Virus genome (UHGV): UHGV-0120889
Length of the DNA: 64,000 bases
Source: a virus
Direction: 5' to 3' (one strand)
In this document: in pieces, positions 1-64,000 of the stretch
Layout: every line of letters starts with the position of its first letter
Position numbering within the stretch: the stretch's first letter is position 1
Translations under genes and position numbers: made by a program
Notes under the pieces: model-generated
The model's database searches: none
What the model saw: only the letters and a program-made list of their open reading frames with translations
Told to the model about the DNA's origin: nothing

Positions 1-791
1 TGGAAAGTTTTTGCCTTACTTAAGGTAACACCGTACTCTTTAGCGAAGGTTTGGAGTGCATCTTTTGAACCACTTTTGTCATCTTCGTTGTTAAGAGCTG
101 CGGCCTGTTTAAGGATTTCATCCTTATTCTCAACGGCTACAAATGAGGAAGAGGATACAGTCACATCTTGCGGATCTGCTACAGTAACTTCACCGTCACC
201 ACCAGGTTCAGTAGGACCTACAGGTGGCTCCGGCTCTGGTTCAGGCGGTGGAGCTATCGTAGAGACCAGTCCAAGATTTACAACCTGAGAACGTTTCTTA
301 GGCCACTCAATGGTGAAAGTTTGGGTATCTTCTTCATAAACAATGTTGCATTGCTCATCGTTTATGGTCACTTTTTTAGGCATACCTTCAGGGTCCCACA
401 GATGGCCCTCTGCCACGGAAACTTTGAAAGCAGCATCTACCTCTTTAAACACTGACGGAGTGAGTGTAATATTGACATCCCCGCTTTGCAGTGTTAAAGT
501 GCTTTCATCAAGGTTCTCTGTGAAGAACAGAAGAATAACACCCATACGAATAGTTGAGATACCAGTATCAATTGGCAGGCCTGTGTGTTTTGCAATCTTC
601 TCGAAGAAGTCTACAATCGTTCTGCACGGATAGTGAACACTGCCAATAACGAATTCTGTTGGTGGCAGCAGGGCTGATAAACCAACATTGATTTCTGGAT
701 TGTATTGTGATAAAAATTGATAAAAACTTAACTGATTGTTGAAAACTCTTAATAGAGGATCATACTCGACTGGATATACAGCTCTCTTCAC
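1..791 (-). CDS. hypothetical head/virion-associated protein, partial (runs off window start); Pro/Glu-rich linker PPPEPEPEPPVGPTEPGG
   Basis: Open frame on minus strand from GTG at 789-791 (AGGAG 6 nt upstream) to position 1 with no stop; absent from ORF track because incomplete. Lies directly downstream of the capsid gene. Start codon choice is inference. Confidence 0.45.
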   Translation of the reverse strand, partial: MKRAVYPVEYDPLLRVFNNQLSFYQFLSQYNPEINVGLSALLPPTEFVIGSVHYPCRTIVDFFEKIAKHTGLPIDTGISTIRMGVILLFFTENLDESTLTLQSGDVNITLTPSVFKEVDAAFKVSVAEGHLWDPEGMPKKVTINDEQCNIVYEEDTQTFTIEWPKKRSQVVNLGLVSTIAPPPEPEPEPPVGPTEPGGDGEVTVADPQDVTVSSSSFVAVENKDEILKQAAALNNEDDKSGSKDALQTFAKEYGVTLSKAKTF

Positions 792-871
792 GGGACACTC
801 CTGTTAAACCCTAATAAATAAAAAGGGGAGGGGAGAACCCCCTCCCCATATGGGATGAATCACCTTAGTGA

Positions 872-1879
872 TTATTCACTTTTCAGAGTTACTTTAACAA
901 CCAGCTCTGGACGGGTGTTAACTGCCAGCATAGAAGTTTCAGATTCAATCTTCTCTTCACGCAGGTATGCAGAGTGTTTATACCACATGTACAGTTCCTG
1001 TGCTGGAGTGTTTGCTTCGTTAACATCGTCTGCCGGAGCAAAGTGCAGCTGGAACATCTGATCAATACCCATCGGCAGAATGCGAGCTTCTTTCTTAGGA
1101 ATATTGCCAGAGATATCTTCGATAAAGGTGATACCTTTATGCTCAAACACACGGTATACGCTGTCTTGACCGCCAGCACCCAGACGGCGACGCAAAGGTT
1201 CCTGAGCAGAGCCGTAATAGGTGTATGCCAGTTCTACCAGCGGGTGATGAGTAACAGCACTGAAGAACTCCGGTGAGCACAGGGCTACAATGCGATAGCC
1301 AGCTGCGTTATCACCAGCTTGCAGTGCGATGTGCAGACGAGCTTCTTCCAGAACCTCCATAGGATCCTGATCTGCTTTTGCAGGGTCGATCTCAACAGAC
1401 TTCTGAGACACACCCCACAGAGTGTAGTAATCATACTGGCAGGTAGCGTCACCAGGTGCATAGGATTTACCCAGAATAGCCTGGAACAGCGCTTTCTCAC
1501 GCAGTGCTTCATGGGAAACACGGATACGGCGAACAACGCGGGTCACTACGTCCTGAACAGTTTTCGGAGCATCAGGGGTGAAGTAACGACGGAAGTTCTG
1601 GACATCTGCAGCAGTGATGCCTTTATCCAGAGGGAAGAACGGGATGTTCAGGTTTTTAACCTGAGCACGTTCATTACCAACGTAGTTACGCTCACCACCA
1701 CGACGGCGTGCTGGAATGTCGGTTACAACTTCATCAACACGCTCAATCTGAGCAATTGTTGAGGTGCCGAGACGAGTTTCGAACAGATCCATACCGGTAA
1801 TCAGGCGAAATTGACGCGGAACAAGGTCCAGAGTAGCACCTAAATCGACAATGCCAAATTCATCTTTACGAGTAATCAT
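872..1879 (-). CDS. major capsid protein (lambda gpE-like family)
   Basis: 335 aa ORF in head module between decoration-like gene and next structural gene; size and overall sequence character recall lambda E-type major capsid proteins; RBS-spaced ATG. Confidence 0.65.
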   Translation of the reverse strand: MITRKDEFGIVDLGATLDLVPRQFRLITGMDLFETRLGTSTIAQIERVDEVVTDIPARRRGGERNYVGNERAQVKNLNIPFFPLDKGITAADVQNFRRYFTPDAPKTVQDVVTRVVRRIRVSHEALREKALFQAILGKSYAPGDATCQYDYYTLWGVSQKSVEIDPAKADQDPMEVLEEARLHIALQAGDNAAGYRIVALCSPEFFSAVTHHPLVELAYTYYGSAQEPLRRRLGAGGQDSVYRVFEHKGITFIEDISGNIPKKEARILPMGIDQMFQLHFAPADDVNEANTPAQELYMWYKHSAYLREEKIESETSMLAVNTRPELVVKVTLKSE

Positions 1880-1931
1880 TTATTTCTCCAAAGTAAAACT
1901 TAAATATTTTTCCCGAACAATTTAGGGCTTA

Positions 1932-2318
1932 TTATTCACCAATAGTCTGGACGTGAACTTTGTTACCTAAAGCTTCCAACTTATCCAGAATTCTTTGGTC
2001 TGCTTTAGCTCCATCTGCACCTAACAGCATGTCTTTTGCAAAGGTGACACCATGGACGGCAACAACCAGGTTATAGGATTGTCCTACTTCTAACGGTTTT
2101 GCAAGATGAACCGTACCAGCATCTTTGACAAGAGCACGGTCAACAAGAACGCCGTACACATCAGAACCGTCTGCGTTAGCGATGGTCCCGGTTTTTGTTA
2201 CAACAGTGCCAGCGTGGTGATGCTCTGTCAGTGTTACCTTAATCTCTTTAAAATTGTAGCCAGCATCGCTAGAATCAACTTTGCCGAGCACGATATCAGA
2301 ATATTGAGCGGTAATCAT
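1932..2318 (-). CDS. head decoration protein (lambda gpD-like)
   Basis: 128 aa, Gly/Ala/Val-rich, immediately upstream of capsid gene as in lambda D-E arrangement. Confidence 0.5.
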   Translation of the reverse strand: MITAQYSDIVLGKVDSSDAGYNFKEIKVTLTEHHHAGTVVTKTGTIANADGSDVYGVLVDRALVKDAGTVHLAKPLEVGQSYNLVVAVHGVTFAKDMLLGADGAKADQRILDKLEALGNKVHVQTIGE

Positions 2319-2338
2319 TTATTTCCCCCGTTAATGTC

Positions 2339-3316
2339 TTATTTGTTAGATTCTGCACGTGCACGAGCAAGTGCTTTTGCAACGTTTTCAGCAAGAATTT
2401 CTTCTGCGGATTTTGCAATATCATCCACAACAGGTTCGCCATCATTACCATGTTCAGTGGTGGCAAACTCTTCTTTGGTTTTATGCACCTCTGCTTCCAG
2501 CTCTTCAATTTTTGCTTGAGCTTTCTCCAGCATAGCTACGATAGGTTCGTTAGCTTTTTCCAGCATGAAGTCAACTAGGGTTGCATGATCTTCTTCACCA
2601 ACAAAGCTTAAAGCTTGAGCCTTAGTCAGCATTTTAGCTTTTTCAACTTCAACCTGGGCCTTGATGATTTCTTCAGCTTTACTCTGGGTTGCTTTCAGCT
2701 CTTCTACTTGCTTCAGCAGATCCAGATACTCTTTAGTTTTGGTTACGTCCACCGGATTCTCCTCGGTATTTGCGGATTTTGCAACATCATCCACCTCGGC
2801 AGTTTTATCCACCTCAGCAGGTTCCTGTACCGCCTTGATCAGGTTCCCTTCTTTATCGAAGAGATCAGCGGTTACTTGTTCAAAAATCTGTTGTGTTTTT
2901 AACAGGCTGTACTGATCTACCACACTAAGCTGCTTACCTTCTTTTGCAGCTTTATGAATGGTCACGTTATCACAACGCTCTTCCAGCCATGCAATACAAG
3001 ACTCTGCGTCAGCTTGCGCCCATTCCCAATCAGGATGCTCTTTGGCCCAAGCCTCCTCTTCAATCTCAAAACCAAGCATGTGTGCAAGTGCTTTAGCATC
3101 ATCATACCACATATCGAAGAAACGACGCAGGTATTCTTCAAAACTAAGCTCCACAGTAACTTGGCGAAGTGCCTTAACAATATCGTCTGTTAACTGCTCA
3201 GGCTTAAGATCACTCTTCATCAAAAGAGATACAGGTCTGTTGTTAGCGCTATAGCCTTGCGCCTTATGGCACAGGGCAATCCCCTTCTCTTTAATAGTAA
3301 TCGTTTTTTCAGACAT
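2339..3316 (-). CDS. putative scaffolding protein
   Basis: 325 aa, highly charged and Ala/Glu/Lys-rich with predicted coiled-coil character, between portal-side genes and decoration/capsid genes. Confidence 0.45.
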   Translation of the reverse strand: MSEKTITIKEKGIALCHKAQGYSANNRPVSLLMKSDLKPEQLTDDIVKALRQVTVELSFEEYLRRFFDMWYDDAKALAHMLGFEIEEEAWAKEHPDWEWAQADAESCIAWLEERCDNVTIHKAAKEGKQLSVVDQYSLLKTQQIFEQVTADLFDKEGNLIKAVQEPAEVDKTAEVDDVAKSANTEENPVDVTKTKEYLDLLKQVEELKATQSKAEEIIKAQVEVEKAKMLTKAQALSFVGEEDHATLVDFMLEKANEPIVAMLEKAQAKIEELEAEVHKTKEEFATTEHGNDGEPVVDDIAKSAEEILAENVAKALARARAESNK

Positions 3317-3735
3317 TATTCATTGCCCTCTTCTACAACACTGATCCCGAAGTTTACGTTGGTAATTTCACCAGTTTCTTCATCAACATTACCTGTTGCC
3401 TGAATGCTTAGGCCACCAACAATGCCAGCCTTCTTAGCTTCCCATAATTCAGGATTATTGTATTTAACTTTAGCAACCCAAGAGCCAGCCTTGATGACCT
3501 GCTCAGTGCCAATTACTACAACATCAAACTCTTCTTGAATCCACGTCTTTTCAATAGTGAAAGCATCTGTAGAGGTCAAGTGAAAAAGGTTTTCAGAAAC
3601 TAGGCCTGCGGCGTATGCTGCGTCCCAGTTATCTTTAGCCTTTTTGATGGTGTCTTTACTCATCCACTCACCGTGAGCATCTTTAGTGTCAGGCTCGTAG
3701 ATGATTTCGTAGGAAATCATTTCTTCCTGTGGCAT
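3316..3735 (-). CDS. putative head morphogenesis/maturation protein
   Basis: ORF track extends to 3891 and overlaps portal; internal ATG at 3733-3735 (MPQEEMISYEI...) with GGGGAA upstream removes the overlap. Position between portal and scaffold is where head proteases usually sit; function is inference. Confidence 0.35.
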   Translation of the reverse strand: MPQEEMISYEIIYEPDTKDAHGEWMSKDTIKKAKDNWDAAYAAGLVSENLFHLTSTDAFTIEKTWIQEEFDVVVIGTEQVIKAGSWVAKVKYNNPELWEAKKAGIVGGLSIQATGNVDEETGEITNVNFGISVVEEGNE

Positions 3736-3802
3736 CTTATTCCCCATGTGGATTATTTTATCACGCCAAAGGAGGTTTTGCAACCCCCTGTGTTGATAAT
3801 TT

Positions 3803-5359
3803 TTAATTTTCCATGTTGGATATGGAATTATCTCTGGTTGATGACATCTTAGAAGTGCCGTTGCCAGTGGATCCTGCAGCCATTCCATCACCAGCCCTAC
3901 TGATGTCCTGGCCCAAGAGCTTCATCAGCTCTTCCTGATCCATGTCCTCGTCAAATCTTTCATCAAACCCGCCTACTTCAAGAATCTTATTAATTACTGC
4001 AGGAGTTTTTGGCAAGTAACCTACAGCACCGATCCTCTGGACAAACTTGGAGAAGCTCTCCATATCCACTTCTTCAATCAGACCAGGTTTCAGTTTAGGC
4101 ATATCATCATCTTCAAGGATGATACCATTCAATGCCAGAAGCTGCGGAATAAGATCTTTATTGAAGGCCTCAGTGATAATATCTATATCACGCTGAACAA
4201 AATGACCATGGATAGACTGTTTTGACTCAGACAGAGAGAAGGACCCAACGTTATCGTTACCGAGGTTAATAAAGCCAGCACCGAAACGGTCAAGAATCGC
4301 CTTCTTACGGGCATCAATCAAATCTTTAGTGGAATACTGCTTACCCATACCGTCAACCCCCTTCAGGGTCATGGAGTAAAGCTCTTTACCAGACTTATCT
4401 CTATCAGACGGAAGTATAAAGAAACTTTGCTCACCACTATGGGCGTTTGCTGCGTCAAGCATAAGGTCTGCAACCATTCTCCCTTCCATTGAATTCGGGT
4501 CAATGCTGGCCTTGTTCAAAATATTGGAAGGAATTTTCAGCTCAAGCACACCACCAAGGTCTTTGGAACAGCCAACAACCTCAAGGTTTTCAATCAGAAC
4601 TTTCTCACGGAAAGATCTGTAGCAACCTATCATCGGTGACACACCTGCAGGGTTAGATTCTGTTCCTGACAGGGTCATGAGCATAAGCTTTTTAGCAGGG
4701 ATGAAAATTTCAGGCTCATTAAAGCCTTTTGAAGGCATTGCAGCAAGAGGTCCAGCCCAGCGTGCATTCTGAGTGTTTAGAAATGCATTAGGTGATTGAT
4801 AAATACCTGTCAGTGTTCTACTATTCTTGTCAAAGACAAACGGCTCTGATCTGGACAAACTGGCCTGAGGTCGGAATGCAATTTTATCAATAAGAAGCAT
4901 CCCGGCATATTTACCTTCTTTCTCTCTGCGGTATACTTTCTCAAACAGTGAAAAACCATACTCGTTAAAGGTAGCTGCACTTCTTGCAATATCTCGAAGA
5001 GTTTGTTGGTTTGCCAAATTACGCAAAGAATACTCTATAAGCTCGGCAGCTTTCTTAGAGTCTTCACTTTTAACATTATAAAGGATCTTAAAATCATTAA
5101 ATGCTTTCGTGATGAAAACATATTTTGTATCTAAGGCAGTAGCAACTGTGGAATCACATTTCATAGTCTCCACTGTAGCAATCAGCTGAGGCCAACGCAA
5201 TTCCTCAACCATCATAGATTGCGATTCTGCCATAATTTGGGAAAGTGCGCCAGAACCGATCTCACTCATACGAACATTATGAGTTGGTGCGCCTGCGTTC
5301 CCAGATTTATTCACAGTTTTGGCTGTGGCGTTGTGTTTCCTGCGGTTCTTTTTGGACAC
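3803..5359 (-). CDS. portal protein
   Basis: 518 aa ORF immediately downstream of terminase large subunit on same strand; size and position typical of portal. Confidence 0.65.
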   Translation of the reverse strand: MSKKNRRKHNATAKTVNKSGNAGAPTHNVRMSEIGSGALSQIMAESQSMMVEELRWPQLIATVETMKCDSTVATALDTKYVFITKAFNDFKILYNVKSEDSKKAAELIEYSLRNLANQQTLRDIARSAATFNEYGFSLFEKVYRREKEGKYAGMLLIDKIAFRPQASLSRSEPFVFDKNSRTLTGIYQSPNAFLNTQNARWAGPLAAMPSKGFNEPEIFIPAKKLMLMTLSGTESNPAGVSPMIGCYRSFREKVLIENLEVVGCSKDLGGVLELKIPSNILNKASIDPNSMEGRMVADLMLDAANAHSGEQSFFILPSDRDKSGKELYSMTLKGVDGMGKQYSTKDLIDARKKAILDRFGAGFINLGNDNVGSFSLSESKQSIHGHFVQRDIDIITEAFNKDLIPQLLALNGIILEDDDMPKLKPGLIEEVDMESFSKFVQRIGAVGYLPKTPAVINKILEVGGFDERFDEDMDQEELMKLLGQDISRAGDGMAAGSTGNGTSKMSSTRDNSISNMEN

Positions 5360-5461
5360 AAGCTTTACCCCTCAAAACAGTATAACAAAATAGCCCTCGT
5401 GTTAGAGGGCTAGTATCTCCGATTACTCTATTCTACCACATCTAATTAAGATTGGCAACAC

Positions 5462-6583
5462 TTAGATAAAACGCTTGAACATAGAAGGTGATGAGATTGA
5501 TGGAATCACACAAGGAAGTGCTACTTCCTCTTTCTCCAGGAAATTAATAGCAGAAGCTACACAGTCAGCCCAGTCGTCTTTTCTGTTAAATGTTGATCTT
5601 TCCCCGTTGAATTTTTCAAGTTCAGTCAGAAATGCTTCCAGAGTATCAGGATGGAAACTGGATTTTACAATCCTCACCATTCCTTGTTGGGCAAGATTGG
5701 CAAAAGGTGAGAACCTTGTCAGTTTAGATTTGTTGGAAGGCATTGGGTCTTCTTCAACCCTAAACCCTTCGGCAAGCAAGGATCTGGAGGAGGTTAAGAA
5801 CTCACTCTTACCTGCCTGACCGGGGTCCACAGAGAATACGATTATACAATCATCACCATCAAACTGCGCCTGTTTCCTGATGATCACATCTCGTTCACCA
5901 GCCTTTTTACAGAACTTGCCTTCTAGACCTGTGGAATACCTCCCGTCATCCACGTTCTCAGGACAATAATCACCGGACAGGTAATAAAAGCCGTCGCTAT
6001 CTTTACTTACCTTAACACTGGCGGTAAAGTCAGGAAATTTATTACCGGAAGTTCTCTCGGTTCCTGCCTTATCCCATGCCCTGCAAGATACTGATCCAAG
6101 GGGTACTCTATCGGCATCACGAAGGAAAGATCTTTGAAAATAGTTTGCGCCCTCAGGCTTTGCAAACCAGTTACCATGAAGAAGCTGAGCTTTTTCCAGT
6201 TCCGGCAGACCTTCAAGGAAAGCAAGGTATTCTGGGTTGTCTCTTAAGCAAACAGGATTATCGAATATTGTTGCGCCTATAAACGAGAATGACAACGGTC
6301 TTGGCTTGATCTCCACACCAAGTCCGTTAACCGTGGTGTATTTCTCTATCAACTCTTCTTTAGAGTCCCCCCAGATAAATTCACCGTCGCGTCGGATAAA
6401 ATATCTTTTCTTACCGCATTTCTCCGGATCTGGATACCCTTCATCGTCCAACCACCACCTAACCAGTTTGGCAAGCATGTGTTCTGAATCGGGGTTACAG
6501 CTGATAACCATTCTTGATGGATACTTTGACTGAGATCGCAGACGAGACATCAGATAGTCTATCTGCTCCCATTCGAATTGTGT
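5462..6583 (-). CDS. terminase large subunit, exon 2 (C-terminal part of ATPase plus nuclease domain)
   Basis: Frame is open from 6583 (after in-frame TAA); begins TQFEWEQIDYLMSRLRSQ...MVISCNPDS, the expected continuation after Walker B. Exon start is placed at the proposed 3' splice site. Confidence 0.7.
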   Translation of the reverse strand, partial: TQFEWEQIDYLMSRLRSQSKYPSRMVISCNPDSEHMLAKLVRWWLDDEGYPDPEKCGKKRYFIRRDGEFIWGDSKEELIEKYTTVNGLGVEIKPRPLSFSFIGATIFDNPVCLRDNPEYLAFLEGLPELEKAQLLHGNWFAKPEGANYFQRSFLRDADRVPLGSVSCRAWDKAGTERTSGNKFPDFTASVKVSKDSDGFYYLSGDYCPENVDDGRYSTGLEGKFCKKAGERDVIIRKQAQFDGDDCIIVFSVDPGQAGKSEFLTSSRSLLAEGFRVEEDPMPSNKSKLTRFSPFANLAQQGMVRIVKSSFHPDTLEAFLTELEKFNGERSTFNRKDDWADCVASAINFLEKEEVALPCVIPSISSPSMFKRFI

Positions 6584-6899
6584 CGTTTATGTTCGGGCAA
6601 GGTCGCTAGTCTTGCCCCGCCATTTTCAGGCAGCTGCATGTCTCCATGCAGACCAGACTATATCTTATAAGCGACAACAACCGCTTATCCTCCCGTTTCG
6701 AATCGCTTGATTCTACGTCTTTCGACTAGTCGTTGAACGTTCATCCTCTCGGATGCTTCGCTGCGGATTATCTAAATTAACACACTGTTACCATACCTTC
6801 GATCTCTCTTCGAAGCCTCTATCATGTTACCATGACAGGTTGGTGGTATTAATAGTAAAGATTTCCCCGCAATTAGGGAGGTTTTACGAGAGCTACAAA
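6584..6899 (-). ncRNA. group I self-splicing intron (ORF-less) in terminase large subunit gene
   Basis: Minus-strand hallmarks in canonical order: exon ends GAGGGU then UAA; internal guide GCUCUC (plus 6888-6893) pairs with exon end; P-like AAUUGCGGGGAAA (plus 6863-6875); R-like GUUCAACGACUA (plus 6723-6738); S-like AAGAUAUAGUC (plus 6656-6666); terminal G at 6584. Confidence 0.7.
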
Positions 6900-6902
6900 T
6901 TA

Positions 6903-7328
6903 ACCCTCATCGAAGCAAACCATGGTGTACTCAAGCCCTTGATGGTTAAGCTTATCTTGTACATACTCCATGTGGCAGTATTTTACAACAGCTCCCTTTT
7001 TGCTTCTATCCCACTTGCCAGTGTTCGGATCAAACCGTGGAAAAATGAACTTATGATCCTTCTCTCTGAACTTTGGCTTAATGTTTTCAGGCAGATCACT
7101 ATAAATAGCTACCGCTTTAGGCCATAGTCCACCCTCACCTTCCAACTGCGGGGTTGTTCTTCGGAACATAACCACAGAGCTGTGGGGGTCATCAATAATT
7201 TTAAGTGGCATCAATTGCAAGAGGAACGACTTGCCAGACCCTGCGGCACCGCCGATTACCAAAATATCTGCATCGTTTTCGAGGATCATCTTCTGCTTTT
7301 CAGAACACGGTCCGTAAATCTTAGACAT
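6903..7328 (-). CDS. terminase large subunit, exon 1 (N-terminal ATPase: Walker A and B)
   Basis: Walker A VIGGAAGSGKSF and Walker B MVCFDEG; frame hits TAA (6900-6902) immediately after the Gly codon, which is the first codon of the intron. Confidence 0.75.
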
Positions 7329-7615
7329 TAACCGCTCTCCTTTGGAAACAGTGTTCTAATATAGTCTTGCAAAATGATCAATTTAGCTCTATCATTGCTA
7401 CAAGACAGATTATTATCCCTCATAATGCCAGAATTCACTGCATCTGGCGCACCTTTCTTCAAAGGCATAGCTTTAGCAGGTGGTTTCATGGCACCTTCCG
7501 GGGGTTTAACAATCAACCTTCCTACATCCGGAGGGTCAATCTTGTATTCTCTCTCAACGTTGGTTGCACACCCACATAATAACAAGCACACAATAAACAG
7601 TGTAGCAACTCTCAT
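7328..7615 (-). CDS. o-spanin-like outer-membrane lipoprotein (Rz1-like)
   Basis: N-terminal signal with LLLCGC lipobox-like motif, Pro-rich mature region; start overlaps stop of upstream TM/coiled-coil gene (ATGA). Confidence 0.5.
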   Translation of the reverse strand: MRVATLFIVCLLLCGCATNVEREYKIDPPDVGRLIVKPPEGAMKPPAKAMPLKKGAPDAVNSGIMRDNNLSCSNDRAKLIILQDYIRTLFPKESG

Positions 7616-8010
7616 CGATCCTCCTGATTGATACTCTCATTATAAATATCTATAAGCTGATCAGGGAGTGTTGACTTCTTGCCTTCAGGTGACTGGAGGT
7701 AGATAATCTGCTTTTCTTTACCTGCCTTCTCAGCCATATTTAATTTATCCTGCAGATCAGAAAGGGATTTTTCAAGGTTTTTAACCTCCTCTGCGTGGCC
7801 CATTTTAATTTTGTCGGCCTGCTTTTGTTGCTGATCAAGGATCCGTTCCCACTTTAACTCTGTTGCTGACACACCCTCTTGGTAGGCTTCATTAAGCTTA
7901 AAGTTAAACCAATATACGGCTCCAAGATAAGCTGTACCTAGCGCAGCTGCAAAAACTAAACCTTTTATGATCCCTCTATACCTACTCAGCCATGTTAAAA
8001 CTGAAATCAT
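7612..8010 (-). CDS. i-spanin-like protein (Rz-like; N-terminal TM plus coiled coil)
   Basis: N-terminal hydrophobic segment GLVFAAALGTAYLGAVYWF followed by charged coiled-coil-like region; paired with downstream lipoprotein. Confidence 0.5.
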   Translation of the reverse strand: MISVLTWLSRYRGIIKGLVFAAALGTAYLGAVYWFNFKLNEAYQEGVSATELKWERILDQQQKQADKIKMGHAEEVKNLEKSLSDLQDKLNMAEKAGKEKQIIYLQSPEGKKSTLPDQLIDIYNESINQEDR

Positions 8011-8115
8011 TTTAAGGCTCCAGAAACGAAAAAACCCCGCAGCTATACAGCTAACGGGGCGGGTTAAAATTGAGTAACCTAAATAGATCGAAACTAACTA
8101 AAAGGAGACTAATAC

Positions 8116-8385
8116 TTATCGAGGCACTCGGTGGATGATTCTAACAGTAACTGCATTTTCATTCATCAAGTATGCATCTACATCTCTGTAAATATAAAAC
8201 TTCTGCTCACTATCAACAACACAAGCTACCGCCCCTTCAGAGTTGTCTTCAAAAAAGACCACCACTGCATCGCAGCTGAGTTCATGATATGACTCTCGAA
8301 GATTTACAGCCAGAGGATTGAAATCGTCACGAAAATCTACGGTATGGGTTGGATTTACACGCTCTACAATTTTAAGTGTATACAT
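8116..8385 (-). CDS. hypothetical protein
   Basis: Track ORF trimmed to ATG at 8383-8385 (MYTLKIVERV..., AGGAAC upstream) because the longer form overlaps tRNA-Pro. Confidence 0.4.
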   Translation of the reverse strand: MYTLKIVERVNPTHTVDFRDDFNPLAVNLRESYHELSCDAVVVFFEDNSEGAVACVVDSEQKFYIYRDVDAYLMNENAVTVRIIHRVPR

Positions 8386-8431
8386 TTTAAAGGTTCCTTT
8401 TGTTTGTATATGTTTAAAGTATAACTGAAAG

Positions 8432-8508
8432 TGGTCTCCACGGAGTGATTCGAACACTCGACCTCCTGATCCCAAATCAGGCGCTCTACCAAGCTGAGCT
8501 ACGCGGAG
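8432..8508 (-). tRNA. tRNA-Pro (anticodon UGG)
   Basis: Hand-folded cloverleaf: acceptor CUCCGCG/CGUGGAG, D-arm GCUC..GAGC, anticodon stem CCUGA/UCAGG with loop UUUGGGA, T-arm GAGUG-UUCGAAU-CACUC, encoded CCA. Confidence 0.8.
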
Positions 8509-8519
8509 TATTTATTATT

Positions 8520-8594
8520 TGGTGGCCCTGGGTGGAATTGAACCACCGTCTGGCGATTATGAGTCGCTTGCTTGAACCTTCCAGCTACAGGGCC
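8520..8594 (-). tRNA. tRNA with anticodon CAU (Met or lysidine-modified Ile)
   Basis: Acceptor GGCCCUG/CAGGGCC, anticodon loop CUCAUAA, T-arm GGUGG-UUCAAUU-CCACC, encoded CCA; Met versus Ile2 cannot be told from sequence. Confidence 0.7.
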
Positions 8595-8595
8595 A

Positions 8596-8671
8596 TGGTG
8601 CTGATGGCAGGACTTGAACCTGCAACCTATTGATTACAAATCAATTGCACTACCAATTGTGCTACATCAGC
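8596..8671 (-). tRNA. tRNA-Thr (anticodon UGU)
   Basis: Acceptor GCUGAUG/CAUCAGC, D-arm GCAC..GUGC, anticodon stem AUUGA/UCAAU with loop UUUGUAA, T-arm GCAGG-UUCAAGU-CCUGC, encoded CCA. Confidence 0.8.
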
Positions 8672-8679
8672 AAAAAAGG

Positions 8680-8776
8680 TGCTAGGTGATGGAATCGAAC
8701 CACCTATGTATTCAACGACTACCTCGTCTATTTTCAGGATTAAAAATCCTCGCCCTTGCCAAAGGGCTTACCTAGC
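8680..8776 (-). tRNA. atypical long tRNA-like gene (about 97 nt), anticodon uncertain (candidate UUU) or pseudo-tRNA
   Basis: Perfect 7-bp acceptor GCUAGGU/ACCUAGC, D-arm GCCC-UUUGGCAA-GGGC and T-arm GGUGG-UUCGAUU-CCAUC, but about 30 extra nt between a short AGGA/UCCU stem (loop UUUUUAA) and the T-arm; no encoded CCA. Confidence 0.4.
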
Positions 8777-8874
8777 TCAGTATGTTGACCATGTTGCTAG
8801 TCGGCGATGACGACTGTAACATTTGATAATCCGGTTCTGCTTCCGGCTTTCGCTTAATTACAAGGTCAACAATA

Positions 8875-8965
8875 TGGCTGAGGGTAATGGAATCGAACCA
8901 TCATCGAGTCATCCTCAACGGGACGGTTTTCAAGACCGCTTGAGCACCATTGCTCCCTACCCTCA
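8875..8965 (-). tRNA. tRNA-Ser (anticodon UGA), long variable arm
   Basis: Acceptor UGAGGGU/ACCCUCA, anticodon stem GCGGU/ACCGU with loop CUUGAAA, long variable arm, T-loop UUCGAUU, discriminator G plus CCA. Confidence 0.7.
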
Positions 8966-9079
8966 TTTATAAACAATACTGATAATGACACTGATTTTCG
9001 AGCAGTTAGTGACTAGTATAAACGACGATAAATATCAATGCCATTATCTGTATGATTTATGCATTTAAAACTATAAATT

Positions 9080-9166
9080 TGGTGGGGAGTGGTGGAGTCG
9101 AACCACCCGAGTCGTAATGACAATAGATTTACAGTCTACACCGCTACCTCTACGGGATAACTCCCC
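9080..9166 (-). tRNA. tRNA-Tyr (anticodon GUA), long variable arm
   Basis: Acceptor GGGGAGU/ACUCCCC, anticodon stem GUAGA/UCUAU with loop CUGUAAA, T-arm GGUGG-UUCGACU-CCACC, encoded CCA. Confidence 0.75.
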
Positions 9167-9170
9167 AATT

Positions 9171-9245
9171 TGGCACCCCGTACTGGACTCGAACCAGTGT
9201 CAACGGCTTAGAAGGCCGCTGCTTTATCCACTAAGCTAACAGGGC
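9171..9245 (-). tRNA. tRNA-Arg (anticodon UCU)
   Basis: Acceptor GCCCUGU/ACGGGGU (two G.U), anticodon stem GCGGC/GCCGU with loop CUUCUAA, T-arm ACUGG-UUCGAGU-CCAGU, encoded CCA. Confidence 0.75.
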
Positions 9246-9341
9246 ACTGGGTGGCTTTCTTTTACACCTTAGCCGCCAGAAAAGGTGGGAGACCATGTTT
9301 ACAATATTACACTGTTAAGCAAAGTTTGTCAAGAAAATATT

Positions 9342-9680
9342 TTAGCTATTGCTAACAGGTTGTATTTCTGTGGTAAATGGCATAAAAGGTGCTGGTTTTT
9401 CAGCCTCTTCTACTACCACCTCTTCCTCTTCACCAAACATCTCATCATATTCTTCCTGCATTCGGTCTGCCTTATCAAGAACATACTCTGCAATGCTTTG
9501 ACGAATATTTTGTTTGGTTTTCGGGTCCAACATCAGCTCTCTTAGAACTTTGTGAGCTTCTGGAACCATCGCTATAAAAGATTCCTTCATATCGAGGATG
9601 TTCTTCTCTAGCTGAATGGCGTTGGACTCCTCTTTCAGAGGTCTGCCTCTACGGCGACGCTTTTTAGTTGTATCCGCCAT
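9342..9680 (-). CDS. small basic/acidic protein, possible DNA-binding (N-terminal KKRRRRGRP)
   Basis: Track ORF trimmed to ATG at 9678-9680 (MADTTKKRRRRGRPLKEE...) preceded by GGAGGA; acidic C-terminal tail. Confidence 0.4.
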   Translation of the reverse strand: MADTTKKRRRRGRPLKEESNAIQLEKNILDMKESFIAMVPEAHKVLRELMLDPKTKQNIRQSIAEYVLDKADRMQEEYDEMFGEEEEVVVEEAEKPAPFMPFTTEIQPVSNS

Positions 9681-10030
9681 GTTTCCTCCATTATCACGTG
9701 ATAGGTGGATTTTATCATAGCAAATACTGATTGTCAAGTTCGCCGCAGGGTGGTATTCCCTGCGACTTGTCCAGCGTCCTGGACCAGCAAGACCCAACAA
9801 GTGGGTTTTCCAGCTATACCCATTACCGCGCACAGGCTCGACCTTATTACAGGTTGGCTGGGGTCACATCGTCATGTGCTGGCTGCCCCTACCATTTTAA
9901 GTGTGGTGCACTATCAAGCCCTCTAAGGGGAACTCAGCTTTCTCCGAACCCTGTTTCAAAGCATCCGGAGATAAAAAGCCATCAAATTCATCTTTAAATT
10001 GGATATTCATCATGATACACGAAAACAACC

Positions 10031-10273
10031 TCATTGTAAAGCACAAATAAATAAAACATACTTGATTTGTTTGTTATCGGGCTCAGGGTAGAAGTAGAAG
10101 ATCTTGCTATCACCGATCTGAACACCACCATCCCAACAGCATAGCCCATAACCCGTATTCATACAAGCTAAGTCGTTGGCAAAATCTATTGCATCATCCA
10201 GTGCACGAAATTCACCTTCATCTTCTAAATAATCCTCATTCATGGAACGAAAAACGAGCTTAACCTTAAACAT
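10031..10273 (-). CDS. hypothetical protein
   Basis: 80 aa ORF co-oriented with neighbours; no recognised motif. Confidence 0.35.
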   Translation of the reverse strand: MFKVKLVFRSMNEDYLEDEGEFRALDDAIDFANDLACMNTGYGLCCWDGGVQIGDSKIFYFYPEPDNKQIKYVLFICALQ

Positions 10274-10349
10274 AGCATTACCTGTAGACCTCGTAAGTTA
10301 AAATTGTATCACATCATATTGCAGATCTTATCAGGTAACATTATTTTTG

Positions 10350-10559
10350 TCAACAGATTCCGGCCTTATCCCTCCTGTCTGCGTATTCTTTAATCGCAAC
10401 CTCATCTGCATTGGTGACTAAATCTTCAAAGTAACTCTCAAGCTCCTCGTCAATGTCAGGAAACCAACTCTTTTTCCTATCAGTGTGAATCGCAGACTTG
10501 TTGAATTTATTACAGTTCTTTGCTACCGGATTGTTCATTAATCGCCCCTCAGCGTTCAT
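10350..10559 (-). CDS. hypothetical protein
   Basis: 69 aa ORF, start overlapping upstream gene stop. Confidence 0.35.
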   Translation of the reverse strand: MNAEGRLMNNPVAKNCNKFNKSAIHTDRKKSWFPDIDEELESYFEDLVTNADEVAIKEYADRRDKAGIC

Positions 10560-11127
10560 AGTAAATCTTATTTAACATTACCTCATCCTTTGCAGAAAGA
10601 ATACCGAGATATGCATCACCGAACCTACCTGCAACAACCTCTACATGATACATAACTTCGTTAATATCGTCAAGAGTGATAACTGGATGACCGTACCTCT
10701 CTGAGTATTGTCTCAGAGTGCGATGTAGGGAATCATCATCGTAGGCAGACTTTTTAATATCACAAACACGACGAATAGCCTTGATGTCGAAAAACCCTGT
10801 GCGATACCAACCAAGAAAAAGGTTTCGTACAGTGTCAACACCTACATCAACACCGTCAAGAACCTTATCTACAAGATAGCTGTCATCCTTTGGACCTGCT
10901 TCCTTAGTTCGAATGTAGTTGCCATCTTTTCCTGGTGACAGCTCCTTCTCATCACCAACCTGAATGCCATCATTTGGCGGTGTTAACCACTTATCCGGAT
11001 GCTTACGATCACGAGCGTTAGAATGATTACGCTGGAAACCTGGCTTCCACTTGAAAGTTTTCTCCATCTGTTCTTCATTCTGATAACGTTTTGCAATCTT
11101 TTCACGGTCATCTTTGCGTGGACTCAT
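10549..11127 (-). CDS. hypothetical protein
   Basis: 192 aa ORF with plausible start; no recognised motif. Confidence 0.45.
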   Translation of the reverse strand: MSPRKDDREKIAKRYQNEEQMEKTFKWKPGFQRNHSNARDRKHPDKWLTPPNDGIQVGDEKELSPGKDGNYIRTKEAGPKDDSYLVDKVLDGVDVGVDTVRNLFLGWYRTGFFDIKAIRRVCDIKKSAYDDDSLHRTLRQYSERYGHPVITLDDINEVMYHVEVVAGRFGDAYLGILSAKDEVMLNKIYYER

Positions 11128-11634
11128 AGCTGCCTCCTCTTCAAGTTATAGAAAAACTCACTGTATCGCTTTGTAACGAGCTTTTCTATCAAACTGGTGC
11201 GATTGCCTTACCTGGTATAGTTTATATAGCTGTGGAGCGATTTAGGGGCCTTCTTGTCCGTTTCCACACATAAACTTCATCCAAGCTCGCGCGGGAGACT
11301 CTCAACCGACTCCTTACGGCGCTGGCAAGCTTTCGTCGGTGGTCCACATCAGTGCTCGGCCTTTGGCCTGCGCTATCGCTTCGCTCCCACACATGTTAAC
11401 AGACCTTCATGTATGCACTTCTGTTATTGTGTGCACCAAGGAGGCCCGGCATCTCGCCCCTCGTAGGCGAGTGCCAATGAAGGGCCGACACTACCTATAG
11501 TAAGTAATAAATTTAAAACATGGTACTTAGGATCTAGTATATTCTACATAAGTTAAGTATATGTACTTAGTACCATAAGTACTAGATCTTTTATTTTTTT
11601 TTTATTATTTAGTTATTTTAGTTATATTCTTTAT

Positions 11635-11717
11635 GTGTCCGTATCACGGACAGTTAGTGTCCGTATTACGGACAGATGTGTCCGCGTGACGGACAGTAGT
11701 GTCCGTATCACGGACAG
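11635..11717. repeat. array of four tandem palindromic 19-bp iterons GTGTCCG(T/C)NTNACGGACAG, period 21-22 bp, next to AT-rich tract 11589-11634
   Basis: Units start at 11635, 11657, 11678, 11699; each is an inverted repeat GTCCGT..ACGGAC. Direct observation. Confidence 0.85.
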
Positions 11718-11783
11718 TTACTAACCTCTGTTCCAGAGTGAACATAAAACATACGAATCCTTATAGTACAGATATTTAAGTTT

Positions 11784-12143
11784 TTACTGGTCTAACCAGT
11801 TGTTGACATTCGAATAACTTCTTCTGGTGGCAAAACTTTGGAAAATGTGCATCTTTTTACCTCTCCCTTGTGTGGATATTTCAACCACTCCTGCACATTC
11901 TAAAGTTTTAACGCACGCTGCTGCTTTTGTTTTCTTTATCCCAATATCTGCTGCAATTTTCCTTGTGCTGGGCGTGAAGCGTGAATTTCCTCCAAGCTTA
12001 TACCAGTTGTGCAGGTAGCAGTATACGATCTTGTCATATAAGTCAAGAACAACAACCTCACCAGTTGTGTCATTCAAAACTTTTGACATAGACAGTATTT
12101 CAAGGGGGACTTTAAGATATAGCAGCTTATCCCCATCTTTCAT
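11784..12143 (-). CDS. putative helix-turn-helix DNA-binding protein
   Basis: 119 aa; segment STRKIAADIGIKKTKAAACVKTLECAGVV resembles an HTH; gene ends 67 bp from the iteron array. Confidence 0.45.
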   Translation of the reverse strand: MKDGDKLLYLKVPLEILSMSKVLNDTTGEVVVLDLYDKIVYCYLHNWYKLGGNSRFTPSTRKIAADIGIKKTKAAACVKTLECAGVVEISTQGRGKKMHIFQSFATRRSYSNVNNWLDQ

Positions 12144-12190
12144 ATCTCCTGATTCTCCTTGTGTGGCAATTTTCTTTAAAATAGCAGGGA

Positions 12191-12745
12191 TTACTCCACG
12201 CTGTCAATAGCAAGACTCATTGCAATACGGTATGCCTCTTCTAATGGTAAGAGTCTCCCCCACACATCCCAACCGACATCAAACTGCCTGCCAAACAACT
12301 GCTGTGTGGTTCCGTGAGCATGACCGAACAGTTGGACCGATCCGTGAGGCTTTCTGTTCCACTTTGCAAACTGGTAATGGCTCATACAGATCAAATTCTT
12401 GTTGTGGCGAAGCTCGTAATAATCTACAACCTCATGACCGAACTCTTTCATAATTCTGACAGTCGTCCTTGTGTCATGGTTACCACGAACAAGAATAATA
12501 TGTCCGTTCAACATATTTAGAACATCTGGGAGCAATTTGTTAATATTCTTATCATTAGTGCACGCAATATCTCCTAAGTGAAACACAGTGTCTGCAGGTG
12601 ACACAACAGAGTTCCACTTGGTGATGATCCCCGCATTCATACTGTCAAGATTGTGATCATACTGAGATCTGTGTTTTTGACATGAGTCAAACTCCATGAC
12701 CCGCTGGTGGAGAAAGTGTGTGTCGCTTGTTACAAAGTATTTCAT
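12191..12745 (-). CDS. calcineurin-like metallophosphoesterase
   Basis: Motifs SDTHF, GDIACTND, GNHD, GHAHG; track ORF trimmed to ATG at 12743-12745 (MKYFVTSDTHF) to remove overlap with upstream kinase gene. Confidence 0.65.
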   Translation of the reverse strand: MKYFVTSDTHFLHQRVMEFDSCQKHRSQYDHNLDSMNAGIITKWNSVVSPADTVFHLGDIACTNDKNINKLLPDVLNMLNGHIILVRGNHDTRTTVRIMKEFGHEVVDYYELRHNKNLICMSHYQFAKWNRKPHGSVQLFGHAHGTTQQLFGRQFDVGWDVWGRLLPLEEAYRIAMSLAIDSVE

Positions 12746-12752
12746 ACATTCC

Positions 12753-13220
12753 TCATTTAAGTTTAATGCAGTTTTTAAGCTGGCGTTCCATACGATCCAC
12801 AACCCTGTCTGGAACATCATGAATGCTTTTACTACCATGGCGGTTTTCAACCACGATTACGGTATAACTATACCCATGACTGATCGCCATGTCAATATAT
12901 TCTTGCACATATTTTTCTTTTGTAAATGTATTACTTACCACGATACGGTCGTATCCCATACGCATCATATCTTCTACGTTATCTTTGCACCATTTTGCTG
13001 CAAGTGTTACTTTACTTGCATCCCAGTTGTAATTTCCATCATCGTCGTACCAGAACATGTCGTTCTCAAAATGTGGATACAGACCTTCTAAAGATAGCGC
13101 ACTTGCCAGTGTTGATTTGCCAGACCCTGGTAGACCACGCACGATATATAGCATTTTAGACATAGTAATCCTCCGTTTTAATTTCAACGATAGTATACCT
13201 AACTGTTTTGTTAATTTCAA
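12753..13220 (-). CDS. P-loop kinase (polynucleotide kinase-like)
   Basis: Walker A GLPGSGKST near N-terminus, 155 aa; operon partner of the metallophosphoesterase. Confidence 0.5.
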   Translation of the reverse strand: MKLTKQLGILSLKLKRRITMSKMLYIVRGLPGSGKSTLASALSLEGLYPHFENDMFWYDDDGNYNWDASKVTLAAKWCKDNVEDMMRMGYDRIVVSNTFTKEKYVQEYIDMAISHGYSYTVIVVENRHGSKSIHDVPDRVVDRMERQLKNCIKLK

Positions 13221-13263
13221 GTGTTGACACTAGGTTATTTGTGTGGCAGGATAGACTGACAAA

Positions 13264-14199
13264 ATGACAAATGAGGAACGTATGATGAAGTATTTTAATG
13301 CAGACGACCTAGTTGACAAAGGTCTTGTAACCAGCAGATATCACCCAGACCTTGGGTTAAAGATCTATAAATATGCCAGAAAAGTATTCTACAACAACTT
13401 ATGGCATTTGTCTCCTCGATTACTGGAGTGCCGAGGCATTGTTGTCGGTAATGAAGGAAATGTTGTGGCATGGCCCTTTACAAAAGTGTTTAACTTGGGA
13501 GAAAACTCCACCAACCTGCCTGACAATAAGCTTGTGACGGCGGTAGAGAAAAAGAACGGATTCCTTGGTGTGGTGTCATCTCATAAAGGTGAACTATTGT
13601 TCTCAACAACCGGGTCTCTTGATTCTCCATATTGTAACCTTGCAAAGGAAACCATCCAGGAGCAATGTGGTAATTTAGATCTTATCAAGAAGGTTATGGG
13701 CAATGAAAATATGACATTCATGTTTGAAATTTGTCACCCATCAGATCCGCATATTGTTCAGGAAGATCATGGCGCATATTTGATAGGTTGCAGATATAAT
13801 GATTCTGGAATAATGCTACCAGAAGCAGCTTTAGATTGGATTGCCAAATACCTTGGTGCAAAACGTCCTCACACTGTGCGTGAAATTCCGTTCAGTTATG
13901 CAAAAGAATTAGCTGCAGAAACAAGAGGTGAAGGGTATATGATTCGTAAGCCTTACTACCCTTATGATCTGCAGCTGAAGATTAAGTCTCCATACTATCT
14001 GGCACAGAAGGCCGTAATGAGGGGTAAAGCTTGGAAGATTTGGGATGATGATATCTTTAAACGTGTTGACGAAGAGTTTTACGGCATGGTAAACTTCATT
14101 CGTAACAACTACACAGAGGATGTATGGAACTGCCTCCTGGAGCAGGAACGCCGTGAGATACTCGATTACTATTTCCACAACGAGAACTATATGCAATGA
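13264..14199 (+). CDS. putative RNA ligase / covalent nucleotidyltransferase
   Basis: Motif-I-like VEKKNGFLGVV (KxNG); divergently transcribed from the kinase/phosphoesterase pair. RNA versus DNA ligase not resolvable by eye. Confidence 0.5.
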   Translation: MTNEERMMKYFNADDLVDKGLVTSRYHPDLGLKIYKYARKVFYNNLWHLSPRLLECRGIVVGNEGNVVAWPFTKVFNLGENSTNLPDNKLVTAVEKKNGFLGVVSSHKGELLFSTTGSLDSPYCNLAKETIQEQCGNLDLIKKVMGNENMTFMFEICHPSDPHIVQEDHGAYLIGCRYNDSGIMLPEAALDWIAKYLGAKRPHTVREIPFSYAKELAAETRGEGYMIRKPYYPYDLQLKIKSPYYLAQKAVMRGKAWKIWDDDIFKRVDEEFYGMVNFIRNNYTEDVWNCLLEQERREILDYYFHNENYMQ

Positions 14200-14546
14200 A
14201 GAAGTTGATTGTGTGGCTAGATGACTTGAGAGATCCGTCAAAGTACGGGCTCCAAGACGCTGTTTGGCTAAAGAATTCCTCCGAGTTTATAGATTTTATT
14301 AACGATAATAGAAAGCTCTACAGACGCGTTTCTGAGTGGCATATGGACAACGACCTTGGAGAGGTATTCGAAGGGTACGATTGCCTATCTATGTTGGAGG
14401 AAAAATTTGTATTTGGTAAGCCTCCTGTAGTTGACAACGTGAAGATTTTCGTGCATACTTCTAACCCATCAGCGGCTCGTAAATTCATGCTTGCAGCTGA
14501 CTCGTTTAAAAAGTTTGGAATAGAGATTAAACAAAACATCTACTGA
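14196..14546 (+). CDS. hypothetical protein
   Basis: 116 aa ORF, start overlapping ligase-like stop (ATGA), immediately upstream of the sirtuin-like gene. Confidence 0.4.
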   Translation: MKKLIVWLDDLRDPSKYGLQDAVWLKNSSEFIDFINDNRKLYRRVSEWHMDNDLGEVFEGYDCLSMLEEKFVFGKPPVVDNVKIFVHTSNPSAARKFMLAADSFKKFGIEIKQNIY

Positions 14547-14554
14547 GGACACTT

Positions 14555-15316
14555 ATGCGACGACTGATTATTATCTCCGGTGCTGGTTTGAGCGCTGAAT
14601 CTGGTATTCCCACTTTCCGATCTGGTAGCACTGCAATGTGGGAGAATTTCAGCATCGATGAGGTGTGCAACATCCACACCTTTGCCAAGAACTACTATAA
14701 GGTGCATGACTTTTACAATGCACGTCGTGTAGCTTTAGGCAGTGTTGAGCCTAACCTTGCACATCTTCGGATCGCTGAGTGGTATTCCCGCTGGTCTGGT
14801 CGTGTGATCAACCTTACCACCAATGTAGATGATTTGCTGGAGCGTGCTGGTGTAAAACATGAAGATATTTTACATGTCCACGGGTATTTGCCAGAAATAG
14901 TCTATGAGGACGATGAAGGAAGTGACGTCATTAAGGACATTGGATACTCTGAGGTAGACGCAGGAAAGTATACCTGGGTTAAGCCTAATGTGGTGTTCTT
15001 CGGAGAAGTAGCTCCGAAGTATACAGACATGTATGACCTGTTGACTTCTCTTACGAGCAATGATATGGTTATCCTTGTAGGGTGCTCCAACACAGTTATC
15101 AATTTTAACTGGGAGCTATTCCCTGCCTGCAATAAGGGAACCAAACTACTGATCGTTAATAAATACGACTCACAGCATCTAGAGGAGAATGGCATTTCAC
15201 GTAGTGATATTTACCAGTATGAGGATCGTGGCATCCCAGTTTGGTTTAACGGTGCGGTTGATGCCTTCTCTGATAAAACATTCATTGAGACTGTAGAAAA
15301 CTTTATGGAACTTTAA
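14555..15316 (+). CDS. Sir2 (sirtuin) family NAD-dependent protein
   Basis: N-terminal GAGLSAESGIPTFRS matches the sirtuin NAD-binding signature GAGIS..SGIP.FR; 253 aa. Confidence 0.7.
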   Translation: MRRLIIISGAGLSAESGIPTFRSGSTAMWENFSIDEVCNIHTFAKNYYKVHDFYNARRVALGSVEPNLAHLRIAEWYSRWSGRVINLTTNVDDLLERAGVKHEDILHVHGYLPEIVYEDDEGSDVIKDIGYSEVDAGKYTWVKPNVVFFGEVAPKYTDMYDLLTSLTSNDMVILVGCSNTVINFNWELFPACNKGTKLLIVNKYDSQHLEENGISRSDIYQYEDRGIPVWFNGAVDAFSDKTFIETVENFMEL

Positions 15317-15329
15317 AAGGAGACCTTTA

Positions 15330-16043
15330 ATGCTGAATACTAAATTAATTGACAACCTGGAAAAACTATCCCAACCTGAAAACTACCTTTGGTCTGCCAA
15401 CTGGGTGGAAAACTGGAACCGTGTGGCAGCTAAAGTGAAAAAATCATACACACCATTCGAATTACAGCTTAGCTTCATTAAGGAAGAGTTCAATGAAGTT
15501 TTGGAAGAGCTGGAGAAAGGTGATGGTGGAGATCACCTGCTAAAGGAGGCCTGCGATCTTCACGTTGTCACAAGTTATGCAGCTTATCTTGTTAATGACA
15601 ATCACGAAAAGTGGTCAAACCTGTTTGATAATCCACGAGGTCTTAAGTTCAAGATCGGTGAGTTCTATGACACACTGATCGCTGCGAAAAACACATCCAA
15701 GCAAAGAGCGTCAGCTTACCGTTTAGCGGAGTTGTCAACAGCTTTGCTGTTCCAGCTTCGCGGCGATGTGTGCGGGATGATGCGTAAGGTTCTCAAATCG
15801 AATGACAGCAAGTTTGCACGGGTCAACCATCTACGGTATTCACACGGTGCCAGTGCAGATATGCCTGCTGAACAACTCATAGAGTTGGAGATTAAAGATC
15901 TTGAGCGACGCTTTGATGGTCGATATGAAGGTTTTGTTGCTAAGGAAGAATTCTACAACGGTAATAAAGTTATCATATTCCTTGACAGTAAAGGTAAGAT
16001 CATGAAGCCTTCGAGCTTCAAGGATGTAGCAGAGTATATTTAA
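15330..16043 (+). CDS. hypothetical protein (possible MazG-like NTP pyrophosphohydrolase)
   Basis: Acidic motif FIKEEFNEVLEELEKGDGGDHLLKEACDL resembles MazG EExxE..E..D; weak. Confidence 0.35.
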   Translation: MLNTKLIDNLEKLSQPENYLWSANWVENWNRVAAKVKKSYTPFELQLSFIKEEFNEVLEELEKGDGGDHLLKEACDLHVVTSYAAYLVNDNHEKWSNLFDNPRGLKFKIGEFYDTLIAAKNTSKQRASAYRLAELSTALLFQLRGDVCGMMRKVLKSNDSKFARVNHLRYSHGASADMPAEQLIELEIKDLERRFDGRYEGFVAKEEFYNGNKVIIFLDSKGKIMKPSSFKDVAEYI

Positions 16044-16106
16044 CAACATGGCCGGGATTACCCGGCTTTACTTGTTGTGGAAAGTATGCAAGTGAGGCAG
16101 ATAGTT

Positions 16107-16415
16107 ATGTACAAGCACTCTAGAGATCTTGAAAACGATGCTGTGTTTGGGGATCAGATGAAAGAGTTGGTTAAACTTATAGGCAGGATAGAGGATAAGT
16201 TTGACACTAAGATCTACATCGACAGCAAAGTATTCAACCACAAAATATGGACAAATCTGTGTGTTGGACTACATGGAGATAAAGATGTGGTAAATTTAGT
16301 TGTAATTAAGTTCATAGTGTGGCAGAATAAAACTATAAATTATTACGATCCACACCTGCTTGTTTACCCAATAAAAGATCTATTAGATAAGGAGGACTGC
16401 AATGCCGTTATTTAA
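16107..16415 (+). CDS. hypothetical protein
   Basis: Track ORF trimmed to internal ATG at 16107. Confidence 0.35.
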   Translation: MYKHSRDLENDAVFGDQMKELVKLIGRIEDKFDTKIYIDSKVFNHKIWTNLCVGLHGDKDVVNLVVIKFIVWQNKTINYYDPHLLVYPIKDLLDKEDCNAVI

Positions 16416-16671
16416 TCTTGCTAAACCTGTAGAAGCACACCAGTTTGACGGAAGCTCTTCATCAGTATCTGATCTGCAACGGTGGATTGATACAGGTGTG
16501 TTTACATCGTCACCTGTTCGGACCAGAGATCTTCGTCGCATGTGTGAGCTTGTAGAGCCGTTTGGTAACCTAGTCTTGTACCAGGGTGATTGGCTTGTTG
16601 ATTTTATGGGGGACTGGTTGGTAATGAGTAAAGAAGAGATGTTTAAAATTTTTAAGGAAGAGGCCGAGTAA
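16402..16671 (+). CDS. hypothetical protein
   Basis: 89 aa ORF overlapping neighbours by a few nt. Confidence 0.35.
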   Translation: MPLFNLAKPVEAHQFDGSSSSVSDLQRWIDTGVFTSSPVRTRDLRRMCELVEPFGNLVLYQGDWLVDFMGDWLVMSKEEMFKIFKEEAE

Positions 16672-17954
16672 TGCATCAAATCAAAACAACACTGTACGCA
16701 CTGAACAAAGATGGCAGCTACCAACAGTGGAAAGTATTCACGGATGGTGATAAGGTTATCGTAGAGTTTGGCAAGCTTGATGGTAAACTGCAATACAAAG
16801 AGACGATCTGCACACCTAAGAACGTGGGTCGCGCCAATGAAACTACAGCTGAGCAACAGGCCGAGCTGGAAGCGATCAGTAAGTGGGAAAAACAGGTCCG
16901 ACTCGGGTACGTGGAAAGTATGGAAGATTGTGAGCAAGGTGTTGATCTTTTACCCATGTTGGTGCATGACTACCTGAAGCGTGGCAAGGCACTTAAATTA
17001 CCTTGCTGGATCTTGCGTAAGTTAGATGGCCTTCGTCTACTTGTTGTTTTCCAGAATGGTGAGCCTAAATTTATTTCCCGTGGTAATAAGTCCTACCCTA
17101 TTCAAGGAAAGCTTCTGGAGCAACTTCGCTCTTTCCACCTAACCACCGGGATTAAACAGCTCGACGGAGAGCTCTATATTCATGGTCTACCTCTGCAGAA
17201 AATAGTGTCTCTTGCTAAACGGTGGCGCACACAGGAAGAAATTCAGGCCGAGATCGATAAAGACTACAAGGCAGATAAAAAACGCCGTCAGGCTGCGATT
17301 AAAGCAGGTTTAGCAACATACAAAAACTTCAACAAGGTGGACATTCCTGTTGATGTTGAGCCTGTTCGTGATGATTTGCGTTACGGAGGGTACTGCAGCT
17401 ACGACTTAGAGTATCATATTTTCGATATTCCTAGCGATAAGGTGTGGTGGGATCCTGAAACAGAGTCTGGTCGCTGTAAGGATCTTATGGAGGCAAACGG
17501 TGCTATTACTTCTTTGATGCTTGATCATATTAAGGTTGTTGATGCAGAGCTTGCATATACGGTTGATCGGTGCGAAGAGTCTGTTGGTATATTTATGTCT
17601 GAAGGATATGAAGGTACCATTATGCGTAACTTCTGTGGTAAATATGAGTATGGTCAGCGAACATCTGAAGCATTGAAATGGAAAAAGTTCAACGACGCAG
17701 AGGTGAAAGTTATTGACGTTGAGAAAGATAAGAATGATGAAGGTGTTCTTATCTGTGTTGACAAGGAAGGTGTTGTTGTTAAAATGAAGATGAAAGGCAC
17801 GCACGAGGAGCGTAGCTATGACAGGATGCAGGAAATGATCGGCAAGTTTGTCACCTTCAAATATCAAGCAAGGACAGAAGACAACAACTACCAATTCCCT
17901 GTCGGTATCTGCGTCCGAAATGTTAACCCAGATACTTGGGAGGTTCTGGAATGA
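16671..17954 (+). CDS. lig: ATP-dependent DNA ligase
   Basis: Adenylation motif CWILRKLDGLRLLVV (KxDG active-site lysine); 427 aa. Confidence 0.7.
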   Translation: MHQIKTTLYALNKDGSYQQWKVFTDGDKVIVEFGKLDGKLQYKETICTPKNVGRANETTAEQQAELEAISKWEKQVRLGYVESMEDCEQGVDLLPMLVHDYLKRGKALKLPCWILRKLDGLRLLVVFQNGEPKFISRGNKSYPIQGKLLEQLRSFHLTTGIKQLDGELYIHGLPLQKIVSLAKRWRTQEEIQAEIDKDYKADKKRRQAAIKAGLATYKNFNKVDIPVDVEPVRDDLRYGGYCSYDLEYHIFDIPSDKVWWDPETESGRCKDLMEANGAITSLMLDHIKVVDAELAYTVDRCEESVGIFMSEGYEGTIMRNFCGKYEYGQRTSEALKWKKFNDAEVKVIDVEKDKNDEGVLICVDKEGVVVKMKMKGTHEERSYDRMQEMIGKFVTFKYQARTEDNNYQFPVGICVRNVNPDTWEVLE

Positions 17955-17981
17955 TGTAGGATGGTTTAGTAGGTAACGGTA

Positions 17982-18010
17982 GCCAATTGAATGATGGTTT
18001 TTCAATTGGC
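17982..18010 (+). repeat. perfect 10-bp inverted repeat hairpin GCCAATTGAA-N9-TTCAATTGGC
   Basis: Seen directly between ligase and endolysin genes; no U-tract follows, so a terminator role is uncertain. Confidence 0.5.
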
Positions 18011-18078
18011 ACCTACATAACCACACTATGCAGTGTTGTTGATCGGGTTAGTTATGAGCAAACTGGAGAGTATGAAAA

Positions 18079-18549
18079 ATGAAACTTGATAAAAATGTTC
18101 AACGAAAAGCTTTCTTGGATATGATCGCATATTCGGAAGGAACAGATAATGGTAGACAACCTACCAAGGATCGGGGGTACGATGTCATAGTCGGCGGCAA
18201 GCTGTTCAGCGATTACAGCAAGCATCCAGGTGTTTACGTTAAGCTAAATGCTAAACTTACCTCCTCCGCTGCTGGTCGTTACCAGGTTTTGGAGAAGTTT
18301 GCTAAACACTACATGAAACAGCTAGGATTACCAGATTTTGGCCCTGCCAGTCAGGACAAGATTGCGTTGCAACTGATCCGTGAGTGCAAGGCTCTCGCCG
18401 ACATTGACGAAGGGCGTATCCACGAAGCTATCCGCAAATGCCGTTCCCGCTGGGCTTCGTTACCCGGCGCTGGATATGGTCAGCATGAACAGAAGATCGA
18501 GAAGTTGATCGAGGTGTTTAAAAAGGCAGGCGGCATTGTCCTGGATTGA
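18079..18549 (+). CDS. endolysin, lambda R-like lytic transglycosylase
   Basis: Motifs QRKAFLDMIAYSEGTDNGRQ, GYDVIVGG, DYSKHP, AAGRYQ, WASLPGAGYGQHE closely track lambda R as recalled. Confidence 0.8.
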   Translation: MKLDKNVQRKAFLDMIAYSEGTDNGRQPTKDRGYDVIVGGKLFSDYSKHPGVYVKLNAKLTSSAAGRYQVLEKFAKHYMKQLGLPDFGPASQDKIALQLIRECKALADIDEGRIHEAIRKCRSRWASLPGAGYGQHEQKIEKLIEVFKKAGGIVLD

Positions 18550-18597
18550 TCATTGACATAACCACACGGACGTGGTATTGTTACCTCATAAAATGTT

Positions 18598-18819
18598 ATG
18601 GAGTGTTTAACCATGAAAGATTTTCTGTTGGCAATTTTGTTCATGGCAGCATGTCTGGCCTGTGGTGTCGTGTTTGCAGGTGAAACAGCGTATCTTGTCG
18701 ATGTGTATCGGGACAATGGTAAACGTATTTGCCTTTATGAGACAAGCCAAGGTGAGCTCTACGAGCTTGTGAAACAAGGCGAGGCAGGTTCCTGCCCTCG
18801 CACCCATTTCTTTGAATAA
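18598..18819 (+). CDS. small secreted or lipoprotein-like protein
   Basis: N-terminal hydrophobic signal LLAILFMAACLACGVVFAG with Cys residues. Confidence 0.4.
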   Translation: MECLTMKDFLLAILFMAACLACGVVFAGETAYLVDVYRDNGKRICLYETSQGELYELVKQGEAGSCPRTHFFE

Positions 18820-18828
18820 GGGGGATAC

Positions 18829-19293
18829 GTGGAAGACGGACGTTTAATGAGGTCTGAACGCAGGCTTATTGTGCAACTGATCCCAGAAACAGCTTGGTAT
18901 AATAACCTCCGAAACGCTGTGAAGAAGAGTGAGTGGGATAAGATCCGTAAGAAGTGCTACAGAGAGGCAAACTACACTTGCGAGGTGTGCGGCGGTAAAG
19001 GCAGCAAACATCCAGTGGAGTGTCATGAACTTTACACTTTCGAAGAGGGAGTGATCCGGCTTGTCGGACTGATAGCGTTGTGCCCAGATTGTCACACATC
19101 GGTACATCCTGGATTAGCAAATATCCGTGGAAAGTATGCTCAGGCAGTTAATCAGTTGGCTAAGGTGAATAAGATCACCAGAGGTATGGCAGAGGCGTAT
19201 TACCGAGACTGCTTTGCAGAGTGGCGCGAGCTTAGTAAAGTTCCAGAATGGAAGACTGACTTTTCGTGGATAGAGGGTTACCTTGATAGCTAA
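18829..19293 (+). CDS. zinc-finger protein, possible HNH-like nuclease
   Basis: CEVCGGKG...HPVECHELY...CPDCHTSVH resembles CxxC-H-H-CxxC spacing. Confidence 0.35.
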   Translation: MEDGRLMRSERRLIVQLIPETAWYNNLRNAVKKSEWDKIRKKCYREANYTCEVCGGKGSKHPVECHELYTFEEGVIRLVGLIALCPDCHTSVHPGLANIRGKYAQAVNQLAKVNKITRGMAEAYYRDCFAEWRELSKVPEWKTDFSWIEGYLDS

Positions 19294-19576
19294 GAGATCT
19301 GTAAAAGAGAAATTCGATAAGACAGCTTTTGTATTCGATACACCTCTGGACGATATCATCAGGGGTATGCAAGCCTTGTATCGGAAGGCTGAATCTGAGC
19401 AGTTGTCTGAATCAGAACTTTACTGGCTTGGTTGGTGGGAGTTAAACCTGCCTAAAGCTGAAAGCTCTTGTCTGAGAACTGTTAAAACGTGCGCCCAAGA
19501 AAACGCTGCACTTGGAATCTACCACAAAAGGAAAAGATCAACAAAAAGCTCTCCAAGAAAGACTAAAAAGTCTTGA
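19283..19576 (+). CDS. hypothetical protein
   Basis: 97 aa ORF. Confidence 0.3.
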   Translation: MIAKRSVKEKFDKTAFVFDTPLDDIIRGMQALYRKAESEQLSESELYWLGWWELNLPKAESSCLRTVKTCAQENAALGIYHKRKRSTKSSPRKTKKS

Positions 19577-19602
19577 CAAAAGTGTTATTAATCTGATATT
19601 AT
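19573..19602 (+). promoter_or_regulatory. sigma70-like promoter (TTGACA, 17-18 bp spacer, TATTAT)
   Basis: TTGACA at 19573-19578 and TATTAT at 19597-19602. Confidence 0.5.
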
Positions 19603-19635
19603 CGGTCAGATATCTATAAACTAGGAGAACTAGGT

Positions 19636-19944
19636 ATGCTTAAAATTTTTATTGTTGAAGATAAAGATATTGTCCAGTTGTATGCAAACGAGAATCATAA
19701 AGGTATGATTCTGAAGAAGGCAAGCAACCTTCATGAAAACACAATTCAACCTGGCGATGTAATTAAGATCTGTGGTTATATGATACCGGACTCCTTGATG
19801 AAAATAACCCACCACTGGGGGTCTAATCCGTTCCTTTTTGAAAAGTATTGGGATGTTGAGTCACTTATTGCAGGGAGTGATGATGCATTCCATTACAGCA
19901 TCCAACCATCTTGCAGAATAACTAACAGGAGGGTCTTTGAGTAG
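19636..19944 (+). CDS. hypothetical protein
   Basis: 102 aa ORF with RBS. Confidence 0.35.
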   Translation: MLKIFIVEDKDIVQLYANENHKGMILKKASNLHENTIQPGDVIKICGYMIPDSLMKITHHWGSNPFLFEKYWDVESLIAGSDDAFHYSIQPSCRITNRRVFE

Positions 19945-21076
19945 AGAATATCCACTTATTGAGTCCATAGATTGTCTGGCTGATCTTCTTGAACCTGACG
20001 CTATAGTTTATTATGACTTCGATCAGGTTGCATATCAAGCTGCAGCAAGTTGTGAAAAAAGGACAATTGAGGTAACACACAAAGCCTCCGGACGTAAGAA
20101 GATGTTTAAAACACGAACAGAGTTCTGGGGGCGGCAGAAGAACACCGTTGGTGGTTGGCTAAAAGCTGAGAATACCAACCGTGAAGCCGCATGTAAAAAG
20201 TCTGGTAAGGAGTTTATTCCGTGGACACGTGAAGATTTTGATGTCTTGGATATCCAAACACCTGACCCTGTAGAGAACTGCTTGCACACAATAAAATGTA
20301 AGGCAAATGCAGTTCTTAACTATCTTGGTATTCCGGAAGAGCGATGTGTCGGGGTGTTGGGAGGCACAGGTAACTTCAGACTAGATCTTCCAATGCCGGA
20401 AAGATACAAAGCCAACCGTAACAATACTCTTCGACCACTGCTGCTTGGAGATGCAAGACAGTATCTCCAAAAGCAGTATAATGCTCAAGTGATCAACGGT
20501 ATCGAGGCTGATGACTGGTTAGCTATCCAGCAATTTGAAGGTTGGAACCACTACCAAAAAACAGGTAAGTTCAACAAGTTTATTATCTCTATTGATAAGG
20601 ACCAAAGAACACTACCGGGGCTTGTGTTCGATCCCATGCGAAACGATAAGGGAGATTTTGTAAGGGAAACCCCTATGCTGATCGATAACGGTATGGGGAA
20701 CATCTTCATGAAGCCTAATGGAGAGGTTGGTGGTTACGGAATGCTGTTCTTCGGATACCAAATGCTGTGTGGTGACTCTGCTGACAACATCAAGCCGTAT
20801 CAAGGACTTATCGGTAAGGGTAAGTTCGGAGATGCCTCAGCATTCTACCTACTGTCTCAGTGCAGCACTCCAAAGGAGATGTGGGTGGCTATTATTGATC
20901 AGTACAAGAAGTGGTTCCCGAAAGGTGTTGTTAAGTATACTGACTTCAATGGTATTGATCGTAGAATCTCCGTAGGTCAATGGATGAGTATAATTTTTGA
21001 CTGTTTGTATATGAAGCGAACATTCAATGATCAAACAAAACTTGTTAACGTTCTTAGAAATGTTGGAGCAATTTGA
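19937..21076 (+). CDS. flap endonuclease / 5'-3' exonuclease
   Basis: Motifs YKANRN, NGIEADDWLA, CGDSADNI match the FEN/5'-3' exonuclease family. Confidence 0.65.
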   Translation: MSREYPLIESIDCLADLLEPDAIVYYDFDQVAYQAAASCEKRTIEVTHKASGRKKMFKTRTEFWGRQKNTVGGWLKAENTNREAACKKSGKEFIPWTREDFDVLDIQTPDPVENCLHTIKCKANAVLNYLGIPEERCVGVLGGTGNFRLDLPMPERYKANRNNTLRPLLLGDARQYLQKQYNAQVINGIEADDWLAIQQFEGWNHYQKTGKFNKFIISIDKDQRTLPGLVFDPMRNDKGDFVRETPMLIDNGMGNIFMKPNGEVGGYGMLFFGYQMLCGDSADNIKPYQGLIGKGKFGDASAFYLLSQCSTPKEMWVAIIDQYKKWFPKGVVKYTDFNGIDRRISVGQWMSIIFDCLYMKRTFNDQTKLVNVLRNVGAI

Positions 21077-21408
21077 TGACTAAAAATTCTGTAGATAACG
21101 CAATTATGGAAGCTGTTTTTGAGGATGATCACACAACAGGGACACTTAAAACAAAAAATACATTCGTTGTTGCCACAGGTATGTGGCGGTTGTATGAAGA
21201 TGACACCATTTCATACATCCTGTACACGGATGATTACGCAGATGACCGTGTATGGTCTGCTGTTTTAAAAGAGGATTGTGAGCTGATTGAGGGCGAGCGG
21301 TTATGCATGTTCACCAGTGTGGAAACAGATGTTAAGCTTTGCTCTCTCGTATTGTTCAAAGATAAGGCTTATGCTCCTGATGAAGGAGAGGAGGATGAGG
21401 AAGCATGA
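21073..21408 (+). CDS. hypothetical protein
   Basis: 111 aa acidic ORF. Confidence 0.35.
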   Translation: MMTKNSVDNAIMEAVFEDDHTTGTLKTKNTFVVATGMWRLYEDDTISYILYTDDYADDRVWSAVLKEDCELIEGERLCMFTSVETDVKLCSLVLFKDKAYAPDEGEEDEEA

Positions 21409-22034
21409 GAGAGCGTCTATTATCCATAGACCAGTCGTTGACACACACAGCTTGCGTTGTATGGGACGATGGAAAGCCTGTTCATAAGGTTGTGTTACGA
21501 ACTCAAAGCTCATCTGCAAAAGAGAAGAAACCAGGGACGGTTTCTTTTGCAACAGCTGCTGAGCGTATTGACTGGATCTGCAAACAGGTCAGATATTATA
21601 TCCACACGCACGGCGTTGACACTGTAGTTATGGAAGGGCTTTCCTTTGGATCACGCGGGGATGCCACACGTGAACTGGCTGGGTTGTTTTACGGTCTTGA
21701 AGTTATGCTTTGGGATGCCTTAGCTGATTGTGAAAATGACGGCCTGTTTAAGGTCCACACAGTGACACCAACAACTGCCAAAAAGTTTGCTCGTGGTCAT
21801 CTTCCTGAGGAACTTGCTTTCGAGGAGAAGAAAAAGCTTGACAAAAAGACAGGTAAAGAGCATACTGTGAAGAAACCTGTTACGATGGATAAAAAGTTGA
21901 TGGTTAAGGCCTGCGAAGTATCTGAACCTGGGTTCCTAGATGGGATCAATTTGGTACAAGGTAAGGCCGATCTCGCAGATGCTTATTGGATAGGCAGGGC
22001 GCATCTGGAGGGATTATCGCAAAGCGTAAAATAA
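21405..22034 (+). CDS. putative RuvC-like Holliday junction resolvase
   Basis: LSIDQSLTHTACVV, VVMEGLSF and DLADAYWIG resemble RuvC catalytic Asp/Glu motifs. Confidence 0.45.
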   Translation: MRERLLSIDQSLTHTACVVWDDGKPVHKVVLRTQSSSAKEKKPGTVSFATAAERIDWICKQVRYYIHTHGVDTVVMEGLSFGSRGDATRELAGLFYGLEVMLWDALADCENDGLFKVHTVTPTTAKKFARGHLPEELAFEEKKKLDKKTGKEHTVKKPVTMDKKLMVKACEVSEPGFLDGINLVQGKADLADAYWIGRAHLEGLSQSVK

Positions 22035-22591
22035 GAAAGAAAGCTGTCAAAGCCCCCGTTCATAACGGGTGGTTAAAAGATTCTAAGGACATAGCCAACT
22101 TTCGAAAAGAATTGTCAGAGGAGCAGGATGGTCTTGATCCTATCTTGTGCGAGCCACTTCGTAAGCCTTGTTTGGATCATGACCATCTGACTGGTCGTTG
22201 CAGGGGTGTTTTGTCCCAATGCACTAATACCTTTGAGGGGTATGTGCTTAAATACTGGATGAAATACTGTAACGAGTATACAGATTGCAGTTTATCAGAG
22301 GCGTTGCGCCGGATGGCTGACTATTTGGAGAAAGACTACAGCGACTTCCCGCTCCACAAAAACTACAGAGATGATATGACAAAGTTCTTGAGGAGATGCT
22401 CTAAAGCTACGATCATTGCACGAGCAGAATCAGATTTCAATCTTGTCATTAATCCGGAGTGCACCAAGCATGAGGCTATTGAGTTCTACATGCAGGAGTT
22501 TATAAAGAAAACTGAGGAGAGAGATTTCTATGGGGATGAAAAAGGTATTCAATCCTTGCGATTCAGTTCTGATCAGGATGAAATACCGTAA
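21986..22591 (+). CDS. endonuclease VII-like resolvase
   Basis: CEPLRKPCLDHDHLTGRCRGVLSQCTN matches the endonuclease VII zinc-binding motif; start uncertain. Confidence 0.6.
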   Translation: MDRQGASGGIIAKRKIRKKAVKAPVHNGWLKDSKDIANFRKELSEEQDGLDPILCEPLRKPCLDHDHLTGRCRGVLSQCTNTFEGYVLKYWMKYCNEYTDCSLSEALRRMADYLEKDYSDFPLHKNYRDDMTKFLRRCSKATIIARAESDFNLVINPECTKHEAIEFYMQEFIKKTEERDFYGDEKGIQSLRFSSDQDEIP

Positions 22592-22751
22592 CTGGAAAGG
22601 TGTTGTTGCAGATCGCTGCGTTACTGAGCCTAATTTATGGTTTGGCTCTACAGAGTATCATAAAGAAGAGCAATGGTTGATGCGTGCCTTCGATGTAGAC
22701 AAGGGCGAATATCGTGACTTCGCTTTAAAAGACATTCTTCAGTTTTACTAA
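22578..22751 (+). CDS. hypothetical protein
   Basis: Track ORF 22530-22751 trimmed to internal ATG. Confidence 0.3.
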   Translation: MKYRNWKGVVADRCVTEPNLWFGSTEYHKEEQWLMRAFDVDKGEYRDFALKDILQFY

Positions 22752-22763
22752 GGAATCTTAACG

Positions 22764-23747
22764 ATGATGACAAAGTTAACTCTTGAGCAAATTTTAACAC
22801 TAAAGCAACAGGGATACACTAATAGACAAATTGCTCGTGAATTTTTAGGCCGTGAGTCACGTGAGAGCTGGATCCGACTACAGCTTAAACGTGCACAAGA
22901 GAATATGTCAGAGATTCTAGGAGAAGCAACGGAGCGCTTCCTTGAAGAGCACAAAGGTGCTAAAGTTTGGGTGTATGATACAGAGACATCTCCAACAAAC
23001 GGCTGGTTCTTTGGGCACTATAAGACCAACATTCAAACCTGCGGTATTGAAATTATGCCCTACATGCTAACTTTCGCAGGTAAGTGGTTAGACAGTCCTA
23101 GTGTGGTTGACTGCGCTCTTCCTGATTACAAAATGTGGGATGAGGATATTCACAATGATCTCGAATTGATTCAGGATTTGTGGTATTATCTGGATAAATG
23201 TGATGTCGCAGTAGCCCACAATTCAGGTTTTGACTGTGGGTGGGCCAACCAACGATTTGCATTTCACGGATTGCCTCCAACAAGCCCCTACAAAGAGGTT
23301 GACACCCTTAAAATGATCAAGAAGGCATTCCGTTTGAATGCAAACACTTTGGAGTATGCATGCAAATACTTCCAACTTGCCCGACAGAAACTGATTGACC
23401 ACACATTTGAAATGTGGATCAAGTGTGTTCACGGTGATCTTGAGGCGTTTAAACAGATGCGGGAGTACAATGTTGGCGATATCCTATCTCTGGAAGGCCT
23501 GTATTTGCTGGCTCGCCCGTTTGCTAAGCAGCACCCCAACATGTCATTGTACTACCAGGATGAGGAGCCAAAAGTTCGTTGCCCACGCTGTGGTGGAGAA
23601 CACCTTCACGAGGAAGAAGCTTTGGCGTATACTCAACTGAGTGCATTTAAAACATACCGCTGCGAAGGTTGTGGATCTGTTGTTCGTGACCGTAACAACA
23701 TCCGCACCAGAGAAGAAATGAAAAATACCCTGATTCAGATAATCTAA
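22764..23747 (+). CDS. DnaQ-like 3'-5' exonuclease with N-terminal HTH and C-terminal zinc ribbon
   Basis: Exo I VYDTETS, Exo II VAHNSGFD, Exo III YNVGD; C-terminal CPRCGG...CEGCG. Confidence 0.5.
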   Translation: MMTKLTLEQILTLKQQGYTNRQIAREFLGRESRESWIRLQLKRAQENMSEILGEATERFLEEHKGAKVWVYDTETSPTNGWFFGHYKTNIQTCGIEIMPYMLTFAGKWLDSPSVVDCALPDYKMWDEDIHNDLELIQDLWYYLDKCDVAVAHNSGFDCGWANQRFAFHGLPPTSPYKEVDTLKMIKKAFRLNANTLEYACKYFQLARQKLIDHTFEMWIKCVHGDLEAFKQMREYNVGDILSLEGLYLLARPFAKQHPNMSLYYQDEEPKVRCPRCGGEHLHEEEALAYTQLSAFKTYRCEGCGSVVRDRNNIRTREEMKNTLIQII

Positions 23748-23762
23748 CAATTATAGGGAGGC

Positions 23763-24611
23763 TTGCGCCTCCCTTTTCCTTTTGGAGGAACTTTGAGCAA
23801 GAAAGAGTCCAACGACAAATACTACACAAACCCTGAGTATGCAGAATATCTTGTTGGTAAAGTAAAAGATAAGTATGGGAATTGTGCATACGTTGAGCCT
23901 TCTGCTGGAAGGGGTTCTTTTTCAAAACTATTTTCAGAGATACTGTCGTACGATTTAGTACCAGATCCTGAATTTGAAGGACCAACACCGTGCATTCAGG
24001 CAAACTTCTTGGAGGTGCATCCCAAGGCAGATGTCTTCATAGGTAACCCACCATTTGGCAAGAATTCATCCTTAGCTTGCAAATTCTTTAACCATTGTGC
24101 ATCATTGCTAGAGCTTGGAGGGGCTATAGCCTTCATCTTGCCACGGACATTTGAAAAAATATTTTTTGCAAACAAACTGGACATGTCGATGCACCTTGTC
24201 TACAGCGAAAGGTGCCCTAAGAATTCGTTTTTACTTAATGGCAAACCTTATGACGTGCCATGTGTTTTCCAAATTTGGGAGAAAAAGGCGTGCAATAGGG
24301 ATCCTGTAGAGATTGGAGAGAATAAGTTATTTTCTTTTAGCACACCAGATGACTACGACTTCTGTGTAAGACGTGTTGGGTATAATGCTGGAAAAGTATT
24401 GGGGGATGATGACCCAAAATCTGAAGAATCAACATATTTCATAAAATCTTTAGTTAACGGTGTTGACAGAGTGTTTGCTGAATGCTATTCTTCTTTTCAA
24501 GAAGAAGCAGGTAAGACTGCTGGAATGAAGAGTATAGGTAAGAAAGAACTACAATACATTTTGGAGACCAGGTATGATCAAAAGCATAGACTTGACCAAA
24601 GAACTTACTGA
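23763..24611 (+). CDS. DNA N6-adenine methyltransferase
   Basis: Motif I-like EPSAGRGSF and motif IV IGNPPFGK. Confidence 0.55.
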   Translation: MRLPFPFGGTLSKKESNDKYYTNPEYAEYLVGKVKDKYGNCAYVEPSAGRGSFSKLFSEILSYDLVPDPEFEGPTPCIQANFLEVHPKADVFIGNPPFGKNSSLACKFFNHCASLLELGGAIAFILPRTFEKIFFANKLDMSMHLVYSERCPKNSFLLNGKPYDVPCVFQIWEKKACNRDPVEIGENKLFSFSTPDDYDFCVRRVGYNAGKVLGDDDPKSEESTYFIKSLVNGVDRVFAECYSSFQEEAGKTAGMKSIGKKELQYILETRYDQKHRLDQRTY

Positions 24612-25032
24612 TGCAAAAGCTTTTGGTGAGACAGCGGTACAAAGAGGACAGGCGATGGGACTGGCACTACCTTTCGTCTTAAAAGAGCACTTTACAGATT
24701 TTCAACTTATCAAAGGTGATAAGGGAATGCTTATCCTGGAGCATAAGTTGAGTAAGAAACGCTATAAAGTCGTTTTTAATTCTAAAGCTCCAACAAAACT
24801 GGGATTCAGAACTTACAATCTTAACCCATCCTACACTAAGGGTGTTGGAAGGGTAGAACAACAGCATTTCAGTGCCAGAGCTTCTTTAGCCCCTTTGATG
24901 CTAAATTTCTCAGGGGTGGCTTTAGGATACCTTGATAAGAAAAGGGTTCTTCATGTTCGTTTCACAGACTTTGTAACGCTTTTAGCTAACAACGAGGTTG
25001 ATGAGAAGGGACGTGTAAAAACAAACTTCTAA
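24574..25032 (+). CDS. hypothetical protein
   Basis: 152 aa ORF. Confidence 0.35.
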   Translation: MIKSIDLTKELTDAKAFGETAVQRGQAMGLALPFVLKEHFTDFQLIKGDKGMLILEHKLSKKRYKVVFNSKAPTKLGFRTYNLNPSYTKGVGRVEQQHFSARASLAPLMLNFSGVALGYLDKKRVLHVRFTDFVTLLANNEVDEKGRVKTNF

Positions 25033-25047
25033 TAACGCATAGTATGA

Positions 25048-25251
25048 TTGGAGACCGAAATGACACTAGAGTTAACAATTCCAGACAGCTTTTCAGAAAA
25101 CTTTATCCCAGAAATGATGAGTAAGATGCGATCATTGCTTGATCAGATTGAGGAGGCTGTTTGGGAAGACGATGCTGTAGTGGCTAACGAGCTGGTAGAT
25201 AAGTGTAAAAGTATTATTGATGCAGTTGAAGAATACCACGGAGGTTTTTAA
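25048..25251 (+). CDS. hypothetical protein
   Basis: 67 aa acidic ORF. Confidence 0.35.
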   Translation: METEMTLELTIPDSFSENFIPEMMSKMRSLLDQIEEAVWEDDAVVANELVDKCKSIIDAVEEYHGGF

Positions 25252-25868
25252 TGGATATTATTGTTCTTAACGCCCCACCCAGCAGTGGTAAGGATCACAT
25301 TGCAGATCTCTTGTTGGAAGCTATTCCTAACTCACACCACCGTGAGGTTAAGGAAATGCTCTTCAGTGTGGCAATTAAGGCAGCTGGTGTAACTCCTCAA
25401 CTCTGGAATGCACTTTATGACGACCGCCACTACAAAGAAGAGCCTTGCCCTTTCTTAATGATAGACGGCAAGCATGTTTCTCCGCGAGAATGGATGATCC
25501 ATTGTAGTGAAAATCTGATTAAACCTATCTTTGGTGAAGATGCTTTCGGTAAAGCCGCAGTCGCATCTTTGAAGAAAGATTTCCCTGAAGGTAAAGGGGT
25601 TATTGTTTACTCCGATGGGGGATTCAAAGAGGAGCTGGCATGCCTTAGCGAGTACGCATACAGCACAGGTGGAGATCTGTTGTTGTTCCGTATTCACCGT
25701 GTAGGATATGACTGGGGAAATGATTCCAGAACCTATCTAAGTCTGGAAAAGAACGGAATAAAAGGGGTTGAGTTTGATGTTGTAAACCCTGAAGGTGCAC
25801 CTTGGGAGTGTGCATCGGAGATTGTGTGCAAGTATATTGATGCTAAAGAGGCCCAAGAAGAATGTTAA
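25251..25868 (+). CDS. putative deoxynucleoside monophosphate kinase
   Basis: N-terminal P-loop LNAPPSSGKDHIADLL resembles phage dNMP kinase SGKD motif. Confidence 0.45.
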   Translation: MDIIVLNAPPSSGKDHIADLLLEAIPNSHHREVKEMLFSVAIKAAGVTPQLWNALYDDRHYKEEPCPFLMIDGKHVSPREWMIHCSENLIKPIFGEDAFGKAAVASLKKDFPEGKGVIVYSDGGFKEELACLSEYAYSTGGDLLLFRIHRVGYDWGNDSRTYLSLEKNGIKGVEFDVVNPEGAPWECASEIVCKYIDAKEAQEEC

Positions 25869-26455
25869 TCGGAATTGATGTAGATCTGACACTGGTAGAT
25901 TCAGGAACAGCATGGTGGGAGTGGTTGGAGCGTTTGTATGGTCCAGCCAGTAAGACAGTAGCTAAACCTTCTAATGGGCTAATGTATTACGATCTGTCAA
26001 AGTATTGGCCTGATCGTCCCAAAGAAAACATCATAGGACCTTTTGATTTCTGGAGTGATCCGTTCCTCTACGACTTCCTTAAGCCTGAAGAGGGGGCTAT
26101 TGAGGTTATGAAAGATTTGGTGGCTCGTGGTCACAAGCTTGCATTTATCTCGGTATGCAAGAAAGGTCACCTTGCATCTAAATCAAGGTTCTTAAAGCGT
26201 TGGACCAGTGATTTTATGGATCTGGACGATCACACCCAGGGCCACGGCTTCTACGCCACACATTTCAAAGGGAATGTGGCTGTAGATGTTATAATTGACG
26301 ACAGGCATGAATACCTGAACCAATTCGCTTCACGACCTGAAGTTATTAAAATCCTAAAAGATACGCCTTATGAGCAATTCGAGGAGTTAAAGGTCAGTGT
26401 TGACTATACCGCTAATAGCTGGTATAAAATAGGAAAATTTTTAGAAGGTATTTGA
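25862..26455 (+). CDS. HAD-family phosphatase, likely 5'-deoxyribonucleotidase
   Basis: N-terminal IGIDVDLTLVDS (DxDxT) and later VIIDDR. Confidence 0.5.
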   Translation: MLIGIDVDLTLVDSGTAWWEWLERLYGPASKTVAKPSNGLMYYDLSKYWPDRPKENIIGPFDFWSDPFLYDFLKPEEGAIEVMKDLVARGHKLAFISVCKKGHLASKSRFLKRWTSDFMDLDDHTQGHGFYATHFKGNVAVDVIIDDRHEYLNQFASRPEVIKILKDTPYEQFEELKVSVDYTANSWYKIGKFLEGI

Positions 26456-26456
26456 A

Positions 26457-26657
26457 ATGGGCAGATGTTCTAAAGGTGGCGATCCTGTAGTCAGATACGG
26501 TGACTGGCTAGAGGTGTATGATCTAGGAGGTAAGCTAGTGTATGCCTCTAGGATCACCCAAGATATGTGCTCTGACATGTTCAACAGATACCTTGCATTT
26601 AAGGCCAACATAAACCCAGACGAAATTTCCAAAATTAAAACAAGGAGAGCTAAATAA
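26457..26657 (+). CDS. hypothetical protein
   Basis: 66 aa ORF. Confidence 0.35.
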   Translation: MGRCSKGGDPVVRYGDWLEVYDLGGKLVYASRITQDMCSDMFNRYLAFKANINPDEISKIKTRRAK

Positions 26658-27640
26658 TGCTAAAACTGTGCACTGCAAAGATTATTGCTGACAGCATTTC
26701 CGAGAAAGGTAAGCGTATCACCACTTTTGAACTAGAGTATCCTCGAATTATTCACTCAGAGCTTATGACGCACCGAGTGTTCAGCCGAAACGCCATGTCT
26801 TCCCGTGCAGTGCCTGTCGGCAAGATGCTGCAACAGATTGTGGAGAATCCGGCAATGCCAGTTCGCTTCGGTGTAAATAAGCGAGGAATGGAAGATGGTG
26901 GGGAACACGATCAAAAGATCCGTGTAGAGTACACTGACATGGAGCTAACTCCTGAAGAGTTTTGGAAAGAAGCTGCAAAAAACGCCGCTTGGCATGCAGA
27001 GAAGTTCGCCCTTGCTGGTTACCATAAGCAAGTATGTAACCGCTTAGTGGAGCCGTTCCAGCGCATGAAAACAGTTGTAACAAGCACCGAGTGGAATAAT
27101 TTTTTCCACCTCCGTTGCTGGCACGATGCGGATCCTACGATTCAGATGTTAGCTAATTGTATGTGGGAGGCTCTTGAGAATAGCACTCCTGAAATCCTTA
27201 AACCGGGTCAATGGCACACCCCATATGTAGAGCACGTTTATTTGGACGGAGAGTTTAACTACGCTGTACGTGACACAGAAGGAAAGCTCTGCATTCTCGA
27301 TACTAAAGAAGCTCTGTCTATCAGTGCTAGTTGCTGTGCACAAGTATCTTATCGAAATATTGACAGCACGTTTGAAAAGGCAGATAGTGTGGCTAAAAAA
27401 TTGATTGGTGGGGATCGTATTCATGCAAGCCCTTACGAGCACCAGGCAACACCTATGGATCACGATAACGCAATGGAACGTTTAAACTACTACCTGTCTT
27501 CATGTGAAATCACACAAGACATCAGTACTTGGCAGGAAGGTGTAACCCATCAAGACCGTGATGGTAAATTCTGGTCTGCCAACTTTTGTGGGTGGGTTCA
27601 GCACAGACAACTGCTTAATAACCACTTCGTGAAAGGTTAA
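26657..27640 (+). CDS. thyX: flavin-dependent thymidylate synthase ThyX
   Basis: THRVFSRNAMSSRAV matches ThyX RHRxxSxxxxSxR signature; 327 aa is longer than typical. Confidence 0.6.
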   Translation: MLKLCTAKIIADSISEKGKRITTFELEYPRIIHSELMTHRVFSRNAMSSRAVPVGKMLQQIVENPAMPVRFGVNKRGMEDGGEHDQKIRVEYTDMELTPEEFWKEAAKNAAWHAEKFALAGYHKQVCNRLVEPFQRMKTVVTSTEWNNFFHLRCWHDADPTIQMLANCMWEALENSTPEILKPGQWHTPYVEHVYLDGEFNYAVRDTEGKLCILDTKEALSISASCCAQVSYRNIDSTFEKADSVAKKLIGGDRIHASPYEHQATPMDHDNAMERLNYYLSSCEITQDISTWQEGVTHQDRDGKFWSANFCGWVQHRQLLNNHFVKG

Positions 27641-27669
27641 TCCTATCACAGCGATAGGTAACTTTTGTG

Positions 27670-27698
27670 TTGACTAATAGTATTAGATAATCTATAAT
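27670..27698 (+). promoter_or_regulatory. sigma70-like promoter (TTGACT-N17-TATAAT)
   Basis: TTGACT at 27670-27675, TATAAT at 27693-27698; preceded by hairpin CCTATC-ACAGC-GATAGG just after thyX stop. Confidence 0.55.
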
Positions 27699-27699
27699 A

Positions 27700-28200
27700 A
27701 TGGCTCACTTTGTTGGTGAGCCAGAAATGGAGACAGATATGAGTAATGTTATGATTCCTAAAAAGACATTTATTTCAGTTACTTTAGATTTTCTATCTAC
27801 CGTCCCAGGGTTTAACGTTCGCACACGAAACGGTCTCCGAGCTGCACTCTTTGCCGTAGGGTTTGATTTAAAAAGTATTGATGTTCTTCGTGGAAAAAAC
27901 GTTCGATGCAAAAATAAGCCAACACATTATCGAAAGGCAGATGTATTTGCTGGTGTCATGCGTGCAGACTTTAGATACCCACAAATGTATAACGGTGTAG
28001 ATATTTTAGATGTAGATAAAGCACCTGGTGAGGCAATGCTTGTTCAAGATCTCCCGTATGATATCCCTGTAGAGGATCGTGTTAATGTAAGAAAGTATAC
28101 AAAACAATCTGAAAAGGCTGAAGATATTCATATTGTTGATGAACCTTTCAATTTTGAAGATCTGCATCGCCTGGAAAAATTATTCGGTATTGAAAGCTAA
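27700..28200 (+). CDS. hypothetical protein
   Basis: 166 aa ORF downstream of promoter. Confidence 0.4.
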   Translation: MAHFVGEPEMETDMSNVMIPKKTFISVTLDFLSTVPGFNVRTRNGLRAALFAVGFDLKSIDVLRGKNVRCKNKPTHYRKADVFAGVMRADFRYPQMYNGVDILDVDKAPGEAMLVQDLPYDIPVEDRVNVRKYTKQSEKAEDIHIVDEPFNFEDLHRLEKLFGIES

Positions 28201-28210
28201 GGTGGTGAAG

Positions 28211-28441
28211 ATGAGTCATAACTCCAAGTGGAAGGATCTTGGTTTTGCAAGTCGGGCAGAGTATGTTGGTTGGCTTTGGTTCAATGGCCTGACAAACGAT
28301 ATTAAAATGTATGATGATGTCTATTATGACGAGTATACAGGTAAAATTATAAATATCTCTGTAGAAGAGGATACTTTTATCCAGCAAGATACTGATACCT
28401 GCCTTGATAAATACGTTAGTGAAGTGGAGGAAGCAAATTGA
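28211..28441 (+). CDS. hypothetical protein
   Basis: Track ORF trimmed to ATG 28211 after RBS AAGGTGGTGAAG. Confidence 0.35.
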   Translation: MSHNSKWKDLGFASRAEYVGWLWFNGLTNDIKMYDDVYYDEYTGKIINISVEEDTFIQQDTDTCLDKYVSEVEEAN

Positions 28442-30753
28442 TCACCAAGGTAATTAAAAGCAACGGATGTGAAGTGGCATTCGATCCAGAACGTTTAAAT
28501 AAGGCAGCTATTTTCGGTGACGATGGTAACGGCAATTGGTCACATATTGCACTGGATGCCTACAAGCGGTTGTATGATGGATGTACAACCAAAGAAGTTA
28601 ACCAAGCTATTATAGACTCTTGTGTTAGCCGTAAAGACGAAGCACATTCCCGTATGGCTGGTCGTGTTCTTATTGGTCAGATCTATAAAGAGGCTTTTGG
28701 AGGGTTTACAAAGATCCCTTCCTTACCATCATTTTACAATGACATGGTTGAGAAAGGTTATTGGGAGGATATGGGTTATAGCTTTACCGAGCTGAACACT
28801 TTAGACGCTGTTATTGACCACAGTAAAGATCTCGGTTATGGCTATGCAGTCCTTAAACAGTTTCGCGACAAATACGGGATCAAGGATACTCTTAAAGACA
28901 CCTTGTTTGAATCTCCCCAGATGATGTTTATGGGGATAGCAATGGCTGTCATGAAGAATATGCCGAAAGAACGTCGTATCAACGATGTTGTAAAATTATA
29001 CACTTATCTGTCCGACTTAAAGATCAATGCCCCAACACCGTACTTAAACGGGCTGCGTACAGGTAAGACAGGGTATGCATCTTGTTGTGTAATAAAAGCT
29101 GACGATACAGCAAAATCTATTGGTGTGGCACGTGAAGTTGCGTACACAATGACGGTTAACCAAGCAGGTATCGGCTACTACTTATCCTCAAGATCTGCAG
29201 GCGATGGTGTTCGTGGTAACACTATTAAACATATGGGTAAGATTCCATATTATCGAGGTATTGATGCTGGGGTTAAGGAGAACAGACAACAATCACGTGG
29301 TGGTTCTGCAACAGTATCATTCCTTGCACTGGACCCGCAGATTGATGAGCTAATCCGTTTGAGAAACCCTATGACTGTTGCTTCAAAAAGAATCAACACC
29401 ATGGACTACTCCATCGGTATTAATAGGTCGTTTATCAACCGTGTGGCTAAGAATTTAGATTGGATGCTTGTTTCTTATAAGCACGCGCCTCAACTGCATG
29501 AGGGTATCTTCACCATGTCTATGGAGGAGTTTGATGCAGAGGTTGATCGTATTGCTAAAGATGACAGTATTCCTAAAACATGGATCCGAGCCAGAGATCT
29601 TGCTGTTGAACTGATCACGCAGCGTACTGAGGTGGGAAGGCTGTATGTATACTGGACAGATGAGATGAATAGGCATACACCTTTTAAAGATGTGATCTAT
29701 TCAAGCAACCTGTGTGCAGAAATAGCCCTCCCGACAAAAGGCTATTCAGATATGCGTAATATCTTCAAGTACGATGTTGATGATGGTGAGGTTGCATTGT
29801 GCTTCCTGTCATCTCTTGTAGCTGGAAGGGTTACCCCAGAGGAGTATGAGGATGTTGCATACTACACGGTGCTTATGATTGACAATGTTATGGAAATCAT
29901 GACATATCCGTATGAAAATATGGAGAGCACTGTTAAAAAACGCAGATCCATCGGGGTTGGCCTTACCAATGTTGCACATTTTATTGCCAGCCACAAGGTT
30001 ACTTACGGATCTCCTGAAAGTAAACAGCTCGTTCACGATCTTGCAGAACTTCACAGCTACAGCTTGCATAAGGCAAGTTTACGGTTGGCAAAAGAGCGTG
30101 GTGTCTGCGAGTGGATGCATAAAACAAAATATCCAGAAGGTTGGTTACCAATCGACACCTATAACAAAGAGGTCGATAGCGTGGTGAAAGATCCTTCTCT
30201 TAAACAGGATTGGGAAGGGTTACGTAAAGAAATCATTGAGAATGGTGGGCTACGTAATAGCGTTCTTGAAGCATATATGCCTAATGAAAGCTCTTCGCTG
30301 GCAACAAACACCACTAACGGGGTTTATCCTGTCCGTGAGCACATTATCTTTAAAAAGTCGCCACAAGGGCAGGTGCTGTTTATCGTTCCTGACTATGATG
30401 AGTTGAAAGAGTATTACACCTCGGCTTGGGACGTTGATACTAACGACATGATCGATATGTATGCCGTGATTCAAAAATTCACAGGTCAGGCAATCAGCGC
30501 GGATTTATACATAGACTACACCAAGTTGAAAGATGGTAAAATTTCAATGAAGGAGCAGTTAGGGTACCTTATCCGTGCCACTAAATTCGGGATGAAGACA
30601 TGGTATTATTTAAACTCTAGGGTTGGTGCTGGTGACTCCTTGGCAGAGGAACTTCATGCCAAGAAACAGGCTGAAGATGAAACCAGAAAGAACTATCCTT
30701 TGATTGCAGATAGTTCAGTTGAAGATCCGTATTGCGAAAGCTGTGCACTATAA
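28438..30753 (+). CDS. nrdA: ribonucleotide reductase class Ia, alpha subunit NrdA
   Basis: 771 aa; conserved NLCAEIALPTKG and C-terminal CESCAL redox tail; TTG start overlapping upstream stop. Confidence 0.85.
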   Translation: MITKVIKSNGCEVAFDPERLNKAAIFGDDGNGNWSHIALDAYKRLYDGCTTKEVNQAIIDSCVSRKDEAHSRMAGRVLIGQIYKEAFGGFTKIPSLPSFYNDMVEKGYWEDMGYSFTELNTLDAVIDHSKDLGYGYAVLKQFRDKYGIKDTLKDTLFESPQMMFMGIAMAVMKNMPKERRINDVVKLYTYLSDLKINAPTPYLNGLRTGKTGYASCCVIKADDTAKSIGVAREVAYTMTVNQAGIGYYLSSRSAGDGVRGNTIKHMGKIPYYRGIDAGVKENRQQSRGGSATVSFLALDPQIDELIRLRNPMTVASKRINTMDYSIGINRSFINRVAKNLDWMLVSYKHAPQLHEGIFTMSMEEFDAEVDRIAKDDSIPKTWIRARDLAVELITQRTEVGRLYVYWTDEMNRHTPFKDVIYSSNLCAEIALPTKGYSDMRNIFKYDVDDGEVALCFLSSLVAGRVTPEEYEDVAYYTVLMIDNVMEIMTYPYENMESTVKKRRSIGVGLTNVAHFIASHKVTYGSPESKQLVHDLAELHSYSLHKASLRLAKERGVCEWMHKTKYPEGWLPIDTYNKEVDSVVKDPSLKQDWEGLRKEIIENGGLRNSVLEAYMPNESSSLATNTTNGVYPVREHIIFKKSPQGQVLFIVPDYDELKEYYTSAWDVDTNDMIDMYAVIQKFTGQAISADLYIDYTKLKDGKISMKEQLGYLIRATKFGMKTWYYLNSRVGAGDSLAEELHAKKQAEDETRKNYPLIADSSVEDPYCESCAL

Positions 30754-30791
30754 TTTTAAAGGGGCTTCGGCCCCATTTTAGAGGTAGAATA

Positions 30792-31880
30792 ATGGCTGTA
30801 TTTAATGCTGAGAACACCGCTCATAAAACTGGTGACTATCCGCTGTTTCTGGGACAGCAAATGGGTATGTACGACTCTATCAACAAAAAATATCCACAAC
30901 TGTTTGAACTATACAAAAAACAAAAAGAGCAAGATTGGGCAGAGGATGAAGTGGATTTGTCGCAATCTATTTCAGATTTTGTAACATGCTCAAAATCAAC
31001 TTATGACGTGATGGTGCAGACCTTGATGTGGCAATGGGAGGCTGATAGCGTTGCGGCAAGATCGATCATCTGCCTCTTTTCACCATTCATCACTAATAGT
31101 GAGCTTTTCACTCTATTGATGAAACAGTCAGAGATTGAAGTTCTTCACGCACTAACTTACTCAGAGATTGTTAGACAATGCCTCCCCAATGCCCGTGAGA
31201 TTATAGAAGAGATTCAGGAAAACCAAAACGTTCTGAGCAGATCCGGCGTTATTGTCAAATACATGCAAGAGCTTGAGGTTATTGGTGCAAAATACCGCCT
31301 GGATCCTTCTAGTGTTGAAGAAGATATTGTGCGGAAATGCATTCTTAGAGCGCTTTTTGCGCTTTTAGCTCTGGAAAGTATTGAGTTTATTGCAAGTTTT
31401 GCATGCACTTTCGCAGTAGCTGAACAGGGTATCTTTGTTCAGGTGGCGCAGCTTGTTCAAAAAATCATGCTTGACGAAATGCTACATTCGAAAGGTGATT
31501 TTGCCATCATTGATATCTTGCTTAATGATCCCGCATGGGAGAAAAGCTTCCTTGAGATAAAGGGGGAGTTAAAAGAGATTCTTGATGAAGTACGAACCAA
31601 AGAGTACGGTTGGAGTGACTATATTTTCAGCGAAGGAAGAGCGATTATAGGTCTTAACTCACCGTTGCTTAAAGAGTGGGTTGACTATAACTGCTCACCG
31701 ATTTATGATTACTACGACATCGACAAAGACTTTGTGCCGCCAACAAAGGACCCGCTACCGTTTATGCAGGTGTGGATGAAACCTTCATTACAACAGACGG
31801 CGAACCAAGAAATGTCGAACACTGACTACCGCGTCAACACAACTGTTAACGACGCTGAAGAAGAAATTTGGGAGTTTTAA
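30792..31880 (+). CDS. nrdB: ribonucleotide reductase class Ia, beta subunit NrdB
   Basis: Trimmed to ATG 30792 (MAVFNAENTAHK..., RBS GAGGTAG); 362 aa downstream of nrdA. Confidence 0.8.
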   Translation: MAVFNAENTAHKTGDYPLFLGQQMGMYDSINKKYPQLFELYKKQKEQDWAEDEVDLSQSISDFVTCSKSTYDVMVQTLMWQWEADSVAARSIICLFSPFITNSELFTLLMKQSEIEVLHALTYSEIVRQCLPNAREIIEEIQENQNVLSRSGVIVKYMQELEVIGAKYRLDPSSVEEDIVRKCILRALFALLALESIEFIASFACTFAVAEQGIFVQVAQLVQKIMLDEMLHSKGDFAIIDILLNDPAWEKSFLEIKGELKEILDEVRTKEYGWSDYIFSEGRAIIGLNSPLLKEWVDYNCSPIYDYYDIDKDFVPPTKDPLPFMQVWMKPSLQQTANQEMSNTDYRVNTTVNDAEEEIWEF

Positions 31881-31883
31881 TAT

Positions 31884-32162
31884 ATGAGCTGCGAAAAATC
31901 TTTTTTCATCATCATTTACGGTAAGGATAACTGCCCACATTGTGTCAGAGCAAAAGAATTTGCAATCAGCAAAGGTCTGCCTTTTGTATATAAGACACTT
32001 GGCGAGGGCTACACAAAAGAAGAGCTTATTGAGAAGTGCAGTCCAATCGTCCCCCGAACGTTGCCGCAGATCTTCTTAGAAAGCGATCTTGACAGTATCC
32101 ATATAGGCGGTGCCGACGATTTCATCTCTTTTGTTAAGAATGGTTTTGGAGAGAAAAAGTGA
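31884..32162 (+). CDS. glutaredoxin-like protein (NrdH/Grx family)
   Basis: 92 aa with CPHC redox motif, between nrdB and nrdD. Confidence 0.6.
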   Translation: MSCEKSFFIIIYGKDNCPHCVRAKEFAISKGLPFVYKTLGEGYTKEELIEKCSPIVPRTLPQIFLESDLDSIHIGGADDFISFVKNGFGEKK

Positions 32163-33019
32163 AAGTTGTAAAACGGGACGGTAGAGAAGAGTTCTATAAC
32201 GGAATTAAGGTGATCAAGGCGGCAGAGTCCGCCTTACTTGAGTCTGGACATACTGAAGAAGAAGCTTACCGGATCGCTTGTGCGGTTAATGAAGTTGTTG
32301 CTAACAATCTGCCAACCGACCAGTGCACGATCTCTGTAAAAAATATCCATATCCTTGTTGAAGATGCTCTTATGGATATGGGTTTAAAATGTGCAGCCAG
32401 AGAATACATCCAGTATAGACAGACAAGAGATAATAACAGAGAGGCAGGTGGAAAACTACTTGCAGATATTAGTGGCTTCTTGGATCGAACTTGTGATGAA
32501 TTTACAAAAGAAAACGCAAATAAGCCCACTAATCATGTACACACTCATCGTGACCTGCTTGCAGGCATCCTTAGCAAACACCTTGCATCAACACAGATCC
32601 TGCCAGACCGTGTTTCAGAAGAGCACAATAAAGGCTTCATCCATGTGCATGATCTTGACTACTTGATCAGTCCGTTAACAAACTGTTGTTTGGTAAATTA
32701 TCCAGATATGTTGGAAAACGGATTCAACATTGGCAACGCCCATGTCAGTAAGCCGAAGTCAATAGGGGTTGCAACAACAATCCTTAGTCAAATCTCTAGC
32801 GCGGTAGCTAGTGCTCAATATGGTGGTCAGACTATGAGCCATATTGATCATTATCTGGCACAGTATGCTGAAGCAACCTATGAGAAGAACCTTAAATTTT
32901 GCCAGGAACATTGGTTGCCGGATGCTGAAACTGTTGCAATGCAAATGACAGATAAAGATGTATTTGACAGCATGCAGACTTTGCTCTATCAAATCAATAC
33001 GTTAACCTCTGTCAACGGT
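32159..33019 (+). CDS. nrdD: anaerobic ribonucleotide reductase NrdD, exon 1
   Basis: Ends ...YQINTLTSVNG matching NrdD (E. coli EYEVNTLHTANG as recalled); frame hits TAA at 33020-33022, the first intron codon. Confidence 0.8.
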
Positions 33020-33173
33020 TAACAAACTGGCCGTTGTAAAACTCTCCTAACCTCATAAGAGGGGTCGGTAAATCCGGCTAACGGGGAACGCTAAGGCGAA
33101 AGCTATGCCAATCCCGTGACTAGTTCTTACAGGAGTTGGAACGGTTGTAACGACTAACGAAAGGCAGAGATGC

Positions 33174-33202
33174 TTGACAAACATTTCTGAACCAAGTAGT
33201 GT
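33174..33202 (+). promoter_or_regulatory. sigma70-like promoter inside nrdD intron, upstream of HNH ORF (TTGACA-N17-TAGTGT)
   Basis: TTGACA at 33174-33179, TAGTGT at 33197-33202. Confidence 0.4.
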
Positions 33203-33243
33203 AGGGGTTAGTTGAAATACTAACTTCGAAATGGAGAGGCTCT

Positions 33244-33777
33244 ATGAAAAAGATCATTCTTAATGGTGAAGAATCGAACTATGTGATTGATGAGGTTGGA
33301 AACGTATACGGAAAACGTGGAATGCTACACCCAATATTGTGGGGAGGTTATGGAAAAGGTAACAAGCATGTTAAACGCCGTTATATGTACTCTTTCAACC
33401 ACAAAGGTAAAAAGATTCGAATCCAAACCTCAAGGGTTGTTGCCTTGTATTGTTTGCCAGATGTCCCAGAAGACCCTGAAAACTGGGAAGTGAATCATAA
33501 AGATGGCAATACATTGAATGATCATCCGTCTAACCTAGAGTGGGTTTTGCCGGAAGATAATAAGAGACATGCTTTCCGAACAGGACTTTGTCCAGGTAAG
33601 TGCTATAGGAAAGTGCAGGCATACAAAGGGAAAATCTTGGTGGGTGAATATCCTTCACTCTATGCCTGTGCAAAAGCCTTAAATTTGAACGTAGGTAACG
33701 TTCACAGGGCTATCGAAGGAAATGCCGAAGGTAAGCATCTCACAATAAAGGGTTATTATCTTATTGAAGTAGAGTAA
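33244..33777 (+). CDS. HNH homing endonuclease (intron-encoded)
   Basis: EVNHKDGNTLNDHPSNLEWV is a classic HNH motif; 177 aa inside the intron. Confidence 0.75.
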   Translation: MKKIILNGEESNYVIDEVGNVYGKRGMLHPILWGGYGKGNKHVKRRYMYSFNHKGKKIRIQTSRVVALYCLPDVPEDPENWEVNHKDGNTLNDHPSNLEWVLPEDNKRHAFRTGLCPGKCYRKVQAYKGKILVGEYPSLYACAKALNLNVGNVHRAIEGNAEGKHLTIKGYYLIEVE

Positions 33778-33816
33778 GAGATAGTCTGGCCCTGTGGAAA
33801 CACAGGGAGGAGACAG

Positions 33817-35079
33817 CAGACTCCATTCATCACATTAAGTTTAGGACTAGATACCTCGGTCTTTGGTAGAATGATTACCAAAAACTACTTGAAAGTCCAC
33901 AAAATGGGTCTTGGTGAAGAACGTATCACACCTGTGTTCCCTAAAGTGCTGTTCTTCCTGGAAGAGGGTGTCAACATGAACCCTGGGGATCCTAACTATG
34001 ATTTGAAACGATTAGCTCTGGAATGCTGTGCAGAACGTATCTATCCTGACTTCGTATCTGTACCACTAAATAGAAAAGTGACAGGCTCGACAGATGGCAA
34101 AGTAACTAGCATGGGTTGCAGGAGTTTTCTTAGCAAATACAATGACTTGGAAACAGGCGAGGAGAAATACCTTGGCAGATTTAACTTAGGCGTTGTTAGC
34201 CTTAACCTGCCAATGATTGCGGCAAAAGCTAAAACGGAAGGTGTTGATTTCTTTGCAGTTCTTGACGAATACCTGGATCTTGCATACGAGGCTCACCTTG
34301 TAAGGGTTAATCGTCTAAAAGGGACAAAGGCAGGGCAGAACCCTATCATGTGGTGTGAAGGCGCTCTTGCTCGCCTGGACCCTGAAGAGAGTATTGATAA
34401 ACTCTTCTATGACGGGTACGCTTCCATCAGTATTGGGTATATTGGTGTGTATGAAACCTGTCAGATTTTGGGCAGAGAGGGTGACAAGGCTTTAGCTCTT
34501 GGAATCCTTCAGCACATGAGAGATGCTTGTGAGCGACACAAGAAGGAAAGTAGACTAGCGTTTAGCTTGTACGGCACCCCTTCTGAGAGTCTATGCTATA
34601 AAGCTGCAACCTGTCTGGATCGTGAATATCCTGAAGTGTTGAAGCACGAGCATGAATATCTCACCAACAGTTTCCATCAGCCAGTATGGATCAATAGCTC
34701 TCCTTTTGATAAGTGGGAGTATGAGGAAGGTTTTGCTATGATCTCCTCTGGTGGCAACATCGGATACGTAGAGACACCAAATCTGAAAAACAACTTAGAT
34801 GCTTTGGAAGCTCTTGTTGATTTCGGATATAAACACATTATGTATTTTGGTATTAACCAACCTGTGGATAAATGTCTCAAGTGTGGTTTCTCTGGTGAGT
34901 TCAGTGCAACAGCTAAAGGCTTTGTATGCCCAGAGTGTGGAAACCATGAAGAGGGAACGATCAGTGTAATTCGACGTGTGTCTGGATACCTTTCCAGTCC
35001 TAACTCCCGTCCTTACAATAAAGGTAAGCAAGCGGAAGTTATCGAGCGAGTTAAGCACTACGGAAGTTGTGGTTGCTGA
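33817..35079 (+). CDS. nrdD: anaerobic ribonucleotide reductase NrdD, exon 2
   Basis: Starts QTPFITLSLGLDTSVFGR...ITPVFPKVLFF...GDPNYDLKRLALECC, continuing NrdD; C-terminal glycyl-radical/zinc region; spliced protein about 707 aa. Confidence 0.8.
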   Translation, partial: QTPFITLSLGLDTSVFGRMITKNYLKVHKMGLGEERITPVFPKVLFFLEEGVNMNPGDPNYDLKRLALECCAERIYPDFVSVPLNRKVTGSTDGKVTSMGCRSFLSKYNDLETGEEKYLGRFNLGVVSLNLPMIAAKAKTEGVDFFAVLDEYLDLAYEAHLVRVNRLKGTKAGQNPIMWCEGALARLDPEESIDKLFYDGYASISIGYIGVYETCQILGREGDKALALGILQHMRDACERHKKESRLAFSLYGTPSESLCYKAATCLDREYPEVLKHEHEYLTNSFHQPVWINSSPFDKWEYEEGFAMISSGGNIGYVETPNLKNNLDALEALVDFGYKHIMYFGINQPVDKCLKCGFSGEFSATAKGFVCPECGNHEEGTISVIRRVSGYLSSPNSRPYNKGKQAEVIERVKHYGSCGC

Positions 35080-35142
35080 TTCTTGACAAAAGCCACAAGA
35101 ATGTGGCATATTATTGACACACAGTGAGCTAGGAGGTGCAGT

Positions 35143-35259
35143 ATGTCATCAGGTATTTATAAAATTTGCAAGTGCGGCTGTAGTTGTAATCTTCGTTGGT
35201 GCAAGGCACTAGACGATTTTATTTGGCATTGCCCTAAATGTGATGCGGAGTATCTATGA
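35143..35259 (+). CDS. small Cys-rich zinc-ribbon protein (38 aa)
   Basis: MSSGIYKICKCGCSCNLRWCKALDDFIWHCPKCDAEYL; RBS AGGAGG; stop overlaps nrdG start (ATGA); below track size cutoff. Confidence 0.4.
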   Translation: MSSGIYKICKCGCSCNLRWCKALDDFIWHCPKCDAEYL

Positions 35260-35729
35260 ACATTGCTGGATACACAGAAATATCTTACACCGAAGGACCA
35301 GGTATTAGAACTGCCTTGTGGGTATCTGGGTGCCCACACGCTTGCCCTGGTTGCTTTAATCAGGCATTTTGGTCAAAAGATAAGGGGAGGAAGTTCACTG
35401 AAGAAGACTTGCAAAAAATCTTGTCAGATTTAGATAACCCGTCTGTGTGCGGTATCTCTCTACTAGGTGGAGAACCCTTAGCATACTATAATGAGCCAGA
35501 TATTATTAGCCTGATGGAGAAAATTAAGGAAAAATTTGGTGACAAGAAAACTATTCTTGTATATACTGGGTTCACATTTGACCATATCTCTAGTGATGTT
35601 CTTAAACTGGCTGATATCATCATTGACGGTAAGTATGTAAAAGATTTACCAACCAAGAAACCGTTCCGAGGCAGTGATAACCAAAGAATGTTTAAAAAAG
35701 TATCAGGCGGTTGGGTTCAGGTAGACTAG
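35256..35729 (+). CDS. nrdG: anaerobic RNR activating enzyme NrdG (radical SAM)
   Basis: Cys motif CPHACPGC; 157 aa downstream of nrdD. Confidence 0.8.
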   Translation: MNIAGYTEISYTEGPGIRTALWVSGCPHACPGCFNQAFWSKDKGRKFTEEDLQKILSDLDNPSVCGISLLGGEPLAYYNEPDIISLMEKIKEKFGDKKTILVYTGFTFDHISSDVLKLADIIIDGKYVKDLPTKKPFRGSDNQRMFKKVSGGWVQVD

Positions 35730-35732
35730 TTG

Positions 35733-35762
35733 TTGACAAAGCTTTGTTGAGTTGGTTATAAT
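35733..35762 (+). promoter_or_regulatory. sigma70-like promoter (TTGACA-N18-TATAAT)
   Basis: TTGACA at 35733-35738, TATAAT at 35757-35762. Confidence 0.6.
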
Positions 35763-35791
35763 TGCCGTAATGAAAGCAGAGGAGGTGCCAA

Positions 35792-35905
35792 ATGGCTAAA
35801 AAAGCCTTGAAGAAGGCGTACAAGAAAGAGATTGCGCTTGAGCTTAAGAAAAAACACAAGCGTGAAAAGAAACATCATGAAGATGAAGAGGGGGTGCAAC
35901 AGTGA
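35792..35905 (+). CDS. small highly basic protein (37 aa)
   Basis: MAKKALKKAYKKEIALELKKKHKREKKHHEDEEGVQQ; RBS GAGGAGG; stop overlaps GTG start of next ORF. Confidence 0.4.
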   Translation: MAKKALKKAYKKEIALELKKKHKREKKHHEDEEGVQQ

Positions 35906-36252
35906 CACAAGAACGTATCGATTTGGCTAATAAGTTTGTAGATCTCATTTTGCCACGGTTAGTTACTCAACATGCAGATGCTATTTCTACTAATCTTGAT
36001 GGCTTACGCCTAATGCTGAATCGCACAGATGACCCTCGTATTCGGGCTGATTTAGAAGCCTCTGCCAACAAACTGGAAAAGTTCTTGCAAGTAGACACGC
36101 AAGAAGCCTTGCACAAGATTATGGTGGAAGGTTTCTCTAAAGAATTTACCATTAAAGAGCTTAAGGAGCTGATCCACCAAGAAGAGATGAATATCCGAGT
36201 TCAGGCTGTTGCAAGCAGCATGGAAGCGGCTATTGAAAAACTGTTGCAGTAA
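35902..36252 (+). CDS. hypothetical protein
   Basis: 116 aa ORF with GTG start. Confidence 0.4.
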   Translation: MTQERIDLANKFVDLILPRLVTQHADAISTNLDGLRLMLNRTDDPRIRADLEASANKLEKFLQVDTQEALHKIMVEGFSKEFTIKELKELIHQEEMNIRVQAVASSMEAAIEKLLQ

Positions 36253-36290
36253 AAGTACTTGGCACATCTCAATCTGAAAGGAGTCCCAAC

Positions 36291-37079
36291 ATGGGTCGAG
36301 CTAAAGAAACAAAACGCATGCGTGATGAAGCTAGAGAGGCTCGCAAATCTGATCGCCTGCGTAAGGCTGCTGAGAAATTTGCTGACGAAAGAGAGCACAC
36401 CGCTCCAGCTCTCCGACCAATGAATAAGAAGCAGCAAAAGTATCTTGATTATCTAGGGTCACGTAAGATTATTATTGTAAACGGTGTGTTTGGATCTGGT
36501 AAGACATTCATGGCATCTGCATATGCAGGTGATCTTCTGCGTAAGAACGAGATTGATAAGATTATTGTTGCACGTCCTTACGTTCAGACAGGAAAGACTT
36601 CAGGATTTAAACCTGGAAATGCAATGCAGAAACTGTGGCCCTATCTTCGAAGCATGATGGACACGATTTGTCGTCGTGTTGGCAAAGGTGCTTTTGCCGC
36701 AATGCTGGGAGACGGTCAGAACAGCCGTATCGAGATTTGTGAAGTTGAAAGCATTCGTGGTCGTAGTTTCGATGAGCGATGCTTTGTCCTGATTGACGAG
36801 GCACAGCAAACTAACCCTGAAGAAATGTTGTCAATTATCACAAGGATCTCTGATCAAGCCACCCTTGTAATTATGGGTGATAATAGCCAACGTGACATCC
36901 CTGGTAAATCTGGCCTTGCATGGGTGACGGATTTCTTTACTCGTCATCCAGATCCTGAGGTTGGAATGATCAGCTTTGATAGTCCAGACGATGTCGTTCG
37001 TTCTGGGTTGGGTCGTCAGATCGCACTCAATCTTATTGAGGATCGTGCAAATCATATTTGGACCCCTGTTTCCGAGTAA
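36291..37079 (+). CDS. phoH: PhoH-like ATPase
   Basis: P-loop GVFGSGKTF and downstream LIDEAQ, IMGDNSQRD motifs typical of PhoH. Confidence 0.75.
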   Translation: MGRAKETKRMRDEAREARKSDRLRKAAEKFADEREHTAPALRPMNKKQQKYLDYLGSRKIIIVNGVFGSGKTFMASAYAGDLLRKNEIDKIIVARPYVQTGKTSGFKPGNAMQKLWPYLRSMMDTICRRVGKGAFAAMLGDGQNSRIEICEVESIRGRSFDERCFVLIDEAQQTNPEEMLSIITRISDQATLVIMGDNSQRDIPGKSGLAWVTDFFTRHPDPEVGMISFDSPDDVVRSGLGRQIALNLIEDRANHIWTPVSE

Positions 37080-37123
37080 TACAGAAGGGTGGTTATTCCA
37101 CCCTTAAATATCTAAAACAGTTG

Positions 37124-37152
37124 TTGACAAATAGGTAAGCTTTAGATATTAT
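37124..37152 (+). promoter_or_regulatory. sigma70-like promoter (TTGACA-N17-TATTAT)
   Basis: TTGACA at 37124-37129, TATTAT at 37147-37152; preceded by hairpin AAGGGTGG-TTATT-CCACCCTT (37085-37105). Confidence 0.55.
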
Positions 37153-37180
37153 TATCGGACAAAACAGAGAGAAGGACAGT

Positions 37181-37492
37181 ATGGCTACAATACAAGAGAA
37201 ACTGAATAAAATATACTGCCTGTTTGTCTATAACGGCGAGACAATTTTGGCAAATAAAGGATCCAAGAATGTGTGGACCAAGGACAGTGGTGGTAATATA
37301 ATTAACTTAGCGTTGCTACGTGAGCGCCGACACAGATTCTTTATCGAGTCTCGAATTATTGAAAGCAGCACTTGCTACAGAACAGGCGATAAAGTAATTG
37401 TTGACAATGATACGTGGTATGTGGTAGACTGGCAATCATTGAGTTGTGATGCTTCTGACAATCGTAAGTATTCCCTAGTGATTGCTAAATAA
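37181..37492 (+). CDS. hypothetical protein
   Basis: 103 aa ORF downstream of promoter. Confidence 0.4.
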   Translation: MATIQEKLNKIYCLFVYNGETILANKGSKNVWTKDSGGNIINLALLRERRHRFFIESRIIESSTCYRTGDKVIVDNDTWYVVDWQSLSCDASDNRKYSLVIAK

Positions 37493-37552
37493 AGGTAAAT
37501 GTGAATCAGGTTTAAATAAATAGCTTTCAACTTCCAATATTAAGGATTTCTC

Positions 37553-38602
37553 ATGAATTTAACACCTCGCAGCACCATGGTACACGGCATGAAAGAAAAA
37601 CAGAACGGTTTCGAACCTATGAGTAATAAAATGTTTGGTATGCCGGGTGGTATTATGGAAACATACAGCTACCCAACACCTGTTGTTGACCACGTTCTTT
37701 ATATCGACGATTTGGAAGACCTGCAGGATCATATGTCTCGTCTGCAGACGATCCGTATGGCTCAGCCGGAAGAAAGCATTCGGGTGATCATCAATAGCCC
37801 TGGGGGTTGCGTGAACATTGCAATGGCTTATCTACAGGCATTCCGCGAGTCTCAGGCAAGCGTTGTTGCACATGCTGAAGGGATGTGCTGCTCTGCGGGA
37901 ACAATCTTATGGCTGGGTTGTAAAGAACGCACTGTGGCTCCGGACACAGAATTTATGTTCCACTACTATCAAGGTGGCACCTATGGTAATGGTGTGAACA
38001 TGAATACTCAGGTCAGCTACTGGAAAAAACGTTTTGAACGCCTGATCGAAAAATACTACGGTGGGGTGCTGACAGAAGATGAGATCGCATCCATCACAGC
38101 TGGTGGTGAAGTGTGGTTGGACGGAGAGGAGCTGGCAGCTCGAACTGGAGCCATCGTTCTGGATGAAGGCAACATACAGCGCATCCAGAACGGACAAAAA
38201 CCTAAAAAGCTTTTGGCAAAAGGTGATGAAGAAGGTGTGCTAGGTGAAGCAGGTCTTCCGGAGATTCACCAGTGCACCTCTTTAGATGAGCTAGTTCATG
38301 CTGTTGAATCTGCAAAAGCGGGTGGTTCGAAAGGTGATGTTCACACTGTGTTCCTGAACCTGCAGATGGAAAGTGGTGAGACCGTTAAGATTGCCTTAGG
38401 CGAGATTACCTCAGAAGATCTGCAGCGATTCTCTGTCGTTGAACTTCAAGACATTCTGTCCCAATTGAAGACAACCCTGAACGGCGGTGAAGAGGTTAAG
38501 GTAAAAGATAAGACTCGCAAGCGTCTGGTGGACAATATTATTAAAACAGCAAAAGAGCTCAATGAAAAAATCCTGGGTGCAGGAATTGTCGAAGAAGCTT
38601 AA
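37553..38602 (+). CDS. ClpP-family serine protease-like protein with C-terminal extension
   Basis: VIINSPGGCVNIAMAYLQAF and MCCSAGTILWLG resemble ClpP motifs; 349 aa, so about 150 extra C-terminal residues. Confidence 0.55.
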   Translation: MNLTPRSTMVHGMKEKQNGFEPMSNKMFGMPGGIMETYSYPTPVVDHVLYIDDLEDLQDHMSRLQTIRMAQPEESIRVIINSPGGCVNIAMAYLQAFRESQASVVAHAEGMCCSAGTILWLGCKERTVAPDTEFMFHYYQGGTYGNGVNMNTQVSYWKKRFERLIEKYYGGVLTEDEIASITAGGEVWLDGEELAARTGAIVLDEGNIQRIQNGQKPKKLLAKGDEEGVLGEAGLPEIHQCTSLDELVHAVESAKAGGSKGDVHTVFLNLQMESGETVKIALGEITSEDLQRFSVVELQDILSQLKTTLNGGEEVKVKDKTRKRLVDNIIKTAKELNEKILGAGIVEEA

Positions 38603-38613
38603 ACATTAATTCT

Positions 38614-38636
38614 AAAGCCCTCTTCGGAGGGCTTTT
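38614..38636 (+). terminator. rho-independent terminator
   Basis: Hairpin AAAGCCCTC-TTCG-GAGGGCTTT followed by T-run. Confidence 0.65.
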
Positions 38637-38653
38637 ATGATCTGGAGATTTGC

Positions 38654-39187
38654 ATGACTTGTGCTCGAAAACCTGATGAACAACGTAACGCCTACGATGA
38701 GTATGTGACACCGGAGTGGTGTGCAGAAGGGCTGTACGACCTTATTCCGTTCCCAGAAGACTGGACCTACTTAGAGCCTTGCAGGAATAGTGCCTCAGGT
38801 GTGTTCTACTCCCGTATGCCGTTAGGATCTGCATGGGGAGAAATCCAAGAAGGTGTTGACTATCTGAATACAGAATACAACCATGTTGACTGTATTATCA
38901 CCAACCCACCATACAGTTTGGCTCGTGAGTTTGTAGACAAGGCGTTGAAAGATGCTGACGTAGTTATTATGCTTTTGCGTCTTAATTTTCTGGAAAGCAA
39001 AGCCAGATTTGAATGGTGGCTTGATAATGCACCTACCACTGTGATCACAATATCTAAGCGTCCATCTTTTCAATCAAATGGCAGAACTGACGGGCAAGCA
39101 TATGCATATTTTGTGTGGGATAAGAAAAACCGTTTAGGCTTGCCGCCATTTATGTGGTTGGCACCCCCAGAGGTAGACCTGAAATGA
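38654..39187 (+). CDS. DNA N6-adenine methyltransferase (small Dam-like)
   Basis: Motif IV IITNPPY; 177 aa. Confidence 0.5.
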   Translation: MTCARKPDEQRNAYDEYVTPEWCAEGLYDLIPFPEDWTYLEPCRNSASGVFYSRMPLGSAWGEIQEGVDYLNTEYNHVDCIITNPPYSLAREFVDKALKDADVVIMLLRLNFLESKARFEWWLDNAPTTVITISKRPSFQSNGRTDGQAYAYFVWDKKNRLGLPPFMWLAPPEVDLK

Positions 39188-39468
39188 AAATGAGTGCTAA
39201 GGACAAATTACACCAGCTAGCGCTAAAACGCCCTGTAACGCTCCCTGACGAGCTTAACTCCATTTATGATGCGATTGTAGGGGAGATACAAAATAAAGCG
39301 TTAGCAGGCTTTCTGGGGTGCGGATTTTCGATAAATCTACCCTCGCATCTCTCAGATTACTTCCCGCACATTGTTGGAGATTTAAGGGCAGGAGGTCTGC
39401 AGGTAGATGTTGTTGGCATCTCCCCAGAGAAAAATAATACGGTTGCCTACTTGACAGTAACCTGGTAG
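39184..39468 (+). CDS. hypothetical protein
   Basis: Track ORF trimmed to ATG 39184 overlapping upstream stop. Confidence 0.35.
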   Translation: MKMSAKDKLHQLALKRPVTLPDELNSIYDAIVGEIQNKALAGFLGCGFSINLPSHLSDYFPHIVGDLRAGGLQVDVVGISPEKNNTVAYLTVTW

Positions 39469-39744
39469 TTGTGTATTGTTGTTTTCAACAAGAGGGGGTC
39501 ATTTATGTACAAGTCATTTTCAATCTACTCAAGACAGGCGAAACACTACACAGAGATCCTGATCACTCAGAAAAAATTTGTGGAAGGTGAGTGGGAATAT
39601 CACCATAAAATGTTGCGTCCAGACTGGGTTTTTGATAGACTTATTGCTATGATCCCTCTCGGAGAAGTATACCCTCTGACAGCCCATCGCGATGCTTGGG
39701 ATTTAATTGATTACATAGATTCATTTAAGGAGCCTAGATTATGA
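39469..39744 (+). CDS. hypothetical protein
   Basis: 91 aa ORF. Confidence 0.35.
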   Translation: MCIVVFNKRGSFMYKSFSIYSRQAKHYTEILITQKKFVEGEWEYHHKMLRPDWVFDRLIAMIPLGEVYPLTAHRDAWDLIDYIDSFKEPRL

Positions 39745-40139
39745 AGATTGAGATTACTAAAGAAGGTAAGAAAGTGTCCGGCAACTATGCAACAGTAATT
39801 CGGGATTTAATGTTTGAAGCCACCAAGATCGGTACATCTAAAGTTGGTCAAACTGTTAGTGTGAAAAGTAATATCTCCACAGGAGAGAAGGTATTCATTG
39901 TGGTCAAAGGGCAGGATCCCGTGGAAGGAACAGTGGGCCGAGGTGGCTACCTGTGCATTTCTGAAGAGCCGCGTATGTTAGTGGCTGACGCTACTATGGG
40001 TGGGAAACGTGTGTGCGAGGCGGATGAGGTAATGATTATCCAACCTGTTGATCCAGATGACCCAGCAACTTGGGTGGTAGGAAATGAAATCTTCTCTTTA
40101 GAAGAGTTATCCTTCCCAGCACCGCGCTCTGTTCAGTAA
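39741..40139 (+). CDS. hypothetical small protein (N-terminus MKIEIT)
   Basis: 132 aa; shares N-terminal MK(I/V)EIT with several downstream ORFs. Confidence 0.4.
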   Translation: MKIEITKEGKKVSGNYATVIRDLMFEATKIGTSKVGQTVSVKSNISTGEKVFIVVKGQDPVEGTVGRGGYLCISEEPRMLVADATMGGKRVCEADEVMIIQPVDPDDPATWVVGNEIFSLEELSFPAPRSVQ

Positions 40140-40176
40140 TAATTTATCTTACCAGGGACGGTAGGTAGGAGGTAGC

Positions 40177-40410
40177 ATGAAAGTTAAATTTCTTACAGAT
40201 TTAGGGTACCCTTCCTTGGTTGACTGTGTTGGTAAAATTGTGGAAGCAAAACGGCTATCTGCAAACGAGAATGTTGTCCTGGTTAAAGGGAAGGATTTAC
40301 TAGCTGCAGGTGCAGAGTCTGGCAGGATCTCTCCTGATTATATGTATTACCTATCTTTAAGTAATCTGCCAGAGCGAGGCGGTAAAGGCCTTGAAGTTGT
40401 GGAGGAGTGA
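40177..40410 (+). CDS. hypothetical small acidic protein (C-terminus LEVVEE)
   Basis: 77 aa; family member. Confidence 0.4.
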   Translation: MKVKFLTDLGYPSLVDCVGKIVEAKRLSANENVVLVKGKDLLAAGAESGRISPDYMYYLSLSNLPERGGKGLEVVEE

Positions 40411-40940
40411 CAGGTATGCTTCTGATTAACTGGGAAGACCTCTATGGGGACAAAGACCCTGTTGCGTTTGTTGATCGTAGGTGGAGATACACTGAAGAAC
40501 AACTGGCGGCAAAAAATTTAACTGCAAAACGCAGAAAGATCATCCAGTGCAAGTACAAATACGCACAGTTTGCTGCAAAAGTGTCTCCACAAATCGAGAG
40601 CTTTGTGCTTAAATTGTATGACGAGTACCTCAAATTCAAATTGGATTTTGTGCAGGTGTACCGTGCACAGGTACGACCAGATACCAACATATGTAGATGG
40701 AAGGTTGTTTGTGACGGTAAAGATTTGCCGCTCAGCTTGACAATTGAGTGGCGTTATGGGTATCATGAGTGTGGTCTGTATGATATTTGGGATGTCATTG
40801 TAGATCCTGCTAAGCACCTGAACACAGAGGAGCTGGAATATATCAATAAGATTATTCTTGATATGTTTTTCAGCTACACCCGTGAAAACTCTGGGAAAGA
40901 ACGGGATAATTTTCTTGACACCCTCAGCGACCATTTGTAG
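40407..40940 (+). CDS. hypothetical protein
   Basis: 177 aa ORF. Confidence 0.4.
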   Translation: MTGMLLINWEDLYGDKDPVAFVDRRWRYTEEQLAAKNLTAKRRKIIQCKYKYAQFAAKVSPQIESFVLKLYDEYLKFKLDFVQVYRAQVRPDTNICRWKVVCDGKDLPLSLTIEWRYGYHECGLYDIWDVIVDPAKHLNTEELEYINKIILDMFFSYTRENSGKERDNFLDTLSDHL

Positions 40941-40970
40941 TATACAATTTAACCTACAAAGGGAGGCCCA

Positions 40971-41198
40971 ATGAGTATAAATGTTGTGCTAATAGGTTAC
41001 CTGGTAATATCCGTTATAACAGCGGTATTCTTGACAGGTATATGCATCGTGTCCAGACGAAGGGTGAAGTTTGATGATTTTATCACCATCATCACTGCTG
41101 CGCCTTTTTGGCCTGTTGTTATCTTCATCGTAATAATGTGCCTAGTTGATTACTACAAGAATATCCGGAAGGAGAGTAGGGATGGAGACCACACCTAA
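40971..41198 (+). CDS. small membrane protein (two predicted TM helices)
   Basis: Two hydrophobic segments VLIGYLVISVITAVFLTGICIV and AAPFWPVVIFIVIMCLV. Confidence 0.4.
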   Translation: MSINVVLIGYLVISVITAVFLTGICIVSRRRVKFDDFITIITAAPFWPVVIFIVIMCLVDYYKNIRKESRDGDHT

Positions 41199-41334
41199 AA
41201 CTGTTTATACTGTTCTTAAAGAGATTGCGTTCTACGCAGATCTTAGCCAGGCACCTTTATGGGAAAAGAGCATGTATTTAAAATGGTGCGTTAATTTAGG
41301 GAGACCTTCCAGTGTTTCAAGCCATGTTTATTGA
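41182..41334 (+). CDS. hypothetical protein
   Basis: Trimmed to ATG 41182 (RBS GGAAGGAGAG). Confidence 0.3.
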   Translation: METTPKTVYTVLKEIAFYADLSQAPLWEKSMYLKWCVNLGRPSSVSSHVY

Positions 41335-41417
41335 GATGCTATCTGGGGTATTGTTACTGGTAGCCATCTTAGGTGGTGCAGTTCTGATGTATAACTATCT
41401 TGAAAAAGGAGACAGCA

Positions 41418-41603
41418 ATGGCAAAAAATAAATCTTTAGAGCAGGCTGAAAACCTTCTCCACGAGCTGGTAAAGGAGTGGAAAGTTGAATACTCAGATTT
41501 TAATGCACGAGAGGGTGAAGATTATTGGCCTACGGAGCGCTCAGAGGGCGAATGGTATCAAGATTTTATAGAGTGGTTATATCAGACGTGCGATGAGGGG
41601 TGA
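41418..41603 (+). CDS. hypothetical protein
   Basis: Trimmed to ATG 41418 (RBS AAGGAGA). Confidence 0.35.
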   Translation: MAKNKSLEQAENLLHELVKEWKVEYSDFNAREGEDYWPTERSEGEWYQDFIEWLYQTCDEG

Positions 41604-42061
41604 CGATGTTTGTTAAATATGTAAAAACGTGCCTCAACAGTCTTGGCAGAGAGCATTGGTACACCTTACTTGAAAAAGGAGAAATTTTAACAAAATCTGG
41701 AAAGATAACTTTGATACCCTTGGACGATAAAGACCCGTCACTCCTTGTCATAGATGATTACGTTACAGGTGTGTCGTACGAGGTCTCTGTGGAGAGGTTA
41801 ATACGCAGAGCTGGCGGCCCTTATGACCGAAGAGAGTATATTTTCGATTCTGTTACAGAGAAGGAAGATCCGTCTCTAATGTTCAGGATGGTAATCAGGG
41901 ATATGAAATCATCTATAAATAGGATCGTAAAGGACATTAAGGAGCCTTTTAGGGTAAAAGTTAAGAAGTTTTTTGATTCTAAGATTAACATACTTGCCGT
42001 TGTGCTAGGCGTAATTCAACTTCTGTTAATTTTGCACTATCTTGAACTGTTGTTTAAGTAG
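41600..42061 (+). CDS. hypothetical protein with C-terminal TM segment
   Basis: 153 aa; C-terminal ILAVVLGVIQLLLILHYL. Confidence 0.4.
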   Translation: MTMFVKYVKTCLNSLGREHWYTLLEKGEILTKSGKITLIPLDDKDPSLLVIDDYVTGVSYEVSVERLIRRAGGPYDRREYIFDSVTEKEDPSLMFRMVIRDMKSSINRIVKDIKEPFRVKVKKFFDSKINILAVVLGVIQLLLILHYLELLFK

Positions 42062-42121
42062 TGTGCAATAAGGCACAAAGGATGTGCCATAACTAAATAA
42101 ACTAAGAAAGAGGTAGAGAGA

Positions 42122-42469
42122 ATGCCAAAGATTAAATCGATATTAATGTGGGTAGCTGTTGTAGCTTTTGTAGGATACTGGACTTGGGAAACTGAATTAA
42201 AAGATATTGGATATACTAGTTTTGAGAGCAAGGCGTGCATTGGTATAACCGATGCGTTCAGGCAAAATGCTATGGATCACGAATGTGTTGATGCAGATAT
42301 AGATGAGAAACTGTCTAAGGACAAAGATTTTTACCATGGGCATGCTTTGCTTGATAGTGGTGATACTGTAGAGTTCTGGTCGTGGTTCCGTGAAGATGGA
42401 ACAATAAAAACAGCAGTAAAGATCTCTAACAAAGAGTTAATGCTGTTGCAGCAGAAGGAGGCTCAATGA
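42122..42469 (+). CDS. hypothetical protein with N-terminal signal/TM
   Basis: 115 aa; N-terminal ILMWVAVVAFVGYWTW. Confidence 0.4.
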   Translation: MPKIKSILMWVAVVAFVGYWTWETELKDIGYTSFESKACIGITDAFRQNAMDHECVDADIDEKLSKDKDFYHGHALLDSGDTVEFWSWFREDGTIKTAVKISNKELMLLQQKEAQ

Positions 42470-42753
42470 TCTGGATATCCTATGCTGATGGCACCATGCT
42501 GTATACTGCAGGTACCAGATATGAAGTTCAGGAGAACGATAAAAAATTTATCGTAAGAACATTTGACAAGGACGACAACCTTTTGCTAGAATTGACTTAC
42601 AAGGTTGGAGAGGTATCCAATATCCAATTGGATTGTGGTCATAAAGATAATCCACTCAAAAAACCTGGAATAGGCAAGGCTTCAGAAGAACGTTTGTCTC
42701 GTATTGCAGAAAGCGTTTCTACACAAAAATCTAAGAAGGGGACTAGAAAATGA
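42466..42753 (+). CDS. hypothetical protein
   Basis: 95 aa. Confidence 0.4.
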   Translation: MIWISYADGTMLYTAGTRYEVQENDKKFIVRTFDKDDNLLLELTYKVGEVSNIQLDCGHKDNPLKKPGIGKASEERLSRIAESVSTQKSKKGTRK

Positions 42754-42944
42754 AAAACTTACGTTTTAACACTTATTACTACAACACATTGAATGATTTG
42801 TACTATATTGTTCGAAGTAAAAGTCCTGAAACAGTCCTATTCTGCCGTGAACCTTTCAAAGGGGAGGAAGTAGAGTCTGAGATGAATGTTAGCCAAATCA
42901 CCTCTTTGTTGCTCTCAGGCGCAATGGAAGAAGCAATATTCTAA
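42750..42944 (+). CDS. hypothetical protein
   Basis: 64 aa. Confidence 0.35.
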   Translation: MKNLRFNTYYYNTLNDLYYIVRSKSPETVLFCREPFKGEEVESEMNVSQITSLLLSGAMEEAIF

Positions 42945-42962
42945 ACCGGGCGGGAGGGTTTT

Positions 42963-43148
42963 ATGAAGCACTATTGCCTGTCTGGTAGAATGGGTGCAGA
43001 TTGTGATTGGGTTTTCTTAAAACTTGTCAGCATTCGAGAGTTCATCCCAGAGGAAGAGCAAGAAAGCGAGCTGATGTCATGGATCAACCATTATGGTAAC
43101 ACTTTTCGACATGTTAAGGTAGAAGAGTTGCCAAGCGAGGCTGATTGA
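42963..43148 (+). CDS. hypothetical protein
   Basis: 61 aa. Confidence 0.35.
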   Translation: MKHYCLSGRMGADCDWVFLKLVSIREFIPEEEQESELMSWINHYGNTFRHVKVEELPSEAD

Positions 43149-43243
43149 CTATGATTGCATCAATATTAACGTTTATGGGTGGCGTGGCATTCGGATTCAT
43201 TGTTTGCCTGTTTATAGTGATTATGTCTATGCGAGGCTGAATT

Positions 43244-43540
43244 ATGAAACTTTTTGAGTGGTTTAAAAAGTTTAAATATAAAGCTGTAGCCATCGTGCCG
43301 TGGTCAATTCAGTGGGTTGATGAAGGTGGTCTACCAATACCTGGTGACAAAGATACTGGGTACTGGATTATGATGGAGAACGGGTTTGGAAAGCGAAAGT
43401 ATACGTGCACAAACTCTACTCGATCTGCACTTAATAGAGTGCCTGGTTACAAACTTATGGTTGTGTGGAAAATGTCAGGCGTCCCTCCAGCCAATGCTCA
43501 ATTTCTTACTGACAATCCTACCACGGTAGAGGAAGATTGA
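43244..43540 (+). CDS. hypothetical protein
   Basis: 98 aa. Confidence 0.4.
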   Translation: MKLFEWFKKFKYKAVAIVPWSIQWVDEGGLPIPGDKDTGYWIMMENGFGKRKYTCTNSTRSALNRVPGYKLMVVWKMSGVPPANAQFLTDNPTTVEED

Positions 43541-43824
43541 TAATGAAAAAGATTAACAGTAGTGAAGTCGAGTTTAAACTTGTCGGAAAAGGCACTTACT
43601 GGGAAGTTCGTCAAAAGGTATATTTGTTCGGTCTTATTCCTTACTGGTCTAAATTCTACTGGGGAGCTAACGAGTGGGGAAGATACGCCACCAAATCAAT
43701 GGCACTTATTGGTATAGCAGAGTACATTGCAGCCAGAGATAGGGTTGGAGACACTTATTACTATACTGCGGACGATATTCGTAACAGTGTTTACGTCCCA
43801 CAACCACCTGATAGAGACCGTTGA
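43537..43824 (+). CDS. hypothetical protein
   Basis: 95 aa. Confidence 0.4.
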   Translation: MIMKKINSSEVEFKLVGKGTYWEVRQKVYLFGLIPYWSKFYWGANEWGRYATKSMALIGIAEYIAARDRVGDTYYYTADDIRNSVYVPQPPDRDR

Positions 43825-44047
43825 TGAAAGTTAAAGTTTTAGATTCAAGCTTCTATATTGGTCAGGAGCCCTTAGTGGGGAAGTGTTTACTGCTGTCCCT
43901 AACGAAGATTACCCCGACCTTTTAAAAATAAAAGGAGCAGACCTGATCACCGCTGGTGCACCTGAATATTATTTCGGGGAAGAGTCCTATTATACCTTTG
44001 GGGTAGGGTCAGATGCAGATATTGTAGAGCTGTGATGGGTAACCGTT

Positions 44048-44446
44048 GTGAAAAATAAACTGTTCAAAGTTACAATGAAAATTCGCGGAGCTTGGAGCGT
44101 AAAGCAAGGGCGTATTCCAGAATTTGAGAAAGACTTCTACGTAGTCTCCACCTCGGAGGAGGCTGCATGCTGGCAAGCTGGCTATGCCTATGCAAGAACC
44201 TGGTACGAAGGATACCAGACTGGGGGCTATGACGGAGAAATTATCAGCAAGGGTGTAGAAGAAATTAATGTGTTGACAAGTGAAAAAGTTTTTGTTATAG
44301 TGCATCCAGATTCCAGAGTGAAGCATTACTGGAATGCCAGAACAAAAACTTGGACACCGTTTGCAGATTCTGCTACGCCACTTTTAAACCAGAAAGCTCT
44401 TGACTCTGCCCCAAGTTATGGGGTTGTTGAAGAAAAGCTAAACTGA
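44048..44446 (+). CDS. hypothetical protein, paralogue of 46253-46648
   Basis: Shares FV(I/M).HP.S...YW and (T/E)WTP with 46253-46648. Confidence 0.45.
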   Translation: MKNKLFKVTMKIRGAWSVKQGRIPEFEKDFYVVSTSEEAACWQAGYAYARTWYEGYQTGGYDGEIISKGVEEINVLTSEKVFVIVHPDSRVKHYWNARTKTWTPFADSATPLLNQKALDSAPSYGVVEEKLN

Positions 44447-44463
44447 AACAGTGAGGTGCCACT

Positions 44464-44754
44464 ATGATGGATTTAGTTCTGAATATTGATAACGCAGGAG
44501 AGCTTAAAGACGATGGTGTAACAAGCATGGACAAACCCTGCTCTGCCGAGGTTGACTCAAAATGGACCTACAAGTTTGACGGAGAGATCTTCGCAAATGA
44601 TGAGAAGGTTGTAGATGCTGCAGCCATTTTGAACGCTTTAGGGTACGACCCTGTGAATTCTTTGATCAAGGATCCTGTTGAGTTTGCAGAGTATGTTCGA
44701 AAAATGGCAGATCTTGCTGTGGATATTTTAAAAACTATCGATAACAAGCTGTAA
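44464..44754 (+). CDS. hypothetical protein
   Basis: 96 aa acidic. Confidence 0.4.
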   Translation: MMDLVLNIDNAGELKDDGVTSMDKPCSAEVDSKWTYKFDGEIFANDEKVVDAAAILNALGYDPVNSLIKDPVEFAEYVRKMADLAVDILKTIDNKL

Positions 44755-44760
44755 AAACTG

Positions 44761-44789
44761 TTGACACAACGCTTCAGATTTAGTATCAT
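44761..44789 (+). promoter_or_regulatory. sigma70-like promoter (TTGACA-N17-TATCAT) upstream of HPF-like gene
   Basis: TTGACA at 44761-44766, TATCAT at 44784-44789; followed by leader hairpin AGAGGG-TTTGGTT-CCCTCT plus TCTTT (44799-44822). Confidence 0.55.
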
Positions 44790-44836
44790 TGTTTTCAAAG
44801 AGGGTTTGGTTCCCTCTTCTTTAAAAGGAACACGTT

Positions 44837-45154
44837 ATGCAAATTGAAATCACTGGCAACGTAGAAATCACTGAAGGTATGGTGTCTTTCATTTCCCACA
44901 AAATGTCTAAGCTGGAGCGTTTGCACCCCTCTGCCAACTATGCACGTGTGAGTGTAAAAGTTGAAAATGATCACCAGGAAGTTATGGCGTTCATTTTTGA
45001 CAATTCCGGAAAAGAAGTTATTGCCAAAGCTAAAGGTAGCGATGCTTACGAGGCAACTGACCGTATGGTAGATGTTGCAGCACGTCAGCTGGCTAAATGT
45101 GGTGGAAAGAAAGGTAAGGGGAAAGGCAAAGTAAAGATTGACTTTGTAGAATGA
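44837..45154 (+). CDS. hpf: ribosome hibernation promoting factor homologue (HPF/YfiA/RaiA family)
   Basis: MQIEITGNVEITEGM...KLER...VSVKVEN...AKGSDAYEATDRMVDVAARQLAK tracks E. coli HPF (MQLNITGNNVEITEAL...KLEQ...LKVEK...AEGQDMYAAIDGLIDKLARQLTK) as recalled; Lys/Gly-rich tail. Confidence 0.7.
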   Translation: MQIEITGNVEITEGMVSFISHKMSKLERLHPSANYARVSVKVENDHQEVMAFIFDNSGKEVIAKAKGSDAYEATDRMVDVAARQLAKCGGKKGKGKGKVKIDFVE

Positions 45155-45291
45155 GGTGCTACAATGAGCGTGATTAAGAAATTAGTCCCAAATGTAGAGA
45201 TTGCATGCTTTGAAATTATGTTTGCAATCGCAGTTGTAGTTAATGTGTTAGGTTACGGCTATTAATATCAAATAATTGAGGAGACCTCTAA

Positions 45292-45561
45292 ATGAAAATT
45301 AAATTATTCAAAACTGAGCTGGCAGACAAAAACTGTGGACTGGTTGAAGGCATGATTGTTGAAGCACAACCAGTGGACTATATGAAGGTGGTTCGTGATG
45401 CCCTGGGTGAAGGTTTTGATCTGATGGAGCCAGCTCTGCGAGAAGATGTTATCGAGATGGCTAAAAAGCACACACCTGAGGGTTTGGTGGTGTTTGTTGC
45501 ACCTGGTAATGGAGAAGAGTTGATTGTAACTCCTGATGTGTATGAGATTGTAGAGGAATAA
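45292..45561 (+). CDS. hypothetical small acidic protein (MKIKL..., C-terminus YEIVEE)
   Basis: 89 aa; family member. Confidence 0.4.
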   Translation: MKIKLFKTELADKNCGLVEGMIVEAQPVDYMKVVRDALGEGFDLMEPALREDVIEMAKKHTPEGLVVFVAPGNGEELIVTPDVYEIVEE

Positions 45562-45652
45562 TCCTGCTTGGATTAGCATACTTCCTCGCTAAGGAAGATT
45601 TGTAATTATTTGTGGGAAAGGAATCCCAATCTCTTACCAGAGGTGATACTAT

Positions 45653-45916
45653 ATGATTGTTTATTTTAAAACTTCAGGTGGATACCCTGATTCTCAAAGC
45701 TTGATCGGAAAAACGTGCACAGCATACTCACCTCTTGATGAGGAGGTAAGTGATATTCTACGAAATATGTATCGGATTGACCCCCAAGAAGCTTTTGATC
45801 AAAACCTTGTATTTGTCAAGGGCTCAGACATGAAGTCTTTGGGAGCATTCCCTGAAGCAGATGATGATGCCGTTTATTCGTTCATGACTCCTTTTGAAGC
45901 TATGGTTGTTGGGTGA
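45653..45916 (+). CDS. hypothetical small acidic protein
   Basis: 87 aa. Confidence 0.4.
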   Translation: MIVYFKTSGGYPDSQSLIGKTCTAYSPLDEEVSDILRNMYRIDPQEAFDQNLVFVKGSDMKSLGAFPEADDDAVYSFMTPFEAMVVG

Positions 45917-45920
45917 TAAT

Positions 45921-46253
45921 ATGAAAGTACGCTTTATTGGTGAAACAATTCCTGTGCATCTCCGGTCTCCTGAGGATTCTGCAGATCTTGCATCTCAAAA
46001 GGCGAGAGGTTATGATAAGAAAGTAACCTCAACTGATGTAGTGCTTGAGGCTACTAGTCTACCTGACCCTGCTGCATTCTTTAATCATTATGGGTACTAT
46101 TTCAGCAATCTGATGAATATCGGTGAGCTTGTGTTTATTAGTGGTGGAGAGATTGTTAGCAAGCTTGGCGGCGATCCGGATGTCTTTCATGAAACCTGTC
46201 CTTTTGCATTTGTGGTAGGTTCAGATGTGGAAGTTATTGAGGAGGTGCGGTAA
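45921..46253 (+). CDS. hypothetical small acidic protein (C-terminus VEVIEEVR)
   Basis: Trimmed to ATG 45921 (MKVRFIGE...). Confidence 0.4.
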   Translation: MKVRFIGETIPVHLRSPEDSADLASQKARGYDKKVTSTDVVLEATSLPDPAAFFNHYGYYFSNLMNIGELVFISGGEIVSKLGGDPDVFHETCPFAFVVGSDVEVIEEVR

Positions 46254-46648
46254 TGGTAAGCCTATACCGTGTTGAGTATAGCTCAGATACTGTATACAAC
46301 GTAAGAAGCAAAGATCGCAGCGACAGAGTGCAAGAAATGTATGTTCTTGCCGACAGTCCGTTATCTGCAGCGTTCAAGGCAGGGGCTCTTGCATCTCGTT
46401 GGAAATTTGAAGGCGGATCTTTCTATGAAGAAACCCTTGAAGATTCTGTTGTTATTTCTTCTGTAGAGGTTTCAGATGACTACGAAGGGAAAAAGTTCGT
46501 AATGCGGCACCCACACAGCAACATTGCGTACTACTGGGATGTTCTGAACAACGAGTGGACCCCAGATCTTCAGAAGGCTACTGTGCTAACACCGTTTTTG
46601 GCAGATAAGTTCCCACCAGAAGGTAATTTATCCGCACTGTTTCAGTAA
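46253..46648 (+). CDS. hypothetical protein, paralogue of 44048-44446
   Basis: 131 aa; KKFVMRHPHSNIAYYWDVLNNEWTP versus KVFVIVHPDSRVKHYWNARTKTWTP. Confidence 0.45.
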   Translation: MVSLYRVEYSSDTVYNVRSKDRSDRVQEMYVLADSPLSAAFKAGALASRWKFEGGSFYEETLEDSVVISSVEVSDDYEGKKFVMRHPHSNIAYYWDVLNNEWTPDLQKATVLTPFLADKFPPEGNLSALFQ

Positions 46649-46724
46649 TTTTCTTGCACACAGGTGTTGACAACGCCAACCCTGTGTGAAATAATACCTT
46701 CATCTTAACAAGACAGGAGACCGA

Positions 46725-46985
46725 TTGATGAAGATTAAATTGAAAAACCTTGAAACGGCAGAGATTCAGGACGGTGTTGATTTCCGTTCTAAAGATGGTG
46801 ACATCTTAGAGGTAAATATTCCAACCTACGAGCTGATTAAAGGTTTTGGCAACGTTCCGGAAGAGGATATTACAGAAATTCTTATGATGTTGATTCTTGA
46901 CGGAACTGTGTTTGTAGGTGAAGGTGAGAACGCTATTGCAATCCCAGGCCATTTTTATGAAGTAGTTGACGAAGAGGTGCTGTAA
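46725..46985 (+). CDS. hypothetical small acidic protein (MMKIKL..., C-terminus YEVVDEEVL)
   Basis: 86 aa; preceded by TTGACA 46667-46672 and AATAAT -10. Confidence 0.4.
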   Translation: MMKIKLKNLETAEIQDGVDFRSKDGDILEVNIPTYELIKGFGNVPEEDITEILMMLILDGTVFVGEGENAIAIPGHFYEVVDEEVL

Positions 46986-47336
46986 ATGAAAGTAGAAATT
47001 ACTGGTTTTGATGTTAATGTGGTTCCGGAAGATATTTTAGCTAAACTTCCGGAAGGTTTTGGTAACGGTGTTGTGGTGGATGCTGTTCCTCCTACTAAAG
47101 ACATTCTGCTGCAGTATGGTGTAGCAGAGGAAGATGTCGATAAAGTTCTTACAATGATGGCAATCGATCGTGTTGTCGTTGTTAAAGGTCTCGATAATTT
47201 TGAGAGTGATCCACTGATTATTCGTGGAGATGACTACAAAATCATCGATAATGAAGGCCAAGAGTTCTATGAGCCTTGTGCAGAAGATATTCTTAACTTA
47301 TTACTGGAAGCAGGCACCGAAGAGGAGGACGAATAA
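46986..47336 (+). CDS. hypothetical small acidic protein (MKVEITG...)
   Basis: 116 aa; N-terminus resembles the HPF-like ORF. Confidence 0.4.
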   Translation: MKVEITGFDVNVVPEDILAKLPEGFGNGVVVDAVPPTKDILLQYGVAEEDVDKVLTMMAIDRVVVVKGLDNFESDPLIIRGDDYKIIDNEGQEFYEPCAEDILNLLLEAGTEEEDE

Positions 47337-47665
47337 TGAAGATTGACCCGTTACTGAAGGCTCGTGCAGAAAAAGCGTACACCATTAAGTTGACCAACTT
47401 GGTTCCTACTTGTCATCCGGATGTAGGTTGGCCCGAAGGTTTGGTGGAGGGAACTGTAACAGCTGCATACCTTCCTAACATCAAATACCTCATGGAAATC
47501 TTGGAGCTGGATGAGGAAACGGCAGAAGAGTTCCAGTTGGACATGAAACAAAGTGGGACTCTGGTTATTCACGGGTGGTACAATACTAAAGATGTAGAAG
47601 ACCCTCTGGTAACTTCTAATCTGGCATATGAAATCTTAGGGCCTTTGAACCTGGAGGAAGACTAA
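47336..47665 (+). CDS. hypothetical small acidic protein (C-terminus YEILGPLNLEED)
   Basis: 109 aa. Confidence 0.4.
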   Translation: MKIDPLLKARAEKAYTIKLTNLVPTCHPDVGWPEGLVEGTVTAAYLPNIKYLMEILELDEETAEEFQLDMKQSGTLVIHGWYNTKDVEDPLVTSNLAYEILGPLNLEED

Positions 47666-47952
47666 TGAAAGATCTGGTTAAGATTAAGATTAAAGATACC
47701 AATGGAGAACTCAGCCATTTTGGAATTAATGATGGTGACGAGCTGATCGCACACCTGCCTACCAAGGAGGTTGTAAGCAAAGCAGTTGCCGGAGAAGAAG
47801 CTGCAATGCAGGCTGCAGGTGTGGATGAAAACTATGTAGCTATGTGCATGTGCCGAGATCAGGTTGTTCTGTATAAAGCGTATCGACCAAACGGAGCCAC
47901 GGAGTGGCTTGTATTCCGACCCGAAGGATATGAAATCTTAGAGGCACTATGA
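47665..47952 (+). CDS. hypothetical small acidic protein (C-terminus EGYEILEAL)
   Basis: 95 aa. Confidence 0.4.
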   Translation: MKDLVKIKIKDTNGELSHFGINDGDELIAHLPTKEVVSKAVAGEEAAMQAAGVDENYVAMCMCRDQVVLYKAYRPNGATEWLVFRPEGYEILEAL

Positions 47953-48032
47953 TAAATCTTGCCAAGGTTGCAACGGCACTGTTAATTATTTGCTGGTCAG
48001 TAACCTTAACACTGTGTCTTGTATTTCAGTGA
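47949..48032 (+). CDS. micro-ORF encoding 27-aa hydrophobic peptide
   Basis: MINLAKVATALLIICWSVTLTLCLVFQ; ATG overlaps upstream stop (ATGA); below track cutoff. Confidence 0.3.
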   Translation: MINLAKVATALLIICWSVTLTLCLVFQ

Positions 48033-48041
48033 GGTGCTTGT

Positions 48042-48305
48042 ATGAACATCCTGATGTGGGTTATAGCAGTGGCGTTTGTTGCATGTTTTTGCTGCTGGGT
48101 TGCGGTGAGGATTTCTGTAGCTACCCTTCGGAAGTTGGGGTTCTCAGAATGGGATATTAATATCCTTTCTTTTCGCAATGAAACAATCTCAGCCGCCCTG
48201 CTTTGTAAGAAATTTAAGTGGGAACCTTGTGAGGTCATGAGCTATCTAAGAACAGGCGATATCCCTGAAAGATTTAAAAAAGTTCTTGACGGCAAGGATA
48301 AATGA
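48042..48305 (+). CDS. small membrane protein
   Basis: N-terminal ILMWVIAVAFVACFCCWVAV; 87 aa. Confidence 0.4.
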   Translation: MNILMWVIAVAFVACFCCWVAVRISVATLRKLGFSEWDINILSFRNETISAALLCKKFKWEPCEVMSYLRTGDIPERFKKVLDGKDK

Positions 48306-48460
48306 CAGTATAGTGACTAACAAGAGGTGAGGGGTGACTGATTTTACTGAAGCTTTAATGATGGCCTTGTCTGTTTTAGCGCTATCGGTGTGTTTTGGGG
48401 CGTTATTCACATCTCTGGTTAAAGTTTTACATACAGTATTATTACCCAAGGAGCGCAGTA

Positions 48461-48712
48461 ATGACGAAGATTGACTTGAATGCTGGTGATCATGTTGTTG
48501 TCAAATGCGTTGGAGATTATCTTGGATTCACAATCGGCAATACTTACGAGGCGGTAGTGGCGAAGGTTTATCATGATAAAGTCCTCAGTCTTGTATTTGA
48601 CTGTGATGATGACGGAGATGACCGTTACGTCTGTGAGGTGCTGGCTCGTGACGATAGTGAAGACCAGAAATTCCTGGTTATTGAACTGAACGGTATTTTT
48701 GTAGAACGTTAA
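48461..48712 (+). CDS. hypothetical protein
   Basis: Trimmed to ATG 48461 (RBS AAGGAG). Confidence 0.4.
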   Translation: MTKIDLNAGDHVVVKCVGDYLGFTIGNTYEAVVAKVYHDKVLSLVFDCDDDGDDRYVCEVLARDDSEDQKFLVIELNGIFVER

Positions 48713-48740
48713 TTTAAAACAACATAAGGAGACTCTTACT

Positions 48741-49046
48741 ATGGCTAAATCTAAAGTTGAACTGTTCACCTCTCTTCCTTCTGACACTGCAGAACGTGAT
48801 CGCCTTCGCAAAACAATTGAAGAACTGGTGGAACTCCAGCTTCAGATTAAAGATTTGAAAGATGCCATCAAGGATATCATTCTTGTTGAGAAGCAGGATC
48901 ATCTGTATTCTCCTAAATTCATCAAATCTTTGGTGGCTACAGAGTTTGATATCCGCTACGAAGCTGAAAAACGTCGCGCTAAGATTGAAGAAGAGGTTGA
49001 GCACATGTCTGAGGCAGACATTCTGTTCAAACGCTCTGTAGAATAA
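48741..49046 (+). CDS. hypothetical protein (charged, coiled-coil-like)
   Basis: 101 aa. Confidence 0.4.
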   Translation: MAKSKVELFTSLPSDTAERDRLRKTIEELVELQLQIKDLKDAIKDIILVEKQDHLYSPKFIKSLVATEFDIRYEAEKRRAKIEEEVEHMSEADILFKRSVE

Positions 49047-49047
49047 T

Positions 49048-49419
49048 ATGGCAGAGGGGCCCCTCTTTCACTATTTGCAAAAGGAACCAGCTATGAGAAT
49101 GCCAATCACTGTGAAAGAGCTAAATGAACGTGATGCAGGTGGTCTATGGCCTGCACGAAAAATCCGCTGCGTCTATATGAAAGAGAATCTTGAACATCTT
49201 GATCAACAGATCAAGGTCGGTGATATTTTCGAGGTCTTCTATTCCAATCGTCGCAACTGGGAAACCATTCAGCCTTCTGGTTTTGTTCTTGCCAAACTTG
49301 ACACTGGAGAAGTGATTATTCCTGGGTTGGATATTGTCTTCGAAATTATCCAGGAGTGGGATCCGGATAAGATTAGATATGAAGAGTTATTCGGTGAAGG
49401 TATTATCAAACCTGTGTGA
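49048..49419 (+). CDS. hypothetical protein
   Basis: 123 aa; true start may be internal ATG (MRMPITV). Confidence 0.4.
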   Translation: MAEGPLFHYLQKEPAMRMPITVKELNERDAGGLWPARKIRCVYMKENLEHLDQQIKVGDIFEVFYSNRRNWETIQPSGFVLAKLDTGEVIIPGLDIVFEIIQEWDPDKIRYEELFGEGIIKPV

Positions 49420-49727
49420 GGTGGATTATGTCTACAAAGGCGGCTAAATACTCCTATATGCCATCAACCTCTGCAGAGGTAGACTTTAGTTTCGATGTGT
49501 TTCCACTGTTTGAGGTGGTTCTGGCATACCCAACAATACTATCTACTCCTGAATCACTTGTGCCTGTTAAGTTGCAGAACGCTATGCATTCCATGCACTA
49601 CAACAACAAATGTAGGCACAGATGGTGTCAGGACGAGGAAAAAGATTTGGATAGTTTGAGAGATTTTGACAGTCACCTTTTGACACCTTTCAGCTACTCC
49701 AACCTTGATAAGCCCTCGTGGGTATAG
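49416..49727 (+). CDS. hypothetical protein
   Basis: 103 aa. Confidence 0.35.
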   Translation: MRWIMSTKAAKYSYMPSTSAEVDFSFDVFPLFEVVLAYPTILSTPESLVPVKLQNAMHSMHYNNKCRHRWCQDEEKDLDSLRDFDSHLLTPFSYSNLDKPSWV

Positions 49728-49751
49728 CAAAATATCAAATTTAAGACACCT

Positions 49752-49779
49752 AGGACGCTCTGTGGCGTCCTTTTCTTTA
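49752..49779 (+). terminator. rho-independent terminator
   Basis: Hairpin AGGACGC-TCTGTG-GCGTCCT followed by TTTCTTTAT. Confidence 0.65.
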
Positions 49780-49940
49780 TCTGGTGCACGATTGCATACC
49801 TTGGGTAGTTAATCTCATTACAGAGCGTTTAAGAGCTCCCTACAAACAACTCCATATTTCGAGCGTAGCGAGAACGCACGTCCGTTTTGACCCAAATCAC
49901 CATACGCTCGGATTTTAACCAAACCCTCGCGGCGTTTCTG

Positions 49941-49969
49941 TTGACACATTGCCGATCCAGTGATAGTAT
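49941..49969 (+). promoter_or_regulatory. sigma70-like promoter (TTGACA-N17-TAGTAT)
   Basis: TTGACA 49941-49946, TAGTAT 49964-49969. Confidence 0.45.
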
Positions 49970-50001
49970 CCACACATAGTTTGTAGAATATGGAGTACAC
50001 A

Positions 50002-50091
50002 ATGAGAACATTGTCCGAAGTTTTAGTGGTGATCCTGATGATCATTACGTCCATAGTGGCTGTTGCCGGAATACTCACGGGTGGAACATGA
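50002..50091 (+). CDS. micro-ORF encoding 29-aa hydrophobic peptide
   Basis: MRTLSEVLVVILMIITSIVAVAGILTGGT; stop overlaps next start (ATGA). Confidence 0.3.
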   Translation: MRTLSEVLVVILMIITSIVAVAGILTGGT

Positions 50092-50300
50092 TAAACACAC
50101 ATGCATCTGAAGAGACATCCAAAGGAGTGACTATATGTCCCTTGACTGAGCCAGTGAAAGAGGAAAACTTCGATTCTGAAGATTCTCCATCTTCGCTCCA
50201 GGTAGATCCTGAGGTTGATGACCTAACGTGGGAGGACATCGTAGATATCTGGTTCTCTATTATGCCTGAGCACGAAGAGTTCAGGGGCGGCAGACTATGA
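50088..50300 (+). CDS. hypothetical acidic protein
   Basis: 70 aa. Confidence 0.35.
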   Translation: MINTHASEETSKGVTICPLTEPVKEENFDSEDSPSSLQVDPEVDDLTWEDIVDIWFSIMPEHEEFRGGRL

Positions 50301-50422
50301 AGCACCGAGCCCACACAGGTTCCTCATGCTAAAGCATGGCCTGAAGAGGCAAACGTGCATAATTCCAGCGTATTGGAACGCATAAAACCCTGTTCACACT
50401 CTCATTTTCCAGAGGAGATTTC

Positions 50423-50638
50423 ATGAAGATAGAAATATTTGGTGGAGCTGACAACACTCGTGGCCTGATTTACCTTGAATTCGAGGAATCATACCTGCCA
50501 GAGGTGTTAAATATAGACTCTGTTGCTGAGGCTTTGGGAGTAAACCCTAAAGAACTCCACTCTTGTGCTGAGATCGATGGTTGGGAAGAGACCATGAACA
50601 TTGATTTCAGTGAAGTAGAGGATGAACCGCTGGACTGA
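50423..50638 (+). CDS. hypothetical small acidic protein (MKIEIFGG...)
   Basis: 71 aa; family-like N-terminus. Confidence 0.4.
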   Translation: MKIEIFGGADNTRGLIYLEFEESYLPEVLNIDSVAEALGVNPKELHSCAEIDGWEETMNIDFSEVEDEPLD

Positions 50639-53102
50639 CACACAATTAGCTGCCCGGCTAAAGTGCTGGAAGCACCTATAACACATCTTTCAACTAAATT
50701 TCCTACCACCACAATCACTTACCTCCCACACATGACTGTTTGCTTGTTTAGTGAGCAGTCATGCCTTGACATTCTTGCCTATCTTGATAAAATTAAGTTC
50801 TTCTCTTTTCTTTTACCGAGTAATTCGGGTTTTCTGTTCTCTTCGGTTTGAAGGGGTATGGAGATACACCTGAGTGAACAGGGTGAACAACCGAACCTTT
50901 GGCTATGGCATTAGCATGGCGAAGCGGACGGGTGACGAAAGAGGGGCCGGAGGACACCAGTCACTGCCATATGATATATGGGTGATAACCTGAAGAGTCT
51001 GAATAAGTGTTTAAGTACCAGTCAGAGGAAAAGGTGAATGGTAGCCGAAGGGGGAGGGGGGTTTCTTGTATCTTTAATTTGTATATTATGTATACACTTG
51101 TAAACCAACACCATCTGAATTTGTTTACCACAGAAAGCGGATAGAGACAAATATTACCTATTAAACTTGAATTATTTATAGAAAATACCACAACACCACT
51201 TAAGTATTTGATTTTACACATAAATCCTACAGATATTCACCCTCCATATTTAACATACTTGTAACATATTCCATACTCTACCTGTCTGATCAATTTCCCC
51301 AACTACACCCACCATATTTTCCCTGTCTGTACCACCCCTGACCCGCCGGGAGTCCCGTCATATCTGGCTTTCCAGCAAATATCACACCCACAAATATCAT
51401 TGCCTGAAGAGGGTTTCATCCCATAATACATGCCTTACCTGAAGAGCGCTTCATACACCACGTAAATTTTTTAATTGACCCCCTCCCCGCCGCCGGAGAG
51501 GTTGTCTTTTCCCACACAGACCTGAAGAGTCAGTCAGAAATATCTGAATGGACCCAATTCTGCCCTGTCATGAGCGGTAGCGACTGGAGTGCTGCCAGGC
51601 GGACGAAATGGGAATACTTCTCATTCTTATAATAATTCTCAAATATCGAGGCAGTGAGGAAAATTAATAGGTGAGGCCGTTCACACAGTGGCACAACATT
51701 TGCAACCTATCTTGTGGGGGTGAATGAGAATACCTATCATTGTGAGAATAGTTATCATTACGGGCAATTTAACATAATACCCATTATGCGCACCACTGGC
51801 GATCCATACAGGGATTGATAACATGAGTTACAGTTTACGCATATAACAATCATATTTCTTACTATTTGTGTGGGATATAGTTAGCAGCCGATAGATTAGA
51901 TATTGACCTGTGGACTTCCAACCATCTAGACGTCTAAACGCCCACACAACAAGGATTATACATACATTACTGAATGTAAACAGGGCCGCAAAAATGCTAC
52001 CATACCAGTTTGTAAATTTTTCATGCAGCACTTGACAAAGAGGAGGAAAACTTGTCTGACATAATGTGACCTAACTGACACAACATGACACTTTTACACA
52101 CCTATTAGTTTACACACTGGATTGTTTACATTCCTGATTGTTCACATGCTAACCATTTACATGATTGACTGTTTACACACCGATAATCAGCCATGCCATT
52201 CGTTTGCATGACAATAATTATACATGACAATAATCGCACTGATTATAATTAGCATGACATAATATAAAAGCAGGGCAACTATTAGCAGATCTATAGTTGC
52301 CTTGCTTGTCATGTCATGATTAACTAAATACAAGGCAACTATGATCTGATTAATAGTTTGCAGACAAACTATCACGGGGGTGATGGTTACTGCTTTTATA
52401 TTATGTCGCGACTCCGTCGCGCCATGCCATTCGTTTGCATAGTTGCCTTATTGTTACAGGTAAAATAATTGTATTGTTAATTATTTCTTATCTTTCTATT
52501 AGTCATCTAATGATTCCAGTTAGTATAGTAACGTACAGTAAACATTAGACGACTAAAGATTTCTCTGCTTATGATAACCTAACGTGACAATTTCAGACTG
52601 TTTACGAAAAATGTTGACACCTGAGCTGATTTATGTTATGCAGTTTACACGAATAATTATTTTATGCAGGTATTGACTATTCCGTTATTCTATGGTTGGA
52701 ATAAATACTTAGCAGACTATAGAATGGTGAGCGTACGTAAATTCTGAGATCTGTCGGCTATAGTTATACTCGATTTTTCACGTAGAACACGCTTTTTGGT
52801 TTGTGTAAGTGTATGACTTATAAAGATTTTTAGTTGTTGACAAGATATTGGAGATGTGCATCAGATTAAATTTTGTGCAATAGCTACATTACGTGCACTT
52901 TTGGAAGAAAAAACGTGTAAAAATGGCCCTGCTACCACACAATGAAAGATTATGCAATAGTTATTTTATATGTATATTTGTACAGTGTGTGGGATTAATG
53001 GCTAGTCAATTATTCCACTTGCCAGGTAGGGCCGTTTATGGTAGGAGAAGAGCAGACAAAAAGAAAGGGGCCTTTAAGCCCCTTGATAATTCAATTAAGA
53101 AA

Positions 53103-53522
53103 TTATAATGATTCGTATATTTCAAAAATCCGATTTGCCAGGTCGTTACGGTAGCGGAATTTTTCATCACGCTTGATCATTAAATCCTTATAGCCGTACT
53201 CTTTAAGCACTTCATTAACTTTATGGCGGCATACCTGCATATTATCTTGAGCGTCACCAATAAATCTGTTGCTATGGTGCATGGCTTTAATTTCTTCTTC
53301 CAGGACCAGGGCAACTATGCGGACCGGATCAAGCTGATAGGCGGTAACATCCATGCGGCATTGTAAACGGCTTTTTACGTCTGCCACCGGATATACTGCA
53401 ACCTCTTCCCCGTCAACATTGACAATAATTAGTTTACCATCGATTTCGAATCCTTTCGCCGCCGGACCGTGACAAAAAGCGTTATCAAAGCTATATGCCG
53501 GATTATTAGATTTAATGTTCAT
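53103..53522 (-). CDS. hypothetical protein
   Basis: 139 aa; first gene of minus-strand block. Confidence 0.4.
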   Translation of the reverse strand: MNIKSNNPAYSFDNAFCHGPAAKGFEIDGKLIIVNVDGEEVAVYPVADVKSRLQCRMDVTAYQLDPVRIVALVLEEEIKAMHHSNRFIGDAQDNMQVCRHKVNEVLKEYGYKDLMIKRDEKFRYRNDLANRIFEIYESL

Positions 53523-53666
53523 GGTGTTTTTACCTCTTAGTTAATTTTCTTACAACTTCCCTTCAAAAAAGAATATAGCAAAACTGCCGATCCCTGTCAA
53601 CCAGGGATAGCATAATTTTTATGTGATCAAGGGGCTTTATTGCCCCTGACCATGTAACTTGTTGTA

Positions 53667-53930
53667 TTATTTGTTGCTCATCCAGTTTTCCCAAGCTGCC
53701 TGATAATCTGCCTCACTACGGCGGATCTCTTCTTGCTCTTCAAGGCGGATCTCTTCTTCCAGGTACCCCAAGATGTCAGCCTTTTTAGTCTGGCGTAGCA
53801 TCCAGTCATCTTTTTTGCGAGTGAAGATCTTATAAGCTTTCTCGCAAACCTCTTTTTTGCTACCTTTCTGGACTTCAAGAACACGATAAGCCATATATTG
53901 AACTAATTTGAGCTGATCAAGACGTTTCAT
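53667..53930 (-). CDS. hypothetical protein
   Basis: 87 aa charged. Confidence 0.4.
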   Translation of the reverse strand: MKRLDQLKLVQYMAYRVLEVQKGSKKEVCEKAYKIFTRKKDDWMLRQTKKADILGYLEEEIRLEEQEEIRRSEADYQAAWENWMSNK

Positions 53931-53990
53931 GATGTTTACCTCTTTGTGCGGTTCTGATTAGTGGGCCTTTTGGCCCGTGTCATTATCTTA

Positions 53991-54263
53991 TTACTTATGA
54001 CGGCAGAGTTCAAGCGTTTTTAATTGATAATCTTCCTCAGCTTGGAGTACGACCGCCTCGATCATTTCGTTGGCATTGTTAAAGCCATAACCTTTAGCGA
54101 ACTCATCCGCGCCACCTTCGTGATCATGTTCTGCGTTCATCGCTTCCACAAAATGGAATTCCAAATTGTTGAGGTAGGGGCTTGATGTTCCGTCCTCTTT
54201 TTCGATGAGATCCCAAATAGCATTAAAACGTGATTCGACTTCTTGATTAATCCAGCTTGACAT
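53991..54263 (-). CDS. hypothetical protein
   Basis: 90 aa acidic. Confidence 0.4.
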   Translation of the reverse strand: MSSWINQEVESRFNAIWDLIEKEDGTSSPYLNNLEFHFVEAMNAEHDHEGGADEFAKGYGFNNANEMIEAVVLQAEEDYQLKTLELCRHK

Positions 54264-54480
54264 AGTGTTTTCCTCTCTCCTGGTTGTTGTGTGGGCACTT
54301 TTGCCCCTTCAAGATAAATGTTACCTCACCCCATGGCAGATGTCAACGGTTTTTATAGTTCTTATATGACAGGCAGGCCCGGTGATTGTCTCCCCCTGTT
54401 CCCAAGTGCCGCCCGTTTAATAAGAATAGCAAAAGGGGCCGAACAAGTCAACCCCAAAATCAGTACCAAAACACTTTTAT

Positions 54481-54792
54481 TTATACGGTCCGATCATTGG
54501 CCTTTGTCCAGGACCTGGCGATCCGTTTCCCGGTCACCTGGAACGGAGGCTGCATTGTGTGTAATGAGTCCAGAGTAAGGGAGGACCGTTTACGGCGTAT
54601 CTTCAGGATCGCTAACGTATTGTCCATCTCACGGCCAGGTCCTGGGCGGTATGGTGTGCCTCCAGCGTTAAGGTTGATGATCTCATGTATTGAGATCCGG
54701 CGTTGTTTTGCTTCCGCATCTTTGAAGATAGCCAGCGGAGGCGCTATGCGTTGCCGATACCAATCTAAAACGGTTGGCGTAATAGCGATCAT
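54481..54792 (-). CDS. hypothetical protein (coding status uncertain; GC-rich locus)
   Basis: ATG overlaps stop of upstream gene (ATGA), but region also carries 11-bp inverted repeats CCAGGACCTGG/CCAGGTCCTGG (54507-54517 and 54631-54641). Confidence 0.3.
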   Translation of the reverse strand: MIAITPTVLDWYRQRIAPPLAIFKDAEAKQRRISIHEIINLNAGGTPYRPGPGREMDNTLAILKIRRKRSSLTLDSLHTMQPPFQVTGKRIARSWTKANDRTV

Positions 54793-54980
54793 ATTTTACC
54801 CCCTATGTAGTCCGGTCGGTTTTTCTCTGTCATACGCTTAAGCAATTCTTGCATGTTGCTTATGGCTTGTAGTGTATCCTCTTCAAGGGATGAATCAAGA
54901 TAATCAGGATCATTCTTCACCTTGCAATGATTATGATAACGCAGTACCGCCAGTACTTTTTTAACTTCTTCCGCTGTCAT
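54789..54980 (-). CDS. hypothetical protein
   Basis: 63 aa. Confidence 0.35.
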   Translation of the reverse strand: MTAEEVKKVLAVLRYHNHCKVKNDPDYLDSSLEEDTLQAISNMQELLKRMTEKNRPDYIGGKI

Positions 54981-54988
54981 TATCGCGC

Positions 54989-55123
54989 CTAAAACAATGA
55001 GTTAATATATAACACCAGATCGCTGACTACCAGGACAACATTAATCAGCACATACCTAACCATAAAGGGAAAGATCGCCAACATTGCCGCCACGATCCCC
55101 ATGGTAATAATTATCTTTCTCAT
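54989..55123 (-). CDS. micro-ORF encoding 44-aa hydrophobic peptide
   Basis: MRKIIITMGIVAAMLAIFPFMVRYVLINVVLVVSDLVLYINSLF; starts 2 nt after upstream stop. Confidence 0.3.
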   Translation of the reverse strand: MRKIIITMGIVAAMLAIFPFMVRYVLINVVLVVSDLVLYINSLF

Positions 55124-55125
55124 GG

Positions 55126-55410
55126 TTAACGGTTCACGTAAGTTTTCCCGTTTACGGTTATCGGCAGATCCTCCAGGTCTGGATCTTCTTTAAGGTCGTG
55201 AGCAAGTTCACCGCACCGAACGCCCTCGAATCCGTAGTACTCTGTCGTGCCATCCTGGAAAGTTTTAGCGGCAAGGCATAGGCGATAAGTAACACCGATT
55301 TGATTGACGGCATGGATATCAGTTAGATCTACCTCTTTTGCCAGCTCTTTGGCCATTACAGGCGCATTAAGTCCAACAACCAGGGCAACCACTGCGATCA
55401 TCTTTTTCAT
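55126..55410 (-). CDS. secreted/periplasmic protein
   Basis: N-terminal signal peptide MKKMIAVVALVVGLNAPVMA. Confidence 0.45.
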   Translation of the reverse strand: MKKMIAVVALVVGLNAPVMAKELAKEVDLTDIHAVNQIGVTYRLCLAAKTFQDGTTEYYGFEGVRCGELAHDLKEDPDLEDLPITVNGKTYVNR

Positions 55411-55541
55411 TGTATCTATCCTCTTTCTGCTACGTTTAAGGCGGCGGCAACCGCCTGTTTATGCTTTGTTGGTTAATTTTCGGGTATCGGTATAAATTAA
55501 ACTATGCTGTACGCTCAACTATAACAACGGCTTGAGGGATC

Positions 55542-55718
55542 TCACCTTCCACCACTATCAAGGCTTTTTTTCTGCGTAATGGATATCTTTACCCGCTTCA
55601 GCGTGGCGGTAAAGTCTTTCATTTCGTCGCGTGGTGTTTTAGTGCAATGCCAGATCTCAGGCTTACCTATTTGCAAGCCGCGTAAAAATTCTGTTTTTCC
55701 TGTTTTGTTAGTGATCAT
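55542..55718 (-). CDS. hypothetical small protein (58 aa)
   Basis: Hand-translated minus-strand ORF MITNKTGKTEFLRGLQIGKPEIWHCTK...; below track cutoff. Confidence 0.3.
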   Translation of the reverse strand: MITNKTGKTEFLRGLQIGKPEIWHCTKTPRDEMKDFTATLKRVKISITQKKSLDSGGR

Positions 55719-55727
55719 TTGCCAACC

Positions 55728-55832
55728 TCACCCGATACCGTTGGAAGACAAGATCACATTAGCCATGGTTGCAATCAGGCCAATACCCAGGGTAATAACC
55801 AGGATCACCGCATCAATTAATTTCTGTTTCAT
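55728..55832 (-). CDS. micro-ORF encoding 34-aa hydrophobic peptide
   Basis: MKQKLIDAVILVITLGIGLIATMANVILSSNGIG with RBS AGAGGAA. Confidence 0.3.
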   Translation of the reverse strand: MKQKLIDAVILVITLGIGLIATMANVILSSNGIG

Positions 55833-55922
55833 TTTGTTTTCCTCTTCTTGTTCCAGGTGGCGGACCATTCCACCGCCTTATGTATTATGCTTTGTAAGAT
55901 GGTTGTTTGTTTTCAAACTATT

Positions 55923-56102
55923 TTAACGATAATCATCGTACGCTTTATTAACCTGGCGAATATAACATTCAAAAGCCAGATCAATAGATTTATATTCACG
56001 GATATACTCACCATAGGAAACCACATACATTTCTATAGCTTCCTCATATGCGAGGAGAATAGAATCCAAGCCTACGATCTCAGTCTTTGCAATAATAGCC
56101 AT
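55923..56102 (-). CDS. hypothetical small protein (59 aa)
   Basis: MAIIAKTEIVGLDSILLAYEEAIEMYVVSYGEYIREYKSIDLAFECYIRQVNKAYDDYR with RBS AAGAGGA. Confidence 0.4.
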   Translation of the reverse strand: MAIIAKTEIVGLDSILLAYEEAIEMYVVSYGEYIREYKSIDLAFECYIRQVNKAYDDYR

Positions 56103-56173
56103 GATTTTTATCCTCTTTGTGGTTGGTGGGGCTTGCCCCTTTGATTTATATACTACAGTCTTATATGGTCATG

Positions 56174-56407
56174 TCAACTATTTTCAAAAAATTTTTCTGC
56201 TGTGATATTTTTCCCGGTCGGATTTGCTACTTTCAAAATTCTATCATGAACCGGACGCCCGAAAGAATAAGATCCGTATACAGTAAACCAATAATCGCCG
56301 TCAGGTTGTACTATTACCGCCGCATATGGTACGCCTTTTTCGTTTTTGCTGACAAAATAGATCACATTGCCATTAATAGCCTCAGCGCGTTTAATTTGTT
56401 CCATCAT
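56174..56407 (-). CDS. hypothetical protein
   Basis: 77 aa. Confidence 0.4.
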   Translation of the reverse strand: MMEQIKRAEAINGNVIYFVSKNEKGVPYAAVIVQPDGDYWFTVYGSYSFGRPVHDRILKVANPTGKNITAEKFFENS

Positions 56408-56461
56408 GATGATTTACCTCTCTTTATTTTCATAATTGGGGCCGAAAAGGCCCCACCAGGT

Positions 56462-56746
56462 TTATTTATTGATAGCGTGCAGCGGGAAAGGTACTCCAGG
56501 TTGATAGATAACTTTTACAACCTCATCAGGGCAAAAGAAATTGCAGAATTCACCCTGATAAGCCTCATCCTCTTTCAATTCTTCATCAACATACTCAAAA
56601 AAGTAGTCGATGCTTGGATAATCCTGGCCGGGATTATAGTCTACCATCGTTAATAACAATTCTTGATCATTCCGTAGGATATGCATACCCGCTTTTAAGT
56701 ATTTTGCTTCCATTTCCACTACATCGCCAACGGTGACAATAGCCAT
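56462..56746 (-). CDS. hypothetical protein
   Basis: 94 aa acidic. Confidence 0.4.
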   Translation of the reverse strand: MAIVTVGDVVEMEAKYLKAGMHILRNDQELLLTMVDYNPGQDYPSIDYFFEYVDEELKEDEAYQGEFCNFFCPDEVVKVIYQPGVPFPLHAINK

Positions 56747-56947
56747 GATTTTAACTCCTATCTATCCGGTTAATGATTGGGGGCCGCCCCCCTGACACGT
56801 CCTATTATCCATATTGTAGGACTTGATGCAAGTACTTCTTTAAAAATTTTTTAAGCGCCTTGGGGCCGCTGTAACGCTAAAATAATAAAGGCCATGCAAC
56901 CGCATAGCCTTTATGTGATTATATCGCTGCAGGCCCTGCCTGGGGCC

Positions 56948-57298
56948 TTATTTTGCATTCTTGCCTGTATTGCCGCCACGGTACCAGCGTTTGCGGTGAA
57001 AATGGTAATAATCACCCTCGGCATTAAACATCAGATGATTTTCAATAACCAGCTTACGAAGGTGGGCCGGATCTTGTTCCATTCTTGCCAGATTCCGGCG
57101 GCTGTTACGTAAGCGTATAAATTCCATATTCAGGCCGTTGATTGCAGCATGGATGTCAAAGTAACCCCCTTTGAGACGTTCACGCATGGCGTTAAGCTCA
57201 ACACAATATGCAGATTTCTCACAAATCAAGGTATTAGCCAGGGCGCGGACCTGGGCAAGGGGGTTAAGCTCATTAAGGTAATATAGTTTGACTTTCAT
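56948..57298 (-). CDS. hypothetical protein
   Basis: 116 aa basic. Confidence 0.4.
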   Translation of the reverse strand: MKVKLYYLNELNPLAQVRALANTLICEKSAYCVELNAMRERLKGGYFDIHAAINGLNMEFIRLRNSRRNLARMEQDPAHLRKLVIENHLMFNAEGDYYHFHRKRWYRGGNTGKNAK

Positions 57299-57315
57299 AA
57301 AATCACCTGCTGAAA

Positions 57316-57636
57316 TTAGTTTGAGAAAACATCGTTCACAATAGCGATCACAATGCCGCCCACCTTGTCACGGTCAACAATGCACAAATCGCCATGGATC
57401 ATGCGGTAGTCTGGATGATCTTTCACAGAATAGTCAATAAGTGTTTTCTTGTCGTCCAGCTTCGTAACTTCCATTCTCATAACGATATGAGAATCATCAA
57501 AGGCATTATTCCGAAAAGTCATAACCTGACCGCCAGGGCACCCGGTGATCTCCACTTCCACGCCGTCTACGATCTGACCATCAAAGAAATAAAGATTATT
57601 AGCCTGGATAAACATGATCATTACTCCTTTTTGCAC
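57316..57636 (-). CDS. hypothetical protein
   Basis: 106 aa; lies downstream of 44-bp element copy A. Confidence 0.4.
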   Translation of the reverse strand: MQKGVMIMFIQANNLYFFDGQIVDGVEVEITGCPGGQVMTFRNNAFDDSHIVMRMEVTKLDDKKTLIDYSVKDHPDYRMIHGDLCIVDRDKVGGIVIAIVNDVFSN

Positions 57637-57659
57637 TGATTATTTTAACAGGGTTTAAA

Positions 57660-57703
57660 TTTACTTTATTGATGGCCCTGGAGTCAAGGCCATCTAAAAA
57701 TAA
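57660..57703 (-). repeat. conserved 44-bp intergenic element, copy A (palindrome GATGGCC-N10-GGCCATC around TTGACT)
   Basis: Plus-strand TTTACTTTATTGATGGCCCTGGAGTCAAGGCCATCTAAAAATAA; identical to 61405-61448. Confidence 0.85.
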
Positions 57704-57706
57704 ATT

Positions 57707-57907
57707 TTACAGGCCTACAATCTCTTTAATTCGTTTTACTGCTGCCTCAGCGCCTTGAGGGTAAAAATTATGGTAACCAATCACGCGAGTGATACTAATC
57801 GCCGTTTGATGATCTTCATAATACCCCTTGAATATTTCTTGACCATCAACCAGCACAGCAATTTTTTCTTCTTTTTTGAAGTTAATAACGCGGATATTGT
57901 TGCTCAT
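57707..57907 (-). CDS. hypothetical protein
   Basis: 66 aa. Confidence 0.35.
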   Translation of the reverse strand: MSNNIRVINFKKEEKIAVLVDGQEIFKGYYEDHQTAISITRVIGYHNFYPQGAEAAVKRIKEIVGL

Positions 57908-58192
57908 TTTGTTTCCCCTTCTGGAACTTTGTCTGTGTGGTGGGGAGTGTCTCCCCGTTGATTGTTATTATCCATATTCAGGACCGGATTGCAACACCCC
58001 GGAAGAAAAATTTTTTGAAAAAAGTTAGGCCCCCAGGGATCGGGGGCCGTTATCAGTTACTTACAGAGATAAAATACATCCCTACTCCTAACAATATTTC
58101 AAGGGCGATGATCTCAAGCCATACCATAACACGGCGCACCTTATCAGCGCATGGCTTATCCTTGGTTGTCATCGTCTCCCCCTTCCCTCCTG

Positions 58193-58414
58193 TTAGTAGT
58201 GACGTGGTTTACAATGGCCCCCAGGAGTCCTATCACCACGCACACCACAAGAAAAATTATCTCCGCTGTTGTTCGATCCATTGTTATAAAATTCCTCAAG
58301 ATCAGGCCTGAAAATAAAGCGTTCGTTATTGAATCCGTCACGCCAGGCGGCTGGCTTCAAATCTTCACTAAAGGGATTAATTAACGTGGCGTTATTTAAA
58401 CGGCTGGTCCACAT
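58193..58414 (-). CDS. hypothetical protein (overlaps an alternative-frame TM ORF 58156-58341)
   Basis: Two overlapping candidate frames; cannot choose by eye. Confidence 0.25.
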   Translation of the reverse strand: MWTSRLNNATLINPFSEDLKPAAWRDGFNNERFIFRPDLEEFYNNGSNNSGDNFSCGVRGDRTPGGHCKPRHY

Positions 58415-58763
58415 ATTTTCTATTCCTCTCAAATAGGCGATCCGCCTCAGTTAAACATATCTCATGGGCTTGGTCTCTGGTTTTAGCCTCATCAAAAACC
58501 TGTTGTGCCAGGCTGCAGCGTAGGGAGACTGGAAGATCACTATAATAGGCGTTGACAAACGTTTGTGCGTCATACAGGTCGGAAAACACTTTACCCTTTC
58601 TATTATCGCCCTTGTCAACAATTGCAAGGATAACCAATACAATAGTTGCAACCACTCCCAGGAAAATAGATATAACAAACCATAGAAAAGCGGATCTACC
58701 TATCTTGCCAGCGATCCAGGCGTTGAACAAGGCAACTACTACAGCCAAAATAATAAATTCCAT
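58392..58763 (-). CDS. membrane protein (two predicted TM helices)
   Basis: Trimmed to ATG 58761-58763 (MEFIILAVVVALFNAWIAG...FLWFVISIFLGVVATIVLVILAIV). Confidence 0.45.
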   Translation of the reverse strand: MEFIILAVVVALFNAWIAGKIGRSAFLWFVISIFLGVVATIVLVILAIVDKGDNRKGKVFSDLYDAQTFVNAYYSDLPVSLRCSLAQQVFDEAKTRDQAHEICLTEADRLFERNRKYVDQPFK

Positions 58764-58827
58764 TCTATGTACCTCTTTTGCAGTTCTGTTTAACAATAAG
58801 GCGGCAAATATGCCGCCTGTTACCTGA

Positions 58828-59208
58828 TTAAAAATTATCGCCGTAAATCTTTCCGCTTTCTGCCCACACCACCACGCGGGGCATGTTATCCCATACATCT
58901 TGTTTCAGATTTAACGCGTGCAATTCTTCGGTGGTGCTCATACCAGGCACGGGCTGATTGTATACTGCAAAACGACCACCTGCATAATCATAGGCCAGAG
59001 TTAAATCACACTGAATCATCTTTTTGATCATGGCGTTAAGCATAGCGTTAGCCGCATACTGGTCACGTTTTAAAGGCAACTCTTTGATTAGTTTGCGATA
59101 GTTTTCGATATGGTCGCACACTGTTTCACGTGGAAGATCTTTCATATCTTCACGGAATGTAACCAGGTTAAACATAACGGTGTCAATAGCTTTAGTAGTG
59201 TTTTTCAT
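58828..59208 (-). CDS. hypothetical protein
   Basis: 126 aa. Confidence 0.4.
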   Translation of the reverse strand: MKNTTKAIDTVMFNLVTFREDMKDLPRETVCDHIENYRKLIKELPLKRDQYAANAMLNAMIKKMIQCDLTLAYDYAGGRFAVYNQPVPGMSTTEELHALNLKQDVWDNMPRVVVWAESGKIYGDNF

Positions 59209-59298
59209 GATGTTTTCCTCTTTGTTTTGTGTGGGGGCAAACGTCTTGCCCCCTTGAGTTTTAATATAGCAGGTTTTTAGGTTATTGCAACACTTTAT

Positions 59299-59922
59299 TT
59301 ATGAAAAAGTCATCTCACCATATTCATCTACATCAAACCGCCAATCATTGGCCTCGATAAGGCCGATCAGGTTTTCTGCGGTGAACTGTTCTAGATAGGC
59401 CTCCTCCAGGTCTACGTAAACCTTGCGGGATAGCTCCCGTACCGTCTCGGTGATCAGTTCTTCCAGGTCTTCCACTTTGTTTTCTTGTTTGGCGGTCAGA
59501 TCTAGCCAAGTGGTATCAATGTACCCGCTTACAGTGTTTTCATGGCTGTAATGGCTGTACTTGTCGCGTTCAACACTGGCTGATAACTCGCCATCGTGCA
59601 TTGTGCCGAACAAGTGACGAATTGATCGGAACTTGGTCAGGGCCTTTACTTTACGCAAAAATTTTTCTAAATCCACGTTTTCAGCACTGATTGACGCGCC
59701 GTCACCCTGGCACCAAAAGCCGGACCAATGTACTTCGGTATCTTCAAGGCCGTACTCTGGAAAGATATATTCTTTGTAGTGTTCAATTACACTTTCTGCA
59801 AAAAAGTCATCCCCGCTGTGTTCTTCTCTTTCGCGTACCATTTCAATGGCTTTTTCTTTTTGTTCGTCGGTCAGCACGTCGAAAGATAAATTGTAACCTG
59901 TGGTAATGTTAACGGTGGTCAT
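59299..59922 (-). CDS. hypothetical acidic protein
   Basis: 207 aa; largest ORF of the block; no recognised motif. Confidence 0.45.
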   Translation of the reverse strand: MTTVNITTGYNLSFDVLTDEQKEKAIEMVREREEHSGDDFFAESVIEHYKEYIFPEYGLEDTEVHWSGFWCQGDGASISAENVDLEKFLRKVKALTKFRSIRHLFGTMHDGELSASVERDKYSHYSHENTVSGYIDTTWLDLTAKQENKVEDLEELITETVRELSRKVYVDLEEAYLEQFTAENLIGLIEANDWRFDVDEYGEMTFS

Positions 59923-59996
59923 GATATTTTCTCCTGTTTTCTTTGTTAGTGGCGGTAAGTTTTCCCGCCTGTGTGTTTAATTATACTTATTGAGAT

Positions 59997-60257
59997 TTAC
60001 TTGTCAACACTATTTTTTAAATTATTGTGGCGCAAAATGTTTAAAATCTCCTCAACGTCATCAACACGGCGGCAATTTTTAAACGCTACCAATTGCCCCA
60101 TGATTTTAATCACTGGGCGGCCTTGCCAGTGCCCCTGGAGAAAGCGCGCCTTGACTTTATCGGTGGAACTATCACGCCACCAAATGGCCTTGTTGTTGCA
60201 GTAGTAAAAATTATTCAGGACAACATCAACTTTATCAAAATTTTTTAATTTACGCAT
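59997..60257 (-). CDS. hypothetical protein
   Basis: 86 aa. Confidence 0.4.
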   Translation of the reverse strand: MRKLKNFDKVDVVLNNFYYCNNKAIWWRDSSTDKVKARFLQGHWQGRPVIKIMGQLVAFKNCRRVDDVEEILNILRHNNLKNSVDK

Positions 60258-60498
60258 GGCGTTTACTCCTTTCTCTCTTTGATGTGGTTAGTATAGCTAA
60301 CCTGTTTAAGATGTCAAGCTTTAAATAAAATCACTGTCAATGATATTTTTAACGCCATAAAACGGCCCTAAGCGATGTTTTCAGGTTAAAGGGGGGCGAT
60401 TGCATAGGTGGGGCCTTTTTGGCGCTTACAGGGCCAACCAGGGGCGCTATTCGTAGGATAGAAATAAAAAGCCCCGCACAATGGCGGGGCGTTGGTTG

Positions 60499-60696
60499 TT
60501 ATTTGTCTTTATGGCGGTATCGTTCTGCCTGTCGTTCACGTTCCAAAAGTAGGCCAGGCAATTTACGATCATAATGATTTCGCCAGATCTTTCCAAATCT
60601 TTTTGGCTTATTCAGTTTATTGTTACGCTGGCGTCGTTCCGGCAGCTCTTCGGAATCATGAGATCGCTTTACAATCTTCTCAAAATTAATCTTCAT
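60499..60696 (-). CDS. hypothetical basic protein
   Basis: Trimmed from track ORF 60499-60720. Confidence 0.3.
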   Translation of the reverse strand: MKINFEKIVKRSHDSEELPERRQRNNKLNKPKRFGKIWRNHYDRKLPGLLLERERQAERYRHKDK

Positions 60697-61057
60697 ATAT
60701 TCCCCCCTTGCTAACTTCAATATTGGCCTGAATAGCCCGGATACGCCGTTTTATAACCTCCTGATCCTTGCAATCATATCCCCAAAAGTCTACGATTTTT
60801 GCGCCTCCAGCCTTTAGGCGGTATAGTGTTTCTTGCATCTTGTAGGCCGGGATCGGTCGCGGTGTTACCTGGTCGCCCTTCTCATTCTTGTACTTGATAA
60901 TGTAGTCTTCATTGTCGTTGAATATCCAAAATGGGTATTCTGTGAGCGCGTTGCTCTCTTTTTCGTTTTTAGATTGGATCTTGTTTACAATTAAAGCCGT
61001 AGCAATAGCGCCAATAATAAAACTTGCCCCACTGATCATGTTACTTTCTCCTTTCAT
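60686..61057 (-). CDS. hypothetical protein with N-terminal TM anchor
   Basis: N-terminal ISGASFIIGAIATALIV. Confidence 0.4.
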   Translation of the reverse strand: MKGESNMISGASFIIGAIATALIVNKIQSKNEKESNALTEYPFWIFNDNEDYIIKYKNEKGDQVTPRPIPAYKMQETLYRLKAGGAKIVDFWGYDCKDQEVIKRRIRAIQANIEVSKGGIYED

Positions 61058-61115
61058 TGTATTGATAAACTATCTTTATAGATGGCCCTGCTACCAGGAC
61101 CACCGAAAAAACAGT

Positions 61116-61361
61116 TTATTTGACGATACCGACAAAACAGATCCCGCCTTCCCCTATATAGGCAATATCGGTAATTTTATAATTTGTCAAGATCCGCGTG
61201 TTCAGCTCATTAATAAAATCTGTCATCGCGTTGGTGTAGTTGTCTTCCGTGTCTAAGGCATAATCCCAGGTGTAAACCTTTTTACGTCCGAAGCCTTTTA
61301 CCATGATACGGGCGCTTTTGGTGTTGGTAGGGGCATAATATTTGGTGATTAGTGCTGCCAT
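61116..61361 (-). CDS. hypothetical protein
   Basis: 81 aa; downstream of element copy B. Confidence 0.4.
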   Translation of the reverse strand: MAALITKYYAPTNTKSARIMVKGFGRKKVYTWDYALDTEDNYTNAMTDFINELNTRILTNYKITDIAYIGEGGICFVGIVK

Positions 61362-61404
61362 GGTTTTAACTCCTATGCATTAGTTCAGTGTTAACAGTAT
61401 AAAG

Positions 61405-61448
61405 TTTACTTTATTGATGGCCCTGGAGTCAAGGCCATCTAAAAATAA
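61405..61448 (-). repeat. conserved 44-bp intergenic element, copy B
   Basis: Identical to copy A. Confidence 0.85.
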
Positions 61449-61450
61449 TC

Positions 61451-61792
61451 TTACTCGTTTTCTTCCAGCTCCGCAAGCTCTTCTTTTGCTTCTTCTAACT
61501 CTGTCTGTAATTCCTGGTATTCTTCATCGTCCTCAATATCCAGGCTGTCGATGTAGTCGCTAAATCCGCAGCGGTAAGCGATAGGATCTAGCTCCTTGAG
61601 GATACGCGACGGAAGAAAAGAAATGTTTCCGATCATGATTTCGCCGTAGATCTCGTCTAACCATTCATCATAGTTTTCGTCGTACTTGTCCTCGTCGATT
61701 TCAAAGGTATCGATCTTGTTCTCAAGGTCTGCGATCTGTTTTTTCAGTGCGGCAACCTGAATAGCTTTTTCTGCGGCGGTCATAGTAGTCAT
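61451..61792 (-). CDS. hypothetical acidic coiled-coil protein
   Basis: 113 aa. Confidence 0.4.
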   Translation of the reverse strand: MTTMTAAEKAIQVAALKKQIADLENKIDTFEIDEDKYDENYDEWLDEIYGEIMIGNISFLPSRILKELDPIAYRCGFSDYIDSLDIEDDEEYQELQTELEEAKEELAELEENE

Positions 61793-62015
61793 GGTGTTTT
61801 CTCCTTTTGTGTGTTCTGGGAAGTTTTCCCGTTTACGGGTTTAAGTATACCGATCTAAGTTAGCTTGTCAATTAAAAATTTAAGAAAAATTTTGCAAAAC
61901 TGTTAGCGCTACTCATTAACATTTGCGCCAGGATGTAACCGACAACGCAGACGATAATAGTTACCTTTGTGTATTGGCGTGTAGTGCCCATCTTAAAGCC
62001 CCCTTTTTCGCTTAA

Positions 62016-62059
62016 CTGAGATTAGTTTACTTTATCGATGGCCCTGGAGTCAAGGCCAT
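62016..62059 (-). repeat. conserved 44-bp intergenic element, copy C (one mismatch)
   Basis: TTTACTTTATCGATGGCCCTGGAGTCAAGGCCATCTAAAAATAA. Confidence 0.85.
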
Positions 62060-62071
62060 CTAAAAATAAAC

Positions 62072-62476
62072 TCAATAAGTTTTTAGTACTTTCCCGTCCA
62101 ACCTGTCTAGCTGGATCTCAATGGCTGCAGAAAACCTATTATAAACCACGTCGCCCATGGAATCCAACCAGTCTATGACGTTATACACTTGCTCTTTGTT
62201 CTTGCAGGTCCGGATCCGTTTCATGATGTAAGCCGGATCAATATTGGTACTCTCGTTGGTGTTCCCCTGTACCTGGTTTGCCGTATTAGCTACATCTTTA
62301 ATGGCCTTTACCACCACCTGGAAGGGCTTTAAGGTGCCTTTTGCGTTCATCTCACGCGCTTTTGCGGCGCGGTTGTTATAGGTTACACAACGGCGGCAAA
62401 TGTTCACTAAGTGCATGTCAATAATTTTTTCATCGTTTGCCAGTTCGTTCATGATGCGGCGTACGTTCTTATTCAT
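62072..62476 (-). CDS. hypothetical protein
   Basis: 134 aa. Confidence 0.4.
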   Translation of the reverse strand: MNKNVRRIMNELANDEKIIDMHLVNICRRCVTYNNRAAKAREMNAKGTLKPFQVVVKAIKDVANTANQVQGNTNESTNIDPAYIMKRIRTCKNKEQVYNVIDWLDSMGDVVYNRFSAAIEIQLDRLDGKVLKTY

Positions 62477-62558
62477 GATCTTTTTCCTTTGTGCTGGCGG
62501 GAAACATTCCCGCCTTTTGTGTCTAGTTTACTTAAATTTTGCAGCGTGTCAATGATTT

Positions 62559-62957
62559 TTATTCGTGGGCGCATGTCACAATGTGCTTTTTATAGCCCAG
62601 GTGGTCAGCAAGTGCCGACAAAAACTCTTCTTCGTAGATCCAGCCGTCGGCAGTGATCCCCATAGCATTTAATGCACTCTCAAGTGCTGCGTTAGCTTTA
62701 TCGTAACCGTGACCGCTCGCCTTGCCGCCAGTATAACCGTACTTATTGTTCTTGTTGTCGTGAATCCAAAACACGCAGTAGTGAGTGTTACCACTGGCGG
62801 CGGCATAATACCGGATCTCAGCTACTTCGTGCAAATTATTGTCATCGTCCAGGCCCACCAGATTATAAGCCTTGTAAAATCCACGATCACGGCGGCAGTT
62901 CTTGACATCAGAAAAAGAAAAGTCCGCATTATCAAAATTAAAGGTAGTGGTTTTCAT
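62559..62957 (-). CDS. hypothetical protein
   Basis: 132 aa. Confidence 0.4.
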   Translation of the reverse strand: MKTTTFNFDNADFSFSDVKNCRRDRGFYKAYNLVGLDDDNNLHEVAEIRYYAAASGNTHYCVFWIHDNKNNKYGYTGGKASGHGYDKANAALESALNAMGITADGWIYEEEFLSALADHLGYKKHIVTCAHE

Positions 62958-63020
62958 GATTTTATCCTCTTAGTGTCTTTTGCGATTTCAGTGTATTTTG
63001 TGTCAGACCATATGTCAACA

Positions 63021-63218
63021 TTATTTTTTATTAAACCAGTGGTTGATCTGACCTTTTGTCAGGGCGCAACGGTTAAGCTGTTGCAGGGTATAGCTATGAC
63101 CGCGACGAAATTTATAAAGGCCTTGCCCGTTGTTGATGGTTACATCCACCCGGCAAATCACTTGATTGGTGACCACCTGGCGAGTGTTGCGACGTACTTT
63201 AATTCCGTAGGCGTTCAT
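63021..63218 (-). CDS. hypothetical basic protein
   Basis: 65 aa. Confidence 0.35.
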   Translation of the reverse strand: MNAYGIKVRRNTRQVVTNQVICRVDVTINNGQGLYKFRRGHSYTLQQLNRCALTKGQINHWFNKK

Positions 63219-64000
63219 GATTTTTTATCCTCTCTGTTAATTGGTGTGGTGTTGTTCACCTTGCGAGGATAAGAATAACAAGAACTGTCCGAGCTGTCAA
63301 CCATTAGTTAAAATTATTTTTTGGGTAGAATTCTCCAGCCGCCGCCCCTGCCAGGTTAACCATCATTTTTCGTACTCTTCTTTATGTTCCAACGCTCCCG
63401 CCATAGCCTTTTCAACCAGGGCGATAGCCTCAGCGTCATTAATAGCTACATTTTCCAGGTGGATCATATTACCTTCCATTTTTGTACCTCCTCTTCAATT
63501 GTTACCTATCCTATAGCATAGGCCCACCAGGTTTGCAAGCCTTCATTCTCTCCTACCTGGTCAGTTAGGCCCTGCCAGGCTGGCCCCGCCAGGTTGCAGC
63601 GGTCAGCGCATCAGGTTAGAATTTTTTTTTTTTTTGAAAAGTGTTGACAGCGGCCCCGCCAGGTGGCAAAATATACCTATCGAAAGGACGGCAGGCACCG
63701 GTGACGGGGGAGACAATCACCGGGCCTGCCCGTTATTCTGCAAACGAGAATGATTATCATTCAAAATTCTAAATGAGAACTCCTCGCATTTAATAAATTT
63801 AATTAGCACGCTAATTACCCTCCGTAACAATTTCCTATAAAATAGTATCCACTAAAATATTCCCATATAGAAATTTTAAAAATCCATTTCTGAAAACGAA
63901 AAATCGATTTCGTCCCCAAAAATTTCAGGTCGAGAGCCGGAACGATTTCCAGAAAATCCGATTCAGAAAACGAAAAACAGATCGAGTACTGAGAAATTTA

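Follow-up and report, generated by a model that had tools for sequence, protein, structure and literature searches.

The locus lies in a 64,000-nucleotide stretch of the virus genome UHGV-0120889 (the window), which derives from an rV5-like E. coli phage (Vequintavirus) with 99.6% identity to published genomes. Six genes occupy positions 12191..16043. Two are on the minus strand, a stand-alone metallophosphoesterase (12745..12191, 184 amino acids) and a P-loop kinase (13163..12753, 136 amino acids), and they are arranged head-to-head with a plus-strand gene for an Rnl1-type RNA ligase (13282..14199, 305 amino acids) across a gap of ~100-118 bp (divergent intergenic region between the kinase and ligase starts, 13164..13281). 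The ligase stop overlaps the next plus-strand gene by 4 bp; this gene encodes a cREC domain protein (14196..14546, 116 amino acids) and is followed by a Sir2-family gene (14555..15316, 253 amino acids) and a candidate MazG-like nucleotide pyrophosphohydrolase (15330..16043, 237 amino acids), also on the plus strand.

The kinase gene ends only 7 nt short of the phosphoesterase gene that follows it, and an operon of the two is therefore probable. A consensus scan revealed a promoter-like TTGAAA-17-TATACT on the minus strand upstream of the kinase (13220..13192), and no convincing sigma-70 promoter match was found on the ligase side of the divergent intergenic region. Directly 3′ of the MazG-like gene the scan matched a GC-rich, terminator-like hairpin (16050..16067, both strands; 7 pairs, 6 of them G-C), which would close a ligase-cREC-Sir2-MazG unit. 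Terminator-like sites in the region are not above shuffle expectation, so this hairpin is a consensus match only. The four plus-strand genes appear to be one unit. The original prediction had proposed an RNA-repair-like cassette of kinase, metallophosphoesterase and ligase at 12191-14199. The three genes and their divergent arrangement are there, but the extent was drawn too narrowly: the functional unit runs on to ~16067, past 14199, and the cREC, sirtuin and MazG-like genes were missed.

Seven tRNA genes, including an unusual tRNA-Lys(UUU), lie 3-4 kb from the cassette, and an ATP-dependent DNA ligase gene is located 2.5 kb downstream. We considered tRNA splicing as a role for the RNA ligase, with a 99-nt tRNA as an intron-containing substrate. 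The extra ~26-30 nt are at the variable-arm position, and as they are not in the anticodon loop this tRNA is not a usual splicing substrate; the candidate was rejected.

The HMM searches proposed with the original prediction placed all three core proteins above the Pfam gathering cut-offs: the ligase with RNA_lig_T4_1 (PF09511; 55.7 bits against a cut-off of 28.3, E-value 8.3e-15, residues 55-245), the kinase with AAA_33 (2.4e-10) and the phosphoesterase with Metallophos_2 (1.7e-6) and Metallophos (4.1e-6). Their PHROG families scored 1e-51 to 1e-66, and these matches are not due to chance. None of the three proteins reached the cut-off of an NCBIfam model, and PADLOC defense models gave weak P-loop matches only. 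Single-sequence searches of solved structures yielded one weak, insignificant match apiece for ligase and kinase, and a family profile was required for both.

The ligase ORF opens at 13264 and probably starts at ATG 13282 after a GAGGAA Shine-Dalgarno sequence, matching the annotation in relatives. The protein belongs to PHROG 562, which is filed under the "tail" category. Among 29 aligned sequences the invariant columns are K96xN98G99 (motif I), T115-T116-G117 (Ia), F154-E155 (III), E223-G224 (IV) and K239xK241 (V). The original prediction had recognized a KxNG motif-I-like sequence in this ORF (13264..14199), where it is present as K96-K-N98-G99, and had staked the assignment beforehand on the other nucleotidyltransferase motifs, which the alignment shows are retained. 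The Asp of the Kx[DN]G motif is Asn throughout the family, and KKNG is invariant.

The family profile matched T4 Rnl1 (2C5U) with an E-value of 1.9e-13 and with motifs I, IV and V aligned. In detail, R57, K74, F76, K96, G99, E155, E223-G224, K239 and K241 align with R54, K75, F77, K99, G102, E159, E227-G228, K240 and K242 of T4 Rnl1, residues that are reportedly essential according to mutagenesis by the Shuman lab. The AF2 model of the ligase (pLDDT 91.5) has Trl1-LIG, Rnl3 and T4 Rnl1 as its top Foldseek matches (E-values ~1e-11 to 1e-12), the best being 9QW7 (2.9e-12, TM ~0.6), a comparison with a Trl1-type fold. The profile alignment to 2C5U ends at about T4 residue 249 of 374, and the score against the T4 RnlA equivalog TIGR02308 (39 bits) is far under the cut-off of 242. 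At its C-terminus the modeled ligase has a short, family-specific helical domain, and an invariant R296-R297 pair sits in these helices. Pfam and PHROG searches detected no fused kinase or 2H domain in this single-domain protein and no 2H cyclic phosphodiesterase domain anywhere in the cassette. We conclude that the protein belongs to the Rnl1/Trl1 structural group and is by prediction an ATP-dependent RNA ligase.

Many GenBank records name such proteins "RNA ligase and tail fiber attachment protein," and together with the PHROG category this could indicate that the protein chiefly catalyzes tail-fiber attachment, the second function of T4 gp63, with the kinase and phosphoesterase as unrelated neighbors. 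The name, however, was inherited from T4, and the alignment to T4 Rnl1 spans the catalytic domain only, the T4 C-terminal domain being absent. Moreover, early or nucleotide-metabolism genes surround this gene, which is tightly linked to the kinase. Transposon sequencing of the sister phage Bas54 on E. coli K-12 points the same way: the ligase ortholog accepts insertions (mean count 192), whereas in the same study the N-terminal domain of T4 rnlA was intolerant to them. On the strength of the alignment, the insertions and the gene context we rejected tail-fiber attachment as the main role of the ligase and regard it as extremely improbable.

All five cassette genes tolerated insertions in Bas54, and mutants in them were not depleted in the host comparison (log2 fold changes +0.3 to +0.4). 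Such tolerance on a laboratory host is as expected for an anti-defense accessory, but the missing depletion counts against the repair reading.

The kinase ORF (12753..13220, minus strand) likely starts at ATG 13163, with a GGAGGA Shine-Dalgarno sequence 6 nt upstream. Counted from this start, the predicted Walker A motif GLPGSGKST was found as RGLPGSGKST at residues 9-18. The protein matched phrog_2071 (1.6e-57) and phrog_505, "polynucleotide kinase" (6.8e-10). GxxGxGKST and D35 are invariant in 30 kinase sequences, and in the profile alignment to 1LY1 this aspartate coincides with D35 of T4 Pnk, the catalytic general base. Full-length profile matches were Pnkp1 (4XRP, 6e-6), T4 Pnk (1LY1/1LTQ, 6e-6 to 1e-5), PSTK (5e-5) and CthPnk (4GP7, 2e-4); other kinases scored 1e-3 or worse, and all of these E-values are modest. 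A 296-aa "polynucleotide kinase" from Streptomyces phage Genie2 also matched, at 2e-8, through its N-terminal kinase portion. A near-invariant E106-N107-R108-H109-G110 is found in a lid-like region outside the stretch aligned to T4. The 130-aa kinase family has thousands of uncharacterized members.

In T4 Pnk, Arg38 and Arg126 bind the phosphate acceptor and are essential. At the position of Arg38, three residues after D35, the phage kinase has W and its family F or Y, with no Arg. We propose from the profile and motif matches that the protein is an RNA 5′-OH polynucleotide kinase; the absence of this Arg counts against RNA repair.

The phosphoesterase ORF (12191..12850, minus strand) most likely starts at ATG 12745, as do its homologs. 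All of the motifs given in the original prediction (DxH, GD, GNHD and GHxH) were found. D8-x-H10, G58-D59, G88-N89-H90-D91, H123 and G141-H142-x-H144 are invariant across 32 homologs and make up a complete two-metal ligand set, and the predicted structure is a confident model. Affinity to PP1, calcineurin and lambda phosphatase was checked, and the protein is not a relative of the Ser/Thr protein phosphatases, a relationship the original prediction had named as grounds for doubt. It belongs to PHROG 547 and to the clade of Aquifex aeolicus aq_1665 (PDB 1XM7), which has no characterized member and is not the clade used by bacterial Pnkp. As aq_1665 is a structural-genomics metallophosphoesterase with no assigned function, the match says nothing on the substrate of the phage protein. 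We propose, from the motifs and the gene context, that it may be a 3′-end healing enzyme, acting as a 2′,3′-cyclic phosphodiesterase and/or a 3′/2′-phosphomonoesterase. For all three genes, then, family, fold and motif evidence agrees with the RNA-repair-like identity first proposed for them.

The cREC protein (PF20274 cREC_REC, 4.5e-15) is predicted from its domain to be a cyclic phosphate or ADP-ribose-cyclic-phosphate esterase. It is 61% identical to a protein of Proteus phage Mydo that is encoded between the ligase and kinase genes of that phage. It was Iyer et al. who defined the cREC domain and connected it with RNA ligases and NAD+ enzymes (PMC7824862; PMC9503650). The Sir2-family protein (PF02146, 3e-27; phrog_2162, 9e-110) has no CxxC...CxxC zinc-binding cysteines after LHVHG; removal of RNA 2′-phosphates with NAD+ has been proposed for the sirtuin of this neighborhood (PMC9503650, section 3.7.3). 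The MazG-like protein had no Pfam match and was assigned from phrog_671, "nucleotide pyrophosphohydrolase" (3.6e-22). MazG is a listed component of the V5-type neighborhood (PMC9503650).

We identified six divergent loci through ligase homologs, and in all six the phosphoesterase, ligase and kinase genes are within a few kb of each other and usually adjacent. The three-gene cluster also occurs in Mydo and in the T5-like Vibrio phage Chazly21, and the kinase-phosphoesterase pair in two other phage contigs. Proteins of 414 and 417 amino acids encoded downstream of such pairs were checked as candidate divergent ligases; neither had a significant Pfam match, and the one compared with PHROGs had none there. 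Among 50,697 phage genomes the ligase was detected in 683 records and the kinase in 618, with near-identical genus counts, and in most lineages the two genes overlap or abut. In Streptomyces phages, distant relatives of the ligase adjoin a T4-type Pnkp inside a tRNA island. Conserved clustering and agreement in phyletic distribution speak for a functional link among ligase, kinase and phosphoesterase. The trio occurs without Sir2 or cREC in other lineages, and is the widespread core of the neighborhood. Mydo carries the same gene set as the phage studied here (35-61% protein identity) in co-directional order. Inversion of this Mydo-type order gave the divergent layout, which is a rearrangement specific to Vequintavirus and not a design feature.

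Other aspects of the distribution would fit a different role. The phosphoesterase is more widespread than the ligase: it is present in many phages that lack the cassette ligase, and its more distant homologs occur with no RNA ligase nearby. Its closest characterized relatives are small-molecule diesterases. In at least six lineages, Prs-like and NAPRTase/NAMPT genes of NAD+ salvage adjoin relatives of the cassette, which would also fit a nucleotide or NAD role. Considering also that cREC is defined by its association with NAD+/ADPr enzymes and that the kinase profile weakly matches nicotinamide riboside kinase (E-values ~0.02-0.03), the main substrates of the kinase and the metallophosphoesterase, and of Sir2, cREC and MazG with them, might be small nucleotides or NAD+/ADP-ribose-derived molecules instead of RNA ends, such as host immune signals, ADP-ribose cyclic phosphates or nicotinamide riboside. 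In that case only loose co-location in an anti-defense or nucleotide-metabolism island would connect the ligase with them. However, polynucleotide and tRNA kinases beat the nucleoside kinase matches by three to four orders of magnitude, the kinase resembles the kinase half of a Pnkp that itself adjoins a related ligase, and the coupling of kinase and ligase genes and their matching phyletic profiles are difficult to reconcile with loose co-location. We therefore consider this explanation unlikely.

A further possibility is that the kinase and phosphoesterase clean DNA ends (5′-OH and 3′-phosphate) during phage replication or repair, together with the DNA ligase encoded 2.5 kb downstream, as in the DNA-repair operons of ligase-associated MPEs. 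The score for TIGR04123 (20.6 bits) is, however, far under its cut-off of 150. Across lineages the conserved partner is the Rnl1-type RNA ligase, whose fold group is RNA-specific, and the position of the DNA ligase varies. We regard a role in DNA-end cleaning as having a small chance of being correct.

RNA break repair is the explanation that we consider probable: the cassette would be a phage end-healing and sealing system made of separate small proteins, most likely acting on cut tRNAs, judging from the protein families and their phage context, the nearby tRNA genes included. From these assignments we infer the individual enzymatic steps and a role against host defense. The P-loop kinase would phosphorylate 5′-OH ends. 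The metallophosphoesterase, probably aided or replaced by cREC, would open and remove the cyclic or terminal phosphate. The Rnl1/Trl1-like ligase, adenylylated on Lys96, would then join the 3′-OH to the 5′-PO4. In the rV5-like phages, cREC, the zinc-less sirtuin and the MazG-like hydrolase have been added to this core and may handle 2′-phosphate or ADP-ribose by-products.

In a more specific version, unrelated parts would have been assembled into a phage counterpart of the Trl1-Tpt1 pathway of fungi and plants. Opening of the 2′,3′-cyclic phosphate by cREC and/or the metallophosphoesterase would then give 3′-OH,2′-PO4 ends, and the KxNG ligase would seal these ends as Trl1 does. The zinc-less sirtuin would strip the junction 2′-phosphate with NAD+, the job of Tpt1/KptA, and the by-product ADP-ribose cyclic phosphate would be left for the MazG-like enzyme or the phosphoesterase to clear. 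The sirtuin part of this scheme comes from Iyer et al. 2022; it is we who infer its tie to the Trl1-like ligase motif. The same KxNG ligase is found in lineages without an adjacent sirtuin, which counts against a strict dependence on the sirtuin, and we think it rather unlikely that the cassette follows the Trl1-Tpt1 route.

Nucleases that cut tRNAs are common anti-phage effectors. The tRNA repair pathway of T4, which consists of Pnkp (PseT) and RNA ligase 1 (RnlA) and acts against the anticodon nuclease PrrC, is to our knowledge essentially the sole phage repair pathway with experimental support. The cassette would be a widespread second design built from small separate enzymes, carried by several hundred sequenced phages of Escherichia, Klebsiella, Pseudomonas, Vibrio and Acinetobacter. 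Establishing its function would reveal which host defenses it counters and give a role to the aq_1665 phosphoesterase clade, and could reveal whether a sirtuin acts on RNA 2′-phosphates. Our searches of the literature on rV5/Vequintavirinae ligases, on phage tRNA repair against defense, on sirtuin/Tpt1/cREC and on T4 Rnl1 mutagenesis found no biochemical or genetic characterization of the cassette, and found no assays on the ligase clade, on the aq_1665-like clade of phosphoesterases or on the family of 130-aa kinases.

The cassette and the T4 pathway follow one logic: a kinase for the 5′ end, healing of the 3′ end and a ligase of the Rnl1 family. The catalytic domains of the two ligases are homologous, and the phage kinase is distantly related to the kinase domain of T4 Pnk (6e-6). 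In T4, however, kinase and phosphatase are fused, the latter as a HAD/DxDxT domain, whereas the phage studied here uses a separate metallophosphoesterase, and T4 Rnl1 has KxDG and a C-terminal tRNA-binding domain, whereas the phage ligase has KxNG and lacks that domain. The original prediction called a metallophosphoesterase a less usual partner than a HAD-type phosphatase; bacterial Pnkp offers a precedent, albeit from another clade. The three chemistries that the Clostridium thermocellum Pnkp/Hen1 RNA repair system (PMC2190708) shares with the cassette are a P-loop 5′ kinase, a binuclear metallophosphoesterase that heals 2′,3′-cyclic phosphate or 3′-phosphate, and an adenylyltransferase ligase. 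The bacterial Pnkp organization, a lambda-phosphatase-like domain fused between kinase and ligase with a Hen1 partner, was not found for the phage phosphoesterase.

With fungal and plant Trl1-Tpt1 the cassette shares the KxNG motif I (PMC10946426) and an equally good structural match (Foldseek E-value 3e-12). A kinase and a cyclic phosphodiesterase are likewise required in the Trl1 pathway, and in the phage an NAD+-using enzyme is encoded next door. Trl1, however, unites ligase, kinase and a 2H-type cyclic phosphodiesterase in one protein, whereas the phage encodes its enzymes individually and has a metallophosphoesterase and cREC as esterases. As NAD+ enzyme it has a sirtuin instead of the ADP-ribosyltransferase-fold Tpt1/KptA. 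Trl1 requires a 3′-terminal 2′-phosphate and has the arginine pair R334/R337 in the Chaetomium enzyme.

The closest known system is the sirtuin-centered, NAD+-utilizing RNA-repair neighborhood "type 2" of Iyer et al. 2022 (PMC9503650, section 3.7.3), with Escherichia phage V5 and Proteus phage Mydo as prototypes. It comprises a sirtuin, a T4-like ligase, cREC, a nucleotide kinase, MazG and, in some cases, a calcineurin-like phosphoesterase (PMC9503650). Locus, phage group and content are the same as here, and that description is purely computational. The genes were already annotated and the cassette published in 2022 as a predicted RNA-repair system, and as a finding from a genome scan it adds little. 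What the present analysis adds to Iyer et al. 2022 is the recognition of the trio as a widespread core, the placement of the phosphoesterase in the aq_1665 clade and the derivation of the Vequintavirus layout from the Mydo order by inversion.

A minus-strand P-loop kinase and metallophosphoesterase, set head-to-head with a plus-strand ligase-like gene, made up the original prediction. Every motif that it quoted was found in the ORFs 12753..13220 (-, kinase), 12191..12850 (-, phosphoesterase) and 13264..14199 (+, ligase), and the family assignments were confirmed by Pfam matches above curated cut-offs (AAA_33, 2.4e-10, for the kinase; Metallophos_2 and Metallophos for the phosphoesterase; RNA_lig_T4_1, 8.3e-15, for the ligase) and by PHROG matches of 1e-51 to 1e-66. 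The likely starts, judged from sequence, are ATG 13163 for the kinase, with GGAGGA 6 nt upstream, ATG 12745 for the phosphoesterase, common to its homologues, and ATG 13282 for the ligase, which follows GAGGAA and is the start in curated relatives. The 4.4 kb around the cassette is 99.6% identical to Escherichia phages rV5_ev147 and slur16, and the 122 phage records that match the region are essentially all rV5-like Vequintavirinae. Annotated relatives name the genes “polynucleotide kinase” or “ATPase,” “phosphoesterase,” “RNA ligase,” “hypothetical protein,” “sirtuin/Sir2” and “nucleotide pyrophosphohydrolase.” The cassette is thus already known in the rV5-like group, annotated in >100 public genomes and with the same interpretation in print. 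Together, the kinase, phosphoesterase and ligase probably carry out RNA repair.

The kinase belongs to a very large family (at least 7,989 matches) of stand-alone “predicted kinases” of ~130 aa, in which R9, the P-loop, E33-x-D35, S77-N78-T79 and E106-N107-R108-H109-G110 are invariant or nearly so. Its best full-length solved relatives are polynucleotide or tRNA kinases (Capnocytophaga Pnkp1, T4 Pnk, PSTK and the C. thermocellum Pnkp kinase domain; E 6e-6 to 2e-4). The family D35 aligns with the catalytic D35 of T4 Pnk, but there is no arginine equivalent to T4 R38. The window kinase also matches the kinase half of a 296-aa “polynucleotide kinase” of Streptomyces phage Genie2, whose gene adjoins a related ligase gene.

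In the phosphoesterase, all the canonical two-metal ligands are invariant across 32 homologues. The closest solved relative by far is Aquifex aq_1665 (1XM7; profile E 2.4e-26), which has no assigned function, followed by GpdQ, PptH, MPE nuclease, MJ0936, YfcE and Rv0805. An alignment to Ser/Thr phosphatases, which the original prediction named as evidence against it, did not appear: the profile search of solved structures returned no Ser/Thr phosphatase, lambda phosphatase or CthPnkp phosphatase at E<=1. Comparison scores were 17.5 against aq_1665, 11.4 against LpxH, 10.4 against both YfcE and MJ0936, 10.3 against MPE nuclease, 9.5 against lambda phosphatase and 7.0 against the CthPnkp phosphatase domain (rank 47). 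That expectation was somewhat misconceived, because healing of RNA 3′ ends is known for a single metallophosphoesterase, and that enzyme is itself lambda-phosphatase-like (PMC2190708). The protein falls in the aq_1665 clade, which is uncharacterised, and outside that of Pnkp; its relatives do not reveal its substrate. The main rival to RNA repair, in which the kinase and phosphoesterase act on small NAD+- or nucleotide-derived molecules, is in our judgement unlikely. Most members of the phosphoesterase family end in a conserved C-terminal DHH motif (homologue alignment A2); in the rV5-type protein this motif is missing and the sequence finishes in ...AIDSVE.

The ligase has 1,678 relatives in a database search. 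Among 29 of these, aligned at 42–49% identity to the query, invariant columns include R57, K74, F76, K96-x-N98-G99, T115-T116-G117, F154-E155, E223-G224 and K239-x-K241. The family profile matches T4 RNA ligase 1 (2C5U, chain numbering offset by one; 1.9e-13), and the invariant residues pair with T4 R54, K75, F77, K99/G102, E159, E227/G228 and K240/K242; the family keeps nucleotidyltransferase motifs I, Ia, III, IV and V. The paired T4 residues are reportedly the ones found essential by mutagenesis in the Shuman laboratory. The sole systematic difference from T4 Rnl1 among them is Asn for Asp in motif I, and the resulting KxNG is the form carried by fungal Trl1 ligases (PMC10946426). An AlphaFold model is confident (pLDDT 91.5) and its best matches among solved structures are RNA ligases only, namely Trl1 ligase domains, archaeal Rnl3 and T4 Rnl1 (E ~1e-11 to 1e-12). 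DNA-end cleaning, as the function of the cassette, seems improbable, more so than the small-molecule alternative. Unlike T4 Rnl1, alignment to which stops at the end of the catalytic domain, the protein has ~65 C-terminal residues that make up a helical domain particular to this family, in which DEE and RR motifs are invariant (alignment and model). Orthology to T4 RnlA was ruled out, at 39 bits against an equivalog cut-off of 242.

The RNA repair reading draws further on gene linkage. All six independent loci reached through divergent ligase homologues (43–47% identity) encode phosphoesterase (29–49%), ligase and kinase (40–48%) on one strand, usually in that order, with genes that overlap or abut. 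Proteus phage Mydo, from another Vequintavirinae genus, has a co-directional series of phosphoesterase, two small genes, ligase, cREC, kinase, a small gene, Sir2 and DNA ligase, and in the T5-like Vibrio phage Chazly21 (Demerecviridae) ligase and kinase are followed by phosphoesterase two genes further on. In two more phage contigs a PHROG-547 phosphoesterase comes immediately after the kinase, and no ligase could be recognised next to the pair. Among 50,697 phage records (E<=1e-10), the ligase occurs in 683 and the kinase in 618, with almost identical counts by genus (ligase/kinase: Escherichia 199/198, Pseudomonas 175/173, Vibrio 83/89, Klebsiella 36/36, Acinetobacter 24/24, Campylobacter 23/23, Salmonella 14/14, Aeromonas 13/13, Cronobacter 7/7). 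The main exception is the Streptomyces phages, where the ligase (70 records) is partnered by a T4-type Pnkp. The phosphoesterase is distributed more broadly (1,101 records, many from Vibrio, Enterococcus, Listeria and Bacillus phages), and no ligase was found near its more distant family members. Ligase and kinase are therefore obligate partners, often joined by the phosphoesterase. The head-to-head layout is present in the window, but it is a Vequintavirus-specific inversion of the kinase–phosphoesterase pair.

Each database search returned 18–23 matching records named “Campylobacter phage” (host C. jejuni), one of which shares 97.5% DNA identity with the window E. coli phage. These records appear to carry the whole cassette and look like rV5-like coliphages under another host name.

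The three predicted genes are part of a longer unit. At its stop, the ligase gene overlaps the start of the next, which encodes a 116-aa match to the cREC domain (PF20274, 4.5e-15; 14196..14546, +); a Sir2-family protein (3e-27; 14555..15316, +) and a MazG-like protein (phrog_671; 15330..16043, +) come after it. A terminator-like GC-rich hairpin lies at the end of the unit (16050..16067), and the intergenic region upstream of the kinase contains a promoter-like TTGAAA-17-TATACT. The Sir2-family protein has the NAD-binding GAGxSxxSGIPxFR and catalytic HG motifs. The CxxC...CxxC zinc module that usually follows the catalytic HG is absent from its sequence, in which the only cysteines are C38, C187 and C202, and this places it in a distinct zinc-less sirtuin clade. 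cREC is a predicted cyclic-phosphate-processing domain tied to RNA ligases and NAD+ enzymes (Iyer et al. 2021, PMC7824862), described as lacking experimental characterisation by Iyer et al. 2022 (PMC9503650), who also propose (section 3.7.3) that the sirtuin is KptA/Tpt1-like and removes RNA 2′-phosphates. The latter paper takes phage V5 as prototype of this neighbourhood and predicts that it repairs RNA with the use of NAD+.

We found no biochemistry for any cassette component in the literature, and the sole experimental evidence we came across is the HIDEN-SEQ study of the Vequintavirus Bas54, in which gene order and gene lengths are the same as in the window. Insertions in the Bas54 sirtuin, cREC, ligase, kinase and phosphoesterase genes were tolerated on E. 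coli K-12 (mean counts 88 to 406), and none was depleted in one host comparison (log2 fold changes +0.13 to +0.43), whereas the N-terminal domain of T4 rnlA did not tolerate insertions. The rV5-type ligase is therefore not essential for morphogenesis, evidence against the “tail fibre attachment” name that it has inherited; of the alternatives to RNA repair, that function is very improbable. The phosphoesterase neighbour at 11784..12143 (-) is named “replication initiation protein” or “transcriptional regulator” (HTH_36, DUF6945). Its Bas54 orthologue, bas54_0212, received very few insertions (mean 13.6), unlike the repair genes, and thus may matter for growth. The adjacent ~660 bp (11130..11790) has no CDS in the slur16 annotation, three tiny CDS in RudolfGeigy, only short arginine-rich ORFs on both strands, and no Rfam match at the gathering threshold.

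Seven tRNA genes are clustered 3–4 kb from the cassette. For one of these (8678..8776, -; 97–99 nt), ARAGORN reported a four-base anticodon “atcc,” but the Rfam tRNA model (35.5 bits) and the minimum-free-energy fold give a UUUUUAA loop with anticodon UUU (Lys) and a ~26–30 nt insertion forming a hairpin in the variable-arm position; one curated relative names it tRNA-Lys. PrrC and PARIS target tRNA-Lys(UUU), so this tRNA could serve as a replacement that evades such nucleases, complementing the repair cassette. A group I intron (6634..6912, -; RF00028, 84.3 bits, E 5.5e-20) sits between two CDS pieces named “terminase large subunit” in slur16, so this gene appears to be split by a self-splicing intron. 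In Pseudomonas, Erwinia, Proteus and Vibrio phage loci (L002, L006, L007, L008, L015 and L016), repair genes lie within a few kb of Prs-like (ribose-phosphate pyrophosphokinase) and NAPRTase/NAMPT-like genes, sometimes with a Macro-domain or Rnl2 ligase gene near. The Prs-like and NAPRTase/NAMPT-like pair resembles phage NAD+-reconstitution pathways, which suggests a recurrent anti-defence island uniting RNA repair and NAD+ salvage. The tRNA cluster is supporting context for RNA repair, and these neighbours are consistent with it too.

From family and fold assignments, residue conservation, synteny and co-distribution, all directly observed, we infer the catalytic steps and biological target, presumed to be cut tRNAs. 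The 5′ end would receive its phosphate from the kinase, clearing of the 3′ end would fall to the phosphoesterase, alone or together with cREC, and the ligase would join the ends. The sirtuin and MazG-like genes are an extension specific to the lineage, possibly for a 2′-phosphate. A Trl1-like pathway in which a sirtuin takes the place of Tpt1 would, if real, be of note; its probability is little raised because the same ligase occurs in lineages without an adjoining sirtuin. Our additions are modest: the phosphoesterase–ligase–kinase trio is a widespread core, the divergent layout is a local rearrangement, the ligase combines a Trl1-like KxNG motif with a C-terminal domain of its own, and the phosphoesterase, as a member of the aq_1665 clade, resembles the Pnkp phosphatase in proposed role only.

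Follow-up and report, generated by a model that had tools for sequence, protein, structure and literature searches.

The open reading frame at 14555–15316 was confirmed as a genuine sirtuin gene, and the active site of its product is intact. The window in which it lies, that is, the whole stretch of 64,000 nt that was analyzed, was 99.6% identical to Escherichia phage slur16 (Vequintavirus), and the source of the sequence is an rV5-like E. coli phage. The encoded protein falls in a zinc-free branch of the class III (CobB/SIRT5-type) sirtuins, carried mainly by phages, and was predicted, from its intact active site, to be a catalytically competent NAD+-dependent enzyme. Protein deacylation emerged as its most likely function, an assignment that we make tentatively. 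The gene and its neighbors were as follows.

8432–9245, minus strand: cluster of 7 phage tRNA genes (ARAGORN; Rfam tRNA)
12191–12745, minus strand: calcineurin-like metallophosphoesterase (Pfam Metallophos and Metallophos_2, E about 4e-6; phrog_547, E 6e-52)
12753–13163, minus strand: P-loop nucleotide/polynucleotide kinase-like protein (Pfam AAA_33, E 4e-10)
13282–14199, plus strand: T4 Rnl1-like RNA ligase (Pfam RNA_lig_T4_1, E 8e-15)
14196–14546, plus strand: cREC (cyclic-phosphate-processing receiver-like) domain protein, 116 aa (Pfam cREC_REC PF20274, E 4.5e-15)
14555–15316, plus strand: sirtuin gene for a zinc-free class III (CobB/SIRT5-like) Sir2-family protein, 253 aa, ATG start
15330–16043, plus strand: MazG/PRA-PH-like all-alpha nucleotide pyrophosphohydrolase, 237 aa (phrog_671, E 3.6e-22)
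16050–16067, plus strand: GC-rich hairpin with a T-rich tail, 7 nt 3' of the MazG-like stop codon
16671–17954, plus strand: ATP-dependent DNA ligase (Pfam DNA_ligase_A_M and OB_2; phrog_114, E 2e-83)

The initial annotation had proposed a Sir2-family gene carrying the NAD-binding signature, and both claims held. Pfam SIR2 (PF02146) matched the product over profile positions 1–178 of 180 with 96.2 bits (E 3e-27), the gathering cut-off being 24 bits, and PHROG 2162 'Sir2' matched it with an E of 9e-110, while no other Pfam family was matched at E ≤ 0.01. The signature motif, GAGLSAESGIPTFRS, was located at residues 9–23 of the protein. Moreover, the closest solved structures by sequence were SIRT5 and CobB at an E of about 2e-21, and a similarity of this size places the Sir2 relationship far beyond chance.

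To assign the active site, residues were paired by alignment with human SIRT5 and with E. coli CobB, the sequence of the latter having been verified; the SIRT5 sequence used agreed with the SIRT5 stretches in the PDB-search alignments. H109 of the sirtuin was paired with the catalytic H158 of SIRT5 and H147 of CobB, F21/R22 with SIRT5 F70/R71, N90 and D92 with N141 and D143, and V147/F149/G150/E151 with V221/F223/G224/E225. The class III Tyr-x-x-Arg pair was found as Y54/R57, corresponding to Y102/R105 in SIRT5 and Y92/R95 in CobB, and the NAD motif GAGxS was found as G9-A-G-L-S13. In the TQN motif, the Gln was replaced by Thr89. T89, N90, D92, H109, Y54, R57, and the other catalytic and NAD-pocket residues were invariant in 44 diverse phage homologues. 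A Sir2 profile match, a catalytic His, and the NAD-pocket residues, on which the initial annotation had staked its assignment, were therefore all present.

The zinc-binding cysteines, which had been listed alongside the catalytic His, were not: 0 of the 4 were found, and no Cys occurred between H109 and P144, so that the Cys4 zinc module is absent. Among close homologues, 118 of 120 had 0–1 Cys in the zinc segment, and the zinc loss and the Q-to-T change at TQN co-occurred among 145 representatives. The two changes are the marks of a phage-associated clade, and they provide a simple clade marker and obvious mutation targets. The AF2 model of the sirtuin had a pLDDT of 90.3 and a pTM of 0.88. 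Its best Foldseek match was E. coli CobB (E about 4e-18, TM 0.75–0.84), and all of the top 50 PDB matches were sirtuins; the best neighbors by sequence and structure were the deacylases SIRT5, CobB, and Sir2-Af1. Since the segment in place of the zinc ribbon kept its length (34 versus 37 residues) and was modelled confidently as three strands, the cleft architecture looks preserved in the model without the zinc ribbon.

An RNA-repair and nucleotide-metabolism island had been claimed for this locus, and it was borne out by the Rnl1-like ligase, kinase, phosphoesterase, DNA ligase, and MazG-like genes around Sir2. In slur16, the same gene set (RNA ligase, cREC, kinase, MazG-like, and phosphoesterase) surrounds Sir2, and the gene is annotated as Sir2 there and in near-identical public genomes; its product is identical or nearly so to slur16 YP_009177525.1. 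The sirtuin is predicted to be expressed from a tightly packed unit in the order Rnl1-like RNA ligase, cREC, Sir2, and MazG-like gene. Specifically, the cREC start overlaps the RNA-ligase stop (ATGA), and the cREC stop falls within the Sir2 Shine-Dalgarno sequence (GAGGA, 5 nt 5' of the ATG). The two flanking ORFs, cREC and MazG-like, thus share one unit with Sir2, as had been surmised. The hairpin at 16050–16067 is possibly the end of this transcription unit and is suggestive by position only, as the count of terminator-like sites in the region was not above chance. The tRNA cluster provides context for the tRNA-repair block.

In the case of the individual neighbors, the cREC homologues kept receiver-type acidic residues (WLDDLRD, FDNDLG, and HTSNP). 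Pfam PRA-PH (PF01503) was matched by 9 of 10 MazG-like family members (best E 2.6e-5), and E52, E53, E56, and D76 were invariant in that family. The kinase-like protein, the start of which was taken from public annotation, matched the phrog_505 polynucleotide kinase with an E of 1e-9. The ligase ORF is open from 13264, and its annotated start is 13282. Single-sequence PDB searches with the RNA ligase, cREC, and MazG-like protein returned nothing useful. When a ligase profile of 8 homologues was compared with the PDB, only T4 RNA ligase 1 was matched (9do4_B, E 2e-8), and a Trl1-type ligase needing a 2'-phosphate was consequently unsupported.

We infer the substrate and biological target of the sirtuin, and its mechanism from the chemistry of the family. 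NAD+ would be bound in the conserved pocket (GAGxS, F21/R22, N90, and D92), an oxygen nucleophile of the substrate would attack the ribose C1' and expel nicotinamide, and in the second step a ribose hydroxyl would be activated by His109. Three features, namely the retained anion-binding Tyr54-x-x-Arg57 pair, an FGE loop, and a fold like that of CobB, suggest acyl-lysine as the default substrate, either of the negatively charged succinyl/malonyl type or acetyl. The sirtuin would then be a protein deacylase with targets in the host or the phage, and its by-product, O-acyl-ADP-ribose, could be degraded by the neighboring MazG-like and cREC enzymes. Modification of host proteins, which the initial annotation had raised, is possible.

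The sirtuin family was acidic (pI 4.6–6.05, with a net charge of -15 for the ORF 14555–15316 protein), and such acidity is commoner in protein-directed than in RNA-binding enzymes. That the ligase is of the Rnl1 type rather than the fungal Trl1 type also counts for deacylation; T4 Rnl1-type ligases join 2'-OH ends, and no 2'-phosphate junction is made in the T4 Pnkp/Rnl1 pathway. Against deacylation, the sirtuin scores far below the cut-offs of the NCBIfam CobB models, the loss of Cys4 and the Gln-to-Thr change in TQN are a hint of altered substrate handling, and translation of the gene is coupled to that of a gene for a predicted esterase of cyclic phosphates, amid genes for RNA-end healing and sealing. 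Relatives of the sirtuin recur beside HAD_SAK_2 and also, according to PMC9503650, beside 2H, Nudix, and cREC genes. This RNA-repair context fits a role on RNA or on ADP-ribose derivatives better than protein deacylation.

A role on RNA has been proposed for exactly this neighborhood by Iyer et al. 2022 (PMC9503650), who described the V5 neighborhood and suggested KptA/Tpt1-like removal of an RNA 2'-phosphate; the RNA-acting sirtuin is thus already published as a prediction. A tRNA would be cut by a metal-independent anticodon nuclease, after which the 2',3'-cyclic phosphate would be opened by cREC or the phosphoesterase to give a 2'-phosphate, the 5'-OH would be phosphorylated by the kinase, and the break would be joined by the Rnl1-like ligase. 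The sirtuin, as a KptA/Tpt1-analogous NAD+-dependent RNA 2'-phosphotransferase in tRNA repair, would move the 2'-phosphate to NAD+, yielding nicotinamide and ADP-ribose 1''-2'' cyclic phosphate, and the latter would be degraded by cREC and the MazG-like enzyme. We regard this activity as possible but doubtful. Likewise, it seems unlikely that the phage sirtuin is the first RNA-acting sirtuin, completing eukaryote-style tRNA healing and sealing against anticodon nucleases in large virulent phages.

The operon packing described above speaks for RNA 2'-phosphate removal, as do the tRNA gene cluster about 3 kb away and the retained His and anion-binding Tyr/Arg pair, which are compatible with it. 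Moreover, Tpt1 acts in two chemical steps that resemble those of sirtuins. In relatives with the full repair block, the kinase, phosphoesterase, Rnl1, Sir2, DNA ligase, and MazG-like genes were held within about 7 kb, even though the gene order was changed and the Sir2 identity was only 45–57%; cREC was present at 9 of these 13 loci. In the ~145-kb relatives, the DNA ligase was directly 3' of Sir2. An RNA role is also favored by a HAD_SAK_2 'RNA repair' phosphatase that is encoded three genes 3' of Sir2 in T5-like phages.

However, the evidence for a 2'-phosphotransferase comes from the neighborhood only, and that neighborhood varied among carriers. Sir2 homologues were found in 1,011 of 50,697 phage records (~2%), among them many jumbo phages, phi92-like and rV5-like phages, and the T5-like phages, which made up most of the carriers. 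The full repair block occurred at about 13 of 80 homologue loci. In Stephanstirmvirinae (ESCO5), the repair block beside the tRNA genes was intact (cREC, phosphoesterase, RNA ligase, kinase, DNA ligase, and MazG), but Sir2 was 28 kb away. In the Yersinia jumbo phage fHe-Yen9-03, about 240 kb separated Sir2 from cREC. No cREC or Rnl1 homologue occurred within 10 kb of Sir2 in the sampled T5-like loci, and no T5-like records were among the phages matching cREC; the role of the sirtuin therefore cannot depend on those partners. The neighbors of Sir2 in Stephanstirmvirinae, T5-like, and jumbo phages were mostly families of unknown function in Pfam and PHROG. A universal linkage of the sirtuin to RNA repair was refuted by these loci, and the T5-like and Stephanstirmvirinae loci weaken the linkage itself. 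The T4 Rnl1-like ligase and the acidity of the sirtuin family also count against RNA 2'-phosphate removal, and we know of no sirtuin that acts on RNA.

Other NAD chemistry was considered improbable. The sirtuin might transfer ADP-ribose to a protein, nucleic acid, or small molecule, or might make or break metabolites derived from ADP-ribose, with a link to the nucleotide and NAD metabolism of the phage. The gene contexts, which vary by lineage, would suit such a role: nicotinamide phosphoribosyltransferase (NAMPT) is encoded directly upstream of Sir2 at L064, the gene immediately downstream of it at L068 resembles a nucleoside 2-deoxyribosyltransferase gene, in T5-like phages it is flanked by genes for ribonucleotide reductase, and genes for NAMPT and PRPP synthetase lie next to the cREC block of a Klebsiella phage. 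However, the sirtuin is closest to deacylases rather than to the sirtuins known as ADP-ribosylating enzymes or NADases, and it retains the catalytic His and the YxxR pair, neither of which plain NAD hydrolysis is known to need. A Macro-linked (SirTM type) ADP-ribosylating sirtuin was rejected, as no Macro domain was found by Pfam among the nine neighboring proteins scanned. The published phage sirtuin neighborhood likewise has no Macro domain, and the cREC and MazG-like neighbors have been predicted to process ADP-ribose derivatives, which counts for other NAD chemistry (PMC9503650).

A tie to defense-type Sir2 NADases was not supported. No PADLOC defense Sir2 model matched the CobB/SIRT5-like class III sirtuin, the only match being a 13.6-bit partial one to an unrelated candidate model. 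No fused or adjacent sensor (SLOG, HerA, pAgo, or TIR partner) was found, the neighbors being RNA-repair genes. With the canonical Pfam family matched, a defense-type Sir2/NADase was rejected. The suggestion in the initial annotation that the sirtuin counters NAD-depleting (Sir2/TIR-based) bacterial defense is extremely improbable and was unsupported: only the shared cofactor and the NAD salvage genes near some carriers favor it, while the sirtuin consumes NAD+ and cannot restore it, is without similarity to defense Sir2 families, and differs from the enzymes of the characterized phage NAD-reconstitution pathways (PMC13464706).

The sirtuin gene and its neighborhood are already known, the gene being annotated in about 1,000 phage genomes and the operon being published (PMC9503650). 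As both the Sir2 annotation and the operon interpretation are public, the sequence finding itself adds little. Literature searches found no experimental study of any phage sirtuin. If the function is protein deacylation, the enzyme would reveal a means by which large virulent phages alter acylation in the host; no candidate protein target could be named. If it is RNA 2'-phosphate removal, a new sirtuin substrate class and an NAD-dependent phage tRNA-repair route would be added.

Compared with known systems, the phage sirtuin has the same fold as CobB and SIRT5, which are class III sirtuins with protein lysine deacetylase/desuccinylase activity, and shares with them the motifs for NAD binding, the catalytic His, the FGE loop, and the Tyr-x-x-Arg pair for the acyl carboxylate; its 'FYNARR' is identical in CobB. 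Unlike both, it is without the four zinc-ligand cysteines, has Thr for the Gln of TQN, carries an insertion of ~15 residues after N202, and is encoded by a phage within an RNA-repair operon. Its identity to E. coli CobB was only about 27%, and the NCBIfam CobB models NF040867 and NF001753 scored it at 103.5 and 122.7 bits against cut-offs of 320 and 243. With scores so far below the equivalog cut-offs, the sirtuin is not a CobB orthologue, and recent capture of the host cobB was rejected.

With the defense Sir2 NADases (ThsA, DSR1/2, Sir2-HerA, and SPARSA), the sirtuin shares the Sir2 superfamily, and these defense-associated effectors are not known to carry a zinc ribbon either. Unlike them, it is a stand-alone 253-aa protein of canonical PF02146 type that has no sensor domain and is encoded by a virulent phage. 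Tpt1/KptA enzymes carry out NAD+-dependent two-step chemistry in which nicotinamide is released via a 1'',2''-cyclic ADP-ribose species, and they are likewise associated with RNA ligase and cyclic phosphodiesterase genes. However, their fold is unrelated, belonging to the ART superfamily (PMC9503650) versus the Rossmann-type fold of sirtuins. As the folds differ, homology is not expected, and any likeness would be a functional analogy only.

The closest counterpart is neighborhood type 2 of the phage 'RNA-repair' sirtuins, the prototypes of which are Escherichia phage V5 and Proteus phage Mydo (PMC9503650). The phage group is the same, and a T4-like RNA ligase, cREC, kinase, MazG-like protein, and calcineurin-like phosphoesterase surround the sirtuin in both, the gene set being complete within 12191–16043; the phosphoesterase is an optional member of the type. 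The window is an instance of this neighborhood type without substantive difference. Added here to the description in PMC9503650 are the zinc-free Q-to-T character of the clade, the translational packing of the four plus-strand genes, and the absence of the Sir2 linkage in Stephanstirmvirinae and the sampled T5-like phages.

The 253-aa protein encoded at 14555–15316 on the plus strand is an intact sirtuin that has a class III active site, lacks the zinc site, and is co-packed with RNA-repair genes. The open reading frame named in the initial annotation was recovered with exact coordinates, and its assignment to the Sir2 family was right, as Pfam SIR2 (PF02146) matched at 96.2 bits (E 3e-27) over profile positions 1–178 of 180. 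The protein also matched PHROG 2162 'Sir2' (E 9e-110), and the solved structures nearest by sequence were human SIRT5, E. coli CobB, and the Archaeoglobus Sir2 proteins (E ~2e-21). A CobB orthologue was ruled out because the scores against the NCBIfam CobB models were far under the cut-offs (103.5 vs 320 bits and 122.7 vs 243).

The active site was aligned using the window protein, CobB, SIRT5, and four phage homologues. For CobB, the sequence used was verified as identical to PDB 6rxj/1s5p, and the human SIRT5 sequence agreed with the stretches shown when the window protein was searched by sequence against solved structures. The window residues and their SIRT5 counterparts were as follows.

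F21, R22; SIRT5 F70, R71; NAD pocket
Y54, R57; SIRT5 Y102, R105; class III pair binding the carboxylate of succinyl- or malonyl-lysine
N90, D92; SIRT5 N141, D143; NAD pocket
H109; SIRT5 H158; catalytic His
V147, F149, G150, E151; SIRT5 V221, F223, G224, E225; FGE loop

The catalytic His (H109) and the NAD-pocket residues (F21/R22, N90, D92) for which a check had been proposed were thus present. The active site is under purifying selection, because none of these residues varied among 44 aligned homologues that are only 50–61% identical to the query. The AlphaFold2 model based on this 44-homologue alignment was confident (mean pLDDT 90.3, pTM 0.88), and in a Foldseek search of the PDB the predicted model matched E. 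coli CobB best (E ~4e-18, TM 0.75–0.84), followed by Sir2-Af1 and SIRT5.

The zinc-binding cysteines, which the initial annotation had also proposed to check, were absent: the stretch from the HG motif to PNVVFFGE contains no Cys, and only 0–1 Cys occurs there in 118 of 120 close homologues. The length of the zinc-ribbon segment is kept (34 residues vs 37 in CobB), and the AlphaFold2 model confidently predicts it as three strands. The segment looks like a zinc ribbon turned zinc-independent, not a deletion. Moreover, in the TQN(I/V)D motif, Thr89 stands in place of Gln in 44/44 aligned homologues. Co-variation was surveyed by searching 1.84 billion cluster representatives, and the 145 full-length matches were sorted as follows.

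Gln at TQN, zinc cysteines kept (3 or more): 79 representatives
Thr at TQN, zinc cysteines lost (2 or fewer): 36 representatives
Thr at TQN, zinc cysteines kept: 10 representatives
Gln at TQN, zinc cysteines lost: 10 representatives
Other residues at TQN (S, A, M, C), zinc cysteines either way: 10 representatives

The closest zinc-bearing relatives matched at E ~1e-47, with ~50% identity over the core.

The window derives from an rV5-like myovirus. Its 13000–17000 region shares 99.6% identity with Escherichia phage slur16 (Vequintavirus), and at least 80% of this region is covered by 116 phage records. Among the phage-collection matches to this region and to the Sir2 protein, approximately 18–25 records named 'Campylobacter phage' (MG0656xx series, host C. 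jejuni) showed 97–100% identity to rV5-like phages of E. coli over the region, an indication that the data set includes mislabelled or contaminating phages. The genes around the sirtuin were as follows.

8432–9245, minus strand: seven tRNA genes (ARAGORN)
12191–12745, minus strand: calcineurin-like phosphoesterase (Pfam and PHROG)
12753–13163, minus strand: P-loop kinase, AAA_33/polynucleotide-kinase-like (Pfam and PHROG)
13282–14199, plus strand: Rnl1-like RNA ligase (Pfam RNA_lig_T4_1, E 8e-15)
14196–14546, plus strand: cREC, 'cyclic-phosphate processing receiver domain' (PF20274, E 4.5e-15)
14555–15316, plus strand: sirtuin (Pfam SIR2 PF02146, E 3e-27)
15330–16043, plus strand: MazG/PRA-PH-like pyrophosphohydrolase (phrog_671, E 3.6e-22; PF01503 in 9/10 family members; invariant EExxE...D)
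16671–17954, plus strand: ATP-dependent DNA ligase (Pfam and PHROG)

The four plus-strand genes from the RNA ligase to the MazG-like gene are tightly packed; the cREC start and the RNA-ligase stop overlap (ATGA), and the cREC stop falls within a GAGGA Shine–Dalgarno sequence located 5 nt ahead of the sirtuin ATG. The MazG-like stop is followed after 7 nt by a GC-rich hairpin and a T-rich tail, suggestive by position alone because the number of such sites in the region is not above chance. The RNA-repair and nucleotide-metabolism module described earlier is borne out by the RNA ligase, cREC, MazG-like, kinase, phosphoesterase, and DNA ligase genes; the guess that the flanking ORFs 14196–14546 and 15330–16043 belong to it was correct, given their cREC and MazG-like assignments and the packing. 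In the PDB, a ligase profile of eight homologues had T4 RNA ligase 1 (9do4_B, E 2e-8) as its sole match, and fungal Trl1 was not matched.

Two small conserved ORFs (phrog_7684 and phrog_14585; 16077–16671, plus strand), with no function assigned by family, lie between the MazG-like and DNA ligase genes and accompany the block in ~145-kb relatives. In the tRNA cluster, a 99-nt tRNA-like gene (8678–8776, minus strand) has a 4-base anticodon (atcc) by ARAGORN and an Rfam tRNA score of only 35.5 bits, and is likewise labelled 'tRNA-???' in slur16; possible explanations are a tRNA with an intron, a frameshift suppressor, or a degenerate tRNA. According to the slur16 annotation, the interval between the endolysin and exonuclease genes contains an HNH endonuclease gene together with two small ORFs labelled 'transposase-like' (18829–19944, plus strand), possibly a mobile element that inserted into the region of replication and repair genes.

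Sirtuin homologues were found by tblastn in 1,011 of 50,697 phage records. The carriers were Vequintavirinae, T5-like Demerecviridae, Stephanstirmvirinae, ~145-kb Mydovirus/4MG-like phages, and jumbo phages of Vibrio, Yersinia, Erwinia, and Klebsiella, with T5-like Demerecviridae apparently the largest share among the matches listed. To assess linkage, 80 loci (76 IMG/VR homologue loci with 10-kb flanks and four phage-collection loci) were searched with iterated profiles of the window's neighbour genes. The block of kinase, phosphoesterase, Rnl1, Sir2, DNA ligase, and MazG-like genes occurred in ~13 loci, all rV5-like or ~145-kb relatives; cREC was found in 9 of these, the exceptions being three loci of Erwinia type and a truncated one. 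Gene order was altered in the relatives (kinase directly upstream and DNA ligase directly downstream of the sirtuin), and despite this reordering the block was kept within ~7 kb at 45–57% sirtuin identity. In the T5-like loci sampled, no cREC or Rnl1 homologue was detected by iterated profiles within 10 kb of the sirtuin, and no T5-like phage was among the matches listed or tallied for cREC, which is present in 357 phage records. In T5-like phages, ribonucleotide reductase genes lie upstream of the sirtuin, and three genes downstream of it comes a HAD_SAK_2 'Swiss army knife RNA repair' phosphatase (E 4e-20). In Yersinia jumbo phage fHe-Yen9-03, ~240 kb separates sirtuin and cREC. In Escherichia phage ESCO5 (locus L083, Stephanstirmvirinae), the whole block adjoins the tRNA cluster at 46163–51901, in the order MazG-like (46163–46888), DNA ligase, kinase, RNA ligase, phosphoesterase, and cREC (51557–51901); the sirtuin (17518–18318) is 28 kb away and coupled to two proteins without assigned function. 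Linkage of the sirtuin to RNA-end and ADP-ribose-processing enzymes recurs, yet is lineage-specific and dispensable.

The ESCO5 sirtuin overlaps the end of a phrog_9509 gene, with phrog_8514 preceding, and the two products may be lineage-specific sirtuin partners. After the T5-like HAD_SAK_2 gene, two tandem paralogues with DUF7415 repeats were observed (homologue loci L007, T5-like, 11651–12481, and L002, 9494–10324). A nicotinamide phosphoribosyltransferase (NAMPT) gene (8057–9490) lies directly upstream of the sirtuin homologue in L064, a ~120-kb viral contig. In Klebsiella phage phi1_175008 (L082, 1–2665), NAMPT and PRPP synthetase genes are divergent beside a cREC–phosphoesterase–ligase–MazG block. 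NAD salvage may be coupled with NAD- and ADPR-handling genes in these two cases. In another locus, L068, a nucleoside 2-deoxyribosyltransferase-like gene is directly downstream of the sirtuin.

From the chemistry of the family, the sirtuin would cleave NAD+, free nicotinamide, and pass ADP-ribose to an oxygen nucleophile, and His109 would promote the second step. Among four candidate roles, protein deacylation, with acyl-lysine as substrate, was tentatively ranked first because every residue that deacylation needs is conserved, the YxxR anion pocket included, its nearest structural matches are deacylases, the segment that forms the cleft is kept, and the sirtuin family is acidic (pI 4.81, net charge −15; pI 4.58–6.05 across 120 homologues). 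It was also favored because many, probably most, carriers have no RNA-repair partners nearby and the partner ligase is T4-type; the T4 Pnkp/Rnl1 pathway generates no 2'-phosphate. With a deacylase, O-acyl-ADP-ribose could be disposed of by the MazG-like and cREC enzymes. The KptA/Tpt1-like removal of RNA 2'-phosphates proposed by Iyer, Burroughs, Anantharaman and Aravind (Viruses 2022, PMC9503650) ranked second and appears unlikely, its entire support consisting of three independent neighbourhood types and the chemical analogy. Other ADP-ribosyl transfer or an NAD-metabolite role, ranked third, is less probable still. Counteraction of NAD-depleting defence, as suggested in the initial annotation, ranked last and is unsupported and highly improbable, since NAD+ is consumed by sirtuins and the phage pathways known to reconstitute NAD rely on other enzymes (PMC13464706). 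A defence sirtuin was ruled out, as no Sir2 model in PADLOC matches the protein.

The sirtuin finding is already known through annotation, a published neighbourhood, and a published hypothesis. The slur16 counterpart is annotated 'Sir2 (NAD-dependent deacetylase)', and other phage records use 'cobB', 'Sir2-like protein', or 'sirtuin domain NAD-dependent deacetylase'. Literature searches found no experimental study on any phage sirtuin, and the remaining interest of the locus is its biochemistry. According to PMC9503650, viral sirtuins belong mostly to a clade of their own; the text of that paper makes no mention of zinc-site loss. Three neighbourhood types of viral sirtuins are listed there, and the window locus fits the second.

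Follow-up and report, generated by a model that had tools for sequence, protein, structure and literature searches.

The group I intron in the nrdD gene of phage T4 (the sunY intron) is known to be self-splicing. It has an IA2 core without P2, begins with an in-frame stop codon and carries, after P9, an ORF for I-TevII, an endonuclease of the GIY-YIG family. The T4 introns in td, nrdB and nrdD share a layout for endonuclease expression, in which a promoter lies inside the intron and the ribosome-binding site is paired in transcripts coming from upstream, but free in the short one (PMC2988022). Another well-described system is the DNA polymerase intron of phage SPO1, which encodes the HNH endonuclease I-HmuI (PDB 1U3E), whose nicking activity is known (cited in PMC3984707). 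Within the Vequintavirinae, Pectobacterium phage CB7 holds HNH introns in terL, the DNA polymerase gene, nrdA and nrdB, the splicing of which was demonstrated by RT-PCR, and no interruption of its nrdD was reported (PMC7344957). An intron in terL has also been described in rV5, a phage with sigma-70-type promoters spread over its genome (PMC3606486).

The DNA analysed here is a stretch of 64,000 nucleotides (the window) from the virus genome UHGV-0120889. The original prediction had related it to the T-even phages; with 95-98.5% identity to slur16, FFH2, FV3 and the BASEL phages, it belongs instead to an rV5-like Vequintavirus. Its nrdD gene is interrupted at the NG/QTPF junction by a 797-nt group I intron (33020-33816, plus strand), which is very probably a mobile IA2 element carrying an HNH ORF. 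A second group I intron, which had also been foreseen, matches RF00028 with 84 bits (6634-6912, minus strand) and corresponds to the rV5 terL intron.

The split of nrdD and the stop codon following exon 1 were found exactly where they had been proposed. Exon 1 (32159-33019, plus strand; 287 codons in the ORF list) encodes the ATP-cone and the N-terminal part of NrdD according to Pfam, and ends in GTC AAC GGT, followed by an in-frame TAA (33020-33022). Its last base, T33019, is the U of the 5' splice site. Exon 2 (33817-35079, plus strand; 420 codons and a stop) starts with CAG ACT CCA TTC, encodes the glycyl-radical domain (Pfam NRDD and Gly_radical), and presents its first start codon, ATG 33871, only 18 codons in. 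In the Pfam NRDD profile, exon 1 covers positions 1-154 and exon 2 positions 156-562, so that both parts abut at the junction. The joined exons encode a NrdD of 707 aa, the same length as the product of the uninterrupted APECc02 gene, and a 600-nt spliced junction aligns contiguously with APECc02 at 99.7% identity. The exact boundaries are given by the approximately 78 of 120 related genomes in which the exons are joined without a gap; these intronless relatives fix the 3' boundary unambiguously at G33816, the last intron base and the omega-G. The predicted spliced junction consists of GTCAACGGT joined to CAGACTCC.

Near-identical copies of the intron are present in 28 GenBank records, some of which annotate a spliced gene and most of which annotate two nrdD CDSs. 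The vequintavirus nrdD intron was described in none of the papers found and is known from GenBank annotation only, such as the joined CDS of MZ501111, which follows the method in PMC8594841. In the literature searched, no experiment was found that shows this intron to splice or its endonuclease to cut.

The resemblance to T4 sunY includes the host gene, the IA2 core lacking P2 and the stop codon at the intron start, and extends to the initial UAAC, a UAAAA joiner, a 6-bp P3, the presence of P7.1 and P7.2, the sequence AAGAUAUAGUCU and a P9 hairpin. The original prediction had taken the element for the expected T4-type nrdD intron, an expectation that does not hold. The T4 insertion site is located inside codon Y180 (AYE-Y/EVN), 32 nt upstream of the site used here, which in equivalent residues falls between G190 and Q191. 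In addition, the HNH ORF is inserted in P8, in contrast to the GIY-YIG ORF that T4 places after P9, and T4 sunY lacks two hairpins found here between P3 and P4. BLAST revealed no significant similarity between both introns, only blocks of 7-13 nt in core motifs (best E = 0.6). Given the different site, the different endonuclease family and the lack of BLAST similarity, the idea that the two are orthologues was rejected. Some relatives hold an nrdD intron at a second site, and it is this one that shares 81% identity with the T4 core.

The core of the intron shows the canonical order P3, P4-P6, P7, P8 and P9, including the P3/P7 pseudoknot, collinear with that of T4 sunY, and the fold of the ORF-deleted intron reaches z = -6.1. 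The 7-bp guide pairing proposed originally is P1, in which exonic CAACGGU (33013-33019) pairs with GCCGUUG (33030-33036), including a U33019.G33030 wobble at the splice site; it was read from the sequence and also appears in the minimum free energy (MFE) fold. P10, likewise read from the sequence, pairs CUG (33027-33029) with the CAG that opens exon 2 (33817-33819). The 5' strand of P3, CUCUCC (33042-33047), pairs with 33233-33238, and 11 of 14 related introns have a covarying partner at the equivalent place (binomial tail 5e-5 to 5e-6), with variants such as CUCUGC/GCAGGG, CACGGUG/CGCCGUG, CACACCC/GGGUGUG and, in T4, UCUGCC/GGCAGA. This anchored test, from which L006 and L019 were left out, replaced a free search for the best long-range pairing, which was uninformative (mean of 6.8 for both same-intron and cross-intron comparisons). 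The Rfam alignment of T4 sunY also puts P3 on homologous strands.

Between P3 and J3/4-P4, the MFE fold contains the two extra hairpins, CCUC-AUAA-GAGG (33051-33062) and GGUCGG-UAAAU-CCGGCU (33063-33079). Both were recovered at the same position in all 15 divergent relatives, each folded separately. P4 (ACGGGG/UCCCGU, 33081-33086 and 33112-33117) and P5a (GGC-GAAA-GCU, 33095-33104) come from the MFE fold, while P5 (GC/GC, 33090-33091 and 33107-33108) is backed by covariation as well: it is paired in 100% of the introns with variation on both sides (GC 7, CG 4, UA 3, GU 1), and none of 500 shuffles reaches its score. The covariation of P4 is uninformative, as this helix was fixed by the search pattern. 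In a MAFFT alignment of the whole core from nine compact relatives, the columns were inconsistent between P7.1 and P8, and for this reason the formal count of pairs was confined to P4-P5. A hairpin read from the sequence at 33122-33137 (AGUUCU-UACA-GGAGUU) is tentatively assigned to P6a; at this place, an ORF-less allele of the intron carries a different hairpin, GCUUCAC/GUGAGGC, which is likewise self-complementary.

The R-like and S-like elements flank the ORF, as had been proposed. The R-like element, GTTGTAACGACTA/GUUGUAACGACUA (33144-33156), is located approximately 88 nt upstream of the ORF, contains the 5' strand of P7 (GACUA, 33152-33156), and is collinear with CCAACGACUA of T4 and with the relatives. 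The S-like element, AAGAGATAGTCT/AAGAGAUAGUCU (33776-33787), directly 3' of the ORF, contains the 3' strand of P7 (UAGUC, 33782-33786). RF00028 aligns P7 (GACUA/UAGUC) as well as P9 (CCCUGUG-GAAA-CACAGGG, 33790-33807), the latter also present in the MFE fold. P7.1 (33165-33189) was recognised by the complementarity of CAGAGAUG (33165-33172) and CAUUUCUG (33182-33189) around the loop CUUGACAAA; its position, between P7 and P7.2, agrees with T4 and the relatives, and it is identical in all copies. P7.2, GGGGUUAGU-UGAAAU-ACUAACUUC (33204-33227, with strands 33204-33212 and 33219-33227), belongs to the MFE fold and is followed by the joiner GAAAU (33228-33232); a GUAGGG...CGAAAY motif ahead of the 3' strand of P3 is common to T4 sunY and the relatives. 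Next comes GGAGAGG (33233-33239), which is at once the 3' strand of P3 (33233-33238) and the Shine-Dalgarno sequence of the HNH ORF. P8 is formed by (G)CUCUA (33239-33244) and UAGAG(U) (33770-33775), with the ORF looped out, so that its AUG (33244) lies in P8 and its UAA (33775-33777) in J8/7. For P7.1, P8 and the promoter motif discussed below, no covariation signal is possible, given that the HNH-type copies are nearly identical. As the stretch from P7 to the 3' strand of P3 contains both P7.1 and P7.2, the intron is assigned to subgroup IA2, with a sunY/Twort-like core.

Two pairings of the MFE fold were discarded. The fold pairs UAGUC with a GACUA at 33118-33122, which has no counterpart in T4, whereas 33152-33156 is homologous in T4 and the relatives; it also pairs the 5' strand of P3 with 33808-33813, where the homologous strands of T4 and the relatives favour 33233-33238. 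Both are treated as limits of pseudoknot-free folding. The covariance-model scan suggested with the original prediction gave a partial match: the permissive local scan scores 28.7 bits over the 3' part of the intron, below the RF00028 gathering threshold of 50 bits, which the ORF-less and two-intron relatives at this site do not reach either. The ORF-less allele aligns end to end with 29.3 bits (E = 1e-5), compared with 105 bits for T4 sunY. The low score is explained by the 534-nt ORF in P8 and by the two P3-P4 hairpins, which break the P3 of the model.

The ORF (33244-33777, plus strand; 177 aa in the ORF list) encodes an HNH protein, in agreement with the original prediction. Pfam HNH_3 is matched with 29.5 bits (gathering score 24.8), PHROG 59, an HNH endonuclease family, with 3.6e-26, and a NUMOD-like Pfam region of I-HmuI with 18.4 bits, below its cut-off of 27. 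The only match in the PDB is I-HmuI (1U3E; phmmer E = 1.8e-4), with residues 8-160 aligned to 8-159. His85, Asn97 and Asn106 align with H75, N87 and N96 of I-HmuI, while its Asp74 is replaced by Asn84. Both proteins are of the same type and size (174 aa in SPO1) and both reside in phage group I introns, but they differ in host gene and phage group, and their identity is low. According to these data, we infer that the 177-aa protein is a homing endonuclease of the I-HmuI type. It would probably nick intronless nrdD near AACGGG/CAAACT, within the empty homing site ...GTCAACGGGCAAACTCCATTC..., which in APECc02 reads ...CTCTGTCAACGGGCAAACTCCATTCATC....

Sequence comparison among copies reveals constraint on both components. 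The ribozyme parts show between zero and four changes in 263 nt, while the ORF has diverged to dS 0.14. With respect to FV3, the 5' 141 nt hold no change, when approximately 18 would be predicted under neutrality from the ORF dS of 0.137, and the remaining four changes in the RNA either fall outside helices or convert G.U into A-U. The ORF differs from that of FV3 by 14 synonymous and two non-synonymous changes, and its dN/dS of 0.03-0.17 reveals purifying selection. The near-invariance of the ribozyme parts, together with this ORF dS and dN/dS, indicates that the RNA and the protein are both functional.

The nrdD site occurs in three states, with the HNH intron in 28 records, an ORF-less intron of 257 nt at the same site in 14 and an empty site in approximately 78. 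Among the BASEL phages, for example, WalterGehring and MaxBurger carry the intron, JohannBauhin and JeffSchatz lack it, and AlexBoehm has the ORF-less form. Empty alleles were drawn from GenBank phages; a degenerate-pattern scan of IMG/VR for such alleles returned nothing. Within 130 nt on either side, the exon flanks of the window differ from those of empty APECc02 only at -1 (T for G) and +3 (G for A), and the flanks of FV3 equal those of empty YP-6 at all variable positions from -130 to +130 except -1, +3 and +6. Position -1 is T in the seven intron alleles sampled and G in the seven empty ones. At least three exon haplotypes harbour the intron, and their tracts span only 1-6 nt, a length compatible with nicking near the insertion site. 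The ORF-less allele has foreign flanks of approximately 60 and 40 nt, with 10 mismatches confined to the 100 nt on either side. The exon haplotypes point to homing that occurred repeatedly and co-converted very short tracts. During co-infection, repair from an intron-bearing genome would copy the intron and a few flanking bases, among them the T at -1, which the ribozyme would need for its U.G pair. The mobility in this lineage put forward in the original prediction is hence supported, and the patchy distribution and the co-converted flanks are better evidence for it than the second intron of the window.

In the model that we favour, the pre-mRNA would fold into the ribozyme and undergo two guanosine-initiated transesterifications, at U33019 and G33816, joining Gly287 to Gln288 in a NrdD of 707 aa. 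The UAA that constitutes the first intron codon would halt ribosomes coming from exon 1. It is highly improbable that the insertion is instead retained in the RNA as the relic of a ribozyme, with NrdD made of two assembling polypeptides. Such an arrangement has a precedent in the nrdA of Aeromonas phage Aeh1, split by mobE (cited in PMC7344957), and would suit both the two separate nrdD CDSs of most GenBank records and the sub-threshold Rfam score. However, all core helices are intact and 141 nt remain unchanged next to an ORF dS of 0.14, the T at -1, relevant for splicing only, is strictly linked to the presence of the intron, exon 2 lacks a start codon until ATG 33871, and the 257-nt ORF-less allele would have no reason to persist except splicing. 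A non-spliced split gene was rejected on account of the constraint and the -1 linkage. Another possibility is that the intron splices, but owes its patchiness to ordinary recombination in co-infection or to mobilisation in trans, with an HNH protein that is inactive or has another role. The replacement of Asp74 by Asn84 would fit this proposal, as would the ORF-less allele, whose co-conversion-like tract shows that an intron can move at this site without a resident ORF. Nevertheless, the ORF is under purifying selection, its product retains the catalytic His, Asn and Asn, and the intron occupies at least three exon haplotypes with tracts as short (1-6 nt) as a cut or nick right at the site should leave, making this explanation improbable.

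Regarding the expression of the ORF, the original prediction included an internal promoter. The motif, TTGACA (33174-33179)-N17-TAGTGT (33197-33202) on the plus strand, is indeed present; as an internal promoter it is only plausible. Its -35 hexamer lies in the loop of P7.1, and its -10 overlaps the conserved GUAG...GGG motif of the ribozyme. If active, it would be predicted to start a transcript near 33209. In the folded precursor, the Shine-Dalgarno sequence would be sequestered in the 3' strand of P3 and the AUG in P8, so that folding of the ribozyme and translation of the endonuclease should be mutually exclusive. Transcripts from the putative internal promoter would omit the 5' strand of P3 and free the ribosome site, as occurs with the T4 intron endonucleases. 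The putative promoter, as in T4, is placed just upstream of the ORF; T4 uses middle or late phage promoters and a dedicated masking hairpin, whereas here the candidate promoter is of the host sigma-70 type and the masking would be carried out by P3.

The chances are evenly balanced that, in an intron that splices and is mobile, the motif arose by chance or as a by-product of the structure, and that small amounts of the HNH protein are made from unfolded precursor or excised intron, with no dedicated transcript. The window contains 32 motifs of this class, of which approximately three would be expected by chance (3.1), and in a leave-one-out PWM ranking the intronic copy occupies position 29, among the weakest. 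It lacks the TGn of an extended -10 and is omitted by a stricter generic promoter scan, and part of its -10 is the motif conserved in relatives with no promoter, such as T4 sunY and L009. Nor was the promoter region found to resemble the homing site as a T4-style operator would, the best match being 7 nt, which 81% of shuffles reach. Against a by-product stand the tenfold enrichment of the class and its co-orientation with the genes, the perfect -35, the 17-nt spacer, the distance of 42 nt from the end of the -10 to the AUG, the lack of change in both hexamers in FV3 and the identical layout found for the intron endonucleases of T4 (PMC2988022). A bolder view joins two proposals: that the ORF is integrated into the ribozyme core even more closely than in T4, splicing and homing being the exclusive fates of two different transcripts, and that the intron belongs to an undescribed large IA2 sub-architecture. 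The former would rest on the Shine-Dalgarno sequence in the 3' strand of P3, the AUG and stop in P8 and J8/7, and the host-type promoter in the P7.1 loop; the latter, on a sunY-like core without P2 with two extra hairpins between P3 and J3/4, the first of which, in metagenomic relatives, appears to form a kissing interaction with the loop of P7.2 through loop sequences that covary. Taken jointly, they are unlikely.

The mobile IA2 intron of the vequintavirus nrdD is an element of an ordinary kind, with near-identical copies already annotated in public phage genomes, and it leaves the existing knowledge of group I introns unchanged. Its main value concerns annotation, as the gene should be read as one spliced NrdD of 707 aa, and not as two fragments as in most of the 28 records. 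It also adds a third independent intron site within approximately 330 nt of the conserved nrdD core, besides those of T4 and the second vequintavirus site. Finally, approximately 120 sequenced and culturable coliphages in three allelic states constitute a natural series for homing, suited to measuring homing by a probably nicking HNH enzyme, the very short tracts that it co-converts and what it costs to place a ribosome-binding site within P3.

The order nrdA, nrdB, glutaredoxin, nrdD and nrdG is found on the plus strand (ORF list and Pfam), with nrdD in two pieces. The ORF at 32159-33022 ends in ...SVNG followed by TAA, and the nrdD frame is picked up again at 33817 (QTPFITLSLG), the Pfam NRDD profile being matched over positions 1-154 in the first piece and 156-562 in the second. 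Joining 33019 to 33817 yields a NrdD protein of 707 aa and leaves an insert of 797 nt, which contains a 177-aa ORF (33244-33777). The final 300 nt of exon 1 were joined to the opening 300 nt of exon 2, and this 600-nt query matched 120 phage records. The majority of them align as a single unbroken piece, as does APECc02 (99.7% identity), where nrdD is one CDS of 2124 nt; the 797-nt insert with the HNH ORF is present in 28 records, and an ORF-less insert of 257 nt occupies the identical position in 14. Since the last bases of exon 1 and the intron (T and G) are unlike, as are the first bases of the intron and exon 2 (T and C), the boundary cannot slide; on this sequence comparison, the intron is delimited to the base. 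The region shows 95-98.5% identity to Escherichia phages of the genus Vequintavirus (slur16, FFH2, FV3 and several BASEL phages), so that the T-even lineage implied by the original prediction is rejected. Across nrdD, E. coli vequintaviruses are also matched at 95-98% identity by some 18-19 records (MG0656xx) that bear the label 'Campylobacter phage'; these host labels look doubtful.

The whole-window scan with RF00028 gave no match at the nrdD site that reached the gathering score. Also below it were a local match of 28.7 bits to the S/P9 part of the intron and a match of 29.3 bits (E = 1e-5) over model positions 1-253 to the allele of phage nom, which naturally lacks the ORF, while the T4 nrdD (sunY) intron, proven to be self-splicing and used as a control, scored 105 bits. 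Because the gathering score was not reached, the anatomy was compared directly with T4 sunY and 20 related introns, taken from IMG/VR with the P4...Q motif TAACGGGGAAC...CAATCCCGTG. The intron begins with UAAC; P1 (CAACGGU/GCCGUUG, with the pair U33019.G33030) is followed by the joiner UAAAA, the 5' strand of P3 (CUCUCC, 33042-47) and two extra hairpins (33051-62 and 33063-79). P4 (ACGGGG/UCCCGU), preceded by UAA, leads to P5/P5a with a GAAA loop, the hairpin P6a, an R element containing GACUA (33152-56), P7.1 (33165-89), a GUAG..GGG motif with P7.2 (33204-27) and the 3' strand of P3 (GGAGAG, 33233-38), preceded by GAAAU. P8 (CUCUA...UAGAG) closes the ORF, after which come AAGAGAUAGUCU, with the P7 3' strand UAGUC (33782-86) within it, P9 with a GAAA loop, and omega-G at 33816. 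T4 sunY has the same order of elements without the two hairpins, and its ORF sits after P9. The presence of P7.1 and P7.2 places the intron in subgroup IA2. At this site, the covariance-model check put forward in the original prediction returned sub-threshold matches only; the anatomy is collinear with T4 sunY. The reading in kind (a group I nrdD intron with a HNH homing endonuclease ORF) was right, and every sequence detail given, from the TAA and the 7-bp guide to the R- and S-like elements and TTGACA-N17-TAGTGT, was found in place.

When the 7 nt after the joiner downstream of P7.2 were searched for a 5' partner, a perfect P3 partner of 6-7 nt was found at the equivalent position in 11 of 14 independent introns (under a conservative null using partners from other introns, the binomial tail is 5e-6 for runs of 7 or more and 5e-5 for runs of 6 or more). 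The pairs vary: CUCUCC/GGAGAG in the window, CUCUGC/GCAGGG in nom, UCUGCC/GGCAGA in T4, and CACGGUG/CGCCGUG, UCGGGUG/CGCCCGA, GAGCGUG/CGCGCUC, UAACGUG/CGCGUUA, UUCAUUG/CGGUGAA, CACACCC/GGGUGUG and AAUAUCU/GGAUAUU in other relatives. Both pairs of P5 are formed in every sequence, with variation on both sides (GC, CG, UA, GU), and their covariation score was reached by none of 500 shuffles (slid controls were 30-55% paired); P4, set by the search pattern, is uninformative in this respect. Single-sequence folding independently predicted the two extra hairpins in 15 of 15 relatives, ending immediately before UAA-P4. The ORF-deleted intron folds with z = -6.1, and its MFE structure yields P1, both hairpins, P4, P5, P7.2 and P9, the P3/P7 pseudoknot being beyond what MFE can draw. 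The MFE structure pairs the P3 5' strand (UCUCCU, 33043-33048) with AGGAGA at 33808-33813, just upstream of the 3' splice site, a complementarity that could be competing, regulatory or due to chance. In five IMG/VR relatives (L006, L007, L009, L010 and L013), the loops of the first extra hairpin and of P7.2 are complementary (window equivalents 33055-58 and 33213-18); the loop pairs, compared by eye only, covary (UAUCA/UGAUA, UACCA/UGGUA, UGCCA/UGGCA, AUCAA/UUGAU), which suggests a kissing-loop clamp in those relatives. By eye, no such complementarity is evident between the window loops, AUAA and UGAAAU.

A T4-type nrdD intron had been expected. However, the T4 site lies inside codon Y180 (AYE-Y/EVNTLFSSNG/QTPF, slashes marking the T4 and window sites), 32 nt upstream; the T4 ORF encodes the GIY-YIG enzyme I-TevII, whereas that of the window is HNH; and similarity is confined to short core blocks. 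The window intron is therefore a different intron at a neighbouring site of the same conserved nrdD segment. Another nrdD site, between ...AGCATGGGT and TGC (MGCRSF motif), is empty in the window (34122/34123) and lies ~330 nt downstream of the T4 site. It is occupied in JEP1 (L002, ~2465-3215), YP-6 (L028, ~3110-3860) and the IMG/VR contig L008; the introns of JEP1 and YP-6 hold a 510-nt ORF, annotated in JEP1 as a HNH homing endonuclease, and that of L008 is compact, with a core 81% identical (146/181) to that of T4 sunY and the guide GCUCAUG kept. From its sequence, it looks like a T4-type intron moved to a similar 5' exon (AUGAGU vs AUGGGU). The second intron that the original prediction reported for the window is indeed present, at 6634-6912 (-): there, a group I intron without an ORF (RF00028, 84.3 bits, E = 5.5e-20) splits the terminase large-subunit gene (exon ORFs ~7328-6913 and 6550-5462); it is the counterpart of the terL intron known from rV5. 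A tRNA cluster at 8435-9245 (-) gave six matches, two of which, at 35.5 and 29.9 bits, clear the Rfam threshold only narrowly.

Exon flanks, 130 nt on either side of the insertion site, were compared in 14 alleles. Empty alleles read ...AACGGG/CAA... across the insertion site in 7/7; HNH-intron alleles have ...AACGGT before the intron and CAG... after it in 5/5, and ORF-less alleles GGT and CAA in 2/2. P1 requires the T at -1, and the G at +3 lengthens P10 (CAG/CUG). From -130 to +130, the window departs from the empty APECc02 allele only at -1 and +3; it is distinguished from the other HNH-intron phages at -13 and +33, and FV3 agrees with the empty YP-6 allele at all variable positions save -1, +3 and +6. 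One and the same intron is thus found in three or more exon haplotypes, and in each of them the conversion tract spans a few bases. Had the intron been lost precisely, T at -1 and G at +3 would have stayed behind in the empty alleles; none of the seven compared has them. The ORF-less allele of nom shows 10 mismatches to the window in the proximal 100 nt on each side, and the 200 nt beyond are free of mismatches on both sides, a pattern which, at the sequence level, is that of a classic co-conversion tract.

The 177-aa ORF scores above the Pfam HNH_3 threshold and matches PHROG 59 (HNH endonuclease, 3.6e-26). The only solved structure matched was I-HmuI (1U3E; residues 8-160 vs 8-159 of 174, E = 1.8e-4), a nicking enzyme of the HNH type encoded in the DNA-polymerase intron of SPO1. 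His85, Asn97 and Asn106 align with its HNH residues, and Asp74 is replaced by Asn84; by this relationship only, we infer that the window protein nicks DNA. Compared with FV3, the ORF has 14 synonymous and 2 non-synonymous changes (dS = 0.137, dN/dS = 0.03), no change falls within the intron's first 141 nt, and the remaining RNA parts have 4 changes: two in single-stranded stretches (33190-96 and 33228-32), one in the 3' tail, and one turning G33239.U33775 into A-U. The exon flanks are only 88-96% identical (segments of 100-200 nt). Taken together, this comparison indicates that RNA and protein are both under purifying selection.

GGAGAGG (33233-39), 4 nt 5' of the AUG at 33244, is at once the Shine-Dalgarno sequence and the 3' strand of P3; the AUG lies within the P8 5' strand and the stop codon within J8/7. 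The ribosome site should be masked in the folded precursor. In the IMG/VR relative L013 (intron ~3459-3553 (-) and downstream), the ORF is likewise inside P8 (GACUAUUUC...GAAAUAGUU), with its ribosome site AGGAGG inside the loop, separate from P3; ORFs have thus landed in P8 repeatedly within this family, with differing expression layouts.

As for the internal promoter, TTGACA-N16-18-TANNNT occurs 32 times in the window vs 3.1 expected (shuffle maximum 8, n=100), and its strand tracks the gene blocks (minus at 9-13 kb and 53-63 kb, almost all plus at 17-51 kb). Among the 32 sites are 35733-35762, a perfect TTGACA-N18-TATAAT, 37124-37152 and 44273-44301. Many copies carry a TGn extended -10. 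This class presumably represents the sigma-70-dependent promoters of the phage, and the enrichment agrees with the 33 sigma-70-like promoters reported genome-wide for rV5 (PMC3606486). A transcript from the intron copy (33174-33202) would begin near 33209, without the P3 5' strand. The motif is present as originally predicted, but the claim was over-confident: the copy ranks 29/32 in its class, has a poor -10 (TAGTGT) without TGn that overlaps a conserved ribozyme motif, and is absent from a stricter generic promoter scan. Judged on these features, the odds that it acts as a promoter are about even. A search for an operator resembling the homing site found none. Downstream of nrdD, the region 35080-36500 is variable among relatives: WalterGehring has a further 'putative homing endonuclease' there, in a part ~58-60% identical to the window, where a 38-aa Cys-rich ORF (35143-35259) precedes nrdG (35256-35729).

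Among Vequintavirinae, Pectobacterium phage CB7 carries HNH introns in terL, DNA polymerase, nrdA and nrdB that have been shown to splice (PMC7344957), and the terminase introns are the only ones described in the rV5 paper (PMC3606486); a description of the vequintavirus nrdD intron was not found in the papers searched. Public genomes already contain the intron, in part with annotation: the FV3 record (GenBank, 2012) has a 'HNH homing endonuclease' between two nrdD CDSs, and in BASEL records a joined nrdD CDS brackets a 'putative homing endonuclease', in line with the statement that BASEL intron boundaries were set through comparative genomics (PMC8594841). In kind it is nothing out of the ordinary: a mobile group I intron of subgroup IA2 that carries an I-HmuI-like HNH gene. 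Three features may deserve note, as the papers searched do not describe them: the insertion site, which is new; the use of a P3 strand as the Shine-Dalgarno sequence; and the two extra hairpins, which, on their predicted folds, are common to a large metagenomic family and the window intron.
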